Below, one piece after another: positions 1-64,000 of a DNA stretch of 64,000 nt (the first letter of the stretch is position 1; every line of letters starts with the position of its first letter). The position numbers and the translations under genes are program-made. The notes below the pieces were generated by a model that ran no database searches, was not told where the DNA came from, and worked only from the letters and a program-made list of their open reading frames with translations. The stretch comes from Isurus oxyrinchus (Eukaryota). Location of the stretch: NCBI GenBank assembly GCA_026770705.1, contig JANJGN010000010.1, forward strand, positions 168,206,001-168,270,000, written 5' to 3'.

Positions 1-299
1 AATTAAACGTGTGTATAGCTTTAAATGCTGTTAGGAAATCCAAGATGGTGTTGCCGTACATTTCTTCTCAATGAAGTTTCCGGTGCTTGTCAGTTTTGGT
101 GGCCTCACAGTAATGGCGTTTGCAATTTCTGTGTTTTAAAATTCTCAGCAGCATCTCTCTGGATTGACCTTTCTGAGCCTCTCTTGCACTATCTGAGGGT
201 TCTTCGGTCTTGAAACTATTGATTCCCAGCTTCTGCTGGTTTTTCTTTAACTGCTGATTATTTGTTAATTTAATTTAATTTTTTTCTCATTCAGAGCGA

Positions 300-2653
300 G
301 CTCGGCCACCATGTGGTTAAGCACCAATTTGGGACTTGGCTGTTCATGATGTGTTTAAATGTGATGTCTGATCACATATCATCTGCACGTTCAAAGTGGG
401 AAACCTTTCCTATTGATCTATGTGACTGGCTGTTGCCAGGGAGCTCTCAAGGCCACACGTGTGCCATCAATCCCTTGCACTTGTGAGGATTCTGAGATTG
501 TTGCAAAACCCAATGCTTTTGTGCTATGCTTTCAGGATCCAGGACAAATTGGTGCGCTGTCCTGAATAGCTGCAACACCTGCGATATACCTGTGGTCGGG
601 CCAATGCTCACGGTTGCACAGTCCTGGTTGCCAGTATCCTACATTTCTTTAGGTCCTGCTGCTCCTTGGTGCTCAGGCCATTGCTCCTCCTGGCCTTGTT
701 CCAACCTGCACGGGTCAGTCCTCCTTCTCATCTGGATGAGGGCCAGTGGCAAGACAGGGTTGCTTAGAGCCTGCATCATCTAATTCTCAGTGGATCTGTG
801 AATGAATTGCAGTAATCAATCTACTAAGTATATTCCATTTAGGTTTGCCTCCATACCAGAACCACCAAATTGGTGCTAAGCCCTGTACCTGGTTTTGGCC
901 TAGACATTGCATCCCCATCCCATCGCTTCCAGGTGAAGGAACATCCTGGAGAAATAGAGATGAATGTTGCTCCCATTCATACATGAATGAGTATGGAGCT
1001 GTTGTTCTTTGACTAGGTTGATGATCGCCATGTCCGAGAACCACCACCTCCCCCCCACCACCCACCCCCCCCCCCCCACCCCACCGCCCCGCCACCTCCC
1101 CCCCCATACCATTCTGCCTGACTCCATTACCCTCGTGACTCTATAAGAGACCACTGCTTTGGCAGTATCGAAAGACTTCCCCATGAGCCCTTGTCAGCCA
1201 TGACCATTCACTGAGAGGATGGAGATTGGGAGTTGGCTTCCATCCACCAGCCATGTCCCTTGGAGGCATCTACCCCTCTCCCTCCCTTCATTCCTGCCTC
1301 CGACAGCAGCAGATGGCAAATCACACTGACTGAAGGCTGCTCCAGACCTTACTTGGATCTCGATGTTATGAGACCCATTAGTCAGGGAGCAAACCTGTTG
1401 CCGTGTGGGCTTCACTGTAGAGAGGAGAACACAACTGAGCATGGTTCTTATCCAGTTGCCTCAAGATTATTAGGGTGTTCCTTTAGTCAACCAATTGTGC
1501 TCACCTTGAACTCTACCACCTGAAAAGGCCCTCCTCCCACTTTGAGGGATCACAGTTCCAGTGACATTGTTGCATAGCTGAAAATCTCAAAATGGTGAAA
1601 TTTGAGACTCATTCCACCACCTTCTACTCTCCCATTGTCATCCACTGTCTTCCCCCCATCACCCTTGACCCACCCAATTTGATTCTCCTCCCCTCTGTCA
1701 GCTTTGAATCATCCCCCATTAGCCTTGCAACTATAACCATCACCCTCTACATGCCTTCTTTCCCCTCTGAGCCTACACCAGTTACGAACTGTATGCCCCC
1801 CAACTCCCAATCCTGACCCCTCTCATGATCCGAGCCATTGTTTTGTCCATTTCCATGAACCCCTCCATGAAACCTTCAGCTACCCAACTATCACCCTGGA
1901 CCTGTCATCCTACCGCATCACACTGCCACCCCTACACCCTCACTGTGACCATTCCCTCTGCTACCCAGTATCCTCAGTTTAATCCCCAGGACCTAACCAT
2001 TGACAGCACCAACTCCACCCTCTAGGACCATCTCTCTACCACCATCCCTGCCCAGATACCCCTCTCCCACCCAACCAAAGAAGCCCCAGACCCAACAAAC
2101 AAGGGCCTTTCCTCTATCCCTCATCCCTGCACCCTCACATTCACTCACCCCTTCCATCCATCCCTGGACAGCCTCTCCCCTTTCCCCCCTTAGCCAGCCT
2201 CCTTTGTCCAGCATCCACTTCACCCTTCCACTTGACCCCCTTTCCCCCTTATCCTGTCTGCCATGTCCAGCCTCCGGTCCACCCTTCCCCGTTTAGTCTG
2301 CCTCCTGTGTCCAGCCTTCACTCAGCTTTGCCTGCTGGCACTCGATCTGAGTCAAGAAACTGGGATTTGTGAGCAGTCCCCAAGAAAGTCAAAGCAGCGC
2401 CTCCTCACTTCAAAGTCTAGGAAGAAGTTAAGCTTGCCTGGTGTACACCACTTACATACAGTCATAAATGTGAATGTTCTAACTTCTCACTCGTGGGGAA
2501 CTTATTTTGGAGGGGAAACGTAATTCCGATGAGGTGGCTTTTAATGAGCGTGCATGACTTGCTCCTGCACGAGAAAGGGCTTCCCTATATTGTTCTTCAA
2601 GGAGCTCGACCCCCCTCTCAAGTTCCAAGAATTGAATTCCTAAAGTTCATCCC
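300..2653 (-). mobile_element. Decayed PIF/Harbinger DNA transposon remnant; HARBI1-like transposase fragment at about 340-500
   Basis: Minus-strand translation gives QGIDGTRVALRAPWQQPVT*INRKGF..LNVQMICD, the IDGTH/NRKGFHSLNVQ..CD motifs of Harbinger transposases. A C/T-rich tract (1590-2330) resembles 38440-39470, and AAAGTTCATCCC at 2642-2653 resembles the termini of other Harbinger copies here. Boundaries approximate. Confidence 0.6.
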
Positions 2654-2683
2654 ACCATTGGGAAACTGATTTTTGGTCTCCTG

Positions 2684-3149
2684 CCAAATTACATTCCCCC
2701 ACCCACCAAATTACATTCCCTCACCCACCAAATTACATTCCCCCACCCACCAAATTACATTCCCCCACCCACCAAATTACATTCCCTCACCCATCAAATT
2801 ACATTCCCTCACCCATCAAATTACATTCCCCCACCCACCAAATTACATTCCCCCACCCACCAAATTACATTCCCTCACCCATCAAATTACATTCCCCCAC
2901 CCACCAAATTACATTCCCCCACCCACCAAATTACATTCCCTCACCCATCAAATTACATTCCCCCACCCATCAAATTACATTCCCTCACCCATCAAATTAC
3001 ATTCCCCCACCCATCAAATTACATTCCCCCACCCACCAAATTACATTCCCCCACCCATCAAATTACATTCCCCCACCCACCAAATTACATTCCCCCACCC
3101 ACCAAATTACATTCCCCCACCCATCAAATTACATTCCCCCACCCATCAA
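2684..3149. repeat. 22-bp minisatellite, about 21 copies (CCAAATTACATTCCCCCACCCA with C/T variants)
   Basis: Directly visible tandem array; explains the repetitive 177-aa ORF 2673-3206. Confidence 0.97.
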
Positions 3150-3162
3150 GCTTCTCACTGTT

Positions 3163-4730
3163 GGTGGGACCAGAAGATTCCACCCATATTTTTAACATTC
3201 TTTTAGGGAAAGGGGACAAATAAAGAAATTGTTTAATTACCCCAAATAAATATTTGAATACAAGTCAGCTATTTGATATCGTTTATTACACTGTAGTGGA
3301 ACCAACATTGAAAATGCTCAAATGCTCCAAATTCACAATTCTACTAAAGAATTTCGCCTCAATACATTATAAAATGTCACAGTTAAAGTCAAAAGCTGTT
3401 AAAGTCAATAAGATCATTTTAAAGTATGACAAATAAGTTGTGAAATTACTGCCAATGTTTGCAAAGCAGAAGTATTCTGAATATTGTTTGATACTATTTT
3501 CACCAATTTTTCCCCTTTCCCTCCTAAGATGTTGTCTGGCCTGGACACAGTTTAAGTTCCAGCAGCCCTCAAGAACCTGACTCATGTGCATTTTTTGATA
3601 TGCCATCTAGACAATCACTGTTGTAGCCTATTTGACTGTAGAATCTAGGGTTCTGAATTTCTGCAGGTATATCCTTGACTGGGAGATTGGTAGAACACAC
3701 AAAGGATTTACAAAGAAATAAACAGCTGTTTTTAGCCATTTATATCATAATTCCAGGTGCTCCCACACTCTGTGGCTGGAGGCGTTGAGGGGTTTCAGTG
3801 CTAATGTCTGATATTCGTAGATGTGGTAAAGACAAAGTGAGACTCATTTTTCAAATTTCTAGGACATTATAAAGACATTTTTGCGTCTTTTTAAAATCCT
3901 TTATCAATGCACTATTTTCATTATTTACTCACGTTGCATGGGATTGACACAGAAAAAGACTTGGCAAGCAATATGTGCAAGAAGCAAATACTGTTTCTGA
4001 AAAATGAAACAAAATCAGAAATTACCGGAGGCTCACATCTGGTCAAGCAAGACCATGAAGGGAAAGAAAAGAGCACCCATGGAGAGAGTAGACAAGATGC
4101 TTTGAATGTGGATTCCTCTGATGAACAGTATTTGAAAAGGAACAGATTACGGTGAAGAGTGAACGGGAAAAATCAGGAATGTACACAGAGGAAAAGTAAT
4201 AGATAAGCTGTAAAGTACTTAAACCAAAGAAAAGGAGGTGGTTAAATGGCTGAAATGATATTAGAATGAGCCATTAAAAAGCATAATAAGAGAAATAAAG
4301 GCAAATATGAGACACTGGGGGTAATTTTATCCTAACTGACCTAGTGGGATACTGATGGGATTGGATCAGCTGCATAATTTTATTCTCCAACGATTTTAAG
4401 GGAATGTTAAAAACAGGAGCGATATAAAATTGACTGCAGAGAACGTGAGAGTAGCTAAGTGGTGGAGGCAGAATGAAGGGAAATCTTGAAAAATTGGCAA
4501 TGCAGAACAGTCTCCATCCCATTTCAATTAAGCCTTTCTAAACCTTCCTGGGTTGTCTATATAGATATGAGTAACCTACCAATGTAGGTTCCACTACGGT
4601 GTAATAAACAACATCAAATAGCTGACTTGTATTCTAATATTTATTTGGGTAATTAAACACTTTCTTTATTTGCCCCCTTTCCCCAAAAGAATGTTGCAAA
4701 AAAAAAAGGGTGGAATCTTCCAGTCCCACC
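3163..4730. repeat. About 150-bp imperfect inverted repeat pair (3163-3310 and 4580-4730)
   Basis: GAATACAAGTCAGCTATTTGAT and TTTAATTACCC in the left arm match the reverse complements ATCAAATAGCTGACTTGTATTC and GGGTAATTAAA in the right arm. Confidence 0.9.
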
Positions 4731-5494
4731 CCAGGAAAATGAAAACAAATGGAAAGCTGGAAGCTCATTTTTAATTGTCTTTTTTCTCAGTAGTGTCTAG
4801 GAATTTTTCTCAAGCTATTCCTTAAGCAAGTATTTCAATTTTGGACTGAAGGGATTTTTAAAATGAAGGTTTTCTTCTCTTACTCTTAAAATGTTTATTG
4901 ACAAGTTGATACATTTGGCTTGAAGCAGCAGCTAGCACATCATTGGGACAGACATTAAACAGCAATAGCTTCTAAAACACATGAACCTCAGAAATAATAG
5001 GGTTTGTGCTTTATGACTGTCGCAGGGAACAAAAAGCCATTCAACTCATTAAGGTTGCCACTTCCACAGCCTGTGAAAAATCTATTTTATTGCGAACTAG
5101 AATTGTCTCACTTAGCTGAGGGAAAGTTTGTATAGACGTTCCCTGAACCTTAAAGCTAATCAAGCAAGACACTAGAATATTCATCCAGCTTCTCACCTCC
5201 AGTATTCACCGTGATCTGTTGTCATCCACAGAAAATGTAGCCTTTCCCTCATTCTGTTTGAACACTCTATGTTACTAAAGAAAAAGATGCCAGTTCAATG
5301 ATCTGATTCCTTTAATATATAATAAATCTGAAGTTATTCAAGCTGCCAGAGATAAACTGAGATGAAGGTCACTGTGCCATGTGTCAAGCTGTTCATCGTT
5401 TGCAGTGTCCCTGACTCCCTGTCTGTCTGACACCAATAAATTCATCAAAACAAAAGGAAAAACAAATAGGCATGTAAAATGATGTTCCCAGTAA

Positions 5495-5856
5495 CAGAAA
5501 TGAGGGGCATAGATAGGGTAGGTAGGAAGAAACTTTTCCCCTTAGCAGAGGTGTCAATAACCAGGATTTAATGTAAGGGGGCAGGAGGTTTAAAGGGGAT
5601 TTGAGGAATTTTTTTTTCTCTCCCAGAGGGTGTTTGGAACCTGGAACACACTGCCTGAGGGGGTGGTGGAGGCAGGAACTCTCACAATATTTAAGAAATA
5701 TTTAGATGAGCACTTGAAATGCCATAGCATACAGGGCTATGGAAAATGGGTGCTGGAAAATGGGATTAGAATGGATAGGGGCTTGAAGCCTGGCACAGAC
5801 ACGATGGGCTGAATGGCCTGTTTCTGTGCTGTATAACTCTGACTCTGTGACTCTAT
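5495..5856 (+). mobile_element. CR1-clade LINE 3' fragment
   Basis: ORF2 C-terminus WNTLPEGVVEAGTLTIFKKYLDEHL followed by tail GATGGGCTGAATGGCCTGTTTCTGTGCTGTA and short ACTCTG/ACTCTATG repeats. Confidence 0.85.
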
Positions 5857-6884
5857 GAACTCACAAGTGGTGTTACCATCATTTTTGGACCAGGCCAATT
5901 TATTTTTGAGCCTGTTGTGTGGAAGTTTCTAAATTGTAAAGTGGACACCTTGTGGTGAATTGGAACCCACTCAAAATCCATTAACACACACACACATGCA
6001 CACACACACGCACAGAGTTAAAATCAGGTCCCCGAAACCTCAGTTTTAAGAAAAAGTATAAGCCCACTTCTACACTTAAATCTGAATCTAATGAAATTAA
6101 TAAATCAGAAGTCCGACCACGCTTATGCCCCCTGCCTCTTCCCATGCACCATCAATCTTGAACTGAACAAAAGGTTCAGAAATGATGAAAACAACAGTTA
6201 ACTCTGCTCTGAATGAAAAGAGCAGAGGGCACTGAATAATGCATTGTTAATTGTGATTTGTGTATCATGAGCAATGAAGGGAGGTCAACTGCATGACTCA
6301 TGATCAGTAACTTCAGTGGTTGGTACTTGTAGGTGTAATATGAATCATTTTGAAGAGTTCACCACTATATGACCAATTTATACCATGAGTATAGAAAGTA
6401 TTATTCATGGTCTGAAATATGTACCACTCCTTTGTACAAGGAAGTAGCACTGTAATTCTTTTATGGCAATTTTATCTTGTTCCCTGCTTCTTGAAAGCAT
6501 TGATTTCTTACAGAGGTAAAAGTCCACAGGCATCACTTGTGTAACCTCATATACTCCTCCTTCTTCCAATACCATATCCTGTGAGTGAGGGTGGATTGGG
6601 GGTCACGAGGTAGGAGTCTGAGAGTGGGGCGGTTGGATGCAAGAGCAGGGGTTTGGCTTTCAGTGGCCTAACTCTCCTGTCGAATGCTGGGTCCCTCCAT
6701 TGGGCACAGAGTTGCTGACCAGGAAAGACCTCCCCCACCGGGATGTTGCTGGCCGGCCTTCCAAGGGCACAGGAAAGCTGTGCGACTCCCTTGAGCAACC
6801 AATAGATTAATGAGTCTAATTGGCAGCCCCCCCCACTGGTGGCCGGGTATCCCTGTCAGCCCCTTCTGCCCTCCCACTTAATCA

Positions 6885-7614
6885 GGGCTGGGTTTTGCCG
6901 CCGCTGGGAGACTGACGTGGGGTCCTTCCCATGATGAAGTGGGTCCGGTTACCATGGGGCAGAACTTTACTCCCTACAGGTGGGCGCATGCTCAACCCAA
7001 TCAGGCACAGAATTGCGCGAGGAGACGCTGACATCATTGCGCACCCGTGCAATATTTCGCTTGGCGGGCATGCGCAAAATTCGGATACATACCCACTGAC
7101 AATTAAGAGGGCAATTAAGCCCACTAACGGCGCAGTTGTCTCCTATTTTTCATGGCCCGTCCAACCTTACTGTTGGCAGACAGGCAAATCGGCCAGGCGG
7201 CCTTTACACTTTTAAGCAAACCTAATCCAAGGGCGGGGTGAAATTTCCATTATGAAATAAAATAAAAATTAATCTCTGTGGACAGCATTTTTATCAGCTA
7301 TATTTTCAGGTGCTTGATTGTAATACATGGACATTTTGCATCTTTTTAAACCTTTATTTGAACATTTTCAGGTCTGCAGCTTCCAGACGCAGCTGTCTAC
7401 CTTCAGGGAGCTTGCTCACAGTTCTCACCCGTGCCCACGGAAGCATCATTACCCGCCCTTTTCCCGCCCTCACCCCCACCCTGGCAGCTCTAGCTGGCCG
7501 TTAATTGGCCAGTGTGAAAGCACAGTCAGGGGCTGATCACGGGTTGGGCCTCATTTCCCGACGGCTCCCAGACCCACCGTTTGCGCGTGCTTGCCAAGAG
7601 TAAAATTCAGGCCC
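6885..7614. mobile_element. Non-autonomous Harbinger-like element (MITE)
   Basis: Termini GGGCTGGGTTTT...AAAATTCAGGCCC; interior is the reverse-complement homologue of 62657-63295 (e.g. GCCCGTCCAACCTTA / TAAGGTTGGACGGGC). Confidence 0.65.
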
Positions 7615-8809
7615 ATGTTCCGCACCACGACTGGCTCCAACTGTTGGGACCAAGCTTGGGCTCTTCCTGAACTGTATGCCTCAGCAATTGACTGGGTAAA
7701 CTTGTTGCAAGAGAGAGAAAAGTGCTAATGTCTTCACTTTCTTTTTACTCTGTTTTGTCATTGCATTGTACATTCTTGAGATGCGAACTCTTTGTAATCT
7801 CTAATTTTTGATGCTTTAATGAATCAAACTGTGTTTCACAAATATGTAACAGCTCATTTAACTAAGGGCCTTAAAAATGCACCAATCCTTCCAGTTACAT
7901 TTCTGGACCATAAAGTGCTAAGCATGACTAAGGCACGGGTCTTGACAATTTACTACAAGATACATGGATGTACAGTTTTTCACTGCAAAATGTTTTGGTA
8001 AAATTTTACTGGAACTTTAAGGGAGGTTTACAGAAAAAATAGATATTTCCTCAATAATCTTGATGATAAAAAGTCTTAAATGATAGTTCTCAAAAATATA
8101 TCTTTTTAACAAATGAAGCATTAACACAAATGGCTCGATTTGATAATGTTCACTTCCCATTATGGAACAGCGCGATTCAGAGTTTGATTCTTGGTTTGTG
8201 CTTTATTCACTGATCTTACCAGCAATGGTACACCAACTGGTCAAAAATGAGGAGCTTGCTTCCACCTTCTACCCGGTAATCTGTATTTGAAAATTAACAT
8301 TGGATGAGAACAAAGATCAGGCTTAGCTGTGATGCCACGAAGGTTGAATAGCCTGATGGAGTCCATATGAAGAACAACCAATCAGTAGGAGAACCAAAGG
8401 ATAACCAGTATCCATGGAAACATCCTTTGTGGGATTCAAGAGACAGAGAGCAAATTGTAAAATACACAAATAACAGTCAGCAGTTTTTATCACCTTTACC
8501 AACAGCCATAGTTACTTGTCTAACAATAAGGTAACGGTGCATCTTATTAAATATTCTGCTTATTAAAAGATTTAATCAAACACTGCCAGAAAATTAAAGA
8601 ATGGAAGTTATTGACAATAACATTGTGGTATTGTGATTTGCTTAGCAATCATTTTGATAATAACAGAACAGTAAGTTCAGATTTTTCTTATTTAAAAACA
8701 AATTAACAACTGCTTCAAAAAAGTATAGATAAGGAGATATTTTGTAAATTCCAGGGAATCCATTGAAATTTTGTCAAGCCTTTCCTTTCACAATTCCACT
8801 GGTGCTGGA

Positions 8810-8952
8810 AACAAAGAAAACTGCGGATGCTGGAAATCTAAAACAAAAACAGAATTACCTGGAAAAACTCAGTAGGTCTGGCAGCATCGGCGGAGGAGAA
8901 AAGAGTTGACGTTTCGAGTCCTCATGACCCTTCGACAGAACTTGATGAAGTT
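8810..8952 (-). mobile_element. Short Penelope-like (PLE) 3'-terminal insertion with hammerhead motif
   Basis: Flanked by 13-bp TSD CACTGGTGCTGGA (8797-8809, 8953-8965); near-identical to copies at 9.1, 9.8, 14.2, 25.5 and 28.2 kb. Confidence 0.85.
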
Positions 8953-9060
8953 CACTGGTGCTGGACCTGTTCAAATGCGCCATCTAGTGGAAAATACTAT
9001 CACAGCCTCTGTCTTATAGGAGAACATCCTGCATGGATTCATCTCAAACGGTAAAGTGTA

Positions 9061-9237
9061 AACCAGCTTATATTTCAACTTTTTCTTGGACTCGAACTCA
9101 AGTTCTGTCGAAGGGTCATGAGGACTCGAAACGTCAACTCTTTTCTTCCCCGCCGATGCTGCCAGACCTGCTGAGTTTTTCCAGGTAATTCTGTTTTTGT
9201 TTTGGATTTCCAGCATCCGCAGTTTTTTTGTTTTATC
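9061..9237 (+). mobile_element. Short PLE 3'-terminal insertion with hammerhead motif
   Basis: 8-bp TSD AAAGTGTA (9053-9060, 9238-9245); T-rich 3' tail CCAGCATCCGCAGTTTTTTTGTTTT. Confidence 0.85.
9101..9139 (+). ncRNA. Minimal type I hammerhead-ribozyme-like motif with variant core; also at 8904-8942(-) and in the 14.2, 25.6 and 28.2 kb copies
   Basis: AGUU-CUGUCGA-A-GGGUC(AUGAG)GACUC-GAAAC-GUC-AACU: helix I AGUU/AACU, helix II GGGUC/GACUC, palindromic ACGU in place of helix III, predicted cleavage after C9135. Activity not shown. Confidence 0.7.
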
Positions 9238-9808
9238 AAAGTGTATTTCACCATCAGTAAACCATTTAAAAGTTGAACTGCTGCAAAGAGCAACTTTTGA
9301 CACCTGCTTTTCAATGTTGATTTAACAAACAAAATACTAATAGAATTAATGCTCTTTCAGTGGCACAGAATCTCTTGGGGTAATTTAAACCTATGTGCCA
9401 TACTGGGCAGTTACCCATTAAGGTCAACACAGTCTTTCACATTCATACACACCTACACACCCAAATGTGGCTCCATTTCTCAGTAGCCAGGGGAAGAAGA
9501 GTTCAGCACAGCGCTCCAATTCTTGAATGGTGGTTGAGTTTTTGTGATTAGCTGTGAGTTGACAAGAGAGTCAACCATCCTGTTAGATTAAAAACTAAGG
9601 TTAAAAAATTCATGAGCATTGCACGTAACATAAAGCTGAAGTGGTGAGATAATGATACTGTTTTCCAAAAACCTACATCTTTTGCTAAGCTTTAAGCTGC
9701 TCCATCTAATATCTCCGGCTTTGGCTATGTGTCAATTCTTGTCTAATTATGCTTCTGTTAAGTACCTTGGGAAGCTTTCCTACGTTAAAGGCACTATTTA
9801 AATCCAAA

Positions 9809-9912
9809 ACAAAAACAGAATTACCTGGAAAAACTCAGCAGGTCTGGCAGCATCGGCGGAGAAGAAAAGAGTTGACATTTCGAGTCCTCATGACCCTTGA
9901 ACAGAACTTGAA
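9809..9912 (-). mobile_element. Short PLE insertion lacking most of the tail
   Basis: 13-bp TSD ATTTAAATCCAAA (9796-9808, 9913-9925); its AAATCCAAA overlaps the element's own sequence (microhomology). Confidence 0.8.
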
Positions 9913-11864
9913 ATTTAAATCCAAATGTATTTTAAACAACTGGGCATCGATTGCATTGTGTTGTGTAGTTAGCCTATTAATTTATTGCAACTTCTAACTG
10001 ACTGGGTAGGAGAACTGCTTTAGGTGGCACTGCTTGCCAGAAATCAATCACAGGCCAAATTTTTGTCTGATGTGAATCCTTTAAAATCAACCCAATGTTA
10101 AACTAGAAAGCACTGACTGTATTTCAGTGACTGATAATGTGACGGAGAGCTCAAGAAATTAAATCTGCTCAAGTTAAATATACTCTATTCTGATTTAAAT
10201 TTTAGATTTGATATTATGGAAGGAACAGAGACAATCAGAGCTCTTCCACACCATATCACAATAATAAAGATTGATCATTCTGAAACTGTACATTATTAGC
10301 AGGAGGAGTATAATTACAGCTAGTTAAGGCAGCGGATAGATGTGAGACTGCAGCCAAGCCCTTTTCGGAATAGTTGCTGACAGGCCGTCTACTTACATAA
10401 AATTATCTTCATTTAGATATTATCCTTTTAAGGAAATCTGCGGTTAAGCAATGGTGCTTCAACCCAGTTGGAGTGGCAGAATGCACAGGTTTCTGTGACC
10501 ATTCAGTCACCATTTTTACACTCAGTCACATCATCAGGAGAAGCATGAACCTGGAGTTGTAAAAGGGAACAGGCAATTCTGCTCTTCAATTTGACCCAGG
10601 TTCTCTTCAAACACATATCAACAGCTAGTTCAACACCACAATTGACAGAGGTGATGGCAAGTGGATCGTGGGGAAGGGGAAGGGAGATGAGAATATTATA
10701 TAAAAATGTGGGGGTGGGAGATTCTCCAAAAGGAATTACACACACTGTTTAATGAAGATGATTTATATTTTCTGCCTATGTTAATGTTTTAATGCTAGTT
10801 CCCACATTAATGTACAACAACAATGTTAGTTCACAAGGCACTTTGCAACAATTATACAAACTTTCTGATTAATTTGTTGATCCCCAGCCCTAACTCTTGG
10901 AATAATCTCCTTCTCTGAACCATGCCAAATGCATCAGTATTCTTTTGACGATGATGCCCAAAATTGCTCATTTTTATCAAATACATATTTCCATAAATCA
11001 TTACCTTCTGTTTCTATCATCAAGGTTGTTTTCAAACCAGCTTGCCATTTTGCTAATAATTCCTTGAATCTTAACCTTCTTTAAAAATCTTGCATGTGAA
11101 CATTTCTTCCAGAATTCAGGAATTCTTTAGCAAACTCCACGATGAACCCTTAGAACTGTTCCTCTACTTTCCAACTGCCTCGCGTTGATGCACCACCCCA
11201 TTTGTGTGCCGTTCCTATCTTCTTGAACATAGGAATAAGAAAAAGAGAAAAAAACTTAGGAATATGACCGAGATTGGCCGCTAAAGGTGAGGAATGTTTA
11301 AAGGTCAGTTCCCAACCACCACCACCTGCAGTAAAGTGCACAAAGGTCAACTCAAAATAATGCATTGCATATGCAACACTTCATACATGCTCTTGCACAC
11401 ATGCAAGTTCTTCCTCATTATACTGGGTACCTCTGGAACAGCTGCAGCCAGCAGGCAGCTCATTACATGGAGCAATTGTTGACACTCAAAAATCATCATC
11501 TTGTAATTGCTAGACCCCTGTGTTCTACATCTCTTCATCTGAGATACAACATGAGCTGGCCTTCCGATTCCTGGACTTTCCTTCTCACTTCTACCTGCTC
11601 TGCTCAACTTGTGAGTTCCTCTACTACGGTCACCTTGAGCTTACTGTAAGTCAAGTGGGACGCCTCTGCTAGTGCTTAACCAGGTAAGAGAGAGTAATGG
11701 TGTATTGTCTTCAGAGTTATCCTCATTTGTCTGCTTGACAGCAGCAACCGAGTCATCTGATTGACTTAGATAAAGGGGAGAGGGACAAGTGTTGGGCTGT
11801 AGTTAATCACTGGCAGATGAGTGGTAGCAGAATACATTATTGGGTTATCATAACATAGAAAATT

Positions 11865-13440
11865 TGCAGCACAGAAGGAGGCATTGCTGCTTGTCATGTC
11901 TGTGTGGGCCCAAAAGAGCTATCCAACCTAATCCCACTTTCCACTTCTTAGGGTTACAGGTAACCCTGCAAACTACAGCACTTCAAATGCATTTCCAACT
12001 ATGTTTCAATATATTAAGGGCTTCTGCTTCTACTTCTACCAGCCCTCAACAATTCATGGGGTGAAAAGTTTCTCCTCAACCACCTCCCCCCACCCCCACA
12101 CTACTGCTTTTATCAATTAACTTAAATCTATGTATTGTATTAAATATGTATTAAATCTTGGTATTGACCTCTGTACAATAGGAAATAGGTTCTTCCTACC
12201 CAATCTATCTATACACGCGCCCCCCCCGCATAATTTTATACTCTTCAACTAAATCTCTTCTCGGCCACCTCTGTTCAAAAGAAAACAACCCCAGCTTATC
12301 CAAAAGCAAAATACTGCAGACACTAAATCTGAAATAAAATCAAGAAATGTTGGAAATTTTCAACAGGTCTGGCAGCATCTGTGAAGAAAGGAACAGAGCT
12401 GGTGTTTTAGTTCTATGACCTTGCATCAGAATCGGTGAAAGTTAGAAATGTAATAGGTTATCAGCAAATGAAAGGGAGAAGGAAGGGTGAGAAAAAAATA
12501 ACAAGAGGGAAGGTCTGTGATAGGATGGAAAAAGGAAAGATTAAGTGACAGAAGTGTCCATGAGGGAAGGCTGAAGGGAACAAGACAAGCAAAGAAACAA
12601 GAGGTGTCTGGAGGAAGTGTGAATGGCAGGGTCATGTATAGTTGAAATCAATGAGGGAGAAAAAGACAAACAAATAATGAAAAAAGAAACAAAATGGCTC
12701 CAGAGTTTATGACCCAAACTTGTTGAACTCATTGTTGAGTTCAGAAGGCTGTTGAAAGATGGGGTGCTGTACCTCAAGCTTGCATTGAGCTTCATTGGAA
12801 CATTGCAGGAGGAAGAGGATTGAGAGGTCAGTGTGTGAGTAAGGAGGAGAATTAAAATGACAGGCAACTGAAAGTTCAGGGTCACACTAACACTTCTGCC
12901 AGTTTATTCAATCTTTCCTCATAGCTAAACTTCTCCACACTTGGCAGCATCTTTGTGCATCTTCTCTGCACCCTCTCTGGTGTGATCGAATCCTCCCTGT
13001 AATGCAATGGCCTGAACTGTGTGCACTACCCTAATGGCTGTCTAATTGATGCTTTATACAGTGCTAGCATAATCTCCCTGCTCTTATACCCGATGCTTTG
13101 GCCAATAACAAAAGTATCTTTTTTGCTGTCTTAACCAGCTTATCTATCTGTTCTGGTACCTGGAATCAGTGGGTATGCAGTCTAAGGTCTCTCTGTTCCT
13201 CTACATGCCTCAGTATCCTACCATTTATTGCATATTCCTTTGCCTTTTTTTCCCATCTCCAAATGTATTACCCCACAGTTCTCTACCCATCTGACCAGTC
13301 CATTGATATTTTCCTGACGTCTACAACTTTCTCCCTCACCAGCAACCACGCAGCCAATTTTTATGCCATCTGCAAACTTCTTAATCATATTCCTACATTT
13401 AAGTCTAAATCATTGATATATACCACAAACAGCAAAGAAT
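11865..13440 (-). mobile_element. Old CR1-clade LINE fragment interrupted by the PLE at 12303-12890
   Basis: Plus strand reads as the reverse complement of a CR1 3' region (tail at 11865-11930, then RT-region sequence such as TTTTATGCCATCTGCAAAC, the reverse complement of a FAD codon block). Confidence 0.65.
12303..12890 (-). mobile_element. 5'-truncated Penelope-like element: GIY-YIG endonuclease C-terminus, 3' UTR and degenerate hammerhead
   Basis: Minus strand 12886-12707 translates CDPELSVACHFNSPPYSHTDLSILFLLQCSNEAQCKLEVQHPIFQQPSELNNEFNKFGS*, the VAxHFN..H..KLE..GLN end of PLE ORFs. The terminus 12303-12430 is homologous to the short PLE copies. Confidence 0.85.
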
Positions 13441-14215
13441 GTAGGTACTTAGCTTTGCAGAAACCCAATCATTACACCAGGCCTCTCGATTGCTAGTCCA
13501 GTAACATAACCACTATACCAGCAATCCACTGCCGTGGTCTCTAATTACATCAATGGTAGCCTCTTCTGTGAGTGTCAGTGTTTGCTATATAGCAGGACCT
13601 CTCTTGCTGAATGCTAGGTTCTCCTCCAAGAAGAGTGGAAGAGTTAATATGTATCTTGAGCAAAGACTTTCAACCCTCACCATGTATGAAACAGTTTACC
13701 ATAAAAGGAGCAAATATAGTCAAGAAGGAAAAGCAGTTATGAAAGCATTATCAAATATTGTGGGTGTAACTTCAAGCAGAAATGATATGCAGTGAGCTCT
13801 TCCAAGCTGACTTATAGATAGCTATGATAAGCAGGGAGGGAAGGATTGATGAGGCTGAAGTAAAGATAAGATGCTTGACAGGCTGTGTTGAAAGGATGAG
13901 ATAATTCTTACCTTGGCACTCCTGGTAAGAGCATTAAATTTCTTTTAGTGCCACTGCCAGATGTTGGTGAAAATCCTGATGGCATTCATGTGTTGTGCCT
14001 TTTGTCACCATGCCTAAAATTTCCAAATTTCTAAAATTTCCTCTGTTATCTATCCACCATCCACAGGTAAAAGGACTTTCTTTCTATTGTATAGTTGCTC
14101 CATCTTCACAGCTGTATCAAAACAACTTAATTCTCTGTTGGAACCACAAACATCATCCTGCAAATCCACCTTTTGGCTTCCCTATGTTGCACACAAAAAA
14201 ACTCTCCTTTAAGTT

Positions 14216-14464
14216 AAAAAATAAAAACAAAAAACTGCGGATGCTGGAAATCCAAAACAAAAACAGAATTACCTGGAAAAACTCAGCAGGTCTGGCAGCA
14301 TCGGCGGAGAAGAAAAGAGTTGACGTTTCGAGTCCTCATGACCCTTCAACAGAACTGTTCGACTAGTTCTGTCGAAGGGTCATGAGGACTCGAAACGTCA
14401 ACTCTTTTCCTCTCCGCCGATGCTGCCAGACTTGCTGAGTTTTTCCAGGTAATTCTGTTTTTGT
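14216..14464. mobile_element. Fold-back PLE insertion: tailed copy on minus strand plus inverted tail-less copy on plus strand
   Basis: 14-bp TSD CTCTCCTTTAAGTT (14202-14215, 14465-14478); arms of about 100 bp around spacer GTTCGACT. Confidence 0.9.
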
Positions 14465-16064
14465 CTCTCCTTTAAGTTGCTGCAGACCTTTAAGAAGTTG
14501 CGGCAACACCCACCCAATTTCTCATCTCTCTATCAACCAGCTGCTAATGAGCAGCACGCTTCATGCTGACAGATCATCTCCATCACGCAAATATGAGGTG
14601 ACCCAGAAATTGTGACAAGACTCCTGCTGCTTCCTCCAGGTCTCTGCTGCTGTTCTTTTTCTCACCTTTCACCCATTTCGTGCTGGGTGATTGAAGTCAA
14701 CCCTCATCTTTGCTGCTGCTGAGGAAGCATGATCAATATTAATTAATATTGACATTGCTGGTTGACAACATGGGACAGAAGTCATCCAATCATGATCCTT
14801 TACATTTAGCTGTGAGCTTTAGTGGATTGAAGGATGCACTTTGAGATTTGTTTGCTCTTTAAAACTGTGTATTAGACTAGCAAAACACAATAATATCACA
14901 TCAATGGGAATCAATGCACGGCTCCAGGCTTCTTCACATTGACTATTTGAAAGCAGGAAAGGTGAAGGACAGTCACTGATAAGCATTCAGATAGTTGTTT
15001 TAATATTTAAGATTATGTAATAAATTAGAATAAACTTCCCATTGAAGAGCCATTTACGCAGTCGCAAGTTTGTTTTGGGTTAATTAATAACAGCACAAAA
15101 TTCAGTCCCTAATCAGATCAATTTTGGTTAAGAATTAGTTTGCTGAGAGGAAACGAGTGGGATATAAACTAAACACAGATGCTGAACCTACTCAAACCAG
15201 GCTAGGATTTAGGATCCTCTTTCAAGATATAGTAGACTGGCCACAATGGATTAGGAAATCAATTGCTGACTTCCCTCCCCTCCACCCAACCCCAAATCCT
15301 AGTGAAATTACTTCTTTCCCATTTTATTCCCCTTTATGTTTCCCTTTTTCCCAAGAAGATCTAGCTCATCTTTAAAACGGTTTCATGAATGTCCATAACT
15401 CTCTGGTACCTCACCAAAGTGATCATCTTTCAGGAATAAGTGTCGTCTGCCCATTTACTTTGCGGGGAAGGCTGATCTTGTCTTCCTATAACTCACAAAT
15501 GTTAACTGACAGTATATAATGGAAACACTGGCTGAATTTTTTCCTCTTCATAATTTTTCGTTCAGCTGGTGATTATGTTAATGCTAAAGGGCTATGGACG
15601 TAAAAGAATAATGGTTAAAAAACTCCTACCTGCTCAAATCTCCTTCACTGTGTATGTGTGTGTGTGTCTGTCTGTCTTACAGATGATACAGGTCCGGAAG
15701 AACAACAATTTGTGATTTGCCCTGATTTTCTGCATTCATTCCAGCCAGTGTTTACTTCCTAATTCATCCCGAATTGGTTGTACACATATTGAATTTTGTT
15801 TAATAGGCATTCTTGTGGCATCACAATGATTTATTTAATGGGTGGTGCTGCATTTGCAAATACCAGTTCTGTCAGCTTCGAGTGCTGTTTTTTCACTATT
15901 TGTTTGCTGAATTCTTAGTGTTTTAAGTTCTAGAATTTGGATCTGGATGACCTATGGAATCTATGCTTTTGTAGATTCTGCTAACAGTGAGAGGTAAGGT
16001 TTAGTGATATTTTGATAGCTTTAGACCAATCTGTTAAACCTCAAACTATATATGTATTATATAT

Positions 16065-16968
16065 TGTCAGGAAGATACAATAATTTTCATAATGTTATTG
16101 GAATTTATTGTAAAGTAGAGTAATAGTAGGGTCTGTGTGTGTGACGTAATTGAATTAAAGGCAGATGATCTGAAGGCTTTGATGTAACAGAAGATAAGCT
16201 AGGTTTGAAGAGTTAAGTAGGTAAGTATAAGTGTAAAGGGAACATTTGCATTTTTAGATAAACCAACTAGCTTGAATTCAAAATGGTTGGGGGGGTGAGT
16301 GGTGGTGGTGAAATGTTTCACCCTTCACCTAGTCAGAAGTTAAGAAACCGTGTGTTTATTTTTCCCATATATTACTGGTAAAATTGGTACTATGAGAGAT
16401 TTTTATTATCAGAGAGATAAAGTCTAAAGACATGGTGAAACAATGGAAATTTGTATTCAAAGGGGAAAATATGGATAAAGGAGAGAAGGCTGTGAGCAAT
16501 GAAAGGCATTCTAAGATCTAACAAGTGTGAAAATCTTTAGCATCTAAGCTTCAAGCTGCTGTCTACTAAGAACTGAAGTTAAGAAGATTCACTTTGAATT
16601 CAACTGATTCAGAGTACCGTGTTTCTTTGCCTGGATCTTTTAAAACTTATGTGCCTTACTGTTGCCTTAAAAGAAGTGTAACTGGTTAACTAGGGGATTA
16701 GTTAACCAGGTTAGATTAACTAGGGGATTTAGAAGTTAGCATAGTAGTAATTTGTAGATCTATGTATGTACTTCAAATCATTTCTTCTATTAATAAATGG
16801 TTAATTTAGTTTTGTAAGAAATCTATAAGAAGCAGTGGTTTTATTACTGTTGAATTCAAAGCCCGCACCTTGAAATTTATGCAAATTGCAAAATAGTTGT
16901 GGCAGTTGTTTCAAGTTTCCCTTTGGGATTTGAGCAGCTCAGCATTTACCATCGGCTGTGCCATATCA
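16065..16968 (+). mobile_element. Solo LTR, family A
   Basis: TG...CA ends, 4-bp TSD ATAT (16061-16064, 16969-16972), AATAAA near 16792; homologous in reverse to 19150-19926. Confidence 0.75.
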
Positions 16969-17007
16969 ATATACGTATAGGGATATATATACGCGAGCAT
17001 ATGATAT

Positions 17008-18080
17008 TGTCATGATGGTAGAAAATTGTGACTGATAAGGTCTACCTATAATTTCACCACAAAAACATATTGAACAGTTTAAAGAGGGCCTTTTAGAAAA
17101 AAAACACGATAAGACACTGACAAAAGATGGCTACCACCGGTCATCTGGTATTGTATTTTTCTGGAAAGTTCCTGCGTGGATTGCACTGCAGACTGGCATG
17201 GCATGTTGCATGGAATTTCACATCTTGGGGGGGTGGGGTGTGGGAGGGAGTGTCAAGATGTCAAGGTCTATTTCAAAAAGGGACCCTTGAAAAGAAGGCA
17301 ACATAAAAGCAAAGTGTTGGACATTCACCAGTAATTCTGTAAAGACAATAGAAAATGCTAACCAACCAGATACACCCAACAAACACTCAAAATCCCTGGT
17401 GGAGGATGAAATAACCCCCTCTCCTATTAGTTTCTGCTGTCTTGAAATGTGTCAAAAATGCTTCTGAGATCAAAGATCAAAAATGTGATTACTTATTCGA
17501 CAACAATGACCGCAAGACATGGTAATCAAGTTCTTTCTTGGAATATACAGACAGGAGGTTTAAGAATGGTTTTTGCCAAGCCAGAAACAGAAAAATCAAA
17601 GTCATCTGGAAACATTGCCGACAGGAGCAGTAAGGAATCTCTCTCTCTCCCTCTGAAGCTAAAATTGAGTCCAGCAGGGTGCAGTTACCTGAACTTCAAT
17701 TTAACTTCAAGATTTTAAAGGAAACCAGTGAACTTCAAATGGCTGTAACGTTCAACAATCTATGCCTCAAGGACAAACAAAGGATTTAGTCATATATTCT
17801 TTTAACTTTTATTGGGACTCTATCTTTTCCTACTTCTGAGACCCTGTGTGTGTGTTGTCGCATTTTTTATTACTTTTTCTCAGGTTTCGTAACTAATAAA
17901 TTTATTCTTTCTTTGACTCAAGAAAACCTGGTTTGATTGGCTCCTTATTAAAAGGTAAATACATTTGGATTGGAAGAGGCATCTATGGGGAAAATAAATT
18001 TTTAAAAAACCTTTGTTGCAACCAACCGAGGGGGCTGAATATAGAGGAGCTGGCTCACTCCTCCTCACCTGGTTGTAATA
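17008..18080 (+). mobile_element. Solo LTR, family B
   Basis: TGTCATGA...TTGTAATA ends (CA decayed to TA), TSD ATAT (17004-17007, 18081-18084), AATAAA near 17895. Confidence 0.65.
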
Positions 18081-18634
18081 ATATATATATTTACATGTAT
18101 ATCTATATGAGTTTTCTTAAGTCACAGACTTCCAATACAGCAGGTACATCAAACTCATGCTTTAAAATAAATGTCAGAGAAAAAGTATTGAAATTGGTGA
18201 TACCAGCAGTCAAATTGTTAAAGTAATACAAAGTGAATCCTTCCCATTGAGTGATTTAGTGAAATTGCATTGCCTTTCGCATCGTCAAGACAGTTATTGT
18301 GCCATGCAGTAAAGTGAAATTCACAAGTCTGTGCAGATTAGAAAGATCAGTCTCCTAGCATTTAACAGAAATAATGATGGAATTGCTTTCAAGTTGCTGA
18401 TTCCAGAATGTTGTCTCTTTTCCCATTTATGTGGCCTAGTTTACTTTCATTTGAGAGACCTTGTACTAGTTGAGGACCTTGCAACTGTCTTCTCTTCACA
18501 ATTTATTCAACATCTTTATTTTAATATCCTAGTAATGAATTTTGTCCTCAGAACTTAACCCTTTAAGCCCTGGTATTATTCTGGAGAATGTGTGAATGTA
18601 CTCCCTGAAAAAAAACATTTATTCCCTTGAGTTA

Positions 18635-18995
18635 AAAGGGCGATCTAATAGAGAAGTTGACAGAGTAAATACAGAGACATGTTATTTATTTTGGTGAGAG
18701 AATCCAGAACAAAGGAGCATAATCTTAAAATTAGAGCCAGGTCATTTGGGGTGAAGTCAAGAAACACTTTCTCAAATGAAGATAATTGAAAGTGTGGAAC
18801 TTTCTCCAACAAGAGGCTATGGATGTTAGGTCAATTGAAATTTTCAACTTTGAGAGATAAACAATTTTTTATTAGGTAACGTTATCAAGCAATATTGATT
18901 AAAGGTGGGTAAAATACATTCATGAACAGATCAGTCATGATCTAATTGAATGGCAGAACAGGCTGTTGTGGTCAAATGGCCTACTCTTGTTTGCC
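18635..18995 (+). mobile_element. Old CR1 3' fragment
   Basis: Homology to the 3' end of the CR1 at 46640-47000 (GATCAGTCATGATCTAATTGAATGGCAGAACAGGC...AATGGCCTACTC). Confidence 0.75.
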
Positions 18996-19149
18996 TGTTT
19001 CATGGAAATTTTACTAACTGTTTTGTCTTGGATTCAGGGTTCAGATGGGGTTTCTTTGGGATTTGCCTGTTATCCTAAGAATGCAACCATACACTGTTAT
19101 TCGTAATAAACATTTTTATTTATTTACAGATCTATGTACATCTCAGTAT

Positions 19150-19926
19150 TGTCATGACACAGCAGTTGTTAAAAGCTGAGTTATTTAAAATTACAGAGGG
19201 AAACTTTAAACAACTGTCATAACCTATATTTTCAAGTGGTATGTTTGAAATGCAGTTCTAAATTCAGGAATAAGACCACCAGTTCCCGAGAGGTTTTTAT
19301 ATCAAACTACATGAGAAATGTATTAATTCACATTAGTTAAACAAATACACATATGTTATAAATGACTACTATCATAATTTTTTAACAAATTCCCAAACTA
19401 ATCCCCACTAAGGCAACAACAACCCATAGACTTTAAGCAGGCACCAGGCAACATATTTTCACCTCACAAATTCAAAATGAGGTATCTTTCACTTTGGGTT
19501 CCTTTGCAGACAGTTGTAGGCTGTCAGGCTTTGATGTTGCATGCCTCTGCTCTGCACACACAAAACTGTTTTCTGTTATACCCAGCACTTCTCCTTGAAT
19601 GTAAATTCTCATTGTATCATCAGGCCCTTTGAACTCCACCTCTTCTAACAATAAAACCTCTTTCATAGTATCAATTTTATTAGTAATATAAAGATTGCTT
19701 GATGTCTACTAGCTAGATGCAAGATTTCACTCCCACTCTAGAATGCTCTATTCAACAAAATGCAAATGTCCTCTACTTCTTTGTTTACATCTCAAAACTA
19801 CTATACATCAAAGCAGCCAGACTAGCTGGCTTTAATCCAATTAACACACGCAGACAAACCAACAGACTAAATCTCTATTTAAAAAAAAATTCCAATGACA
19901 TTATCTACATCAATACCTTCATGATA
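19150..19926 (-). mobile_element. Solo LTR, family A, inserted in the Gypsy 3' LTR
   Basis: TGTCATGA...TCATGATA ends; reverse complement shares TAATGT.ATTGGAATTT, TAATTG.ATTAAAG.CAG and ACATTTGCATTT with 16065-16968; it splits sequence that is contiguous at 30340-30480. Confidence 0.75.
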
Positions 19927-22557
19927 CTACTCTATACAACATTGTACTTCTGCTTCCCACCAGACCGCTCTCTTAATCATGTGACATTGCATCATAATTA
20001 CACCAGTATCAGGTGGTCCTGATGGTAAGCCTTTAAGTCTCCCCCCAAGTCTTTATCCTAACTACATACATTCTCCTGTATCTCCCCCAAAGTCTCAAAC
20101 TTCACAGGATTAGCTTCTGTTGTTCCTTGACACATTTCCCTGATCTGGCCCTCGTTTCATTTCACAGTTGAGGACAAATGACACTTTCTCATTGTTCGAT
20201 AGGAGTGTCTTCCACCTGGGTGGTTGTAGATTTCTTTCTGGTTCCTTGACTTCATCTGGATCTAAATAGTATGTCTAAGGTTCCATTGATTTCCTTACCA
20301 ATGAGATCAAGGTTCTTCAGTTCCTTCTGATAGTTGCCTGGTCCACCTCAACTCTATAAGATCTTGGTTCTGGAGGTCTTTCCATTACAATTCCTTCTTT
20401 CTGTTGCTGTTAATCTCCTATCCACACTCTACCCCTGGGCTATAGAACTTTCCAGTCTTGTGCTCTGTTGAAATTACGAGCTTCACTGTCTCTTTGTTGC
20501 TCCTCACGCTTTCTAACTTTCTCACGATCATCTAAGATTGTAGTGTTTGTTGTGGAGCTGGAAGTTGTGATTACAGCCATCTTATCATCAGTAGTGCTGA
20601 TGAGATTCTGTAGTTAAGAGGGCTAAGTTAATATCTTCATTCTTTTTCATCAATTCCTTGATAGTTCGAACTCCTCTTTCTGCTTCTTTGTTCGACTGAG
20701 GATGCCTAAGCGAACTAGTCACATTCATGAAAACATTTTCCTGCTCAAAGTTGTGGAACAGCTCATTAGCAAACTGAAGTCCATTGTCTGACTCCGCAAC
20801 ATCCGGGATGCTATGTATTGCAAAGATTCTTCTTAGTGATGCAATGACTGCCTCTGCTGTGGTGCTGTGCAGTCTACTCACTTCAAACATTTGGAGTAGT
20901 ATGCAATGGTGATGATGAAAACTTTGCCTTTAAAGTCAAATAAATCCATTCCCAGGTGCTGACAAGGCCTCAGATGAAAAATGGAGTGTGCCAGTGGTCC
21001 GTTCTCCTGTTGACAATTCACTGCACACATAAGGCAACTTGAGATTAACTCTTCAATGGAGTTACTGAAACCTGGCCACCAGATTGACTGCTGGGCTCCT
21101 GCTCAGTGGGCATTTCGCTATCCCCAAGTGACCTTGATGTTTTTTGGATAATGCTGAGTCGAAGTGTTTTAGGGATGACTAGTCTGTCATTAAAAACTAA
21201 GAAATCATCAATAATTGTGAGGTGTTTTCTCTGAAGTATTGGTGAAATACTGTGTTAGGAAGAGTAACCAAAGGTTTCTGGTTGATTTCAATTTTAAACC
21301 TTAATCCCATGACATAATCAGAGAACTTCTCACAAGCCCATATGGCTGCTAATGCTTCTTTCTCAATGGCTGCTTACCTTTTCTCTGTGTCTGGGAGAGA
21401 CCTTGAGGCATAATAAACTGGTCTTCTTTGTCCATCTTTTTGAACTTGAAACAGCACTATGCCCAAGCTGGTAGATGATGCATCTGCTGCTACAATTGTT
21501 GGCAATTCTGGATCACAGTGCACTAGAATTTCTGGTGAAATTAGGAGATTTTTGATCTTTTCAAAAGTATTTTGCTTCTCCACATTCCTGCACCACTGTT
21601 GACCTTGTCTCAACAGCTGTCTTTAACAGCTCATTGATTTCCACCAAGTTTAGTAGGAACTTAATTACTGATTGACCATGCCAAGGGATCTTTATAATTC
21701 TGTGATGTTTTTAGGCTCCCTCGTGATAACTCTAATGACCTTGGTTTTCTGCCAGTCAGCCATAATTCCTGAAGCTTGCACAACGTGCCCTAAGAACGTT
21801 ATCATAGACTTTGCAGATTCATATTTGTCGTTTGATGTCAAACCTGCTTCGTGTAGAACTTTGAGGACTGATCTCACTCAATGGTCGTGTTCTTCTCTAG
21901 ATGGGTCATGTATGAGAATGTTGTCCATATGGCATATTACACCTTCCATACCTTCCAGGGTTTCAATATCATTCTTTGGAATATCTCAGGTCTAGAAGCA
22001 ATTCCAAATGGTAACCTGCTAAACCAATAATGACTAAATGGGGTGATAAAAGTAGATAGCAATCTGGATTCTTCATGTAGAGACAAATGCCAAAAGCCTC
22101 AGTTAGCATCCAATTTTGTGAAGAGGGTTCTTTTTGTCAATTTGGCCCGACTTTCATGCCATCGGGTGGAGCGCATGCTCTACTGACTTGTTTAATTGAG
22201 TCAAATCCACACAGATTCTAATTGGACCATTAAACTTTGGTACTGTGACTATTCCAGAACACCACTTTGTCAGTGTGGTTACTGGAGAGATGACCCCTTG
22301 TTGTAATGTGTTCAATCTCACTCTTGACTTTGTCTGGTGTCTGGGGGAAGTGCTGGCTAGCCTCGGAGGCAACTACTGAGGGGGGTGTGGTTTCCAAGTG
22401 CTGCCCTGGTGCTGCATCCCACACACAGGCAATCGAGGTGGGGGACAGAGTAAGCGAGGGAAGTGGCCACGCATTAGGGACACCCTATATAAACTGACCA
22501 TTCCTCTGCAACTGAGACAGATTGGGTGCAGCCACAGTGATATGATTGGGGTCAGGA

Positions 22558-23300
22558 TCTGTGAGTGACTCAGAATGTAGGTGTCATGCACAGTCCTTGG
22601 AAAGCGTGCACACACCTGTAGGGTGGGTTTCTGGTAGTCGCATACCAGCTGCACGTTCAGTGAGGGGAAGCCTTTGCAGTTGATAAAGTCCACTCAGTGT
22701 AGCAACAGAAACCTGAGCGCCATATGAGTGCAGTCAATCGCACGCTGTGGGAATCCCGAGATCCGGGTGAATCCAATGGCTCTTGCCCAGGCTGTCCCGG
22801 TCCCGGGCAAAATGCACAAAGTTGTGTGACGTGGAGAAGATGGCATCTGTGAATTCATGGATGCATTTGTGGGTGGTGGATTGTGAAATTCCACAGAGGT
22901 TACCTGTGGAGCCCTGAAAGGAGCCACTGGCATAGAAATTGAGTGTCGAGGTCACTTTCACAGCCACTGGCAGTGGATGCCCTCCATGTCCTCTTGGCAC
23001 CAAGTCCTGCAGTAAGTGGCAGGTGTGAGTCACCAGGTCCCTAGACATGCACAATCGTCAGCGACACTGGTTCTCAGTCATCTGCAGGAATGTCAGGCAG
23101 CGTCTATAGACCCTGGATGTCGCTAGGTGCCAACCGGACACAGTTCACTGTCAGTTCTGGGCAGTGTGTGCAGGAGCTCCTGCTGCCTCTTCTTCATGAG
23201 GTTACTGCTCCTGCCTTTGCGTGGCCAGGAGCCTCAATCACTCTGCCTTCTCCACTCTCTGTAGGCCATCAGGCACACAGCTAGGTCACCAGGATCCATG
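22558..23300 (-). pseudogene. Harbinger (HARBI1-like, DDE_Tnp_4) transposase, frameshifted and C-terminally truncated
   Basis: GGHPLPVAVKVTSTLNFYASGSFQ..GISQSTTHKCI, GFPQ.AIDCTHMALR and FINCKGFPSLNVQLVCD..VCARFP..VHD spread over ORFs 22734-23054, 22694-22933 and 22373-22693. Confidence 0.9.
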
Positions 23301-26300
23301 ATCCTGACGTGGTCCTCCTGCAGTGGTATAGAGAGAGAGATGTGGTTATCATGGCTGTACTTAGCACCTTTCCTGGCCCTGTGTGACCGCCCCTTAATGC
23401 TTCCCGAAGAGTGCCGGTCACCCCTCGGATGACCAGAGATGAATGAGCTGCATGGCTGCCCTGTCAACCTGTGACATGGGAGGTGACTGGTCCAAACCAG
23501 GATGCTGGGATTGCAAGGGGCTGTGAGCACCTCCAACAGTGACTGCTACATGGTCAGCATTGGCGAGGAGATTGTACAATCTGGAGGGTCGAGACTTGCA
23601 GGGCCCCCGGCCTGCTTTCAGGATCCTGCTTTGTGGCAGTGGCACCCTCCTCGGCCTGTGAAGCTGGAGCTGCTGAGGTTACAGGAAGAGGGGATTTGGA
23701 TGGACCGGGCACTCCCAGAGTCACCTGGGTGGATGGCCGTGGAGTGTGCACCTGCTGATCCTCCTCCCTATGGGTGCCCGAGGGCCCCTGGCTGACTCCA
23801 TGAGCGGAAAGTGTAGCTGGAGTGAGATCGAGCCGCCCAGCACCCCTCTCATGTACACACTGTTGGAGGCCAACTATGGTGTCAGCGATGGAGCTCAGCC
23901 CGTGCAGCAGTGCAGGAGTGAAGTCCTGGACCAAGGTCATCATGACGGCTGCCATCCTGCCAGTGTTGACCTTGGTGCGTTGCAATGCCGGTGCTATCAC
24001 CTCAGCCTGAAGACGGATGGACTCCTCCATCATCCCTTGCAATCTGAGGAGTGCAGCAGACATCCTTTCCTGATGTTCCCGAGCTTGTCTTTGCAACTCC
24101 AGAAACTGTGACATGACCGAGTCCAGAGGGTCATCATCTGACTCGGACTCAGCAATGTTCTGGCCTCCAACAGTCCTGCGAGTGCCGGACACCTGGGAAG
24201 TCCCTGTCTCTGCCTGCTGTGGATCAGAATGTGCGATTTGCTCACCAGATTGTAATCCTGGGATTACTCTAAAGCTCGGTCCCACTGAGGTCTGTCTCTG
24301 CGCTGGTGGAGGGTGTGGGTGAGCACTGTGATGGGACTTCTGGGAGGGTACCTTCATATTCTTCTTCAGCGGTTTTTTCAGAGTTTGCTTGGAGACTTTG
24401 GGTCATGCACTCTGTCTGCAGCTTCCCAGATATGCCTGCGAAAGCAAGGGGAGACAATTAGTGCATGGCAGTAGCCTGTGAAAGAGGACACATCACTCAC
24501 AGCATGGTTGTCTGATGGATGTTGCACTGCTGTATCCTCACTTGGTAGAGCAGCATCGACCTCACCGGCAGCACAGGACCGGTCCTGGTCATCGCCAGCC
24601 AGCTGGATGGCTCTGTTTTCAAACTCTGTCGGAACTTTGAGTTCTGGTCTCCCTCCACCTGTCTGTGACCTTTCCCTCCTGTTGTGAGTCAGTTTGTCCT
24701 GCATGGATAGAGATCGCAAGAGTGTAACAGGACTCCTGCTGGGCCAGATGTTAAGTATACCTGGCCTGTGCGGGTGGTGAGTGGTCCCGTGGACGGGATG
24801 AGGACAATGACGGGGAGTGTGAGACAGTGAATGGTGATGTCCCTTGTACTGGCAGTGAGTGAGCGCCCTGTGGGTATGTGATGGGTTTGAGAGTGTGTAA
24901 GTTGGGAGTGATGAAAAGAATGACTTATCCTGGCAGAATGGAGGAGATCATTCATCCTTTTGTGGCACTGGGTGGCTGTCCTCTTCGGATGGGCGTTGGC
25001 ATTGACCAGCACTGCCACCACCTCCCAAGCCGGGTTGGTGACATTTCTACCCACCCTGCGGCTGGAGCGGGGGTAGAGCACATCCTGGTGAGACTCCACG
25101 GCATCCAGCAGTCGCTCGAGGGACCCGTCATTGAAGCGGGAGGGGGCTGCAGTCTTTTTGCCTTTGCTGGCCATGTCTCCCAGGCAGCGGTGGTGAGCTG
25201 GTGGTGATGAGCACTTTGCTGGCGGCTGCTTTTTAAAGAAGTTGGCTGGTGTGATGGCAAATGGGCGAATGAGAGCCTGTCCGACATGGAAATGGTGTTT
25301 TTCTTGGGAGTGAATAAATAATGAGCCAGCTCGGCGTGAAAACCTACCATTTTCTTCAGCAGGTAGGACTCCATTTTACCCACCTACTACCACACTTAGC
25401 GCAATTCCGGGAAAATTCCACTACTTGTGAATGAGCCTGAGCTGCAAACATGCTTTTCCTGCTCAATTATGATGAACCCTCACATACAGCAGTTCCACAA
25501 TTTCTTTAGTTGAAAACAAAGAAAACTGCGGATGCTGGAAATCTAAAACAAAAACAGAATTACCTGGAAAAACTCAGTAGGTCTGGCAGCATCGGCGGAG
25601 AAGAAAAGAGTTGACGTTTCGAGTCCTCATGACCCTTCGACAGAACTAGTCCTGCAGTAAGTGGCAGGTGTGAGTCACCAGGTCCCTAGACATGCGCAAT
25701 CGTCAGCGACACTGGTTCTCAGTCATCTGCAGGAATGTCAGGCAGCGTCTATAGACCCTGGATGTCGCTAGGTGCCAACCAGACACAGTTCACTGTCAGT
25801 TCTGGGCAGTGTGTGCAGGAGCTCCTGCTGCCTCTTCTTCATGAGGTTACTGCTCCTGCCTTTGCGTGGCCAGGAGCCTCAATCACTCTGCCTTCTCCAC
25901 TCTCTGTAGGCCATCAGGCACACAGCTAGGTCACCAGGATCCATGATCCTGACGTGGTCCTCCTGCAGTGGTATAGAGAGAGAGATGTGGTTATCATGGC
26001 TGTACTTAGCACCTTTCCTGGCCCTGTGTGACCGCCCCTTAATGCTTCCCGAAGAGTGCTGGTCACCCCTCGGATGACCAGAGATGAATGAGCTGCATGG
26101 CTGCCCTGTCAACCTGTGACATGGGAGGTGACTGGTCCAAACCAGGATGCTGGGATTGCAAGGGGCTGTGAGCACCTCCAACAGTGACTGCTACATGGTC
26201 AGCATTGGCGAGGAGATTGTACAATCTGGAGGGTCGAGACTTGCAGGGCCCCCGGCCTGCTTTCAGGATCCTGCTTTGTGGCAGTGGCACCCTCCTCGGC

Positions 26301-28292
26301 CTGTGAAGCTGGAGCTGCTGAGGTTACAGGAAGAGGGGATTTGGATGGACCGGGCACTCCCAGAGTCACCTGGGTGGATGGCCGTGGAGTGTGCACCTGC
26401 TGATCCTCCTCCCTATGGGTGCCCGAGGGCCCCTGGCTGACTCCATGAGCGGAAAGTGTAGCTGGAGTGAGATCGAGCCGCCCAGCACCCCTCTCATGTA
26501 CACACTGTTGGAGGCCAACTATGGTGTCAGCGATGGAGCTCAGCCCGTGCAGCAGTGCAGGAGTGAAGTCCTGGACCAAGGTCATCATGACGGCTGCCAT
26601 CCTGCCAGTGTTGACCTTGGTGCGTTGCAATGCCGGTGCTATCACCTCAGCCTGAAGACGGATGGACTCCTCCATCATCCCTTGCAATCTGAGGAGTGCA
26701 GCAGACATCCTTTCCTGATGTTCCCGAGCTTGTCTTTGCAACTCCAGAAACTGTGACATGACCGAGTCCAGAGGGTCATCATCTGACTCGGACTCAGCAA
26801 TGTTCTGGCCTCCAACAGTCCTGCGAGTGCCGGACACCTGGGAAGTCCCTGTCTCTGCCTGCTGTGGATCAGAATGTGCGATTTGCTCACCAGATTGTAA
26901 TCCTGGGATTACTCTAAAGCTCGGTCCCACTGAGGTCTGTCTCTGCGCTGGTGGAGGGTGTGGGTGAGCACTGTGATGGGACTTCTGGGAGGGTACCTTC
27001 ATATTCTTCTTCAGCGGTTTTTTCAGAGTTTGCTTGGAGACTTTGGGTCATGCACTCTGTCTGCAGCTTCCCAGATATGCCTGCGAAAGCAAGGGGAGAC
27101 AATTAGTGCATGGCAGTAGCCTGTGAAAGAGGACACATCACTCACAGCATGGTTGTCTGATGGATGTTGCACTGCTGTATCCTCACTTGGTAGAGCAGCA
27201 TCGACCTCACCGGCAGCACAGGACCGGTCCTGGTCATCGCCAGCCAGCTGGATGGCTCTGTTTTCAAACTCTGTCGGAACTTTGAGTTCTGGTCTCCCTC
27301 CACCTGTCTGTGACCTTTCCCTCCTGTTGTGAGTCAGTTTGTCCTGCATGGATAGAGATCGCAAGAGTGTAACAGGACTCCTGCTGGGCCAGATGTTAAG
27401 TATACCTGGCCTGTGCGGGTGGTGAGTGGTCCCGTGGACGGGATGAGGACAATGACGGGGAGTGTGAGACAGTGAATGGTGATGTCCCTTGTACTGGCAG
27501 TGAGTGAGCGCCCTGTGGGTATGTGATGGGTTTGAGAGTGTGTAAGTTGGGAGTGATGAAAAGAATGACTTATCCTGGCAGAATGGAGGAGATCATTCAT
27601 CCTTTTGTGGCACTGGGTGGCTGTCCTCTTCGGATGGGCGTTGGCATTGACCAACACTGCCACCACCTCCCAAGCCGGGTTGGTGACATTTCTACCCACC
27701 CTGCGGCTGGAGCGGGGGTAGAGCACATCCTGGTGAGACTCCACGGCATCCAGCAGTCGCTCGAGGGACCCGTCATTGAAGCGGGAGGGGGCTGCAGTCT
27801 TTTTGCCTTTGCTGGCCATGTCTCCCAGGCAGCGGTGGTGAGCTGGTGGTGATGAGCACTTTGCTGGCGGCTGCTTTTTAAAGAAGTTGGCTGGTGTGAT
27901 GGCAAATGGGCGAATGAGAGCCTGTCCGACATGGAAATGGTGTTTTTCTTGGGAGTGAATAAATAATGAGCCAGCTCGGCGTGAAAACCTACCATTTTCT
28001 TCAGCAGGTAGGACTCCATTTTACCCACCTACTACCACACTTAGCGCAATTCCGGGAAAATTCCACTACTTGTGAATGAGCCTGAGCTGCAAACATGCTT
28101 TTCCTGCTCAATTATGATGAACCCTCACATACAGCAGTTCCACAATTTCTTTAGTTGAAAACAAAGAAAACTGCGGATGCTGGAAATCTAAAACAAAAAC
28201 AGAATTACCTGGAAAAACTCAGTAGGTCTGGCAGCATCGGCGGAGAAGAAAAGAGTTGACGTTTCGAGTCCTCATGACCCTTCGACAGAACT
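23003..28292. repeat. Tandem duplication, unit 2645 bp (23003-25647 and 25648-28292)
   Basis: All ORFs repeat at offset 2645; only four differences noticed by eye (23051/25696, 23136/25781, 23415/26060, 25009/27654). Confidence 0.97.
23554..25174 (-). pseudogene. Harbinger Myb/SANT-like DNA-binding protein gene, three exons; second copy at 26199-27819
   Basis: RFNDGSLERLLDAVE...AWEVVAVLVNA..RTATQCHKRMNDL is a Myb/SANT-like (NAIF1/MSANTD-type) domain; exon 2 DKLTHNRRERSQTGGG. The first donor reads ATAAGT where the 36.5-kb homologue has GTAAGT. Confidence 0.85.
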
Positions 28293-28390
28293 AGTTCTGT
28301 CGAAGGGTCATGAGGACTCGAAACGTCAACTCTTTTCTTCTCCGCCGATGCTGCCAGACCTACTGAGTTTTTCCAGGTAATTCTGTTTTT
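28154..28390. mobile_element. Fold-back PLE insertion forming a perfect 202-bp palindrome (28192-28393)
   Basis: 17-bp TSD GTTCCACAATTTCTTTA (28137-28153, 28391-28407); apex GACAGAACT|AGTTCTGTC with no spacer. Confidence 0.92.
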
Positions 28391-29029
28391 GTTCCACAAT
28401 TTCTTTATCCTTGTATCTTGACCTTGCCAAGTGTTGCCCTATTACTTTTCATGTTGCCCCTCCAGGACATTTCAACTGGATTGGGGACGGCTGTAATGAG
28501 ATATTTTTGAGCCATTTTATTTTGTCAGACAACAGTGAAAATCTGCGCCAGTATCGAGCTTGAATTCTGTGGGGTGACCATCAACTTCTATGTTCATGCA
28601 CCAATACTTATTTTCTGTTTCATTAGCTTTTCTTAAGAAAGATTATTTTTTCTGTAACTCTTCCACTTCTTGGATTTTATTGAGTTTTGTTGTTATTTTT
28701 TTCTTCCTATGACCTATCGGAACTTTGGATCTGCAGGCTATTTTAAAATGTCGTAACTTTCCACACTTGTGCCACTCTGCTCCCCCTGCTGGGCATTCCC
28801 CCTGCTTGTGTAGGTTTTTCCTGCACATGGAGAGCATCTCAAGATGGTGATTGTCATGTTTTTTTTCCAGTTTAGCAGGCTTTTGCTTCACTGCACCTTC
28901 TCCTTTTTGTCTGACACACTGAATGGCTTCACTCATTTTCTTCCAAAGAATATCACCTTCCCACAAACAACCGCTCTGTTTTGCTTCCTAAGCTGCGGCC
29001 TGTTGCACTATTTGTACTGCCTTTGTTAT

Positions 29030-29500
29030 ATAGGGCATTGGTAAGACTGCACCTTGAATACTGTGTGCAGGATGTAAATGCGTTGGAGGCGTCAGAGGAG
29101 GTTTACTAGGTTGATACCTGGAATGAGCAAGGGTGTCTTATGAGGAAAGGTTGGACAGACTGGGCTTGTTCCCACTGGGAGTTTAGAAGAGTGAGGGGTG
29201 ACTTGATTGAAGTATAGAACATCCTGAATGTGGAAAGGATGTTTCCTCTTGTGGCTGAGTCCAGAACAAGGGGGTACTGTTTTAAAATTAGAGGTTGGCC
29301 TTTCAGGACAGAGGTGAGGAGAATTTTTTTCTGTCAGAGGGTTGTGCTACTTTGGAACTGTCTGCCTCAGAAGGTGGTGGAGGCAGGGTCATTTAATATT
29401 TTTATGGCAGAGGTAGATAGGCAAGCCAAGATCTTATTGAATGGTGGAGCAGGCTCAAGGGGCCGAATGGCCTCCTTCTGCTCCTATTTCATATGTACAT
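29030..29500 (+). mobile_element. CR1 3' fragment inserted in the Gypsy gag
   Basis: MFPLVAESRTRG..FKIRG..FRTEVRR.FF.QRVV.LWN.LP and tail GGGCCGAATGGCCTCCTTCTGCTCC. Confidence 0.9.
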
Positions 29501-31549
29501 ATGTATGCAAGTATCAGAGTTAAATCTTCCCTCATTTGCAAAAGATATGATATGGTTTCATCCAAGACCCCAACCATTAGACAATCGCATATTAATTCAT
29601 GTCTGAGGATCCCAAGTTGGATTTGTCCGTGAGTCTGGACAGGTCATTTCTAATTGAATCCATAGATTTGCCCGATTTTTGCCTCCTCGTATTAAATTTC
29701 GTTTGCTCAATGATCAAATTCTTTCAAACATTGAAGTATGAATCAAATGCCTGGAGGACTTTCTTATGTAAGTTCGAAGCCTCATTGTTATCCTGTCTAG
29801 CATTAACATCATTTGCTATGCTCCTACTGTACAGAGTAAAGTACTGATCTGATCCTTCAGGTCCTTCTTATGCAAATCTGAAGCTGTTCTGTATCCGGAT
29901 TGTCACTTCTACTTCCAATTGTCCCAATGTTGAGCCTATTGCAAGTCTTCAATGCTTTGAAACAGCACAGGGAGTGGCAATGTAGACTCCATACTTACCC
30001 TTAGCTCTGGATCTGTCGCTGCTTCAGTAGTTTGGCTTGTAGATTGTGATCTATACTCACTGCTGTCTAGACTTCGGGTCTGTGTGTCTGGTTGTATCTG
30101 CAGCACCCACAATGCCCTTTTTTCAGGTGAGTCTTCAATCTTTATTTCTTCTCGTCCTTTTCCCAAGGATTTGTAGGACTTTCAGGTCTGCAGTCTTCTC
30201 TTGGAGTTTTTTTGGGTCTTTACATTCTGTCCACTGCCGTCATGTTTTGTCTTGTGTTCAGGTTATAGATGGGATTGCTTTAGGGTCTGGCTGTTACCCG
30301 AAGACTGTTATCATAGAGTGTTATTCATAAAAACCATTTTTGTTTATTTACAGATCCATGTACATCTCAGTATTTTAGTTGAAGTTGTTATTCTGATTCC
30401 CACCAGATCTCAGTCTCTTAGTTAGGTGATGTTGCATCATAGTTACATCAGTATCAGGTGCTCCTGATGTTAACCTTTGACTCTGCACTATCCATCTTCC
30501 TTTCATCCCGTTTCTCAGCTCTCCTCTTGTAGATTTTCTGTCTCGAACTTAATTTTCATTGAATGCTCAATGTCCTCTCTATTTTAGTACAATTTCAAAA
30601 CTCTCTTCCTGTCTTCAGCTCCACCCTGCTGGCTCCTCATATACTAACAGAGTCTTCCTATGCACTCATTATTCAATCCCCTCACCTGTTGCTCTTTGTA
30701 CTGGCCTGGCTGTCTCTTGCCCCCATAAGCAATATGGCAGTAAAGTAAGGAATTGTTCCCTTAAAAATAATGTTGCTACTTTCTGAGTGAGCTTATACTG
30801 ATCATAAAAGTATTTACTCTCCCATTCCCACTAGATTAATTTCCATTGTTTCCCTGCTACCTGATAAAAAAAACCCTTATATGATATTCAATTGTTCAAT
30901 TTTACTGTGTTTGATTATGTGAGTCTGTTTCCTATTGATGTTCACTGTGCTTGATTGGTTAAGCCTAGATGGACTCAGGATAAAGTAAACAAGCTATAGA
31001 AATTGCTGGAAACAAAGAAACCACAAGCATGGAGCAAAACTTTACAAAAACTGGTGTGTCATCTCTGCATAGCTCCAAGATATAAAATCTACAACAGAAT
31101 GGCAACAAGGATGATGTATCATAATTCCTGCACCTTTCCTTTTTTTACCTGGAGATCCACTCATGCCATGGGATTTAGGGGTTTCAGGATTCAAGACCTT
31201 CTTTCTCGCTGCAGGAATGGACAGTTCAGATGTGGCAGATTTATCTAGTTTGAGCAACAGACTCTACCGTCAGTATTTTTCACAACTTTCAGTCACTCCT
31301 GTGACAGACACTCTGCAAGCTAATGATGACTCAATTATTCTGGTTTTGGGAACAATCACAGCTCTAGTACACCACAAAAATGTTAACCTAGACAGGTTCA
31401 TGTTCTATGTAGCTGAAAGCAGAAGCTTTATAGGGATAAACTTTTCAATATACTTAGCTTCAAACTTGAAGGCTCCGCCAGAGCACAATTTAATGTGATC
31501 AATGACACAGACTGCACACAGCAGTATCATTCCTTATTTGCCTTATTTA

Positions 31550-31920
31550 GGGGAAGATGGTGGCATAGTGGTAGTCAGCTAGTAATCCAGAGGCCCAGGT
31601 TAATGCTCTGGGTAAATAGGTTCAAATCCTATCAATGACAGCTAGTGGAATTTAAATTTGATTAATAAATCTGGAATATAAAGCTAGTCTCAGTAATGGT
31701 GACCATGTAAAAACTCATCTGGCTCACTAATGTCCAATCTGACAACCATGCATAATCTGGCCTACATGTGACTCCAGACCCACAGCAATGTAGTTGATTC
31801 TTAATTATCCTCTGAAATGGCCTAGCAGGTCTCTCAGTTCAAGGACTAATAGGGATGGACAACAAATGCTGGTTTTGTCATTGATGCCCATATCCCATGA
31901 AAAAAATCAAGAAAAAAAAA
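31550..31920 (+). mobile_element. tRNA-derived SINE with a LINE-derived 3' tail
   Basis: Box A-like TGGCATAGTGG, box B-like GGTTCAAATCC; 3' end (AATAGGGATGGACAACAAATGCTGG..GATGCCCATATCCCATGA plus A-tail) matches the 3' end of the minus-strand LINEs at 40835, 48725 and 57303. Confidence 0.8.
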
Positions 31921-33287
31921 CTGGATTTGGAGAGGTTAAGGATTCCTGTCATGATCCTCACGTCGACACATGAAGTCCACCAGTTTTGCAAAATTTGAGA
32001 TGGTTGCCATTTGCAACCTGTGTCACAGGAGCTGAAATGACGAGAAGCAGATGGTTACATTGGACAAATCAACTCATCACTGTCAATATTGAATCTAGCC
32101 ATTGCGCAACTCAAAAATGATGAACTTAAATTATGCGTCGGCCTTAAGGCAGTTAACAAAGCTATCATCCCAGCCAAATGTCCACATTTGATAATCCAAG
32201 AACCATCAGCATCATTTCATGATTCCACAGTCTTCGCAAAGCTCGATATGTGATGGAGATATCTCCAGATACCTCAGAGCAAAGCAGATACCTTACAGTT
32301 TTTGTTCCTCATGAAGGTGCGTTTCAGTACTGCAGAATACCTAATGAACTAAGTTCAGCACCTAGCACATCCAGACGATCATTTCATCAGCCTTGTCTTT
32401 CGTTGAGGGGCCTGTCAACTTATTTAACGACACCATTGCCCATGGAAGGAACAAAGCAGAACATGACCAGCCATTATCAGCGGTGTTCATTTGACTTGCA
32501 GAACACAATTTAACACTCAACAAGGACAAATGCATACTTGCAAATTCCAAGAATGACTTTCTAAGATATAGAGTGACAGCAGATGTAGTAAAACTGACAT
32601 ACAAGAATGTCAAAGCAATTCATGTGCTTCTGGCCCTGTCTAACATGAAAGAGTTGTCATTGTTCCCCGGAACTACCAGTTTTTATAACAAATCTGTTCC
32701 TAAATATGCAGAGATCGCAGAGCCTCTTCAGAAGCTACTGCGCAAAAACGCACAATGAGAATGGAAAATTGCACAGCAAACAACATTTGACACATTATAG
32801 GTGAAGATAGCTCCTCCACCAGCTTTCACACATTTCAACCCACATGTGGAAATGTATGTCACAACAGATGCATCAGGAAATGCATTTGGAGCTGCATCCT
32901 CAAAGTACATTGAAAGAAGTGAACAACCAATCACTTATGTGTCATTACCTTTGTTGGAAACTGAACACAAGCATCTTGCATCTATGCTTGAGAACATTGG
33001 CACATGTATCACTTTCCACAACAATCACTGAATGCTGACTACATTGCTAACTATGTCAGGATCTGATCCTTGACCTCTATGCATCTTCAAATGGTCAGAT
33101 CATCTTCATCAGTACAACTTTGAGGTCGAGTATCTTGCAGCTTTTCACACAACTAAATTGATAACACAGAACCACAACCTCAGATTCGTAGATCTCAGCA
33201 TAATCACCATAGATCTTTGAATCTCAAACACTATTTCTGTACGTAGAGTTTAGCTTGTCTGTTTTCTCGAAGTAATAACTCAATGTA

Positions 33288-34115
33288 CAATAAGTCCTCG
33301 TTTAACGTTGTCCCATTTAATGTTGCTTTGCTTTAATGTTAGCAGGTCAATGGGGCCTGTATCTCATTGAATGTCACATGGTTCATTTTAACATTGTTTC
33401 CCGCGTGACCAGATTGGCACCATTTGTGATCGGTCTCTCCCACATGCTCCCCGACCTCTGAATTGTGGCCTCTCATGCCAAGAAATGCCAAGCTGGGGCT
33501 GCTACAACCCAGGTTTTTTTTTAAAAATGACTGTCAAAGCTGCTCCTGCCTTGCTGCTTTTCTCCCGAGCCCTTGCTCAAAGTACTTCTGCACCATCAGG
33601 ACTCGCATCTTTGGATCAGACCTGGATCATGACCAGGAATGCAAGTCCAGGAGAGGGAAGCAGCAAGTGGTTGAATTAGAGAGTAAGAAGTTTGGGGAAG
33701 GGGAGAGGCGTCAACTTGGTGGTTGGGGAGCAGGAAATGCCACAACTTGGAGGGTTGGGGAGGGGGAGAATCTGCAGCCACCAGGAAGATCAGGGAGTGG
33801 GAGGTTCAGGAAGCAGGATCAGTGGTGAGCATGAGGTACTGTAATTAGAAAGCTACATTTTTCTTTTAAAATAAAATAAGTTAAAAAATATAATTGCTAT
33901 TTCATTTACCAATGTAGGAATTTAGCAATGTGAAATATGCAACTTAGAAGGTGTAATGTTTTAATATTTGTTTTTTTCTGAGAATGAAAGTCCTACAGAA
34001 CCTAACTACAGTTTTAACATTGATTCCTTTGGGAACCAATGTTTCACTTAAAGTCACTTCGCTTAAAGTTGTGATTATTAGGAATGCAACCACAATTTTA
34101 AGTGAGGACTTACTA
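33288..34115. mobile_element. Non-autonomous Tc1/mariner (Tigger/pogo-like) DNA transposon
   Basis: TIRs CAATAAGTCCTCGTTTAA / TTAAGTGAGGACTTACTA flanked by TA on both sides. Confidence 0.75.
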
Positions 34116-35035
34116 TACATATGTTTGTTGCTTAGGGTGGTTTAATTTAAAACCAAGTCACTTGATTTACAAGGGGGAAAAGATGTAGTATTCAATTGTT
34201 CAACTGTTCTGTGTTTGATTATATGAGTCTGTTTACTATTGATGCTCACTGTGCTTGATTGGTTAAACCTGGGTCTGGACTCAGGAAAAAGTAAGGTGCT
34301 GGAAGCAAAGAGCTGTGAGCATGGAGCAGATATATATATATTTAAAACTCTTATAAATAAAGTTCCTACACACATAAAAACTGGTGTATGATTTCTGCAT
34401 AACTCTGAGATATTAAATATACGACATCATGGACCAATCCTCAATGTTCTTCCCCCATCTCTCCTGCCAATGTGGTTTGCAACCCCTACCCCATGCTGCA
34501 GTATTTTTCTAACCAACCCCCTTCCTCTTTTGAGGTGCTCTCCGACCATTGGATCACCATACCCCTTTCCCACTATGATACTTATTTATTTCCTTCCCCT
34601 TTTATTCTCCTTCACCTTGCCTTCCTCTCCCTTTCTGCTCCTGAGATTCCCTTTCCCCCCTCCCCTCTTCCAACTTTGTCCCCTCTATCTCTCGTTCCAT
34701 TACTCTCTCCCTTCTTTCTCCGCAACAACCCTGAACCCACCCCGCCACTATCTCTTTCTGTCCAATTCTTTTCCCCAGCTTCTAACCCTGCTTGTTCTGA
34801 AGACAGTATTTGGTTTTGCCACCTTGTGTATAAAATCAGAGGAGATCGACCATTGATGCAAAAGTTCAGTGTCAACTAGTCCCACTATTTGCAGTTGAGG
34901 ACACAGAGAAACATCATTCTGAAATAAGATATTACACAAGAACAAGAAAGGAATGGCCTAAAAGGGAAATAAGTTAAAACAAATTGTTGGCAAAAACACC
35001 AGCATTAAACACGGAGGTTCAGTGTGGAAGGTAAG

Positions 35036-35612
35036 GGGTGAAATTTTCCCAGCCCTGTGGAGACAGGCTTGAAGATGAGACTGGGAGACTGGGAGGGCCT
35101 CAGCTCAACAGCTAATTTGACTAGTTAGGAGCCCATTTGTGGGTAGATTGGGAATGCCGCCAGGATCTTCCCGGCCATGCCCAGCAGGGTGTTTGGAGGT
35201 GGCTTGCCAGCTTCTGACCAGGGAGTATATGAGGCCTCATATACTCATCCCCCCACCAGGGCCATAGCTATTGCTAAAGGCCATCCTGTGGAGGGTTTTG
35301 CCCTCTACAAGCGAAGCCTGTCACCTGTGGCCACAGGTCATTTCATTAGAGTTCCAGTCTTTTCAGAAGACACCTCAAGATGAAGATATCCCTGTGGTCT
35401 CTTGACCTGCAGTGGTAGCACCCACTTATATCAGTAGGACTGCCAGCCCTCCTAGGATGAAGGTGCTCTGACTGGCCATGCGGCCTCAGGAACTCACCCG
35501 CCATCTTTAATTGGACTGCGGACATAGGGGCAGACATGGTGCCAGCAGGCGGGGTGTCAAGACCGGGTAATAGTCCTGGCCCATGATTTTTAAAGGGCAC
35601 AAAATCCTGCCC
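35036..35612. mobile_element. Harbinger-like MITE
   Basis: TIRs GGGTGAAATTTT / AAAATCCTGCCC with 3-bp TSD AAG. Confidence 0.7.
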
Positions 35613-36040
35613 AAGATGTGCAATGTTTTGTAAAACATCTGTTTGCTGTGGTAAGCATATACCAAAGCCTTGACCATGAACAGTGAGACAGACACTGGCT
35701 GTAAATGTACCAGCTCCTGTCCTTGATGCTGGGAAGGGTAACACCTTACAGTCAGAGGTTGTCCAATTTATTTGTCTTGCACATCAAACAATCAAAGTTT
35801 CCAGACGAATGAAACCATATTTTGAGCATGTTACTGAGATAGTGAAACAGAACTGCAGACTCTGGCATGCAAATGCAACTAGGCTCAGCTGCCAAGTGGA
35901 CTTTGATGGAAATGAAAGGTGGGATGTGGGATAGCGGTTTATTCTAACAGCTTGCATTGTGTGCCGTTCTCTGAACCCTGTTTCCTGGCTGCTCTAAGCA
36001 TTCCACTGAGATTGCTGCATTTCAGAAAACTTCATCCATA

Positions 36041-39000
36041 AGGTGGAATCATCCCAGGTTTGCACTAAGTGTGGTAGTGGACAGGAGAAAGGACATTTTT
36101 CCCACTGGCCGCTATGGCAGGTTTTCGTGCCGCATCATCCCAATCCTGCCTCATTAATCATGCATTCCCCGGAAACACGCTGCTTCGATGGCCGGCGTGC
36201 AGGCTGTCATTCACTTGCTATGCTTCGTCACACCGGGCACCATATTTAAAGAACGGCTATGCGGACACCTCAGTGCTTCCAGCCCAGGACTGCTGCAAAG
36301 AAGACATGGCCTCTAAAGGCAAGAAGACTACAGCGCCCCCACCCCCCAAGTTTAATGACAAGTCCCTGGAGCGCCTTTAGGATGCAGTGGAGGCTCGCCA
36401 TGATGTCCTCTAATCCTGCTCTGGCTGCAGGAGGGGCAGCAACATTACCATTCCAGCATGGGAGACGGTAGCAGTGGTGGTTGGCGGCAGTGCCTTGCAA
36501 AAGAAGACAGCCACCCAGTGTCGCAGCAGGATGAATGGTCTCATCCGTTCCACCAGGGTAAGTCACTCTTCTCATCACTCTCAACTCACACACTCCCAAA
36601 CCCATCACACATCCACAGGGATCTCACACCTCAAGGGACAACACCACTAACTCTCACACACACCCTCACATCTCCATCAGGCTCATACCCTCTGGAGCTC
36701 ACTCCCTCATCCTGTCCATGGCTCCACTCACCACACAAACATTCCACACAGTGCCATGTGTCCTGCTCATGCTCTCTCCATCTGTTTCCATGCAGGAGAA
36801 GCTGCCTGACAACAGCAGGGAGAGGCCCCAGACCGGGGGTGGAGTGGCCTACATTAGGCCCCTCACCCACCTTGAGGAGTGTGCCATCGCCCTGACTGGT
36901 GAGGGTGTGAACCCTGCCTGCGGTGACGGTGAGGTCAGCAATGAACACCACATCATCCCTCTCTCAACACAACTATAAGTGCTCTCTCTCCTGCATGACT
37001 CTGCTGTCATGCATTAATTATCTCTACTTTGGTTTACAGGGAGCTCTGCTAAGCGACCAACACCCTCAGCCAGCCAATCCCTCAGCTACATCCACATCCT
37101 CACCTCCAGTGAAGTAGACACCTCCTCCAATGAAGAGCTGTAAGTAAGCAGCCTGGAAGACCAGTCATAGCGCTTACCCACCCCCTCCCCCAGCGCAGTC
37201 AGTGGGACCAAGATCTAGAGCAGGCTCAGCTTCACAATTTGGTGGTCACCGCACGGACACGTGTCCACAGCAGGTGGAGGCAGGTTCAGCCGAGCTCCCC
37301 GGCACTCGGAGAACTGCTGGGGAAGAGGCATCTGTGACACCTGAGTCAGGTGGTGAGCCTCTGGATTTGGCATTCCAACTCATCTTGGAGAGTCAGCAGA
37401 AGATGGGGTTACATCACGCAGAGATGTTGGAAGCCCTCAACAGAATGACACATCAGTCAGAGGAGTGCGTCCGCTTGCTCTCTGATGAAGTGGTGCTCAA
37501 ATGTGTGCGTATGAAGGTCTCCATGGGGTGGATAGCAGATGCCATGGAGACCCTGGTTCAGCAGAATGTGGAGATGTGTGTAGACCTGCACATCATCCCG
37601 GGAGCCATGGGTGAGTTCCTGCAGTGGCAATGTGAGAGGGAAATAGGGCACCTGGACCTCCCTCGAGGTGCTCCTTCCCCTCAAAGAGTCAGGCCAGGGC
37701 CCTCAGGCACCCAAGGGGAGGAGGAGTAGTAGCTTGAGACCCCTGGGTCATCCACTCAGGAATCTCAGAGGCTGTCCGCTCTCCCTGAGTCCCCTTTGCC
37801 TATGACCCCCTCAATCCCATCCTCTGTCACACGGAGGGAGCAGTGACCCACAGGAGGACAGCCAAAGCAATCCAGGGCCCCCAAGGCCTTGGCTCTTCAG
37901 AGGATCCACGCCGAATGCATCAGAGGCAACAGGGCCAACGATTGCACAGGCTGTCCCCACTCCTGCTATGGATGTTAGGGCAGCAACCAGAAGTCTAAGG
38001 CGTTCAAAAGTTAAAACATTCTGATCACAGTTGGTTGCATGGGTGAACTCATTTTGTCACTTTACAATCTGGAAATATATTCACTTTCACTGAATAATGG
38101 GTAATGGTGTCTTTCAGCTTCATTGACAGGCTTCACGAGTCCTTCCCCTGCATCCCTGCCCACTCACAGTTCAGCTGCACAAGTGTTCCTGAAGGTAGAA
38201 GTGTATGTGACAGGGCCTTTTGGAGCCTTGTGTAAGCCTCTCCCATGCACACGGATCCTTGCCGCATCACATTCAGATCAATGCCCTGAGCATTTTCAAT
38301 ACTGCCTGCTGGGGTTCACTTTCAGTTGTCCATCTGAGTTGACCTGCATTTCTGCCCACCCAATGATCACACTTCCTTGCAGCACCTGATCTCACCCAAC
38401 ACGAGTCTCCTTTCACTTCTGATTTGGCAAGCATGGTGCGTTAAACATTCTTCTTCAAGTCCCCTGTCCTTTCCTCTCCCCCAGTCACCCCTTCCCTTTC
38501 CCCCATCGCTGTTGACCCCCCTGGCATCACCTTCCACCTCCGCTCCGTGACCTACCAGCCACAACCCTTTTCCTTCGGGGGTGTCCAGGTGAACATGCAC
38601 ATTCCCTTCCTTCCCGCAAATCCCACCCCATCCACATTAACCTCCCTGACCTTCTCCTTCTCACCCCCAGGGTCCGTGTCTGCCTCCAAGTCCCCACCAG
38701 CCACCCTCACAGTCCCTTCTACTGATACCGTCGAACCCTAACCCTACTGGCTCACTCTGCCCTTGGTCATTTTTACCATCCCCTCGTACCACACTCACCT
38801 TCAGCTCCCTCCCCAGGAGACAGTCATGGATTCATCAGAGCCTTGCCTTACATGTTCACCTGGACATCTCCCACTCCAGACTCCATCTCTCCTTGGAACT
38901 CCTTCTCCCCCCTGACTCCCCCACCCACCTCTGGAACTCCTTCTCTGCCCTCGGACTCTCCCCACCGAACTCCCCCCCGCCTTAGTCCTTCCCCCTCCTG

Positions 39001-39918
39001 ACCCCTTCAGACACCCTTCTTCTGCCACCCTTATTCCTTCCCCTCTTTGGACTCCTCTTTCCACACTTATTTCTTCTTCCATCCTTACTCCTTCCCCTTT
39101 CTGATTCCTTCAGATACCCTTACATCTTCCTCCAGGCTTACTCCTTTCTTCACCCAGACTCCGACTCCTCTCCGCACTCCTTCCTCCCCCCCCGGATTCC
39201 TTCCTCCCCCTGGACTCCTTCCTTCCTCTGAACTCCTTCAATTACACCTTCCATCCTTGTTAACCCTCCTCCCGTGTAGTCTCTCCCCATTTCAACCTCC
39301 CCCCGACACCTTTGTTCCCCTCGCCCAATCTCACCCCCCGACACCTTTGCTCCCCCCACTCCCAATCTGACCCACCTTGACCTTCCTCTCCCACTCCTCG
39401 GTACACCTTCCTCAACCAAACACAGCTGGACCTTCCTCTCCACCCCCTCAACCATCATCTGTTGTGAGCAGACCCTCAATGGTGAATTTCCAATTCTGTG
39501 ACCTGCTTTGCAGCAGGGCCATGTCTATGAGAATCCACCCAGCATGTCATGGACCTTCCTCCAGGGCCCTGTTGCAGTCGAACTCCCACATGTTCCGCTC
39601 CTCGGATGTCCCTAGCGTGAGCAGGGCCCTGGCGGTAAGTCCTGTCTTCTGCACGTCACACTTATCAAGATGTGTTCTGCACCGGTGTGTTTTCCCGGTG
39701 ACGTGGGCAGGCGATCCAGTGGGGGCGGGGATGGGAACGATTCCAGTGGGCTGGCCTTATAATGATGTGCAAATGTATTGCAATGAGGTTCCCGATGTCT
39801 GACAGCGAGAAACGTGGCCCGTGATTGCAATCTGATTTCACAACATTGTGAAACCGCCATATTCTCTGCTCGTGCCAACGAATACGCCTCAGGCCAGCGG
39901 GTACATAAAATTCCTCCC
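36041..39918 (+). mobile_element. Harbinger element with both termini and a Myb/SANT pseudogene (36306 to about 38025) but no recognisable transposase
   Basis: Termini AGGTGGAATC / AAAATTCCTCCC, TSD ATA; MASKGKKTTAPPPPKFNDKSLERL* is homologous to the Myb gene at 25174; GT-AG introns at matching positions. Confidence 0.85.
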
Positions 39919-40094
39919 ATATTTCTTTGAAATTATTTGAACCTGGCTTCAATTGAAAATCAATACCATTTGTCTAAGCATAACTATATATAACACTAAT
40001 AATTCTGTTTTACTGGAATCTCACTTGTAACAAAATGACTATTCTCTGAAATCTCACTTATAAAGGTAGGAAGGATAGAAAAGTCGATTATTTA

Positions 40095-40640
40095 TTATTT
40101 TTTAAAAGGCGAGAGACTAGTTAATGTTGGTATTTGGAGGGATTTGGATGTTCTGGTACACAAATCAAAGAAAGTTAACATGCAGGTACGGCAAGCAAGG
40201 CAGAATGTTATGTTACCTTTTATTGCAATGAGGTTGGAGCATGAGTAAGGAAGTCTTTCTGTAATCGTACAGGGCTTTGGTGAGTCCATACCTGGAATAG
40301 TGTGTACAATTTGGTCTTCTTAGCTAAGGAAGCATATATTTGCCTGGGGGGTGGTGCAATGACAGTTCACTAGATTGATTCCTAGGATGAGGAGTTATCC
40401 TATGAGGGGAAGTTAAGTAGTATGGGCCGGCATATCCTAGAGTTTAGCAGAGTGAGAGATGATCTCATTAGAACATACAAAACTCTTAGAGGACTTAACA
40501 AGATCGATGCTGAAAGGCTGTTTCCTCAAGCTGGAGAATCTAAAATGAGCTGCAAAAAGCCTTTAACTTTGTGTCAATGATTAGGCCATGTTTGTTTCAC
40601 AGGATAAGTGATTGGCCATTTAGGACTGATATGAGGTGAA
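40095..40640 (+). mobile_element. CR1 ORF2 3' fragment, old
   Basis: Homologous to 46270-46790 (RDLxVLV, YRALV.P.LE). Confidence 0.8.
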
Positions 40641-40834
40641 GTTTCTCCAGGGCCTCTCAGCACCTCTCAAGTCCCCCAAGAATATTAAACATTTCAATGT
40701 AATCACTTCCCATTCACCAGAGAATAGATGCCCAGCTGAAATTGTCTACCCAGAGGGCTATGGTCCCCTGTTGCATTTGGAGGCTGCTCCATGTGGGACT
40801 GCTGGGACTTCAGAACTGGATTGGGCAGGACTTT

Positions 40835-43380
40835 TTTTTATTCATTCATAGAATGTGTCCAGAATTTATTGCCCATCCCTAATTTCCCTTGAGAAGGTGG
40901 TGGTGAGCTGCCTTCTTGAACCGCTGCAGTCCATGTGGTGTAGGTACACCCACGGTGCTGTTAGAAAGGGGGTTCCAGGATTTTGACCCAGCGACAGTGA
41001 AGGAGTGGTGATATATTTCCAAGTCAGGATGGTGAGTGACTTGGAGGGGAACTTCCAGGCAGTGGTGTTCCCATCTATCTGCTGCCTTTGTCTCTCTAGA
41101 TGGTAATGGTTGTGGGTTTGGAAGGTGCTGTCAATGGAGCCTTGGTGAATTACTGCAGTGCATCTTGTAGATGGTGCACACTGCTGCTACTGTGCACCGA
41201 TGGTGCAGGGAATGAATGTTTGTGGATGTGGTGCCAATCAAGTGGGGTGCTTTGTCCTGGATGGTGTCAAGCTTCTTGAGTGTTGTGGAACCTGCACTCA
41301 TTCAGGCAAGTGGGGAGTATTCCATTCCTGACTTGTTCCTTGTAGATCCTGGACAGGCTTTGGGGAGTCAGGAGGTGGGTTACTCGTCACACGATTCCTA
41401 GCCTCTGACCTGCTCTTGTAGCCACTGTATTTATGTGGCTAGTCCAGTTCAGTTTCAGTTATATGGTAACCCCAGAATGTTGATAGTAGAGGATTCATTG
41501 ATGGTAATGCCATTGAATGTCAAGGGGCAATGATTGGATTCTCTCTTGTTGGAGATGGTCATTGCCTGGCACTTGTGTGGCGTGAATGTTACTTGCCACT
41601 TTTCACCATAAGCCTGGATATTGTCCAGGTCTTGCTGCATTTGAACATGGACTGCTTCAGTATCTGAGGAGTCGCGAATGGTGCTGAACATTGTGCAATC
41701 ATCAGCGAACATCCCCACTTCTGACCTTATGATGGAAGGAAGATCATTGATGAAGCAGCTGAAGATGGTTGGGCCAAGGACACTACCCTGAGGAACTCCT
41801 GCAGTGATGTCCTGGAGCTAAGATGACTGACTCCAACAACCACAACCATCTTACTTTGTGCTAGGTATGACTCCAACCAGTGGAGAGTTTTCCCCCTGAT
41901 TCCCATTGACTCCTATTTTGCTAGGGCTCCTTGATGTCACACTCGGTCAAATGTGGCCTTGATGTCAAGGGCAGTCAATCTCACCTCACCATGGGAGTTC
42001 AGCCTTTTTGTTCATGTTTGAACCAAGGCTGTAATGAAGTCAGGAGCTGAGTGGCCCTGGCGGAACCCAAACTGGGTGCCAGTGAGCAGGTTATTGCTGA
42101 GCAAGCACTGCTTGATGACCTCTTCCACTATTTTACTGATGATGGAGGGTAGACTGATGGGGCTGGTAATTGGCTGGGTTGGATTTGTCCTGGTTTTTGT
42201 GCACAGGACATACCTGGGCAATTTTTCACATAGCCAGGTAGATGCCAGTGTTGTAGCTGTACTGGGACAGCTTGGCTAGGGGTGCGGCAAGTTCTGGAGC
42301 ACAAGTTTTCAGCCCTATTGCCGGAATATTGTCAGGGCCAATAGCCTTTGCAGTATCCAGTGCCTTCGGCCGTTTCTTGATATCAAGTGGAGTGAATCGA
42401 ATTGGCTGAAGACTGAAATCTGTGATGCTGGGAACCTCCGGAGGAAGCCAAAATGGATCATCCACTCATCAACTTCTGGCTGAAGATTATGGCAAATGTT
42501 TCAGCCTTATCTTTTGAACTGATGCGCTGGGCTCCTCCATCATTGAGGATGGGGATATTTGTGGAGCCTCCTCCTCCAGTGAGTTGTTGATTTATCCACC
42601 ACCATTCAATACTGGATGTGGCAGGACTGCAGAGCTTAGATTTGATCCGTTGGTTATGCGATCACTTAGCTCTGTCTATCACTTGCTGCTTATGCGAGTA
42701 GTCCTGTGTTGTAGCTTCACCAGATTGACACCTCATTTTTAGGTACACCTGGTGCTGCTCCTGCCGCATTTGCATCTGTCCATGACAGTATCGGTAGGAG
42801 TGACAATCGCACAGTTGTTTTGGAGACGAAGTCCTGCCTTCACATTGAGGATACCCTTTGTCGTGTGGTATGGCACTACCACCGTGTTAAATGAGATAGG
42901 TTTCAAACAGATGCAGCAGGCAGGTTGGTGAGGATGAGGTCAAGTATGTTTTTCCCTCTTGTTGGTTCCCTCACTGCCTGCCGCAGACCCAGTTTAGCAG
43001 TTATATCCTTTAGGACTCGGCCAGTTCGGTCAGTAGGGGTGCTACCGAGACAATCTTGGTGATGGACCTTGAGGTCCCCCACCCAGAGTACATTCTGCAC
43101 CATTGCCACCCCAGTGCTTCCTCGAAGTGGTGTTCAACAATGAGGAGCATTGATTCATCAGCTGAGGGAGGGCGGTAATCAGCAGGAGGTTTCCTTGCCC
43201 ATGTTTGACCTGATGCCATGGAACGTCATGGGGTGCGGAGTCGATGTTGAGGACTCCCAGGGCAACTCCCTCCCGACTGTATACCACTGTGCAGCCACCA
43301 CTGCCTGGTCTGTCCTGCCAGCAGCACAGGACATACCCAGGGATGGTAATAGTGGTTCCTGGGACACTATCTGTAAGATG
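40835..43380 (-). mobile_element. CR1/L2-group LINE (second family), decayed EN-RT ORF2 with an internal micro-inversion
   Basis: VGDLKVHH..EPTRGKNILDLILTN (endonuclease), KAIGPDNIP, QFGFRQGHSAPD and MFADDCT (RT). Confidence 0.92.
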
Positions 43381-43852
43381 TGATTCACCGAGTTGAGTTG
43401 ACTCGGAAGCCCTTTAGAAATGGCAGGTGGGTCCTGATTCCGGGATTCCCAACCCCATTCCCCGGCTGTCTCATTTTCAAGTGTGCCTTTAAAGAGTGAG
43501 GGCTGATTCCTGTCAAAAGCCCACATCCAGAACTCCCAACCTGGCAGGTATAATTGGAGAGATAGGCATGTTCTACTCCTTTACAATTTTGATGGAGTCG
43601 GGCCAGGGTTTTAAAGAGTCACTGTTTACAGCCCCTTAGAGGAGTTGTGAATCCTAGTGTGAATGAGGGGATCTTATAAAAGATAAATTCAAAAGGTCCC
43701 CCTCATGCCCCCAATGCCAAGTTATACATCCACCCACTCCCTCAGGCCCCTCATGTCCGCTATTCCAAACTATGGCATTTCCATGCCTATTGCCCACTGT
43801 ACACTTCTAGAACCAATGAACCTTGTTGTGTATAGTGGTTTGTGTAAAAAAA

Positions 43853-46800
43853 AAGCCTTTGAATTGAAGGATTTTAAACTAGAAAGTGGGAGGGAAGGAA
43901 GGGTAAAACTCCAAGAAGTATGACTAATGGGAAACAAAGCAGCAGATTAGCGTGTGGGGGGGTGGGGGGGGGGGGGTGCGGGGGGTGGATTCAACTTCAT
44001 GGAAAATTAGGAAAAAACTGAAAAGAAGGGAGAGCCCAGGAGTGGCTATTAAAGTCTCCAGAACACAAATTAGGACAGAGTGTTTGGAAAGGGCTGGGAA
44101 TCTAACTTCAAGCACATCAGATAAAGGGACGACAATGAGAAAGGGGACGGGAAATACAGGACTGAAGGTGTTGTATCTGAATGCACGCAGTATACGAAAT
44201 ACGGTAAATGAGCTTGTGGTGCAGATTGAAATCGGCAGGTATGATGTGATGGGCATCACGGAGACATGGCTGCAAAGGGATCAGGACTGGGAGCGAAATA
44301 TCCAAGGATATACATCCTATCGAAAAGATAGGCAGGTTGGCGGAGGGGGTGGGGTTGCTTTGTTAGTAAGAAATGAAATTAAAGCGATAACAAGAAATGA
44401 CGTAGGGTCGGATGATGTAGAATCTGTGTGGGTAGAGTTGAGGAACTGCAAAGGTAAAAAAACCATAATGGGAGTTATGTACTGGCCTCTGAACAGTAGT
44501 GAGGATGTGGGGCACAAGATACACCAGGAGATAGAAAAGGTGTGTAAGAAAGGCAAGGTTATAGTGATCATGGGGGATTTCAATATGCAGGTAGACTGGG
44601 AAAATCAGGTTGGTAGTGGATCCCAAGAAAAGGAATTTGTGGAAAGTCTATGAGGTGGCTTTTTGGAGCAGCTTGTGCTGCTTACTAGGAGCCCACTAGG
44701 GAACAGACAATTCTAGATTTAGTGATGTGTAATGAGGCAGATTTGATAAGGGAGCTTAAGGTGAAGGATCCCTTAGGAGGAAGTGACCATAATATGACAG
44801 AATTTACCCTGCAATTTGAGAGGAAAAAGCTGGAATCAGATGGAATAGAGGCAACTACAGAGGCATGAGGGAGGAGCTGGCCAGAATTGACTGGGAGATA
44901 AGCCTAGCAGGAAAGACAGTGGAACAGCAATAGCAGCAGTTTCTGGGAGTAATTTGGGAGGCACAGCAAAAATTCATCCCTAGGACAAAGAAGCACACTG
45001 AAGGGAGGACGAGGCAACCACGGCTGACAAGGGAAGTCAGGGACAGCATAAAAGTTAAGAGAAAGCATACAATGTGGGGAAGAGCAGTGGGAAACCAGGG
45101 GATTGAGAAGCCTACAAAGACCAATAGAGGACAACTAAAAAAGAAATAAGGAGTGAGAAGATTAAATATGAGGGTAAACTAGCCAGTATTATAAAAGAAG
45201 ATTGCAAGAGTTTTTTCAGATAAATAAAGGGTAAGAGAGAGGCAAAAGTGGACATGGGCTGCTGGAAAATGACGCTGGAGAAGTAGTAGTGGGGAACAAA
45301 GAAATGGCGGAGGAACTGAATAGGTACTTTGTGACAGTCTTCACGGTGGAAGACACAAGTAACATCCCCAAAGTTCAAGAGAGTCAGCGGGCAGAGTTGA
45401 GGAAGATGGCCATTACCAAGGAGAAGGTGCTAGGAAAACTGAAAGGTCTGAAGGTGGATAAATCACCTGGACCAGATGGACTACACCCCAGAGTTCTGAA
45501 GGAGATAGCTGAAGAGATAGTGGAGGCGTTAGTGGTGATCTTTCAGGAATCATTCGAGTCAGGGAGGGTTCCAGAGGACTGGAAAATCGCTAATGTAACA
45601 CCCTTGTTTAAGAAGGGAGTGAGGCAAAAGACAGGAAATTACAGGCCGATTAGCCTGACCTCGGTCGTTGGTAAGATTTTAGAGTCCATTGTTAAGGATG
45701 AGATTTCAGAATACTTGGAAGTGCATGGTAAAATCAGGCAAAGTCAGCATGGTTTCAGCAAGGGGAGGTCATGCCTGACAAATCTGTTAGAATTCTTTGA
45801 GGAAGGGTTAGACAAAGGAGAGCCAATGGATGTTATCTACTTGGACTTCCAGAAGCCCTTTGACAAGGTGCCGCACAGGAGGCTGCTCAGTAAGATAAGA
45901 GCCCATGGTGTTAGAGGCAAGGTACTAGCATGGATAGAAGATTGGCTGTCTGGCAGGAGGCAGAGAGTGGGGATAAGGGGGTCCTTCTCAGGATGGCAGC
46001 CGGTGACTAGTGGAGTTCCACAGGGGTCAGTGTTGGGACCACAACTTTTCACTTTATACATTAATGATCTAGATGAAGGAACTGAGGGCATCCTGGCTAA
46101 GTTTGCAGATGATACAAAGATAGGTGGAGGGACAGGTAGTATTGAGGAGGCGGGGAGGCTGCAGAAGCATTTGGACAGATTAGGAGAATGGGCAAAGAAG
46201 TGGCAGATGGAATACAACATGGGGAAGTGTGAGGTCATGCACTTTGGTAGGAAGAATAGAGGCATAGACTATTTTCTAAATGGGGAGAGAATTCAGAAAT
46301 CTGGAGTGCAAAGGGACTTGGGAGTCCTAGTCCAGGATTCTCTTAAGGTTAACTTGCAGGTTGAGTCGGTAGTTAGGAAGGCAAATGCAATGTTGGCATT
46401 TATTTCAAGAGGACTAGAATATAAAAGCAGGGATGTGCTGCTGAGGCTTTATAAGGCTCTGGTCAGACCACATTTAGAATATTTTGAGCAATTTTGAGCC
46501 CCATATCTGAGGAAGGATGTGCTAGTCCTGGAGAGGGTCCAGAGGAGGTTCACGAGAACGATCCCAGGAATGAAAGGCTTAACATACGAGGAACATTTGA
46601 GAACTCTGGGTCCATACTCAATGGAGTTTAGAAGGATGAGGGGGGATCTGATTGAAACTTACAGAGTACTGAAAGGCCTGGATAGAGTGGACGTGGGGAA
46701 GATGTTTCCATTAGTAGGACAGACGAGGACCCGAGGGCACAACCTCAGAGTAAAGGGAAGACCTTTTAGAACAGAGATGAGGAGAAACTTCTTTAGCCAG

Positions 46801-47007
46801 AGATGGAATCCATTGCCACAGAAGGCTGTGGAGGCCAGGTCATTGAGTGTATTTAAGATGGAGATAGATAGGTTCTTGATTGGTAAGGGGATCAAAGGTT
46901 ATGGGGAGAAGGTGGGAGAATGGGGTTGAGAAACTTATCAGCCATGATTGAATGGTGGAGCAGACTCAATGGGCCGAATGGCCTAATTTCTGCTCCTTAT
47001 GGTCTTA
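43853..47007 (+). mobile_element. Young 5'-truncated CR1 LINE with nearly complete ORF2 (APE endonuclease plus RT) and several stops
   Basis: YLNARSIRN, GITETWL, GGGVAL, MGDFN (43952-44653); KSPGPDG, NYRPISLTS, QHGF, GVPQGSVLGP and FADD (45289-46497); tail GGGCCGAATGGCCTAATTTCTGCTCC. Confidence 0.97.
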
Positions 47008-47912
47008 AGTATTCCAGTGATAACTTTCTCCTGTGCTTGAAAAAAAGTCTGGGCTGCAAGCTAATAAAAGTGTCAATCATCCAGGCCTTTTGAAGTTTCA
47101 AAACCCACAAACCACAGACTTTTGAAACCACTTAACTTGTGTAAACAAACATTGTCAAGTTAACATTGAGATCAAAGAGCCTGAGCTAAAAATTAAACAA
47201 TGTTTCTTCTGGGGCTCCTGTGTTCTGATATTATGACACCTGACTCCCAGAGGAAACATTTTTCGATTGACAGCTCAGGCTCTGATCTCTGCTGTCGATT
47301 TGACAATGTCTGTTTACACAGATTAAATGGTTTGTGGGGTTTGTGGTTTTTGAAACTTCAAAGGGCATGGATGGTTGACACTTCTATTAACTTGCAGTCC
47401 AAACTTTTTCTTCAAACATAGGAGGAATGTATCAATGGATTACACATTTTTGTATAAATCCCACTGTAAATAATGGGGTTCATTAGTTCTAGAAAGCATT
47501 CAATAGGTCATCGGGCATGGAGGGGACTGAGGGGTAGGGTGGATGGGCAGAGCTTGGCATAGGGAGCATGAGGGGACATGGGAATGGGTGGGGGCCATGA
47601 GGTGACATGGATGGGGCATGGGGAGTGTTTGGAGGGTGAAAGGGGTGTGAGGAATGAGGCCTAGAGGGCATTTATGTTTTTTACACTGGGACAAACTCCC
47701 ACAATACTGAGACGGGCCTTTTAAACAGCTCACTTCCACACCTGGTTGCCTCTGCATTTCCTCCCGGGCTGGCTGGCCCAAGTCCAGCCCAGACCTGGCC
47801 CCCAGCAATGAAGTTCCTGCCTTTGCGGGCACTTCCTCCTGAGGCAGGTGGGTGGACTGAACCAGGAATTTTCCCAACTCCCCCTTCCCACCACAAGGAT
47901 GAAAATCCAGGC
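47008..47912. mobile_element. Long fold-back (palindromic) DNA element; its left arm continues at about 43690-43852 on the other side of the CR1
   Basis: 47010-47215 is the imperfect reverse complement of 47240-47445; 47445-47580 matches 43695-43852 in reverse; right end GAAAATCCAGGC resembles the Harbinger termini. Confidence 0.7.
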
Positions 47913-48724
47913 TAAATCTTCCCTTTTATACAACTTTTTCACATGGCAGTTATAAGCACCAGTGGTTCCACTGTTTTCCCATTAGCTATGCTCAAATGTC
48001 CCCCAGGCCACCTGTGTTCTCCCCATACTCCTAACACGCTTTAAAATTAACTCAGCAAGCAATTAATTGGAGGCATGAAGATTGCCCCTCATTTAGAAAA
48101 TCTAAGCACGTCATTGAGGCATTGGGAACCAGCGATGCCTTCCGAGTGCATGATTTTCCAGGCCCTCCTGCACCCAAACTCATCCTCACAGGTAAGTGAA
48201 AATTCTGCCCAGGGTATATAGTTTATACAGAGGAATGAAAATGGCTTGTGAATAATGGTAAAGGAAATGTGACATTGGAAACGTGACCCTCTATAGTTTC
48301 TGCACAAGCACATTATGACACTATGTGGAGATGACAATACATTTAGCTTGGGTAAAGATAGTATTTATCTCATCATTATCCTTCTGGTCCTTTTGAAAGT
48401 AGTAGAGAACTTGAAGACAGGTATGTATTTGAGTTTTTACTTAAAATTATATAAATATGTTTCGAGTGGGAGGAAAGCAAAACTGCAAAGTTTGACAAAG
48501 GAATCCATTGGAAGCAGTAATCCACCAATTATGTTCATTTGCTGGTCAATCAGCTTTGCACTCCACCATTTCTGCTTTTATTTCAGTATTTGTTGAACTC
48601 TTGCTACATTACGTATGCCTTAATTTATGTTGTCACTGGCGTCCAATTCTATACTTCTTTTGTTCTCTTTGTTTCTGCTGAATCATTTCTGTATATTCTT
48701 TTTCACTGTTATTATGAGGTTTCT

Positions 48725-49378
48725 CTTTATTCATTCATGGGTTGTGGGCATTGTTGTTGGTGAGGACAGCAATGATTGCCCATCCCTAATTGCCCTTGAG
48801 TAAGTGCTGGCGAGCCGCCTTCTTGAACAGCTGCATGTAGTGTAGACACACCTGCAGTGCTTTCAACAGGGAATTCCAGGATTTGGACCCAGCAACAATG
48901 AAGGAACGGTGATCTATTTCCAAATTAGATTACATGTTACTTGGAGTGGAACTACTTGGGATGGTGTTCCAATGCATCTGCTTGCCTAGTTCTTCTGGGT
49001 GATAGAGTTTGGACGACTGGAAGGTGCTTTTGAAGAAGCCTTTGTGAGTTGCTGCAGTGTATCTTATAGATGGTACACACTGCTGTCACTGTGCCCTAGT
49101 GGTGGAGAAAGTTAATGTTTAAGGTGCTGATTGGGGTGCCAGTCAAGTGGGTTGCTTTGTCCTAGATGATGTTGAGCTTCTTGAGAATTGTTGGAGTTGC
49201 ACTCCTCCAGGCAAGTGGGGAGTATTCTATCATGCTCCTGACCTGTGCCTTGTAGATGGTGGACTGACTTTGGGGAGTGAGGAGGTGATTTACTCATTGC
49301 TGTATTCTCGACTTCTGACCTGCTCTTGTAGTCATAGTATTTTATGTAACTGGTCCAATTAAGTTTCTGGTCAATTGC
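48725..49378 (-). mobile_element. 3' fragment of the second LINE family
   Basis: Colinear homology with 40840-41470 (TTGCCCATCCCTAATTGCCCTTGAG...). Confidence 0.88.
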
Positions 49379-50318
49379 CATTTCAGTAACTTACTGTTTA
49401 CCTTTGGTTGCTTTTGAGCTACCTCTTGTAAATTTGTTTGCTTTGTCTTCTGTGCATCTCATGCTTGTAAATGGACCCAGAAGTCTTCCTATTTTTCTGT
49501 CTCTTTGTCTTTATGAACTTATATCTCTTTATGCACTGGCTTCTATGTCTCTGACTGAAATTGACATGTCATTCACTCTCCCTCTGATTGTCTGACTGTG
49601 TATTTGTGCCTCTGGGCATTTGTTTCTTTATATGGGGGTTTCTTTTAAAGGGTCTTGGATCCAGTCTTGGAACTATACAAGGGAGTAAAGGAGAGAGAAG
49701 AGGGAGCAGGGAACAAATTTAGGGGAATATTCCAAAAGCAGGGGCTGTGCTTCAGGAAATCAGGTGTCATGGGAGAACATATATTCTCATCCTTTTGATG
49801 TGCAGTGTATTAAATTTGTAACTGCTGCATATACAGCAGTAATAAACATTATTCTTTGCTACTCATTTTCTGCCATGGAACTGCTCACAGACAAAAATAG
49901 AAAAAAAAGTCCTTCTTTTGACCATCTCCCTGTTTATTTCCTGCTGTCTAATTCTATATGCCTCCCCTCTTTCTCTGTCAGAATTATAGTTTTCTTTTCA
50001 CTTTTTCTTTGCATGGCTCTCACAAACTTTCTCTCATTGTCATCTCTGTGCACCACTTACACTATATTTTATTCTTCCTCCCTGTAAGAAAATAAGCACA
50101 AGTACCCTTTTAAGCCATTGTAAAGGGGCAGGGGCAGTGCCTGATGTAAGAGCTTGACAATGGCAGTGAGCACTGTGTGGATGAGGGGAAGTTGGGTGGT
50201 CAGGAGATGTGTTGAAGGGAACAGGTGGCTTTTTGGAGGAAATGGGCTGGGCTAGAGATGGGAGAGATGTGTTGAAGAAAGAGCTACACAGAAGGAGAAT
50301 CTGTGCAGCATAGAGGGA

Positions 50319-50602
50319 AACAAAAACAAAAATACCTGGAAAAACTCAGCAGGTCTGACAGCATCTGCAGAGAGGGACACAGTCAATGTTTTGAGTCTGT
50401 ATGACCCTTCATCAGAACTGAGAAATATAGAAATGAGATGCAATATAAGCTGGTAGAGGGGGGCGTTACAGGTAGAGCTCGATAGGGGGCCAGTGATAGG
50501 TGGAGGCCAAGAAGAGACTGCCAAAGATGTCATAGACAAAAGGACAAAAGGGTGTTGACGGTGGTGATATTATCTAAAGGATGTGCTTATGGTATTCTCC
50601 GA
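50319..50602 (-). mobile_element. Older PLE 3' insertion with canonical CUGAUGA hammerhead core (50381-50419)
   Basis: 13-bp TSD CAGCATAGAGGGA (50306-50318, 50603-50615); minus strand AGTT-CTGATGA-A-GGGTC(ATACA)GACTC-AAAAC-ATT-GACT. Confidence 0.82.
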
Positions 50603-50650
50603 CAGCATAGAGGGAGTTGGGGCTGATTGGGGTTGCAGACTAGAAACAGA

Positions 50651-53600
50651 GGGCAGGATTTTTCCCTTGTTGGGTGGGTGTGGTGGCAGTGGCCATGAAT
50701 CCGACCATCACCTACAATCGGGCTCTGACTGCGATTTCATGCTGACGGGCCAATTAAGGCCACCCAGCATGAAACACGACTCCGCACTGGCCAGGAGAGG
50801 CTGAGCAGGGGCCGGGTCCTGTCGACGGAGCTGAGTACATTTGCAAGCGGCGAGCGGGAGGGCAGGTCGGGTGGGCACTCGGCCCCCTGCTTTTCTAATG
50901 AGTGCCTCGCTGTCCTCCTGGAGGAGGTGGCTGCCAGGAGGGACATCCTTGTCCCCAGAGGTGGGGGGAGGAGGCCACCGCACCTCAGAAAGAGGGCATG
51001 GGACAGGATGCAGCCCTGGTCAGCAGTCATGATGTGGTGTGGCACACATGGGTGCAGTGCCAGAAGTGGTTCAATGACCTGCTGCACTCAGGAAGGGTGA
51101 GCACCGTGTTATCATAGGTCAGATGTGTTAAGGTCTGGTCATCCCCTCGTGGACCTCAGGGGTGCTAGAGTCTGAGTGTCAACTGTCAATGATGCCAGAG
51201 CTGGCCAAGGGGATGAGCCCTGGCTGCTTGGACTGAGTGCTTTGTGGCTTGAGGGCCACGACTCGGATGTGAGGTGCTCCTCAGCTGGGGTTGGCCAGGC
51301 TGCAGTAGTGCTGCAGTAGAGGGTGGTCTAATCAATGCTCCTCTGTTCTTTCAGGAGATGATGAGCCATAACCAAGTTGAGAGGTCAGGTACAGGCAGAG
51401 TCCCACCAAACCTGCTGCTCACCAGGTTCGAGCAGGACACCCTAGAGCTGGAGAGCTGGCACACTCCCCGTGCAACTGGCATGGAGAGGCGGGGGTGCCA
51501 GACAAAGGTAAGAGCGCAGTGCACAGAGGTGACACTTCGGATTGTGCAAACTTCCTAGTGTAGTCTCCTCACTAATTGGAACCTCGACCCTTGACTCCCC
51601 ATTGACCATTGAAAGACGAAGGCACCATGATGCAGATCTCCATTGTCTCACCAGGGTACCTGGCATGCACAGTGACAGTGTGGTGGCTTTAACTAATGAC
51701 ATGTCCTTCTTCTCCCTTTTAGGTTCACCAGCAGGCCTCCGATCTGCAGACCCTGAAAGGCTACCCCTGACAGAGGAGGACCGGGTGTCACTTTCACCTG
51801 TGTCACACCTGCTTTTGGAGGCAGGCATGAGTGCAGATACCAGCATATCGGTGGGCATTAGAGCGGCGGCTAGTATTTTGGTGCACATTGGTGAGGGCAT
51901 TTCACAGCCGCTTGAGATGCAGGCGGAGGTAGAGAGTGCCCAGGGCAATGGCAGACGGAGGACTGCTGGGAACTAGGACAATGCTCAGTCGAAGGCTGAT
52001 GATGAACCTCTGGAGTCGTCCATTAGGTGGCAGATGCTGGATGTCCAGCGGGATGCCCAGGGGGATCTGGCAGAGATCCATGAGGGTGTGCGTGCCATGG
52101 TCTCTGTGATGGAGGAGTCCATGCGGAACGTGAGCACAACATTGACAGGCATGGGCAAGCCCACTGCCTCCTCCACTGAGAGAGTGGCAACTCTCATGGA
52201 GAGGCAGCTCCAGGGGCAGAATCAGGGATTCCTGGAGTTGCAATCCCTCACACAGGCAAAAACTTCAGATGGTCAGCTGTGACACTGGCTGCTCCCTCCC
52301 AGGCGGGGCCAGAACAGGCTTCACTGGCTGGAGGATGGTTCCCAAGGCCATCAAGGCCAACAGGGTCAGCAGGCAGCCTCCAATGCCACTGCCAGTGAGG
52401 AGGGGGCACCTAGACGTAACACCTACAAGCTTAGGTTAAAAGGACCATGAGCACAAGAGGGACGATTCACATGTGATTTTATGTTCATTTATGTTTAATT
52501 TATCTATACTGGTCTGGGAATGAAGGCCAGAGAAATTTCCTTAAATAGTTTGGAATTGTCCACATGAGATAAATTTTGTTTTTGTCATCATGGCCTCAAT
52601 GCTTCACCTTTTTATTTTATTGGTGTGGGGTACACCAGTATGTAAGGCTGGACGTTAGTGTCTCTGAACTTTATTGTACAGGCACTGAGTGATCTTTGTG
52701 TTCAAATGAAAGGGTCCTTTCAGACATTCAGAATGGTAGTGGCAGCCCTGGCATGAGGTGGAAGCTGATCTTTGGTAGCCCACCTTATGAAGTGTTAGAT
52801 TAAGGTGTCCCTGGTGTCCCTGCCTCCCTGGAGGTTACCGAGGTCTGGCTCCACACCCTCAGCATTCTCCTCACTGTGCTCATCTTCTGACTGACTACTG
52901 GACTGTGCAGCTGCGTCAAGATCCCCTTCCTGTAGTGGGACCCCCCCTTGCCAGTGCCAGATTGTGGAGAGCGCAGCATGCAACCACAATCAGTGACACC
53001 CACTGTGGGAGCTATTGTACTGCTCCCTCTGAATGGTCCAGGCATTGGAAGTGCATCTTGAGAAGACCTATGGTCCTCTCTATTGCTGCCCTTGTGGAGG
53101 CATGACTCTATTGCAATGCTTCTTTGCCTCTGTTCTTGGGTGGTGGAGAGGCGTCATGAGCCACCTCTTCAATGGATAGGCCTTGTCATCCAGCAGCCAT
53201 CCATTCAGTCAGGCAGGATCACTAAAGATCCTCGGCACCTGGGAGTGTCTGAGAATGTAAGCGTCAGGGGAGCTGCCTGGGTACCTTGCACAGACTTGTA
53301 GAATCAGCATCCTGTGATCACACACTATCTGCACGTTCATGGAGTGGAAGCCCTTCCTGTTGATGAAGGCACCGGGCTCACCTGCTGGCACCTTGATGGC
53401 CACATGTGTACAGCCTATTACACCTGGATGCAGGGGAACCCAGCAATCGCTGCAAAGCCTCTGGCTCACTCAGCCTGGCTGGCCTTGTCCGTATGGTAAA
53501 GAATAAAGGTCAGTACCTGCCTGAACAGAGATTCTATCACCAGCTTGACACAACTATGGACAGCTGATTGGGAGACTCCACAAGATCCCCCATTAGTCCT

Positions 53601-53760
53601 GGAAAGAGCTGGAGACACTGTGACTTCAGAGCCACTGGCATGGGGTGTCCACCCACACAGTCGGAGCTGATCTCAGGCCCAATCACCTGACAAATGGATG
53701 TCACTGCCTCCCTTGAGCGGCGGAGCCTCCTTCGGCATTGAACCTTGGACATATTGAGGG
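50651..53760. mobile_element. PIF/Harbinger transposon with convergent genes: Myb/SANT pseudogene (+, about 50860-52450) and transposase pseudogene (-, about 52790-53760)
   Basis: TIR GGGCAGGATTTT; APCFSNECLAVLLEEV..WVQCQKWFNDL on plus; GGHPMPVALK, GCTHVAIK, FINRKGFHSMNVQIVCD..VCARYPGS and GWLLDDKAY on minus. Confidence 0.9.
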
Positions 53761-54096
53761 AGTAGTAGGAGGGTTTAATAGTGAATCTGTTACGATGAGT
53801 CTAAAGGTAGAGACAGATGTCTGTCCAACTTGAAATCCATAGATGCTTTGGACAGTTATGCTGCTCAATGTGGTTGCTGCTCCAAACCTTAAAAATACAC
53901 ATCTTTCATGTGACAGCTTGAAAAATTATATCTCATTCTATCTTCGATCGAGAGTTAAAGTAGGATCCTCCAGAATGAAATGATAAATATTACCATTTGT
54001 CTTTCAATCTGAATCGTTTTGACCATTTTTTGACTGCTATTGAATTCCATCTGCTCCTTGTGTAGTTATTGACAGAAGACTAATGATACTGAATAT

Positions 54097-54102
54097 TTTA
54101 TT
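54097..54102 (-). promoter_or_regulatory. Candidate ABHD15 polyadenylation signal AATAAA
   Basis: AATAAA on the minus strand about 940 bp after the stop, in repeat-free AT-rich sequence; no transcript evidence. Confidence 0.3.
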
Positions 54103-55043
54103 TCAAAAATGAAAGGTAAAAGAAAGTAGACTTCTAGGTCATGGGCTGGTTAGTTTAAATAGGTAGGTTTGATGTCTAGGAGCAGATTAATATTGAGGCA
54201 CGTTGAACAGATACAATAAATATAAAACCACAAGATATATGAAACAAAACATCTATCACTTTAACTGCATACATCTGGAAAACACTATTTTTCATATCAC
54301 ATTGTCAACAATTATAAATATTTTGCCACCAAACCTCCCCTTGAGTCTTTATATCAACTGATGTAAAATGCAACCTTGAAATGCAGTCTTAAAAAAAAGA
54401 CCACTAAAAACAAATTTGTTCCAACCACATTGAGTACAAAACAGTAACCTTACAGTTACTTTTGTTTTAATAAATAGACTGGTGATAATACAATAACTAA
54501 GCCTAACTTGCCCTTTGGGATTTGGCAGTGTTATTTGATGTTTGTCGGAATAGTAAGAAGTTAATTGTCAACTAAAGTGTTTTCACCCTGGGATGGAGTA
54601 TAAATTTCAAGCTTGATTACAACAAACTATTAACACAGCTCCAGTTGCTATAGCAAACTACCCAGCCGTTATAGGAATTCTTAAATTACAGATAAGATTC
54701 AAACACATTGGCATCTTCCACTCTGTGTCTTGCGATCATCTTAACACTTTTAAATTAATTTGTGACTTAAAATCAAAGGGACTCTTTAATATTGATAAAA
54801 GTTTATAGATCCATTTTCACTAATAGTCAAAAAATGTATTTTTTTCTAGCTGCCTGGAAATTAAGTAGCCAAACAAGGTGTTCAAACCTCAACAACATGA
54901 GCCCCTGGTTAAAAAAAGGAAACGTTGCACCCTTGTCTATGCTACTGAAGTTCCATTTTATGATCCACATAAAAAAAGGCCTGCATTACTTTAACCTTCA
55001 AGGTCATTAAAAACAATAATTTCCAAATGGTTCTAACTTTTAA

Positions 55044-55578
55044 TCACCTGGTATAGGATCGCTGCCAGTTGAAAATGTCATGAATGTTGTGAGAACAAAC
55101 TGAATCTCTTCTGAAACTATTGCCTCTGCCACATTTATAAGACAAGGAGTTTCCAGCTCCCACACATTTTCTTTTTGAAAAACTTTTCGTCCTTTCCTCA
55201 GTCACGAAGAACTCACTGACAGATTTAAAATACTCTAGTAATACCTCATGACTCCATACAGAGGATCTGTTTTTCAAGAAGCCACAATGGCCGCCATGTT
55301 TAGTTAACAACAGGAAAAAATGGGGGTTGGTTTCAAAGAGCTCAAATGGCAGGGTTGCGTCTGGGTCCCCTCTCCATGGGTCATCCTGACTGCAAATACA
55401 CAGCACTGGCACTGCAACCTCATCCACGTCCCGTAACGGATCATTCTTCTCCCAGTACAAGTCCCAGCATGGGTTGCTCTTCTTTGTTTGACAGAACAAT
55501 ACCTCTTCCATCTCCCTCAGAGTGCGTGTGGCAAACAACTTATCCATGTCAATAATCTCTCCCAGCACAGTGGCGTAC
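55044..55578 (-). CDS. ABHD15: Alpha/beta hydrolase domain-containing protein 15, last coding exon
   Basis: Acceptor CCCTAG|G at 55579; YATVLGE..YWEKNDPLRDVDEVAVPVLCICSQDDP..FFLLLTKHGGHCGFL..WSHEV..IFNWQRSYTR* matches the vertebrate ABHD15 C-terminus; phase 2 junction AG|G encodes Arg. Confidence 0.95.
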
Positions 55579-55859
55579 CTAGGGTTGGTAAAACCATCAA
55601 TAGTTATGCTTTTAATTCTATAGTTAATTCCAACTTATTATGGAGTTGTGAAAAGACTCTAATTCTGTTTCCAAAATCCATTATTCGGTTGGTAAAATGT
55701 CAATTGGATTTAATTCCTAAGTAGGTGTGTCATGTCTCAAATGCAGGATGCTGTCTACAACCCTGAAAATTGATGGGCAATGAATTAGCATGATTACAAA
55801 AGGGCAAACTACTGCCTTATCTGCAGCCTTCCTTTCCTCAGTAAGATTCTTGATGCTGC

Positions 55860-57010
55860 CTCCCAAATTTGAGCTCCTCTGTCCCACAGCTTCATATTTG
55901 AATCTTTCCAATCAGGTTTCCTCCCTTGCTACAGCACAGAATCAGCCCTAATTAAAGCCATAAATTGCATCCTCATGGATCATAGAGCAGATAGATGCCT
56001 CATCTTTCCTAACCTCTCTGCAACACGTGACAAGGTTGGACACACCATCTTTCTCCAATGCCTCTCATCCGATTTCCAGTCCAGTGGACAGTCTTTGCTT
56101 GGATTGCACACTTACCTATTCAATTATCCACAGTATCTCCAGCATTGACCTCTCTTCCCACCACTGCACGGTCCCCTCTAGATTTCCCCAAGGGTCTATC
56201 GTTTTTGGCCCCTGCCATAATCTCTGTACCCTTACCATAGATTCCATTCCCTTCCACAATCACTACCTCAGGCTTAACCAGACTGTCCAAAAGCTTGGTG
56301 TGCTATTTAACCCTAAGCTGAGTTTCTAAACCCATATCTTCTCTATCACGAAGACTACTCCATTCCTGCATCAGCACATCTGCGACCGAAACTCTTGTCC
56401 AAGCCTTTGTCACTTCTAGACTCAACAGTTCTAATGCTGTCCTGGGCAGACTCTTATCCTCCACCTTCTATAAGCTTCAACCTATCAAAAATGTCGTTAC
56501 CTGTTAGGCTTATCCCAACCAGGTTCAAATCACCCAATACCCCTGTATTCATTAACCTACACTGACTTCCTTTGTCACAACTTTGTCACAACACCTCAAA
56601 TTAAAAATTCTCATTATTTTATGGTCCCATCCCTCTATATCTCTGCAATCTTTCCTTACCTGACAAATTCTCTGAGTACTTATCAGCCATGATTGAATGG
56701 CGGAGCAGACTCGATGGGCCGAATGGCCTAATTTCTGCTCCTATGTCTTATGGTCTTCCTCCAACATTGGCCTCTTGTGCATCTCTCATTTCCTTTCCCT
56801 GACATTGGAGGCGATGCCTTTGTTCTGGAATTTCCTCCATAAACTTTATTGCACATCACCTCTATCACTTCCTTTAAGAAAGCTCCTTAAAACTAACCTT
56901 TCTGACTGTCACTTATCTTAATTGGTTTTGTGTTAACTTTTGTCTCATTACATTCCTCTGAAGCCTTTAAAGATGATTGGGACATTAAATAGTGCTAAAA
57001 GCGCTATATA
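55860..57010 (+). mobile_element. Old L2-clade LINE fragment in the ABHD15 intron, with a CR1 tail insert at about 56678-56755
   Basis: FESFQSGF..CYSTESALIK, FPQGSI.GP and KLGVLFNPKLSF motifs; embedded GGGCCGAATGGCCTAATTTCTGCTCC tail. Confidence 0.75.
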
Positions 57011-57302
57011 CATGTTGTTTGCTGTTGCATACTCTATAATCTACAATGTCAAACAGTGAAAGCAGACTGTTAGGCACAGTATGATATGATTTGAAATCAG
57101 TGATCAAGTAACCAGAAATACTGGAACATATTGCATTAATTTCACATCCTTCAGCAACAGAAGTAAAGCATAGCTGTCTGGTGCTTTTTTCAAACAGAAC
57201 CTTACCACATCAACATTTCTCCAACACTTTCATGCATTGACTGCTTAAGTCACAAACGAGATCCAATAAAGTGGTTATCTGAACTTTGGTCCATAAAGAA
57301 TA

Positions 57303-58122
57303 TTTTTTTTTTATTTGTTCATGAGATGTGAGCGTCGCTGGCTGGGCCAGCATTTAATGGCCATCCCTAATTGCCCTTGAGAAGGTGGTGGTGAGCTGCC
57401 TTCTTGAACCACTGCAGTCCATCTGGTGTAGGTACACCCATAGTACTATTAGGGGAGTTCTAGGATTTTGACCTAGTGACAGTGAAGGAACAGTGATATA
57501 TTTCCAAGTCAGAATGGTGAGTGGCTTGGAGGGGAACTTCCAGGCGATGGTGTTCCTATGCATCTGCCGCCCTCGCCCTTTTAGTTGGTAGTGGTCATGG
57601 GTTTGGAAGGTGCTGTCCAAGGAGGCTTGGTGTGTCCTTGCAGTGCATCTTGTAGATGGTACACACTGCAGCCACTGTGCATCAGTGTTGGATGAAGTGA
57701 ATGTTTGCGAATGGGGTACCAATTAAGCGGGCTGCTTTGTCCTGAACGATGTCAAGCTTCTTGAGCGTAGTTGGAGCTGCACTCATCCAGGTAAGTGGAG
57801 AGTACTCCATCACACTCCTGACTTAAGACCATAAATGGAGGAGCAGAAGAAGGCCATTCGGCCCATAGAGTTTGCTCCACCATTCAATGAGATCATGGCT
57901 GATCTGTTAATCTTCAACCCCACTTTCCTGCCTTTTCCCCATAACCCTTGATTCCCTTACTGATTAAAAATCAATCTATCTCGGGCTTGAATATACTTAA
58001 GGACCCAACCTCTACAGCCCTTTGTGGTAAAGAATTCCACAGATTGACTGCCCTCATTTCTGTCTTAAATGGGTGACCCCTTACTCTGAGATTATGCTCT
58101 CTGGTCCTAGATGCTCCCACCC
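57303..58122 (-). mobile_element. Adjacent LINE 3' fragments: second family 57303-57825 and CR1 57826-58122
   Basis: Homology to 40840-41330 and, in reverse, to 46720-47000. Confidence 0.85.
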
Positions 58123-59504
58123 AGGGTTGATGATGATGATATCTGTATCCATACACAGTTATTCAACAGGCCTTATTTGGCTCATTTGCCCTGTGTGTTT
58201 ATATTCAATAAACTCTCAGAAATGACTAATAATTGCTCATCATTGAAGTTACGATTGGATTTTAGATTGGGCCAGTTTTCTTTTTAAATGTTTTATTTAT
58301 AAATGATTTATATTGCCTTGCACTTTTTTAAATTCTTAAGATTCCAGTATTGTCTACATCTTTAACTGTTATTGCACAAATGGTATATATGGGCCGATAT
58401 TCCTGCACCCCAGGAATAATGAGTGCAACAAGTGGGCAGCACATGAAAATAGTGCTGTATCTGACAGCAGGACCATGTGTCCAGATTTTGTCTCAGGCCT
58501 CATTTGCATCTCCTGGGCATGACACGCAGGGACATAGAGGCCTCTTGTTTGGTACAATGATGGCAGCCCAATAAAAATGGAGCAGCAGGCCTTATAGATC
58601 TGCACATACTTTAAAGGTTAGGTATATGCTGGGGTCTTTGGAGATCCTATGGAGGAAATAATGAACTCTGAGCCCAAGTGAAAATTTATCAAGACTACAA
58701 ACTGCTCGGAAATATTCTGGGTTGCTTCTGTGACGTACGTTTGCCAGCAGAAAGTGTTAACATTTTTTAGCAGGAAAAGCAGTGTGAAATCATTCAGATT
58801 GCCAAATCAAGAGGGGTCTCACATAAGGGCATTCTGCCTTGATCACAGAGCCATTGAGCCTTGCTGGAGGTAAGGTCTTCCTTAGTAGCCCACAATGGCA
58901 AGATAAGAGCTGGCTGAGAGAATTGGCAGCACCAACTGTATGCCAAGGGCTTAGATGTAGTGCTCGAAATCATTTATTGCATTTAACAGGAGAGGGGAAA
59001 GTAAGTGCAAACTTTTGCACAGAAGAAAAATGCTTTGTCCTTTGGCTTCCCCCACAGAAACATCGTGCCAGGCAACATTCATTGTTTGGTGCAGGCTCAT
59101 ACCTGCCTAGGAAATGATGTCAGGATACAAGAGAAAGGGAGTGCACACAGGTCAGTGCATGGGCGTACTGCATGCAAAGCAGTGACACACATTCACCTTT
59201 ACTCATTCTTAACGCAAAGGAAAAAGGATTGTGCAAATGGTTTGGGGTGTCCTGGCCTATATATATCCGCGAAAGATTAATGTGTTTGCTGGAAAAAGAG
59301 GCAATTAACAGAAGATGGATCATAATTGTCTGAAGGAGGGCCTACACAGATTAAGTAGTGACCTCATCTGTAGGTCACTAGAGCTCCAACAACACAAGAA
59401 TGTTCCACATAGAAAATAATTGTGAAACGCTGTCTGCTTCTATCCTACACAGTTCTTGATGCAGTAACAACCACCCTTCACATTACTGATTGAGTTAGAC
59501 TCAC

Positions 59505-59857
59505 CTGCTAAGCCACGTTTTTTGGTAAAGGAGTAAAAACCAGTGATAAAGCCAGGGAGGTCCCGTTTCAAACCATTCCTGATACCTGAAAACAGGCGAG
59601 ATACAGGCTGCAGACGTCACATAACTGGAGGATCCACACTCACCGAGATAAGAGAGCAAAAGCCCAGCTCCTGTGCTCTCACTTACAGTGAAAAGTCTGG
59701 CATTTGGATGCTTGTATCGAATGTATCTAACTGCTTCTCTCAGATCAGATGGGTCACCAAACTGTTGCAGCTTCAGTGTAGTTAAAAGACTTCCATTCTG
59801 GCACCTTCTGTTGAAAATCACTGGACGGTGGCCACAATCCAGGGCTGAGGCACAAAG
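59505..59857 (-). CDS. ABHD15: ABHD15, penultimate coding exon; upstream exon(s) not found in the window
   Basis: Acceptor TCTGTTTTGTCTTTGAAG|CTT, donor AG|GTGAGT; PVIFNRR..FGDPSDLREAV.YIR..LLLSYLGECGSSSYVTSAACISPV is diagnostic of ABHD15; frame joins correctly to the next exon. Confidence 0.95.
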
Positions 59858-62656
59858 CTTCAAAGACAAAACAGAACAGTACAATTTAAAACAGGAATAG
59901 TCTAGAATCAAAGGCATGGATGACAGTTTCAGCAACAGATAAGCCAAGGCAGGGAGGAGTCAGATGATATTATGGAGGTGAAAACAGGCCACCTTAATGA
60001 TGGCCAGATAAGTGGTCAGAAGCTCAGCTTGGGTCAAATACAACACCAAAGTTGCAAGCAGCTGGTTCAGACTCAGGCAGCTGAGCGGCACTTAAATTAT
60101 GTCGGGTAGCAAACCCACTGCCTTTGGACCCACTCCTGACCTGGTTGTCATAATACGGGTGTTATGAACCTGATTTTTCAGACAGGTTTCTCATTACAGA
60201 CATCAAACTTTATTTACAGGCTGCAGCAACAGTTACATGCTTCCATCAAGCCCCACAACTAGAAGAAGAACTCCCACTCTCAGGTTCCCTGTGCTTAGAG
60301 CTCATTTGTTCATACTGTCATGTGATACTATACAACACAATAAGTCTTAAAGCTACAGTCACTACATTCCTTAAAGCTACTATTACTACAACGGGGGTGT
60401 CCACTAACTAAGGTGCCCAGTAGCCTGCCCACCCTTAGGCCTTTTGAGGGCTTCAAATGGCCAATTATTTCCCACTTAAGGCCCTCAATCTGCCTCCACT
60501 GCCTGAATATGCTGAGCAGTGGTAGGCAGGCGAGAGTGGGAAAGCATTTTTTAAAAAAAACATATTTGGTGAAAAGGCGGGCAGAGTGGGAGGTCACCAT
60601 TCATGGGGTGCCCTGTATGCATCAGGGTCACCCCCCATCCCCAAGAATGTTAACCCCATTTGTGCCTTCCTGCCTGGCCTACAAAATCCACGCCCCCACC
60701 CCTCTCGCTCCTCCTAGGATGCCCGATCCCTTCCTGCCATAAAAGCCTATGCCTTACCTGGGTCCAGTGTCCATTCCTGATTTCCGTGGACCTCCTTGCA
60801 GTCCCAGTAGCCCCCACTATTGAGTTCTGGTACTGCTGGAGTTATCAGTCATTAGATTGGCTGGCATCTCCCGAGGGCAGAACTTCCTTCCACCGAGGGG
60901 CACAAGTCCTGCTGCTTATTTAAAGTCAGTCAGTTTGGAACCGACTTTTCTTCTGGGGCTGGGGATAGGCGTGATCAACATGCCCTGCTGTAAAATCCAG
61001 CCCAATGGCTTTGGCCTTGTAATGCAAAATTGGAGGAAGTTTCTGCCCACTTAGTACTGAATGTCAGACAAGCAGTCCGCTAATTGATGCATGGAAATAT
61101 ATTACAGATAAAGAATTACAGAGGACTGCTCTGAACTCAACTTATCATTGGCCACGTGTATCAGGTACTGCATGTTGCTTTTATTTAAAAAGCTACTCCA
61201 TTTTATAGCTTCTTTAATTAGATGGTTTCAAGGGTTTAACAAATGTGTCACTTTTGCTATTGTACACAATGAAAGGTCAGTTGAAATGAACTCTCCTACA
61301 CTTCCCTCACATGACATGTTTCTAATTAATTTTCTTCTCCACCAGTTGTGTTACGTAGGAGCCACTAGACTGATTTGTACTGTAAAAACAAAGATTCATT
61401 CAATCTTTACCACTCAATTGCTGTACTTGTGTGATTGCCATCTTGAAAATGCATAAGGACAAAACAAATGATCAAGTAGCTAACAAAATTATCACAGGAA
61501 ACATGATTTAATTTATCATTTTTAATGTATTCGTTGATAGTTCAATCCTAAACTATGGCTCCATTTAAATAGAGCAAGTGGGCAGTGAAGAAGGTGTAGA
61601 AGGTTAAGTTTTCAAAAAGGGCAATGGGCCTGTGGAGTAGCACTTTGAAGATGATGAGGACTGATTCCTTATTGTGCTTGGAAATGGATTTCTAGAAGCC
61701 GGTGCAATCACAACAGAAGTAAACCAGGAATTTGTCTAATTACTGATGAGTTTGGACCTCCTGAGGATAACTTTATCACCTTCGAGGAATTTTGAAGTTT
61801 GAGAACATTTTGACAGCAATTCCCAATTGGCTTTTGCTCTCAATTTTTGTCTTTCCTCAGAGGTTGAGAGGAGGGACAGGAAGAGTAGGGATTTGGGTTC
61901 AAGTTCATTAAGAAGTGAGGTGAGCAGATATTGGCCTGCCAGTATTTTCTCAGTTTTTGAATTCTTAAAAAGAGTATAAACAGATTCATATAACGATAAA
62001 ACTGTGAGCACTCTGAGTTTGTGAAATATTGCCATGCTCACATTAAAACATAACTTTTTTTATAGCAAGCATGAAGGGCAGAATGTGAAATATACATATT
62101 GCATATAAAAACAGAATACAAATTGTAAATTAATATGATGTTATATTGTTTGCACCTTTGGTGATGTGTTACCTACTGGTCTGCCACACAAGCATCAAAT
62201 AATTTAGTAAAAATGAATGATTAGCAAGCATTACATTTAAATAAAAATAACTGTAGTCAGTTAAAAATATTTATGATTTTGCAGAAAATCAATAACGGCA
62301 TATTTAATACACCATGAACTAGTTATCATTTTGGCTTTCAGAGAAGCCTTTTGCTTTTGTTATTGGTAACAGTGGGGTTCAATGTGAAGATTAAAAAAAG
62401 AAATACACTTAAGAGCCTTTAATGAAACATGCATGGCAGCTAGTGCCCAATATTGTGCTTATTGGAGTCAATCTAACTTGAATTTTCAGACTGATAACTA
62501 TTGAGTGTCAATGTGTCTGGGGGCTGAATTGCAAATTGGTAATATCATACAGTAAATTTGTGGTGGCTTTACACAGATTCTGATGGAAATTTCACCTCAA
62601 ATTCATTATACGACACCAGTATAACATTAATTGGGCTAAATCACTAAGTAATTATA

Positions 62657-63295
62657 GGCAGGATTTTTACTTCATTGGGCAGGTGGGCCCAAGGAGCAGT
62701 CACAAAGTTGGCTGCCATCTGCAATTGGGCCTTGACCTCGATTTCATGTTGGTTGGCCAATTAAAGGCCAGCGTGTGAATCGCACACTGAGCGTCGCCGG
62801 AGTGGGGGCAGGAGGAGGGTGAGTGTGGAAGTTGGCGCATGCACGCGGGTGTGCGCACTGAAATCTCCCTGAAGGCACAGAGCTGCATCAGGGAGCTGAA
62901 GATCTTTAAAAACACAAATAAAGGATTTAAAAACGTTAAAAACATCCCCTCATGCAATTCTGTTACATGAGTAGGGACATGTTATAAGTGTGATTTGAAC
63001 ATTTTAATTGTATTTTTAATTTCTGTTGGAAAACTTATCCCGCCCGTGGATAAGATTTCATAAAAAATCCAAAGGCTGCCTGGCCGATTCGCCTTCCTGC
63101 CAACCATAAGGTTGGACGGGCAGCAAAAATTTCCATTTAATTATTATTTTAATGGCCTTAATAGGCCTGTTAATTGTCGGCGGGTGCACTGTCGACTCCC
63201 AGATGCATCCACCAACCAAAATATCACGTGAGCGCGTGATGACATCAGGACGCTCGCCTGACATCATCGCGCGTCATTTTACGCTTGAGCGTATG
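62657..63295. mobile_element. Harbinger-like MITE fragment, same family as 6885-7614 in opposite orientation
   Basis: Starts GGCAGGATTTT; shared internal blocks with 6990-7520. Confidence 0.65.
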
Positions 63296-64000
63296 TGTTT
63301 AAATGAGTGTGTCATGTTCAGATTAATAATTGACAGATTTTTGTAAGGATGAGGAAGCATATTGCATTAATCAGCTGCTAAAAACCTGGCTTTTATTGCA
63401 AATTGTGTCATTGTGATAAATGCTAATGCTTCCCTTATTGCCACAGGCTATATGTTGATCTTAAATCAAAGCAATATAACAATGGCTAAATGTTTTACAA
63501 TTTATATTTTCAAACTCAGTAACAAATGGACATCCAATAGATACACTTGGACTATGATTAAATGGAAATGATATAAGCAGGAATATCTTATGCCTTGTGG
63601 TGTTTGCTTGAACACAGAGGATTATTTTATATTTAGGGCCGGAATTGACTTGGGAGAACGAACCTTTAATATTTTACTGCTACAATTTCAACAGTTTCCT
63701 GTGGCATGAATAACTTCATCCAGGATGTGGGGCATGGCATTTTTAAAGATTTCATCAATAGTTTCAAACGTATCATTCATGGCTTGAAAACAAACAAATT
63801 ATTCAAGATTTGGTCATCCCAACTTGAGAAATGTATCAATCAGTTTCACTCTAACCCCTTGCTAACATCATATGAAAATTTTGGTAAATATTTTGCCACT
63901 GCCAATCTGTTAAGTAGGGTTATTGTCAATGGGACATTCTGGAGCTTTCCCCACCTGGCAGTCAGCTTTTTAAATTAAAGTCTTAGGAAACATCACATTC

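Follow-up and report, generated by a model that had tools for sequence, protein, structure and literature searches.

The window, i.e. the whole 64,000-nt stretch of Isurus oxyrinchus DNA that was analysed, contains eight young, near-identical units, all of which were recovered at 96-100% identity when it was searched by BLAST with positions 9095-9240 as the query, together with older relatives. The features are:

8809-8945, minus strand: young 5'-truncated pLTR end; motif at 8904-8942 with core CUGUCGA; 13-bp TSD (8797/8953).
9058..9236, plus strand: young 5'-truncated pLTR end of ~180 nt (9095-9240 by BLAST); 8-bp TSD (9053/9238).
9101..9139, plus strand: minimal type I hammerhead motif of the 9.1-kb unit, from sequence and folding, consisting of helix I, CUGUCGA (U6 at 9108), an extra A, a 5-bp helix II, GAAA and the palindromic ACGU, with the predicted cut after 9135.
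9800-9911, minus strand: tail-less pLTR end with a decayed motif (CUGUUCA, AUGU); 13-bp TSD (9796/9913).
12302-12431, minus strand: still older relative from the short-loop family with A6 (71% by BLAST), absent from the earlier note.
14221..14464, both strands: single insertion with two head-to-head arms, 14221-14356 (minus) with a tail and 14365-14464 (plus) without one; 14-bp TSD (14202/14465).
25513-25647, minus strand: copy of the 28158-28292 arm made by tandem duplication; no TSD of its own.
28158..28393, both strands: single insertion with two head-to-head arms, 28158-28292 (minus) and 28293-28393 (plus), forming a perfect 202-bp palindrome (28192-28393); 17-bp TSD (28137/28391).
50318..50454, minus strand: older, CpG-decayed relative with the canonical CUGAUGA; motif at 50381-50419 (BLAST 50318-50419, 81%).

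The earlier note, which was made from the letters of the sequence, had described eight such units from five independent insertions with TSDs of 8-17 bp, and both statements stand. The TSDs are 13, 8, 13, 14 and 17 bp long, and the 25.5-kb unit, which has no TSD of its own, is carried by a 2.65-kb tandem duplication (23003-25654/25648-28299, 99.8% identical), leaving five independent insertions. The exact CUGUCGA core was found in six of the eight young units, the minus-strand arm at 14.3 kb having CUGUUGA and the 9.8-kb copy CUGUUCA. The latter, with AUGU instead of ACGU, is indeed the more degenerate copy, and the older relative with the canonical core is located where it had been reported. 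The proposed size of ~140 nt has to be amended for the 9.1-kb copy, and the arms of the 14.2- and 28.2-kb pairs end ~35 nt apart. The 2.65-kb duplication ends at the tip of the palindrome, with a short shared sequence at the joint, and could be the product of either a palindrome-induced break or an assembly artefact. Elsewhere in the window, there are a degenerate self-inverted repeat of ~435 bp (77%) at 47009-47443 and a tandem array with a period of ~66 bp at 2684-3149.

All eight units derive from an autonomous Penelope-like element (PLE) of the Neptune type, 3.33 kb long, of which they are pLTR ends truncated at the 5' side. Upstream, most of the 30 best genomic matches continue into a 3'UTR and a reading frame that has YIDD and GIY-YIG-like motifs. 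The units, which had been taken for a separate family of ~140-nt insertions, are therefore continuous with the 3'UTR and ORF of an autonomous PLE and represent truncated element ends. A separate non-LTR retrozyme or SINE-like family, which would be a non-coding unit in head-to-tail repeats with a hammerhead in each, was also rejected, as the units are dispersed solo or head-to-head. The proposed origin, Penelope-derived minimal type I hammerheads, was borne out.

Twenty loci, tandem units among them, were selected for carrying the 5' part of the ORF. In two of these (L146 and L157) the 918-aa ORF is intact from its ATG, which lies 171 nt after C3 of the motif, and L157 has a 3,333-nt tandem unit whose two motifs are 3,333 nt apart, with U6 in both pLTR copies. 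The single ORF of both loci encodes an RT followed by a GIY-YIG endonuclease at the C-terminus (Pfam RVT_1, E 1.9e-8, above the cut-off; GIY-YIG, E 8.8e-4, just below it), and the RT-EN linker in the L157 translation, CPRKRCNTC, is CX4CxxC, which fits the CX2-5CxxC definition of Neptune/Nematis. Further features of EN+ PLEs are present, namely partial tandems (pLTRs), inverted 5'-truncated copies and a 30-40-bp tail at one end. The element shares the single ORF with RT before GIY-YIG, the CX4CxxC linker, partial tandems, an inverted 5'-truncated copy and a tail with the Neptune EN+ PLEs in the accessible text of 10.1101/2021.04.23.441226, where Naiads are given as lacking hammerheads; the assignment to Neptune is made from linker and layout, and the linker is shared by Nematis. 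A relaxed descriptor scan of one copy of the 3,333-nt unit (L157) found no second hammerhead on either strand.

Near-full-length elements lie inside short tandem repeat arrays in L152 and L157 (~52-bp period in L157). Between +80 and +168 from C3, L157 has a candidate intron of ~90 nt, with GTAATT as the donor and a pyrimidine-rich acceptor that stops immediately ahead of the ATG (+171). It would enclose both 3' ends of the genomic copies, and the donor GT arises at the step from subfamily S1 to S1b. In the S1-S4 consensuses, the 5' edge of helix I has a pyrimidine tract that terminates in AG and resembles the intron end described at helix I of D. virilis Penelope; the youngest subfamily has this tract in altered form. 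In ~15 of the first 100 old copies among the matches listed, a different upstream head (G, any, CC, purine, TTAAC) precedes the common tail; they may form a chimeric or SINE-like family that uses the tail of the PLE.

To establish the state of position 6, the 34-nt young motif was counted exactly in the whole 4.98-Gb genome. The U6C7 form (CUGUCGA) has 59,315 matches and the reversed motif, as control, has none, so the motif is not a chance occurrence. The same motif with C6 has 1,520 matches, with A6 (either pyrimidine at position 7) 121, with G6 87 and with A14G 92. In a random sample of 114 arbitrary 10-kb stretches (1.14 Mb) there were 51 young arms, which extrapolates to ~2e5 genome-wide; 38 of them cover position 6, with 37 U, one C and no A. 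The middle-aged arms of this sample had 13 A and 10 U (six without position 6), and the old arms 23 A (21 without position 6). U6 is the template state of the young element and, given the 37 of 38 sampled copies, A6>U belongs to its consensus, as previously suggested, and not to scattered dead copies. The young units depart from the canonical core CUGANGA/GAAA, which their ancestors carry. A hidden active A6 subfamily among the young copies was rejected: the A6 count is close to that of G6, taken as background, and each of the three long A6 copies that were examined is placed within the U6 copies.

C6 is an amplified, template-level side branch. By eye, U7 accompanies it in 89 of 100 C6 copies among the matches listed, versus 25 of 92 A14G copies. 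In L140 and L286, C6 is present in two opposed copies each, 2.2 kb and 0.5 kb apart, respectively, which are probably the two arms of one insertion.

Of 57 exact matches to the old short-loop family, position 6 is something other than A in 12 (G in 7, C in 3 and U in 2) and position 7 is changed in 6, so that the excess at position 6 is not clearly above decay. Among assembled contigs under four organism labels (one contig for D), T>A at position 6 stayed below 5%, which hints weakly that U6 is shared by relatives. The CpG-decay share at window positions 9132-9133 was 15-17% in one run of unrecorded kind, as opposed to 0.5-3% in three runs whose kind is given as, or guessed to be, RNA, which weakly hints at transcripts coming mainly from young intact copies. 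The repeat is also present in one coral metatranscriptome, which suggests fish material or contamination.

The earlier note attributed the fixation of A6>U to the youngest subfamily; the change is older. Exact genome counts of the older motif (GUU, other loops) were 5,472 for U6 (CUGUUGA) and 2,032 for A6. A tree was built of 114 copies that extend 370 nt or more upstream, most of them recovered by targeted searches, and has the shape of a ladder, from A6A7 through A6U7 and U6U7 to U6C7. These older U6 motifs and the ladder show that the proposed timing was wrong. Support is below 0.9 for the node uniting all U6 copies and 0.92 for the next node (89 tips). The mean divergence of copies from their own consensus is 5.2% in the first U6 group and 1.5% in the youngest (104 of the 114 copies used, with three groups of three members each). 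Judging from these sequences, U6 was fixed several subfamilies before the youngest, alongside U7, GUU and other loops, and persisted through several later subfamilies.

The consensuses of S2, S6, S7a and S7b were compared to determine what has changed since U6. In this comparison, 82 of 325 3'UTR positions (25%), 12 of 56 third codon positions and 2 of 110 first and second codon positions were different. Within the motif, the 12 other core positions, the 8 helix I positions and the 3 positions of L3 and A9/1 were all unchanged, and among the 8 of helix II that were counted there was a single change, which turned A-U into G.U; N7 and N17 (2/2) and 2 of 5 loop II positions had changed. Changes therefore fell on 4 of 7 free versus 1 of 31 structured positions (Fisher p 0.002), a pattern to be expected of a working hammerhead. 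This could be because the U6 (or C6) dimer still cleaves, probably at a reduced rate and with the help of a protein or cation, and cleavage is still selected, an explanation that we regard as possible but rather unlikely. The catalytic and pairing positions stayed static in the U6 era while those free in the hammerhead changed, and position 6 alone varied at template level among the counted core changes (C6 1,520 versus A14G 92); however, A14G is the sole other core change that was counted genome-wide. For the stasis of the core taken by itself, p is 0.03-0.06 when the rate of the UTR or of synonymous sites is the reference; the downstream 70 nt, however, are conserved as well (7/70 changed), and with their rate as the reference p is 0.28, which is not significant. 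A natural A6C hammerhead cleaves in Mn2+ (PMC7151607) and the ribozyme of PAc is protein-assisted (PMC11167929), both in favour of a working variant.

The ACGU palindromic helix III remnant, the extra A and GUC or GUU are present in all subfamily consensuses. Helix II, closed by G10.1-C11.1, has two compensatory pairs relative to the older short-loop family, and none of 500 shuffles reached its score, which reflects one event pair counted on 21 hand-picked copies. Helix I, with 4 bp, is nearly invariant, shows no real two-sided change and is not predicted by RNAalifold. The covariation across families to which the earlier note had looked was thus found for helix II. Within the main lineage (23 copies) there was no two-sided covariation, which counts against a cleaving U6 dimer under selection.

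The fold values given here are nearest-neighbour predictions, in which tertiary contacts and protein lie outside the model. The hammerhead as first drawn (helix I AGUU/AACU, helix II GGGUC/GACUC) can be formed, at -5.9 kcal/mol, but it is not the monomer MFE (-7.3 kcal/mol). The MFE of the isolated young motif is a rod, with a folding energy no better than shuffles (z 0.06). An Rfam scan gave no hammerhead match at E<=5; its miRNA matches were on the inverted pairs and were dismissed as palindrome artefacts. Predicted in-context helix II pairing is 0.67-0.96 in S1, 0.73-0.90 in S2 and 0.00-0.07 in S6/S7 (0.96, 0.90 and <=0.01, respectively, with 40 nt upstream and 100 nt downstream). This predicted loss of the fold in the young subfamilies also speaks against a working variant. 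Helix I pairing in context is predicted to be near zero, 0.00-0.19, in all subfamilies.

These helix I values, together with a rod as the monomer MFE and conservation that is region-wide and extends beyond the core, would fit a ribozyme that is fully dead, its hammerhead fold irrelevant and its letters kept either for a DNA-level or sequence-specific role, such as an internal promoter or recognition by the endonuclease or RT, or as a rod-like hairpin. Both post-U6 changes beside the core also add G-C pairs to the rod. We consider this explanation improbable. In S6-S7 the partner strands of the rod are not those of S2-S5, which means that its structure is not conserved, and its count-based support is no better than shuffles. 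The compensatory pairs of helix II likewise argue against it. The low helix I values are also predicted for canonical A6 ancestors, which makes the in-context model a weak guide.

U4 to G8 can pair with CGU-N17-A1.1, and U17>C and U7>C convert two G.U pairs of this helix into G-C; the changes at N7 and N17 can therefore equally be read as strengthening an alternative helix, which counts against a working variant. With A6, the young sequence would form a perfect 5-bp helix, at a predicted -11.3 kcal/mol (native -7.3). For the double hammerhead, gaps of 4.7 kcal/mol in the A6 ancestor, 6.7 in the first U6 sequence, 4.5 in the young sequence and 12.5 in the young sequence with A6 are predicted. 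The idea that U6 arose to relieve a misfold was not supported, as U6 in the ancestral background widens the predicted gap (6.7 versus 4.7 kcal/mol). U6 is thus predicted to have been no help at its origin and to be entrenched now, because A6 would complete the inhibitory helix. The absence of cleavage after restoring A6, which had been proposed as a refutation, is predicted to be an unsafe control in the youngest sequence, where A6 would cause misfolding and could mislead.

Insertion junctions could serve as a proxy for cleavage. Counted from C3, the 51 random young arms start 9 times at -10..0, 8 times at 1..28, once at 29..33, 5 times at 34..60 and 28 times further upstream, so there was no clear junction peak at the predicted cut site (1/51 at +29..+33). 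Almost every cDNA that reached the cut site passed through it, and likewise in A6 families. In a targeted count, the cut site itself is the start of 8 of ~47 truncations at +26..+38, where the mean for a position is 3.6, a weak excess in favour of a cleaving variant; two of the eight have microhomology to helix I, and a T-run position has 7. This count was made by eye from the first 100 of 2,763 matches, and about half of the 100 were dropped as deletion or insertion variants; old A6 families are too decayed to serve as a control. The junctions neither show nor exclude cleavage. Cleavage followed by religation would leave no trace in them. Transcription beginning sharply at helix I's 5' edge was rejected, since starts are scattered over -11..-1 and a broad stop zone fits better; an apparent peak at -4 (6/31) was a product of the single reference used.

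Between an active variant and a dead fold, as the alternatives had been put, the sequence evidence leans towards attenuation. The explanation that we hold to be somewhat favoured is an attenuated, dispensable hammerhead inside a region that is still under constraint. In the source lineage, A6>U became fixed several subfamilies back, and amplification went on afterwards. Self-cleavage is likely to be much weakened by the change, transposition likely proceeds from uncleaved RNA, and cleavage is probably not rate-limiting. By analogy with PAc (PMC11167929), the protein of the element would nick DNA and start reverse transcription at two internal sites ~35 nt apart, here putatively near +100 and +134 from C3, and copying would run back across the motif, often stopping at the 5' edge of helix I. 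Such internal starts and stops could generate the 100-140-nt units and the inverted pairs with and without a tail. Constraint on the entire stretch between helix I and the start sites, through protein binding, a promoter or residual protein-assisted cleavage, may account for the preservation of the rest of the motif, with only position 6 relaxed to pyrimidines. The later U7>C and U17>C are predicted to entrench U6. Points against attenuation are that the double-hammerhead fold is predicted to lie nearest in energy in the native young sequence (4.5 kcal/mol) and that C17 is the favoured cleavage base.

A more specific possibility, which we put forward only tentatively and think unlikely, is a pyrimidine-6 hammerhead (U in the main line, C in the side branch) that would cleave only as a protein-assisted or cation-gated dimer, with U6 locked by the N7 and N17 changes. 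Hammerheads are near-universal in canonical PLEs and are slow in vitro. The minimal PLE hammerheads described in PMC4209133 have low dimer activity and share with the shark motif the short helix I, the extra base after A9, G10.1-C11.1, GAAA, the palindromic helix III remnant, the pLTR location and solo as well as opposite-strand copies. However, A6 is present in all 56 representatives of Fig. S3 in that source, which include no cartilaginous fish, and the core variant in its accessible text is U3-A8, whereas here position 6 is altered. Because its descriptor fixed the core, U6 would have been missed. In the accessible part of 10.64898/2026.07.22.740005, one cartilaginous fish was sampled and there are no core variants. 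Published mutants at position 6 are poor cleavers, which speaks against activity, and single mutants of the CUGA turn are poorly active (PMC9901934).

The natural A6C hammerhead of phage Bcep176, slow in Mg2+ and good in Mn2+ (PMC3088659, PMC7151607), likewise has a pyrimidine at position 6, and the string CUGCUGA of the shark C6U7 side branch is identical to a mouse-gut mutant tested in the same sources. Bcep176, in contrast, is a single phage sequence with full tertiary contacts, while the shark motif is minimal and dimer-dependent, mainly U, and present in ~2e5 arms. In PAc (Poseidon, Anolis), the tail is explained by two internal sites at which reverse transcription starts, insertion in vitro is unaffected by hammerhead mutations, and cleavage needs protein (PMC11167929). 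Both elements have a tandem pLTR-ORF, two 3' ends ~35 nt apart (the tail) and a hammerhead upstream of these ends. They differ in that the PAc motif overlaps the ORF start, while the shark ATG is 171 nt after C3, and in the Neptune-type Cys linker and altered position 6 of the shark element. Neither a natural A6U nor a shark PLE hammerhead was found in the accessible literature, and no A6U cleavage rate was found in print there; variant surveys beyond it may list such cases.

The surprise is limited by what was known before: the element, the layouts of its insertions and variation at position 6 as such (A6C). In this animal retroelement, U6 is fixed in the main lineage and a C6 side branch has also spread. 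The shark lineage bears on what PLE hammerheads do: in a vertebrate, a change in the core that would be expected to cripple catalysis was fixed, ~10^5 copies were made after it, and all the intermediates are still present in the genome. If cleavage in the dimer does depend on a protein or cation with a pyrimidine at position 6, the genome would record a dated, stepwise path to a new ribozyme core. If the ribozyme is dead, the lineage would provide in vivo evidence for cleavage being dispensable and for a second role of the motif. If it is active, the consensus of the hammerhead core would have to be widened, and CUGANGA descriptors would overlook very large families.
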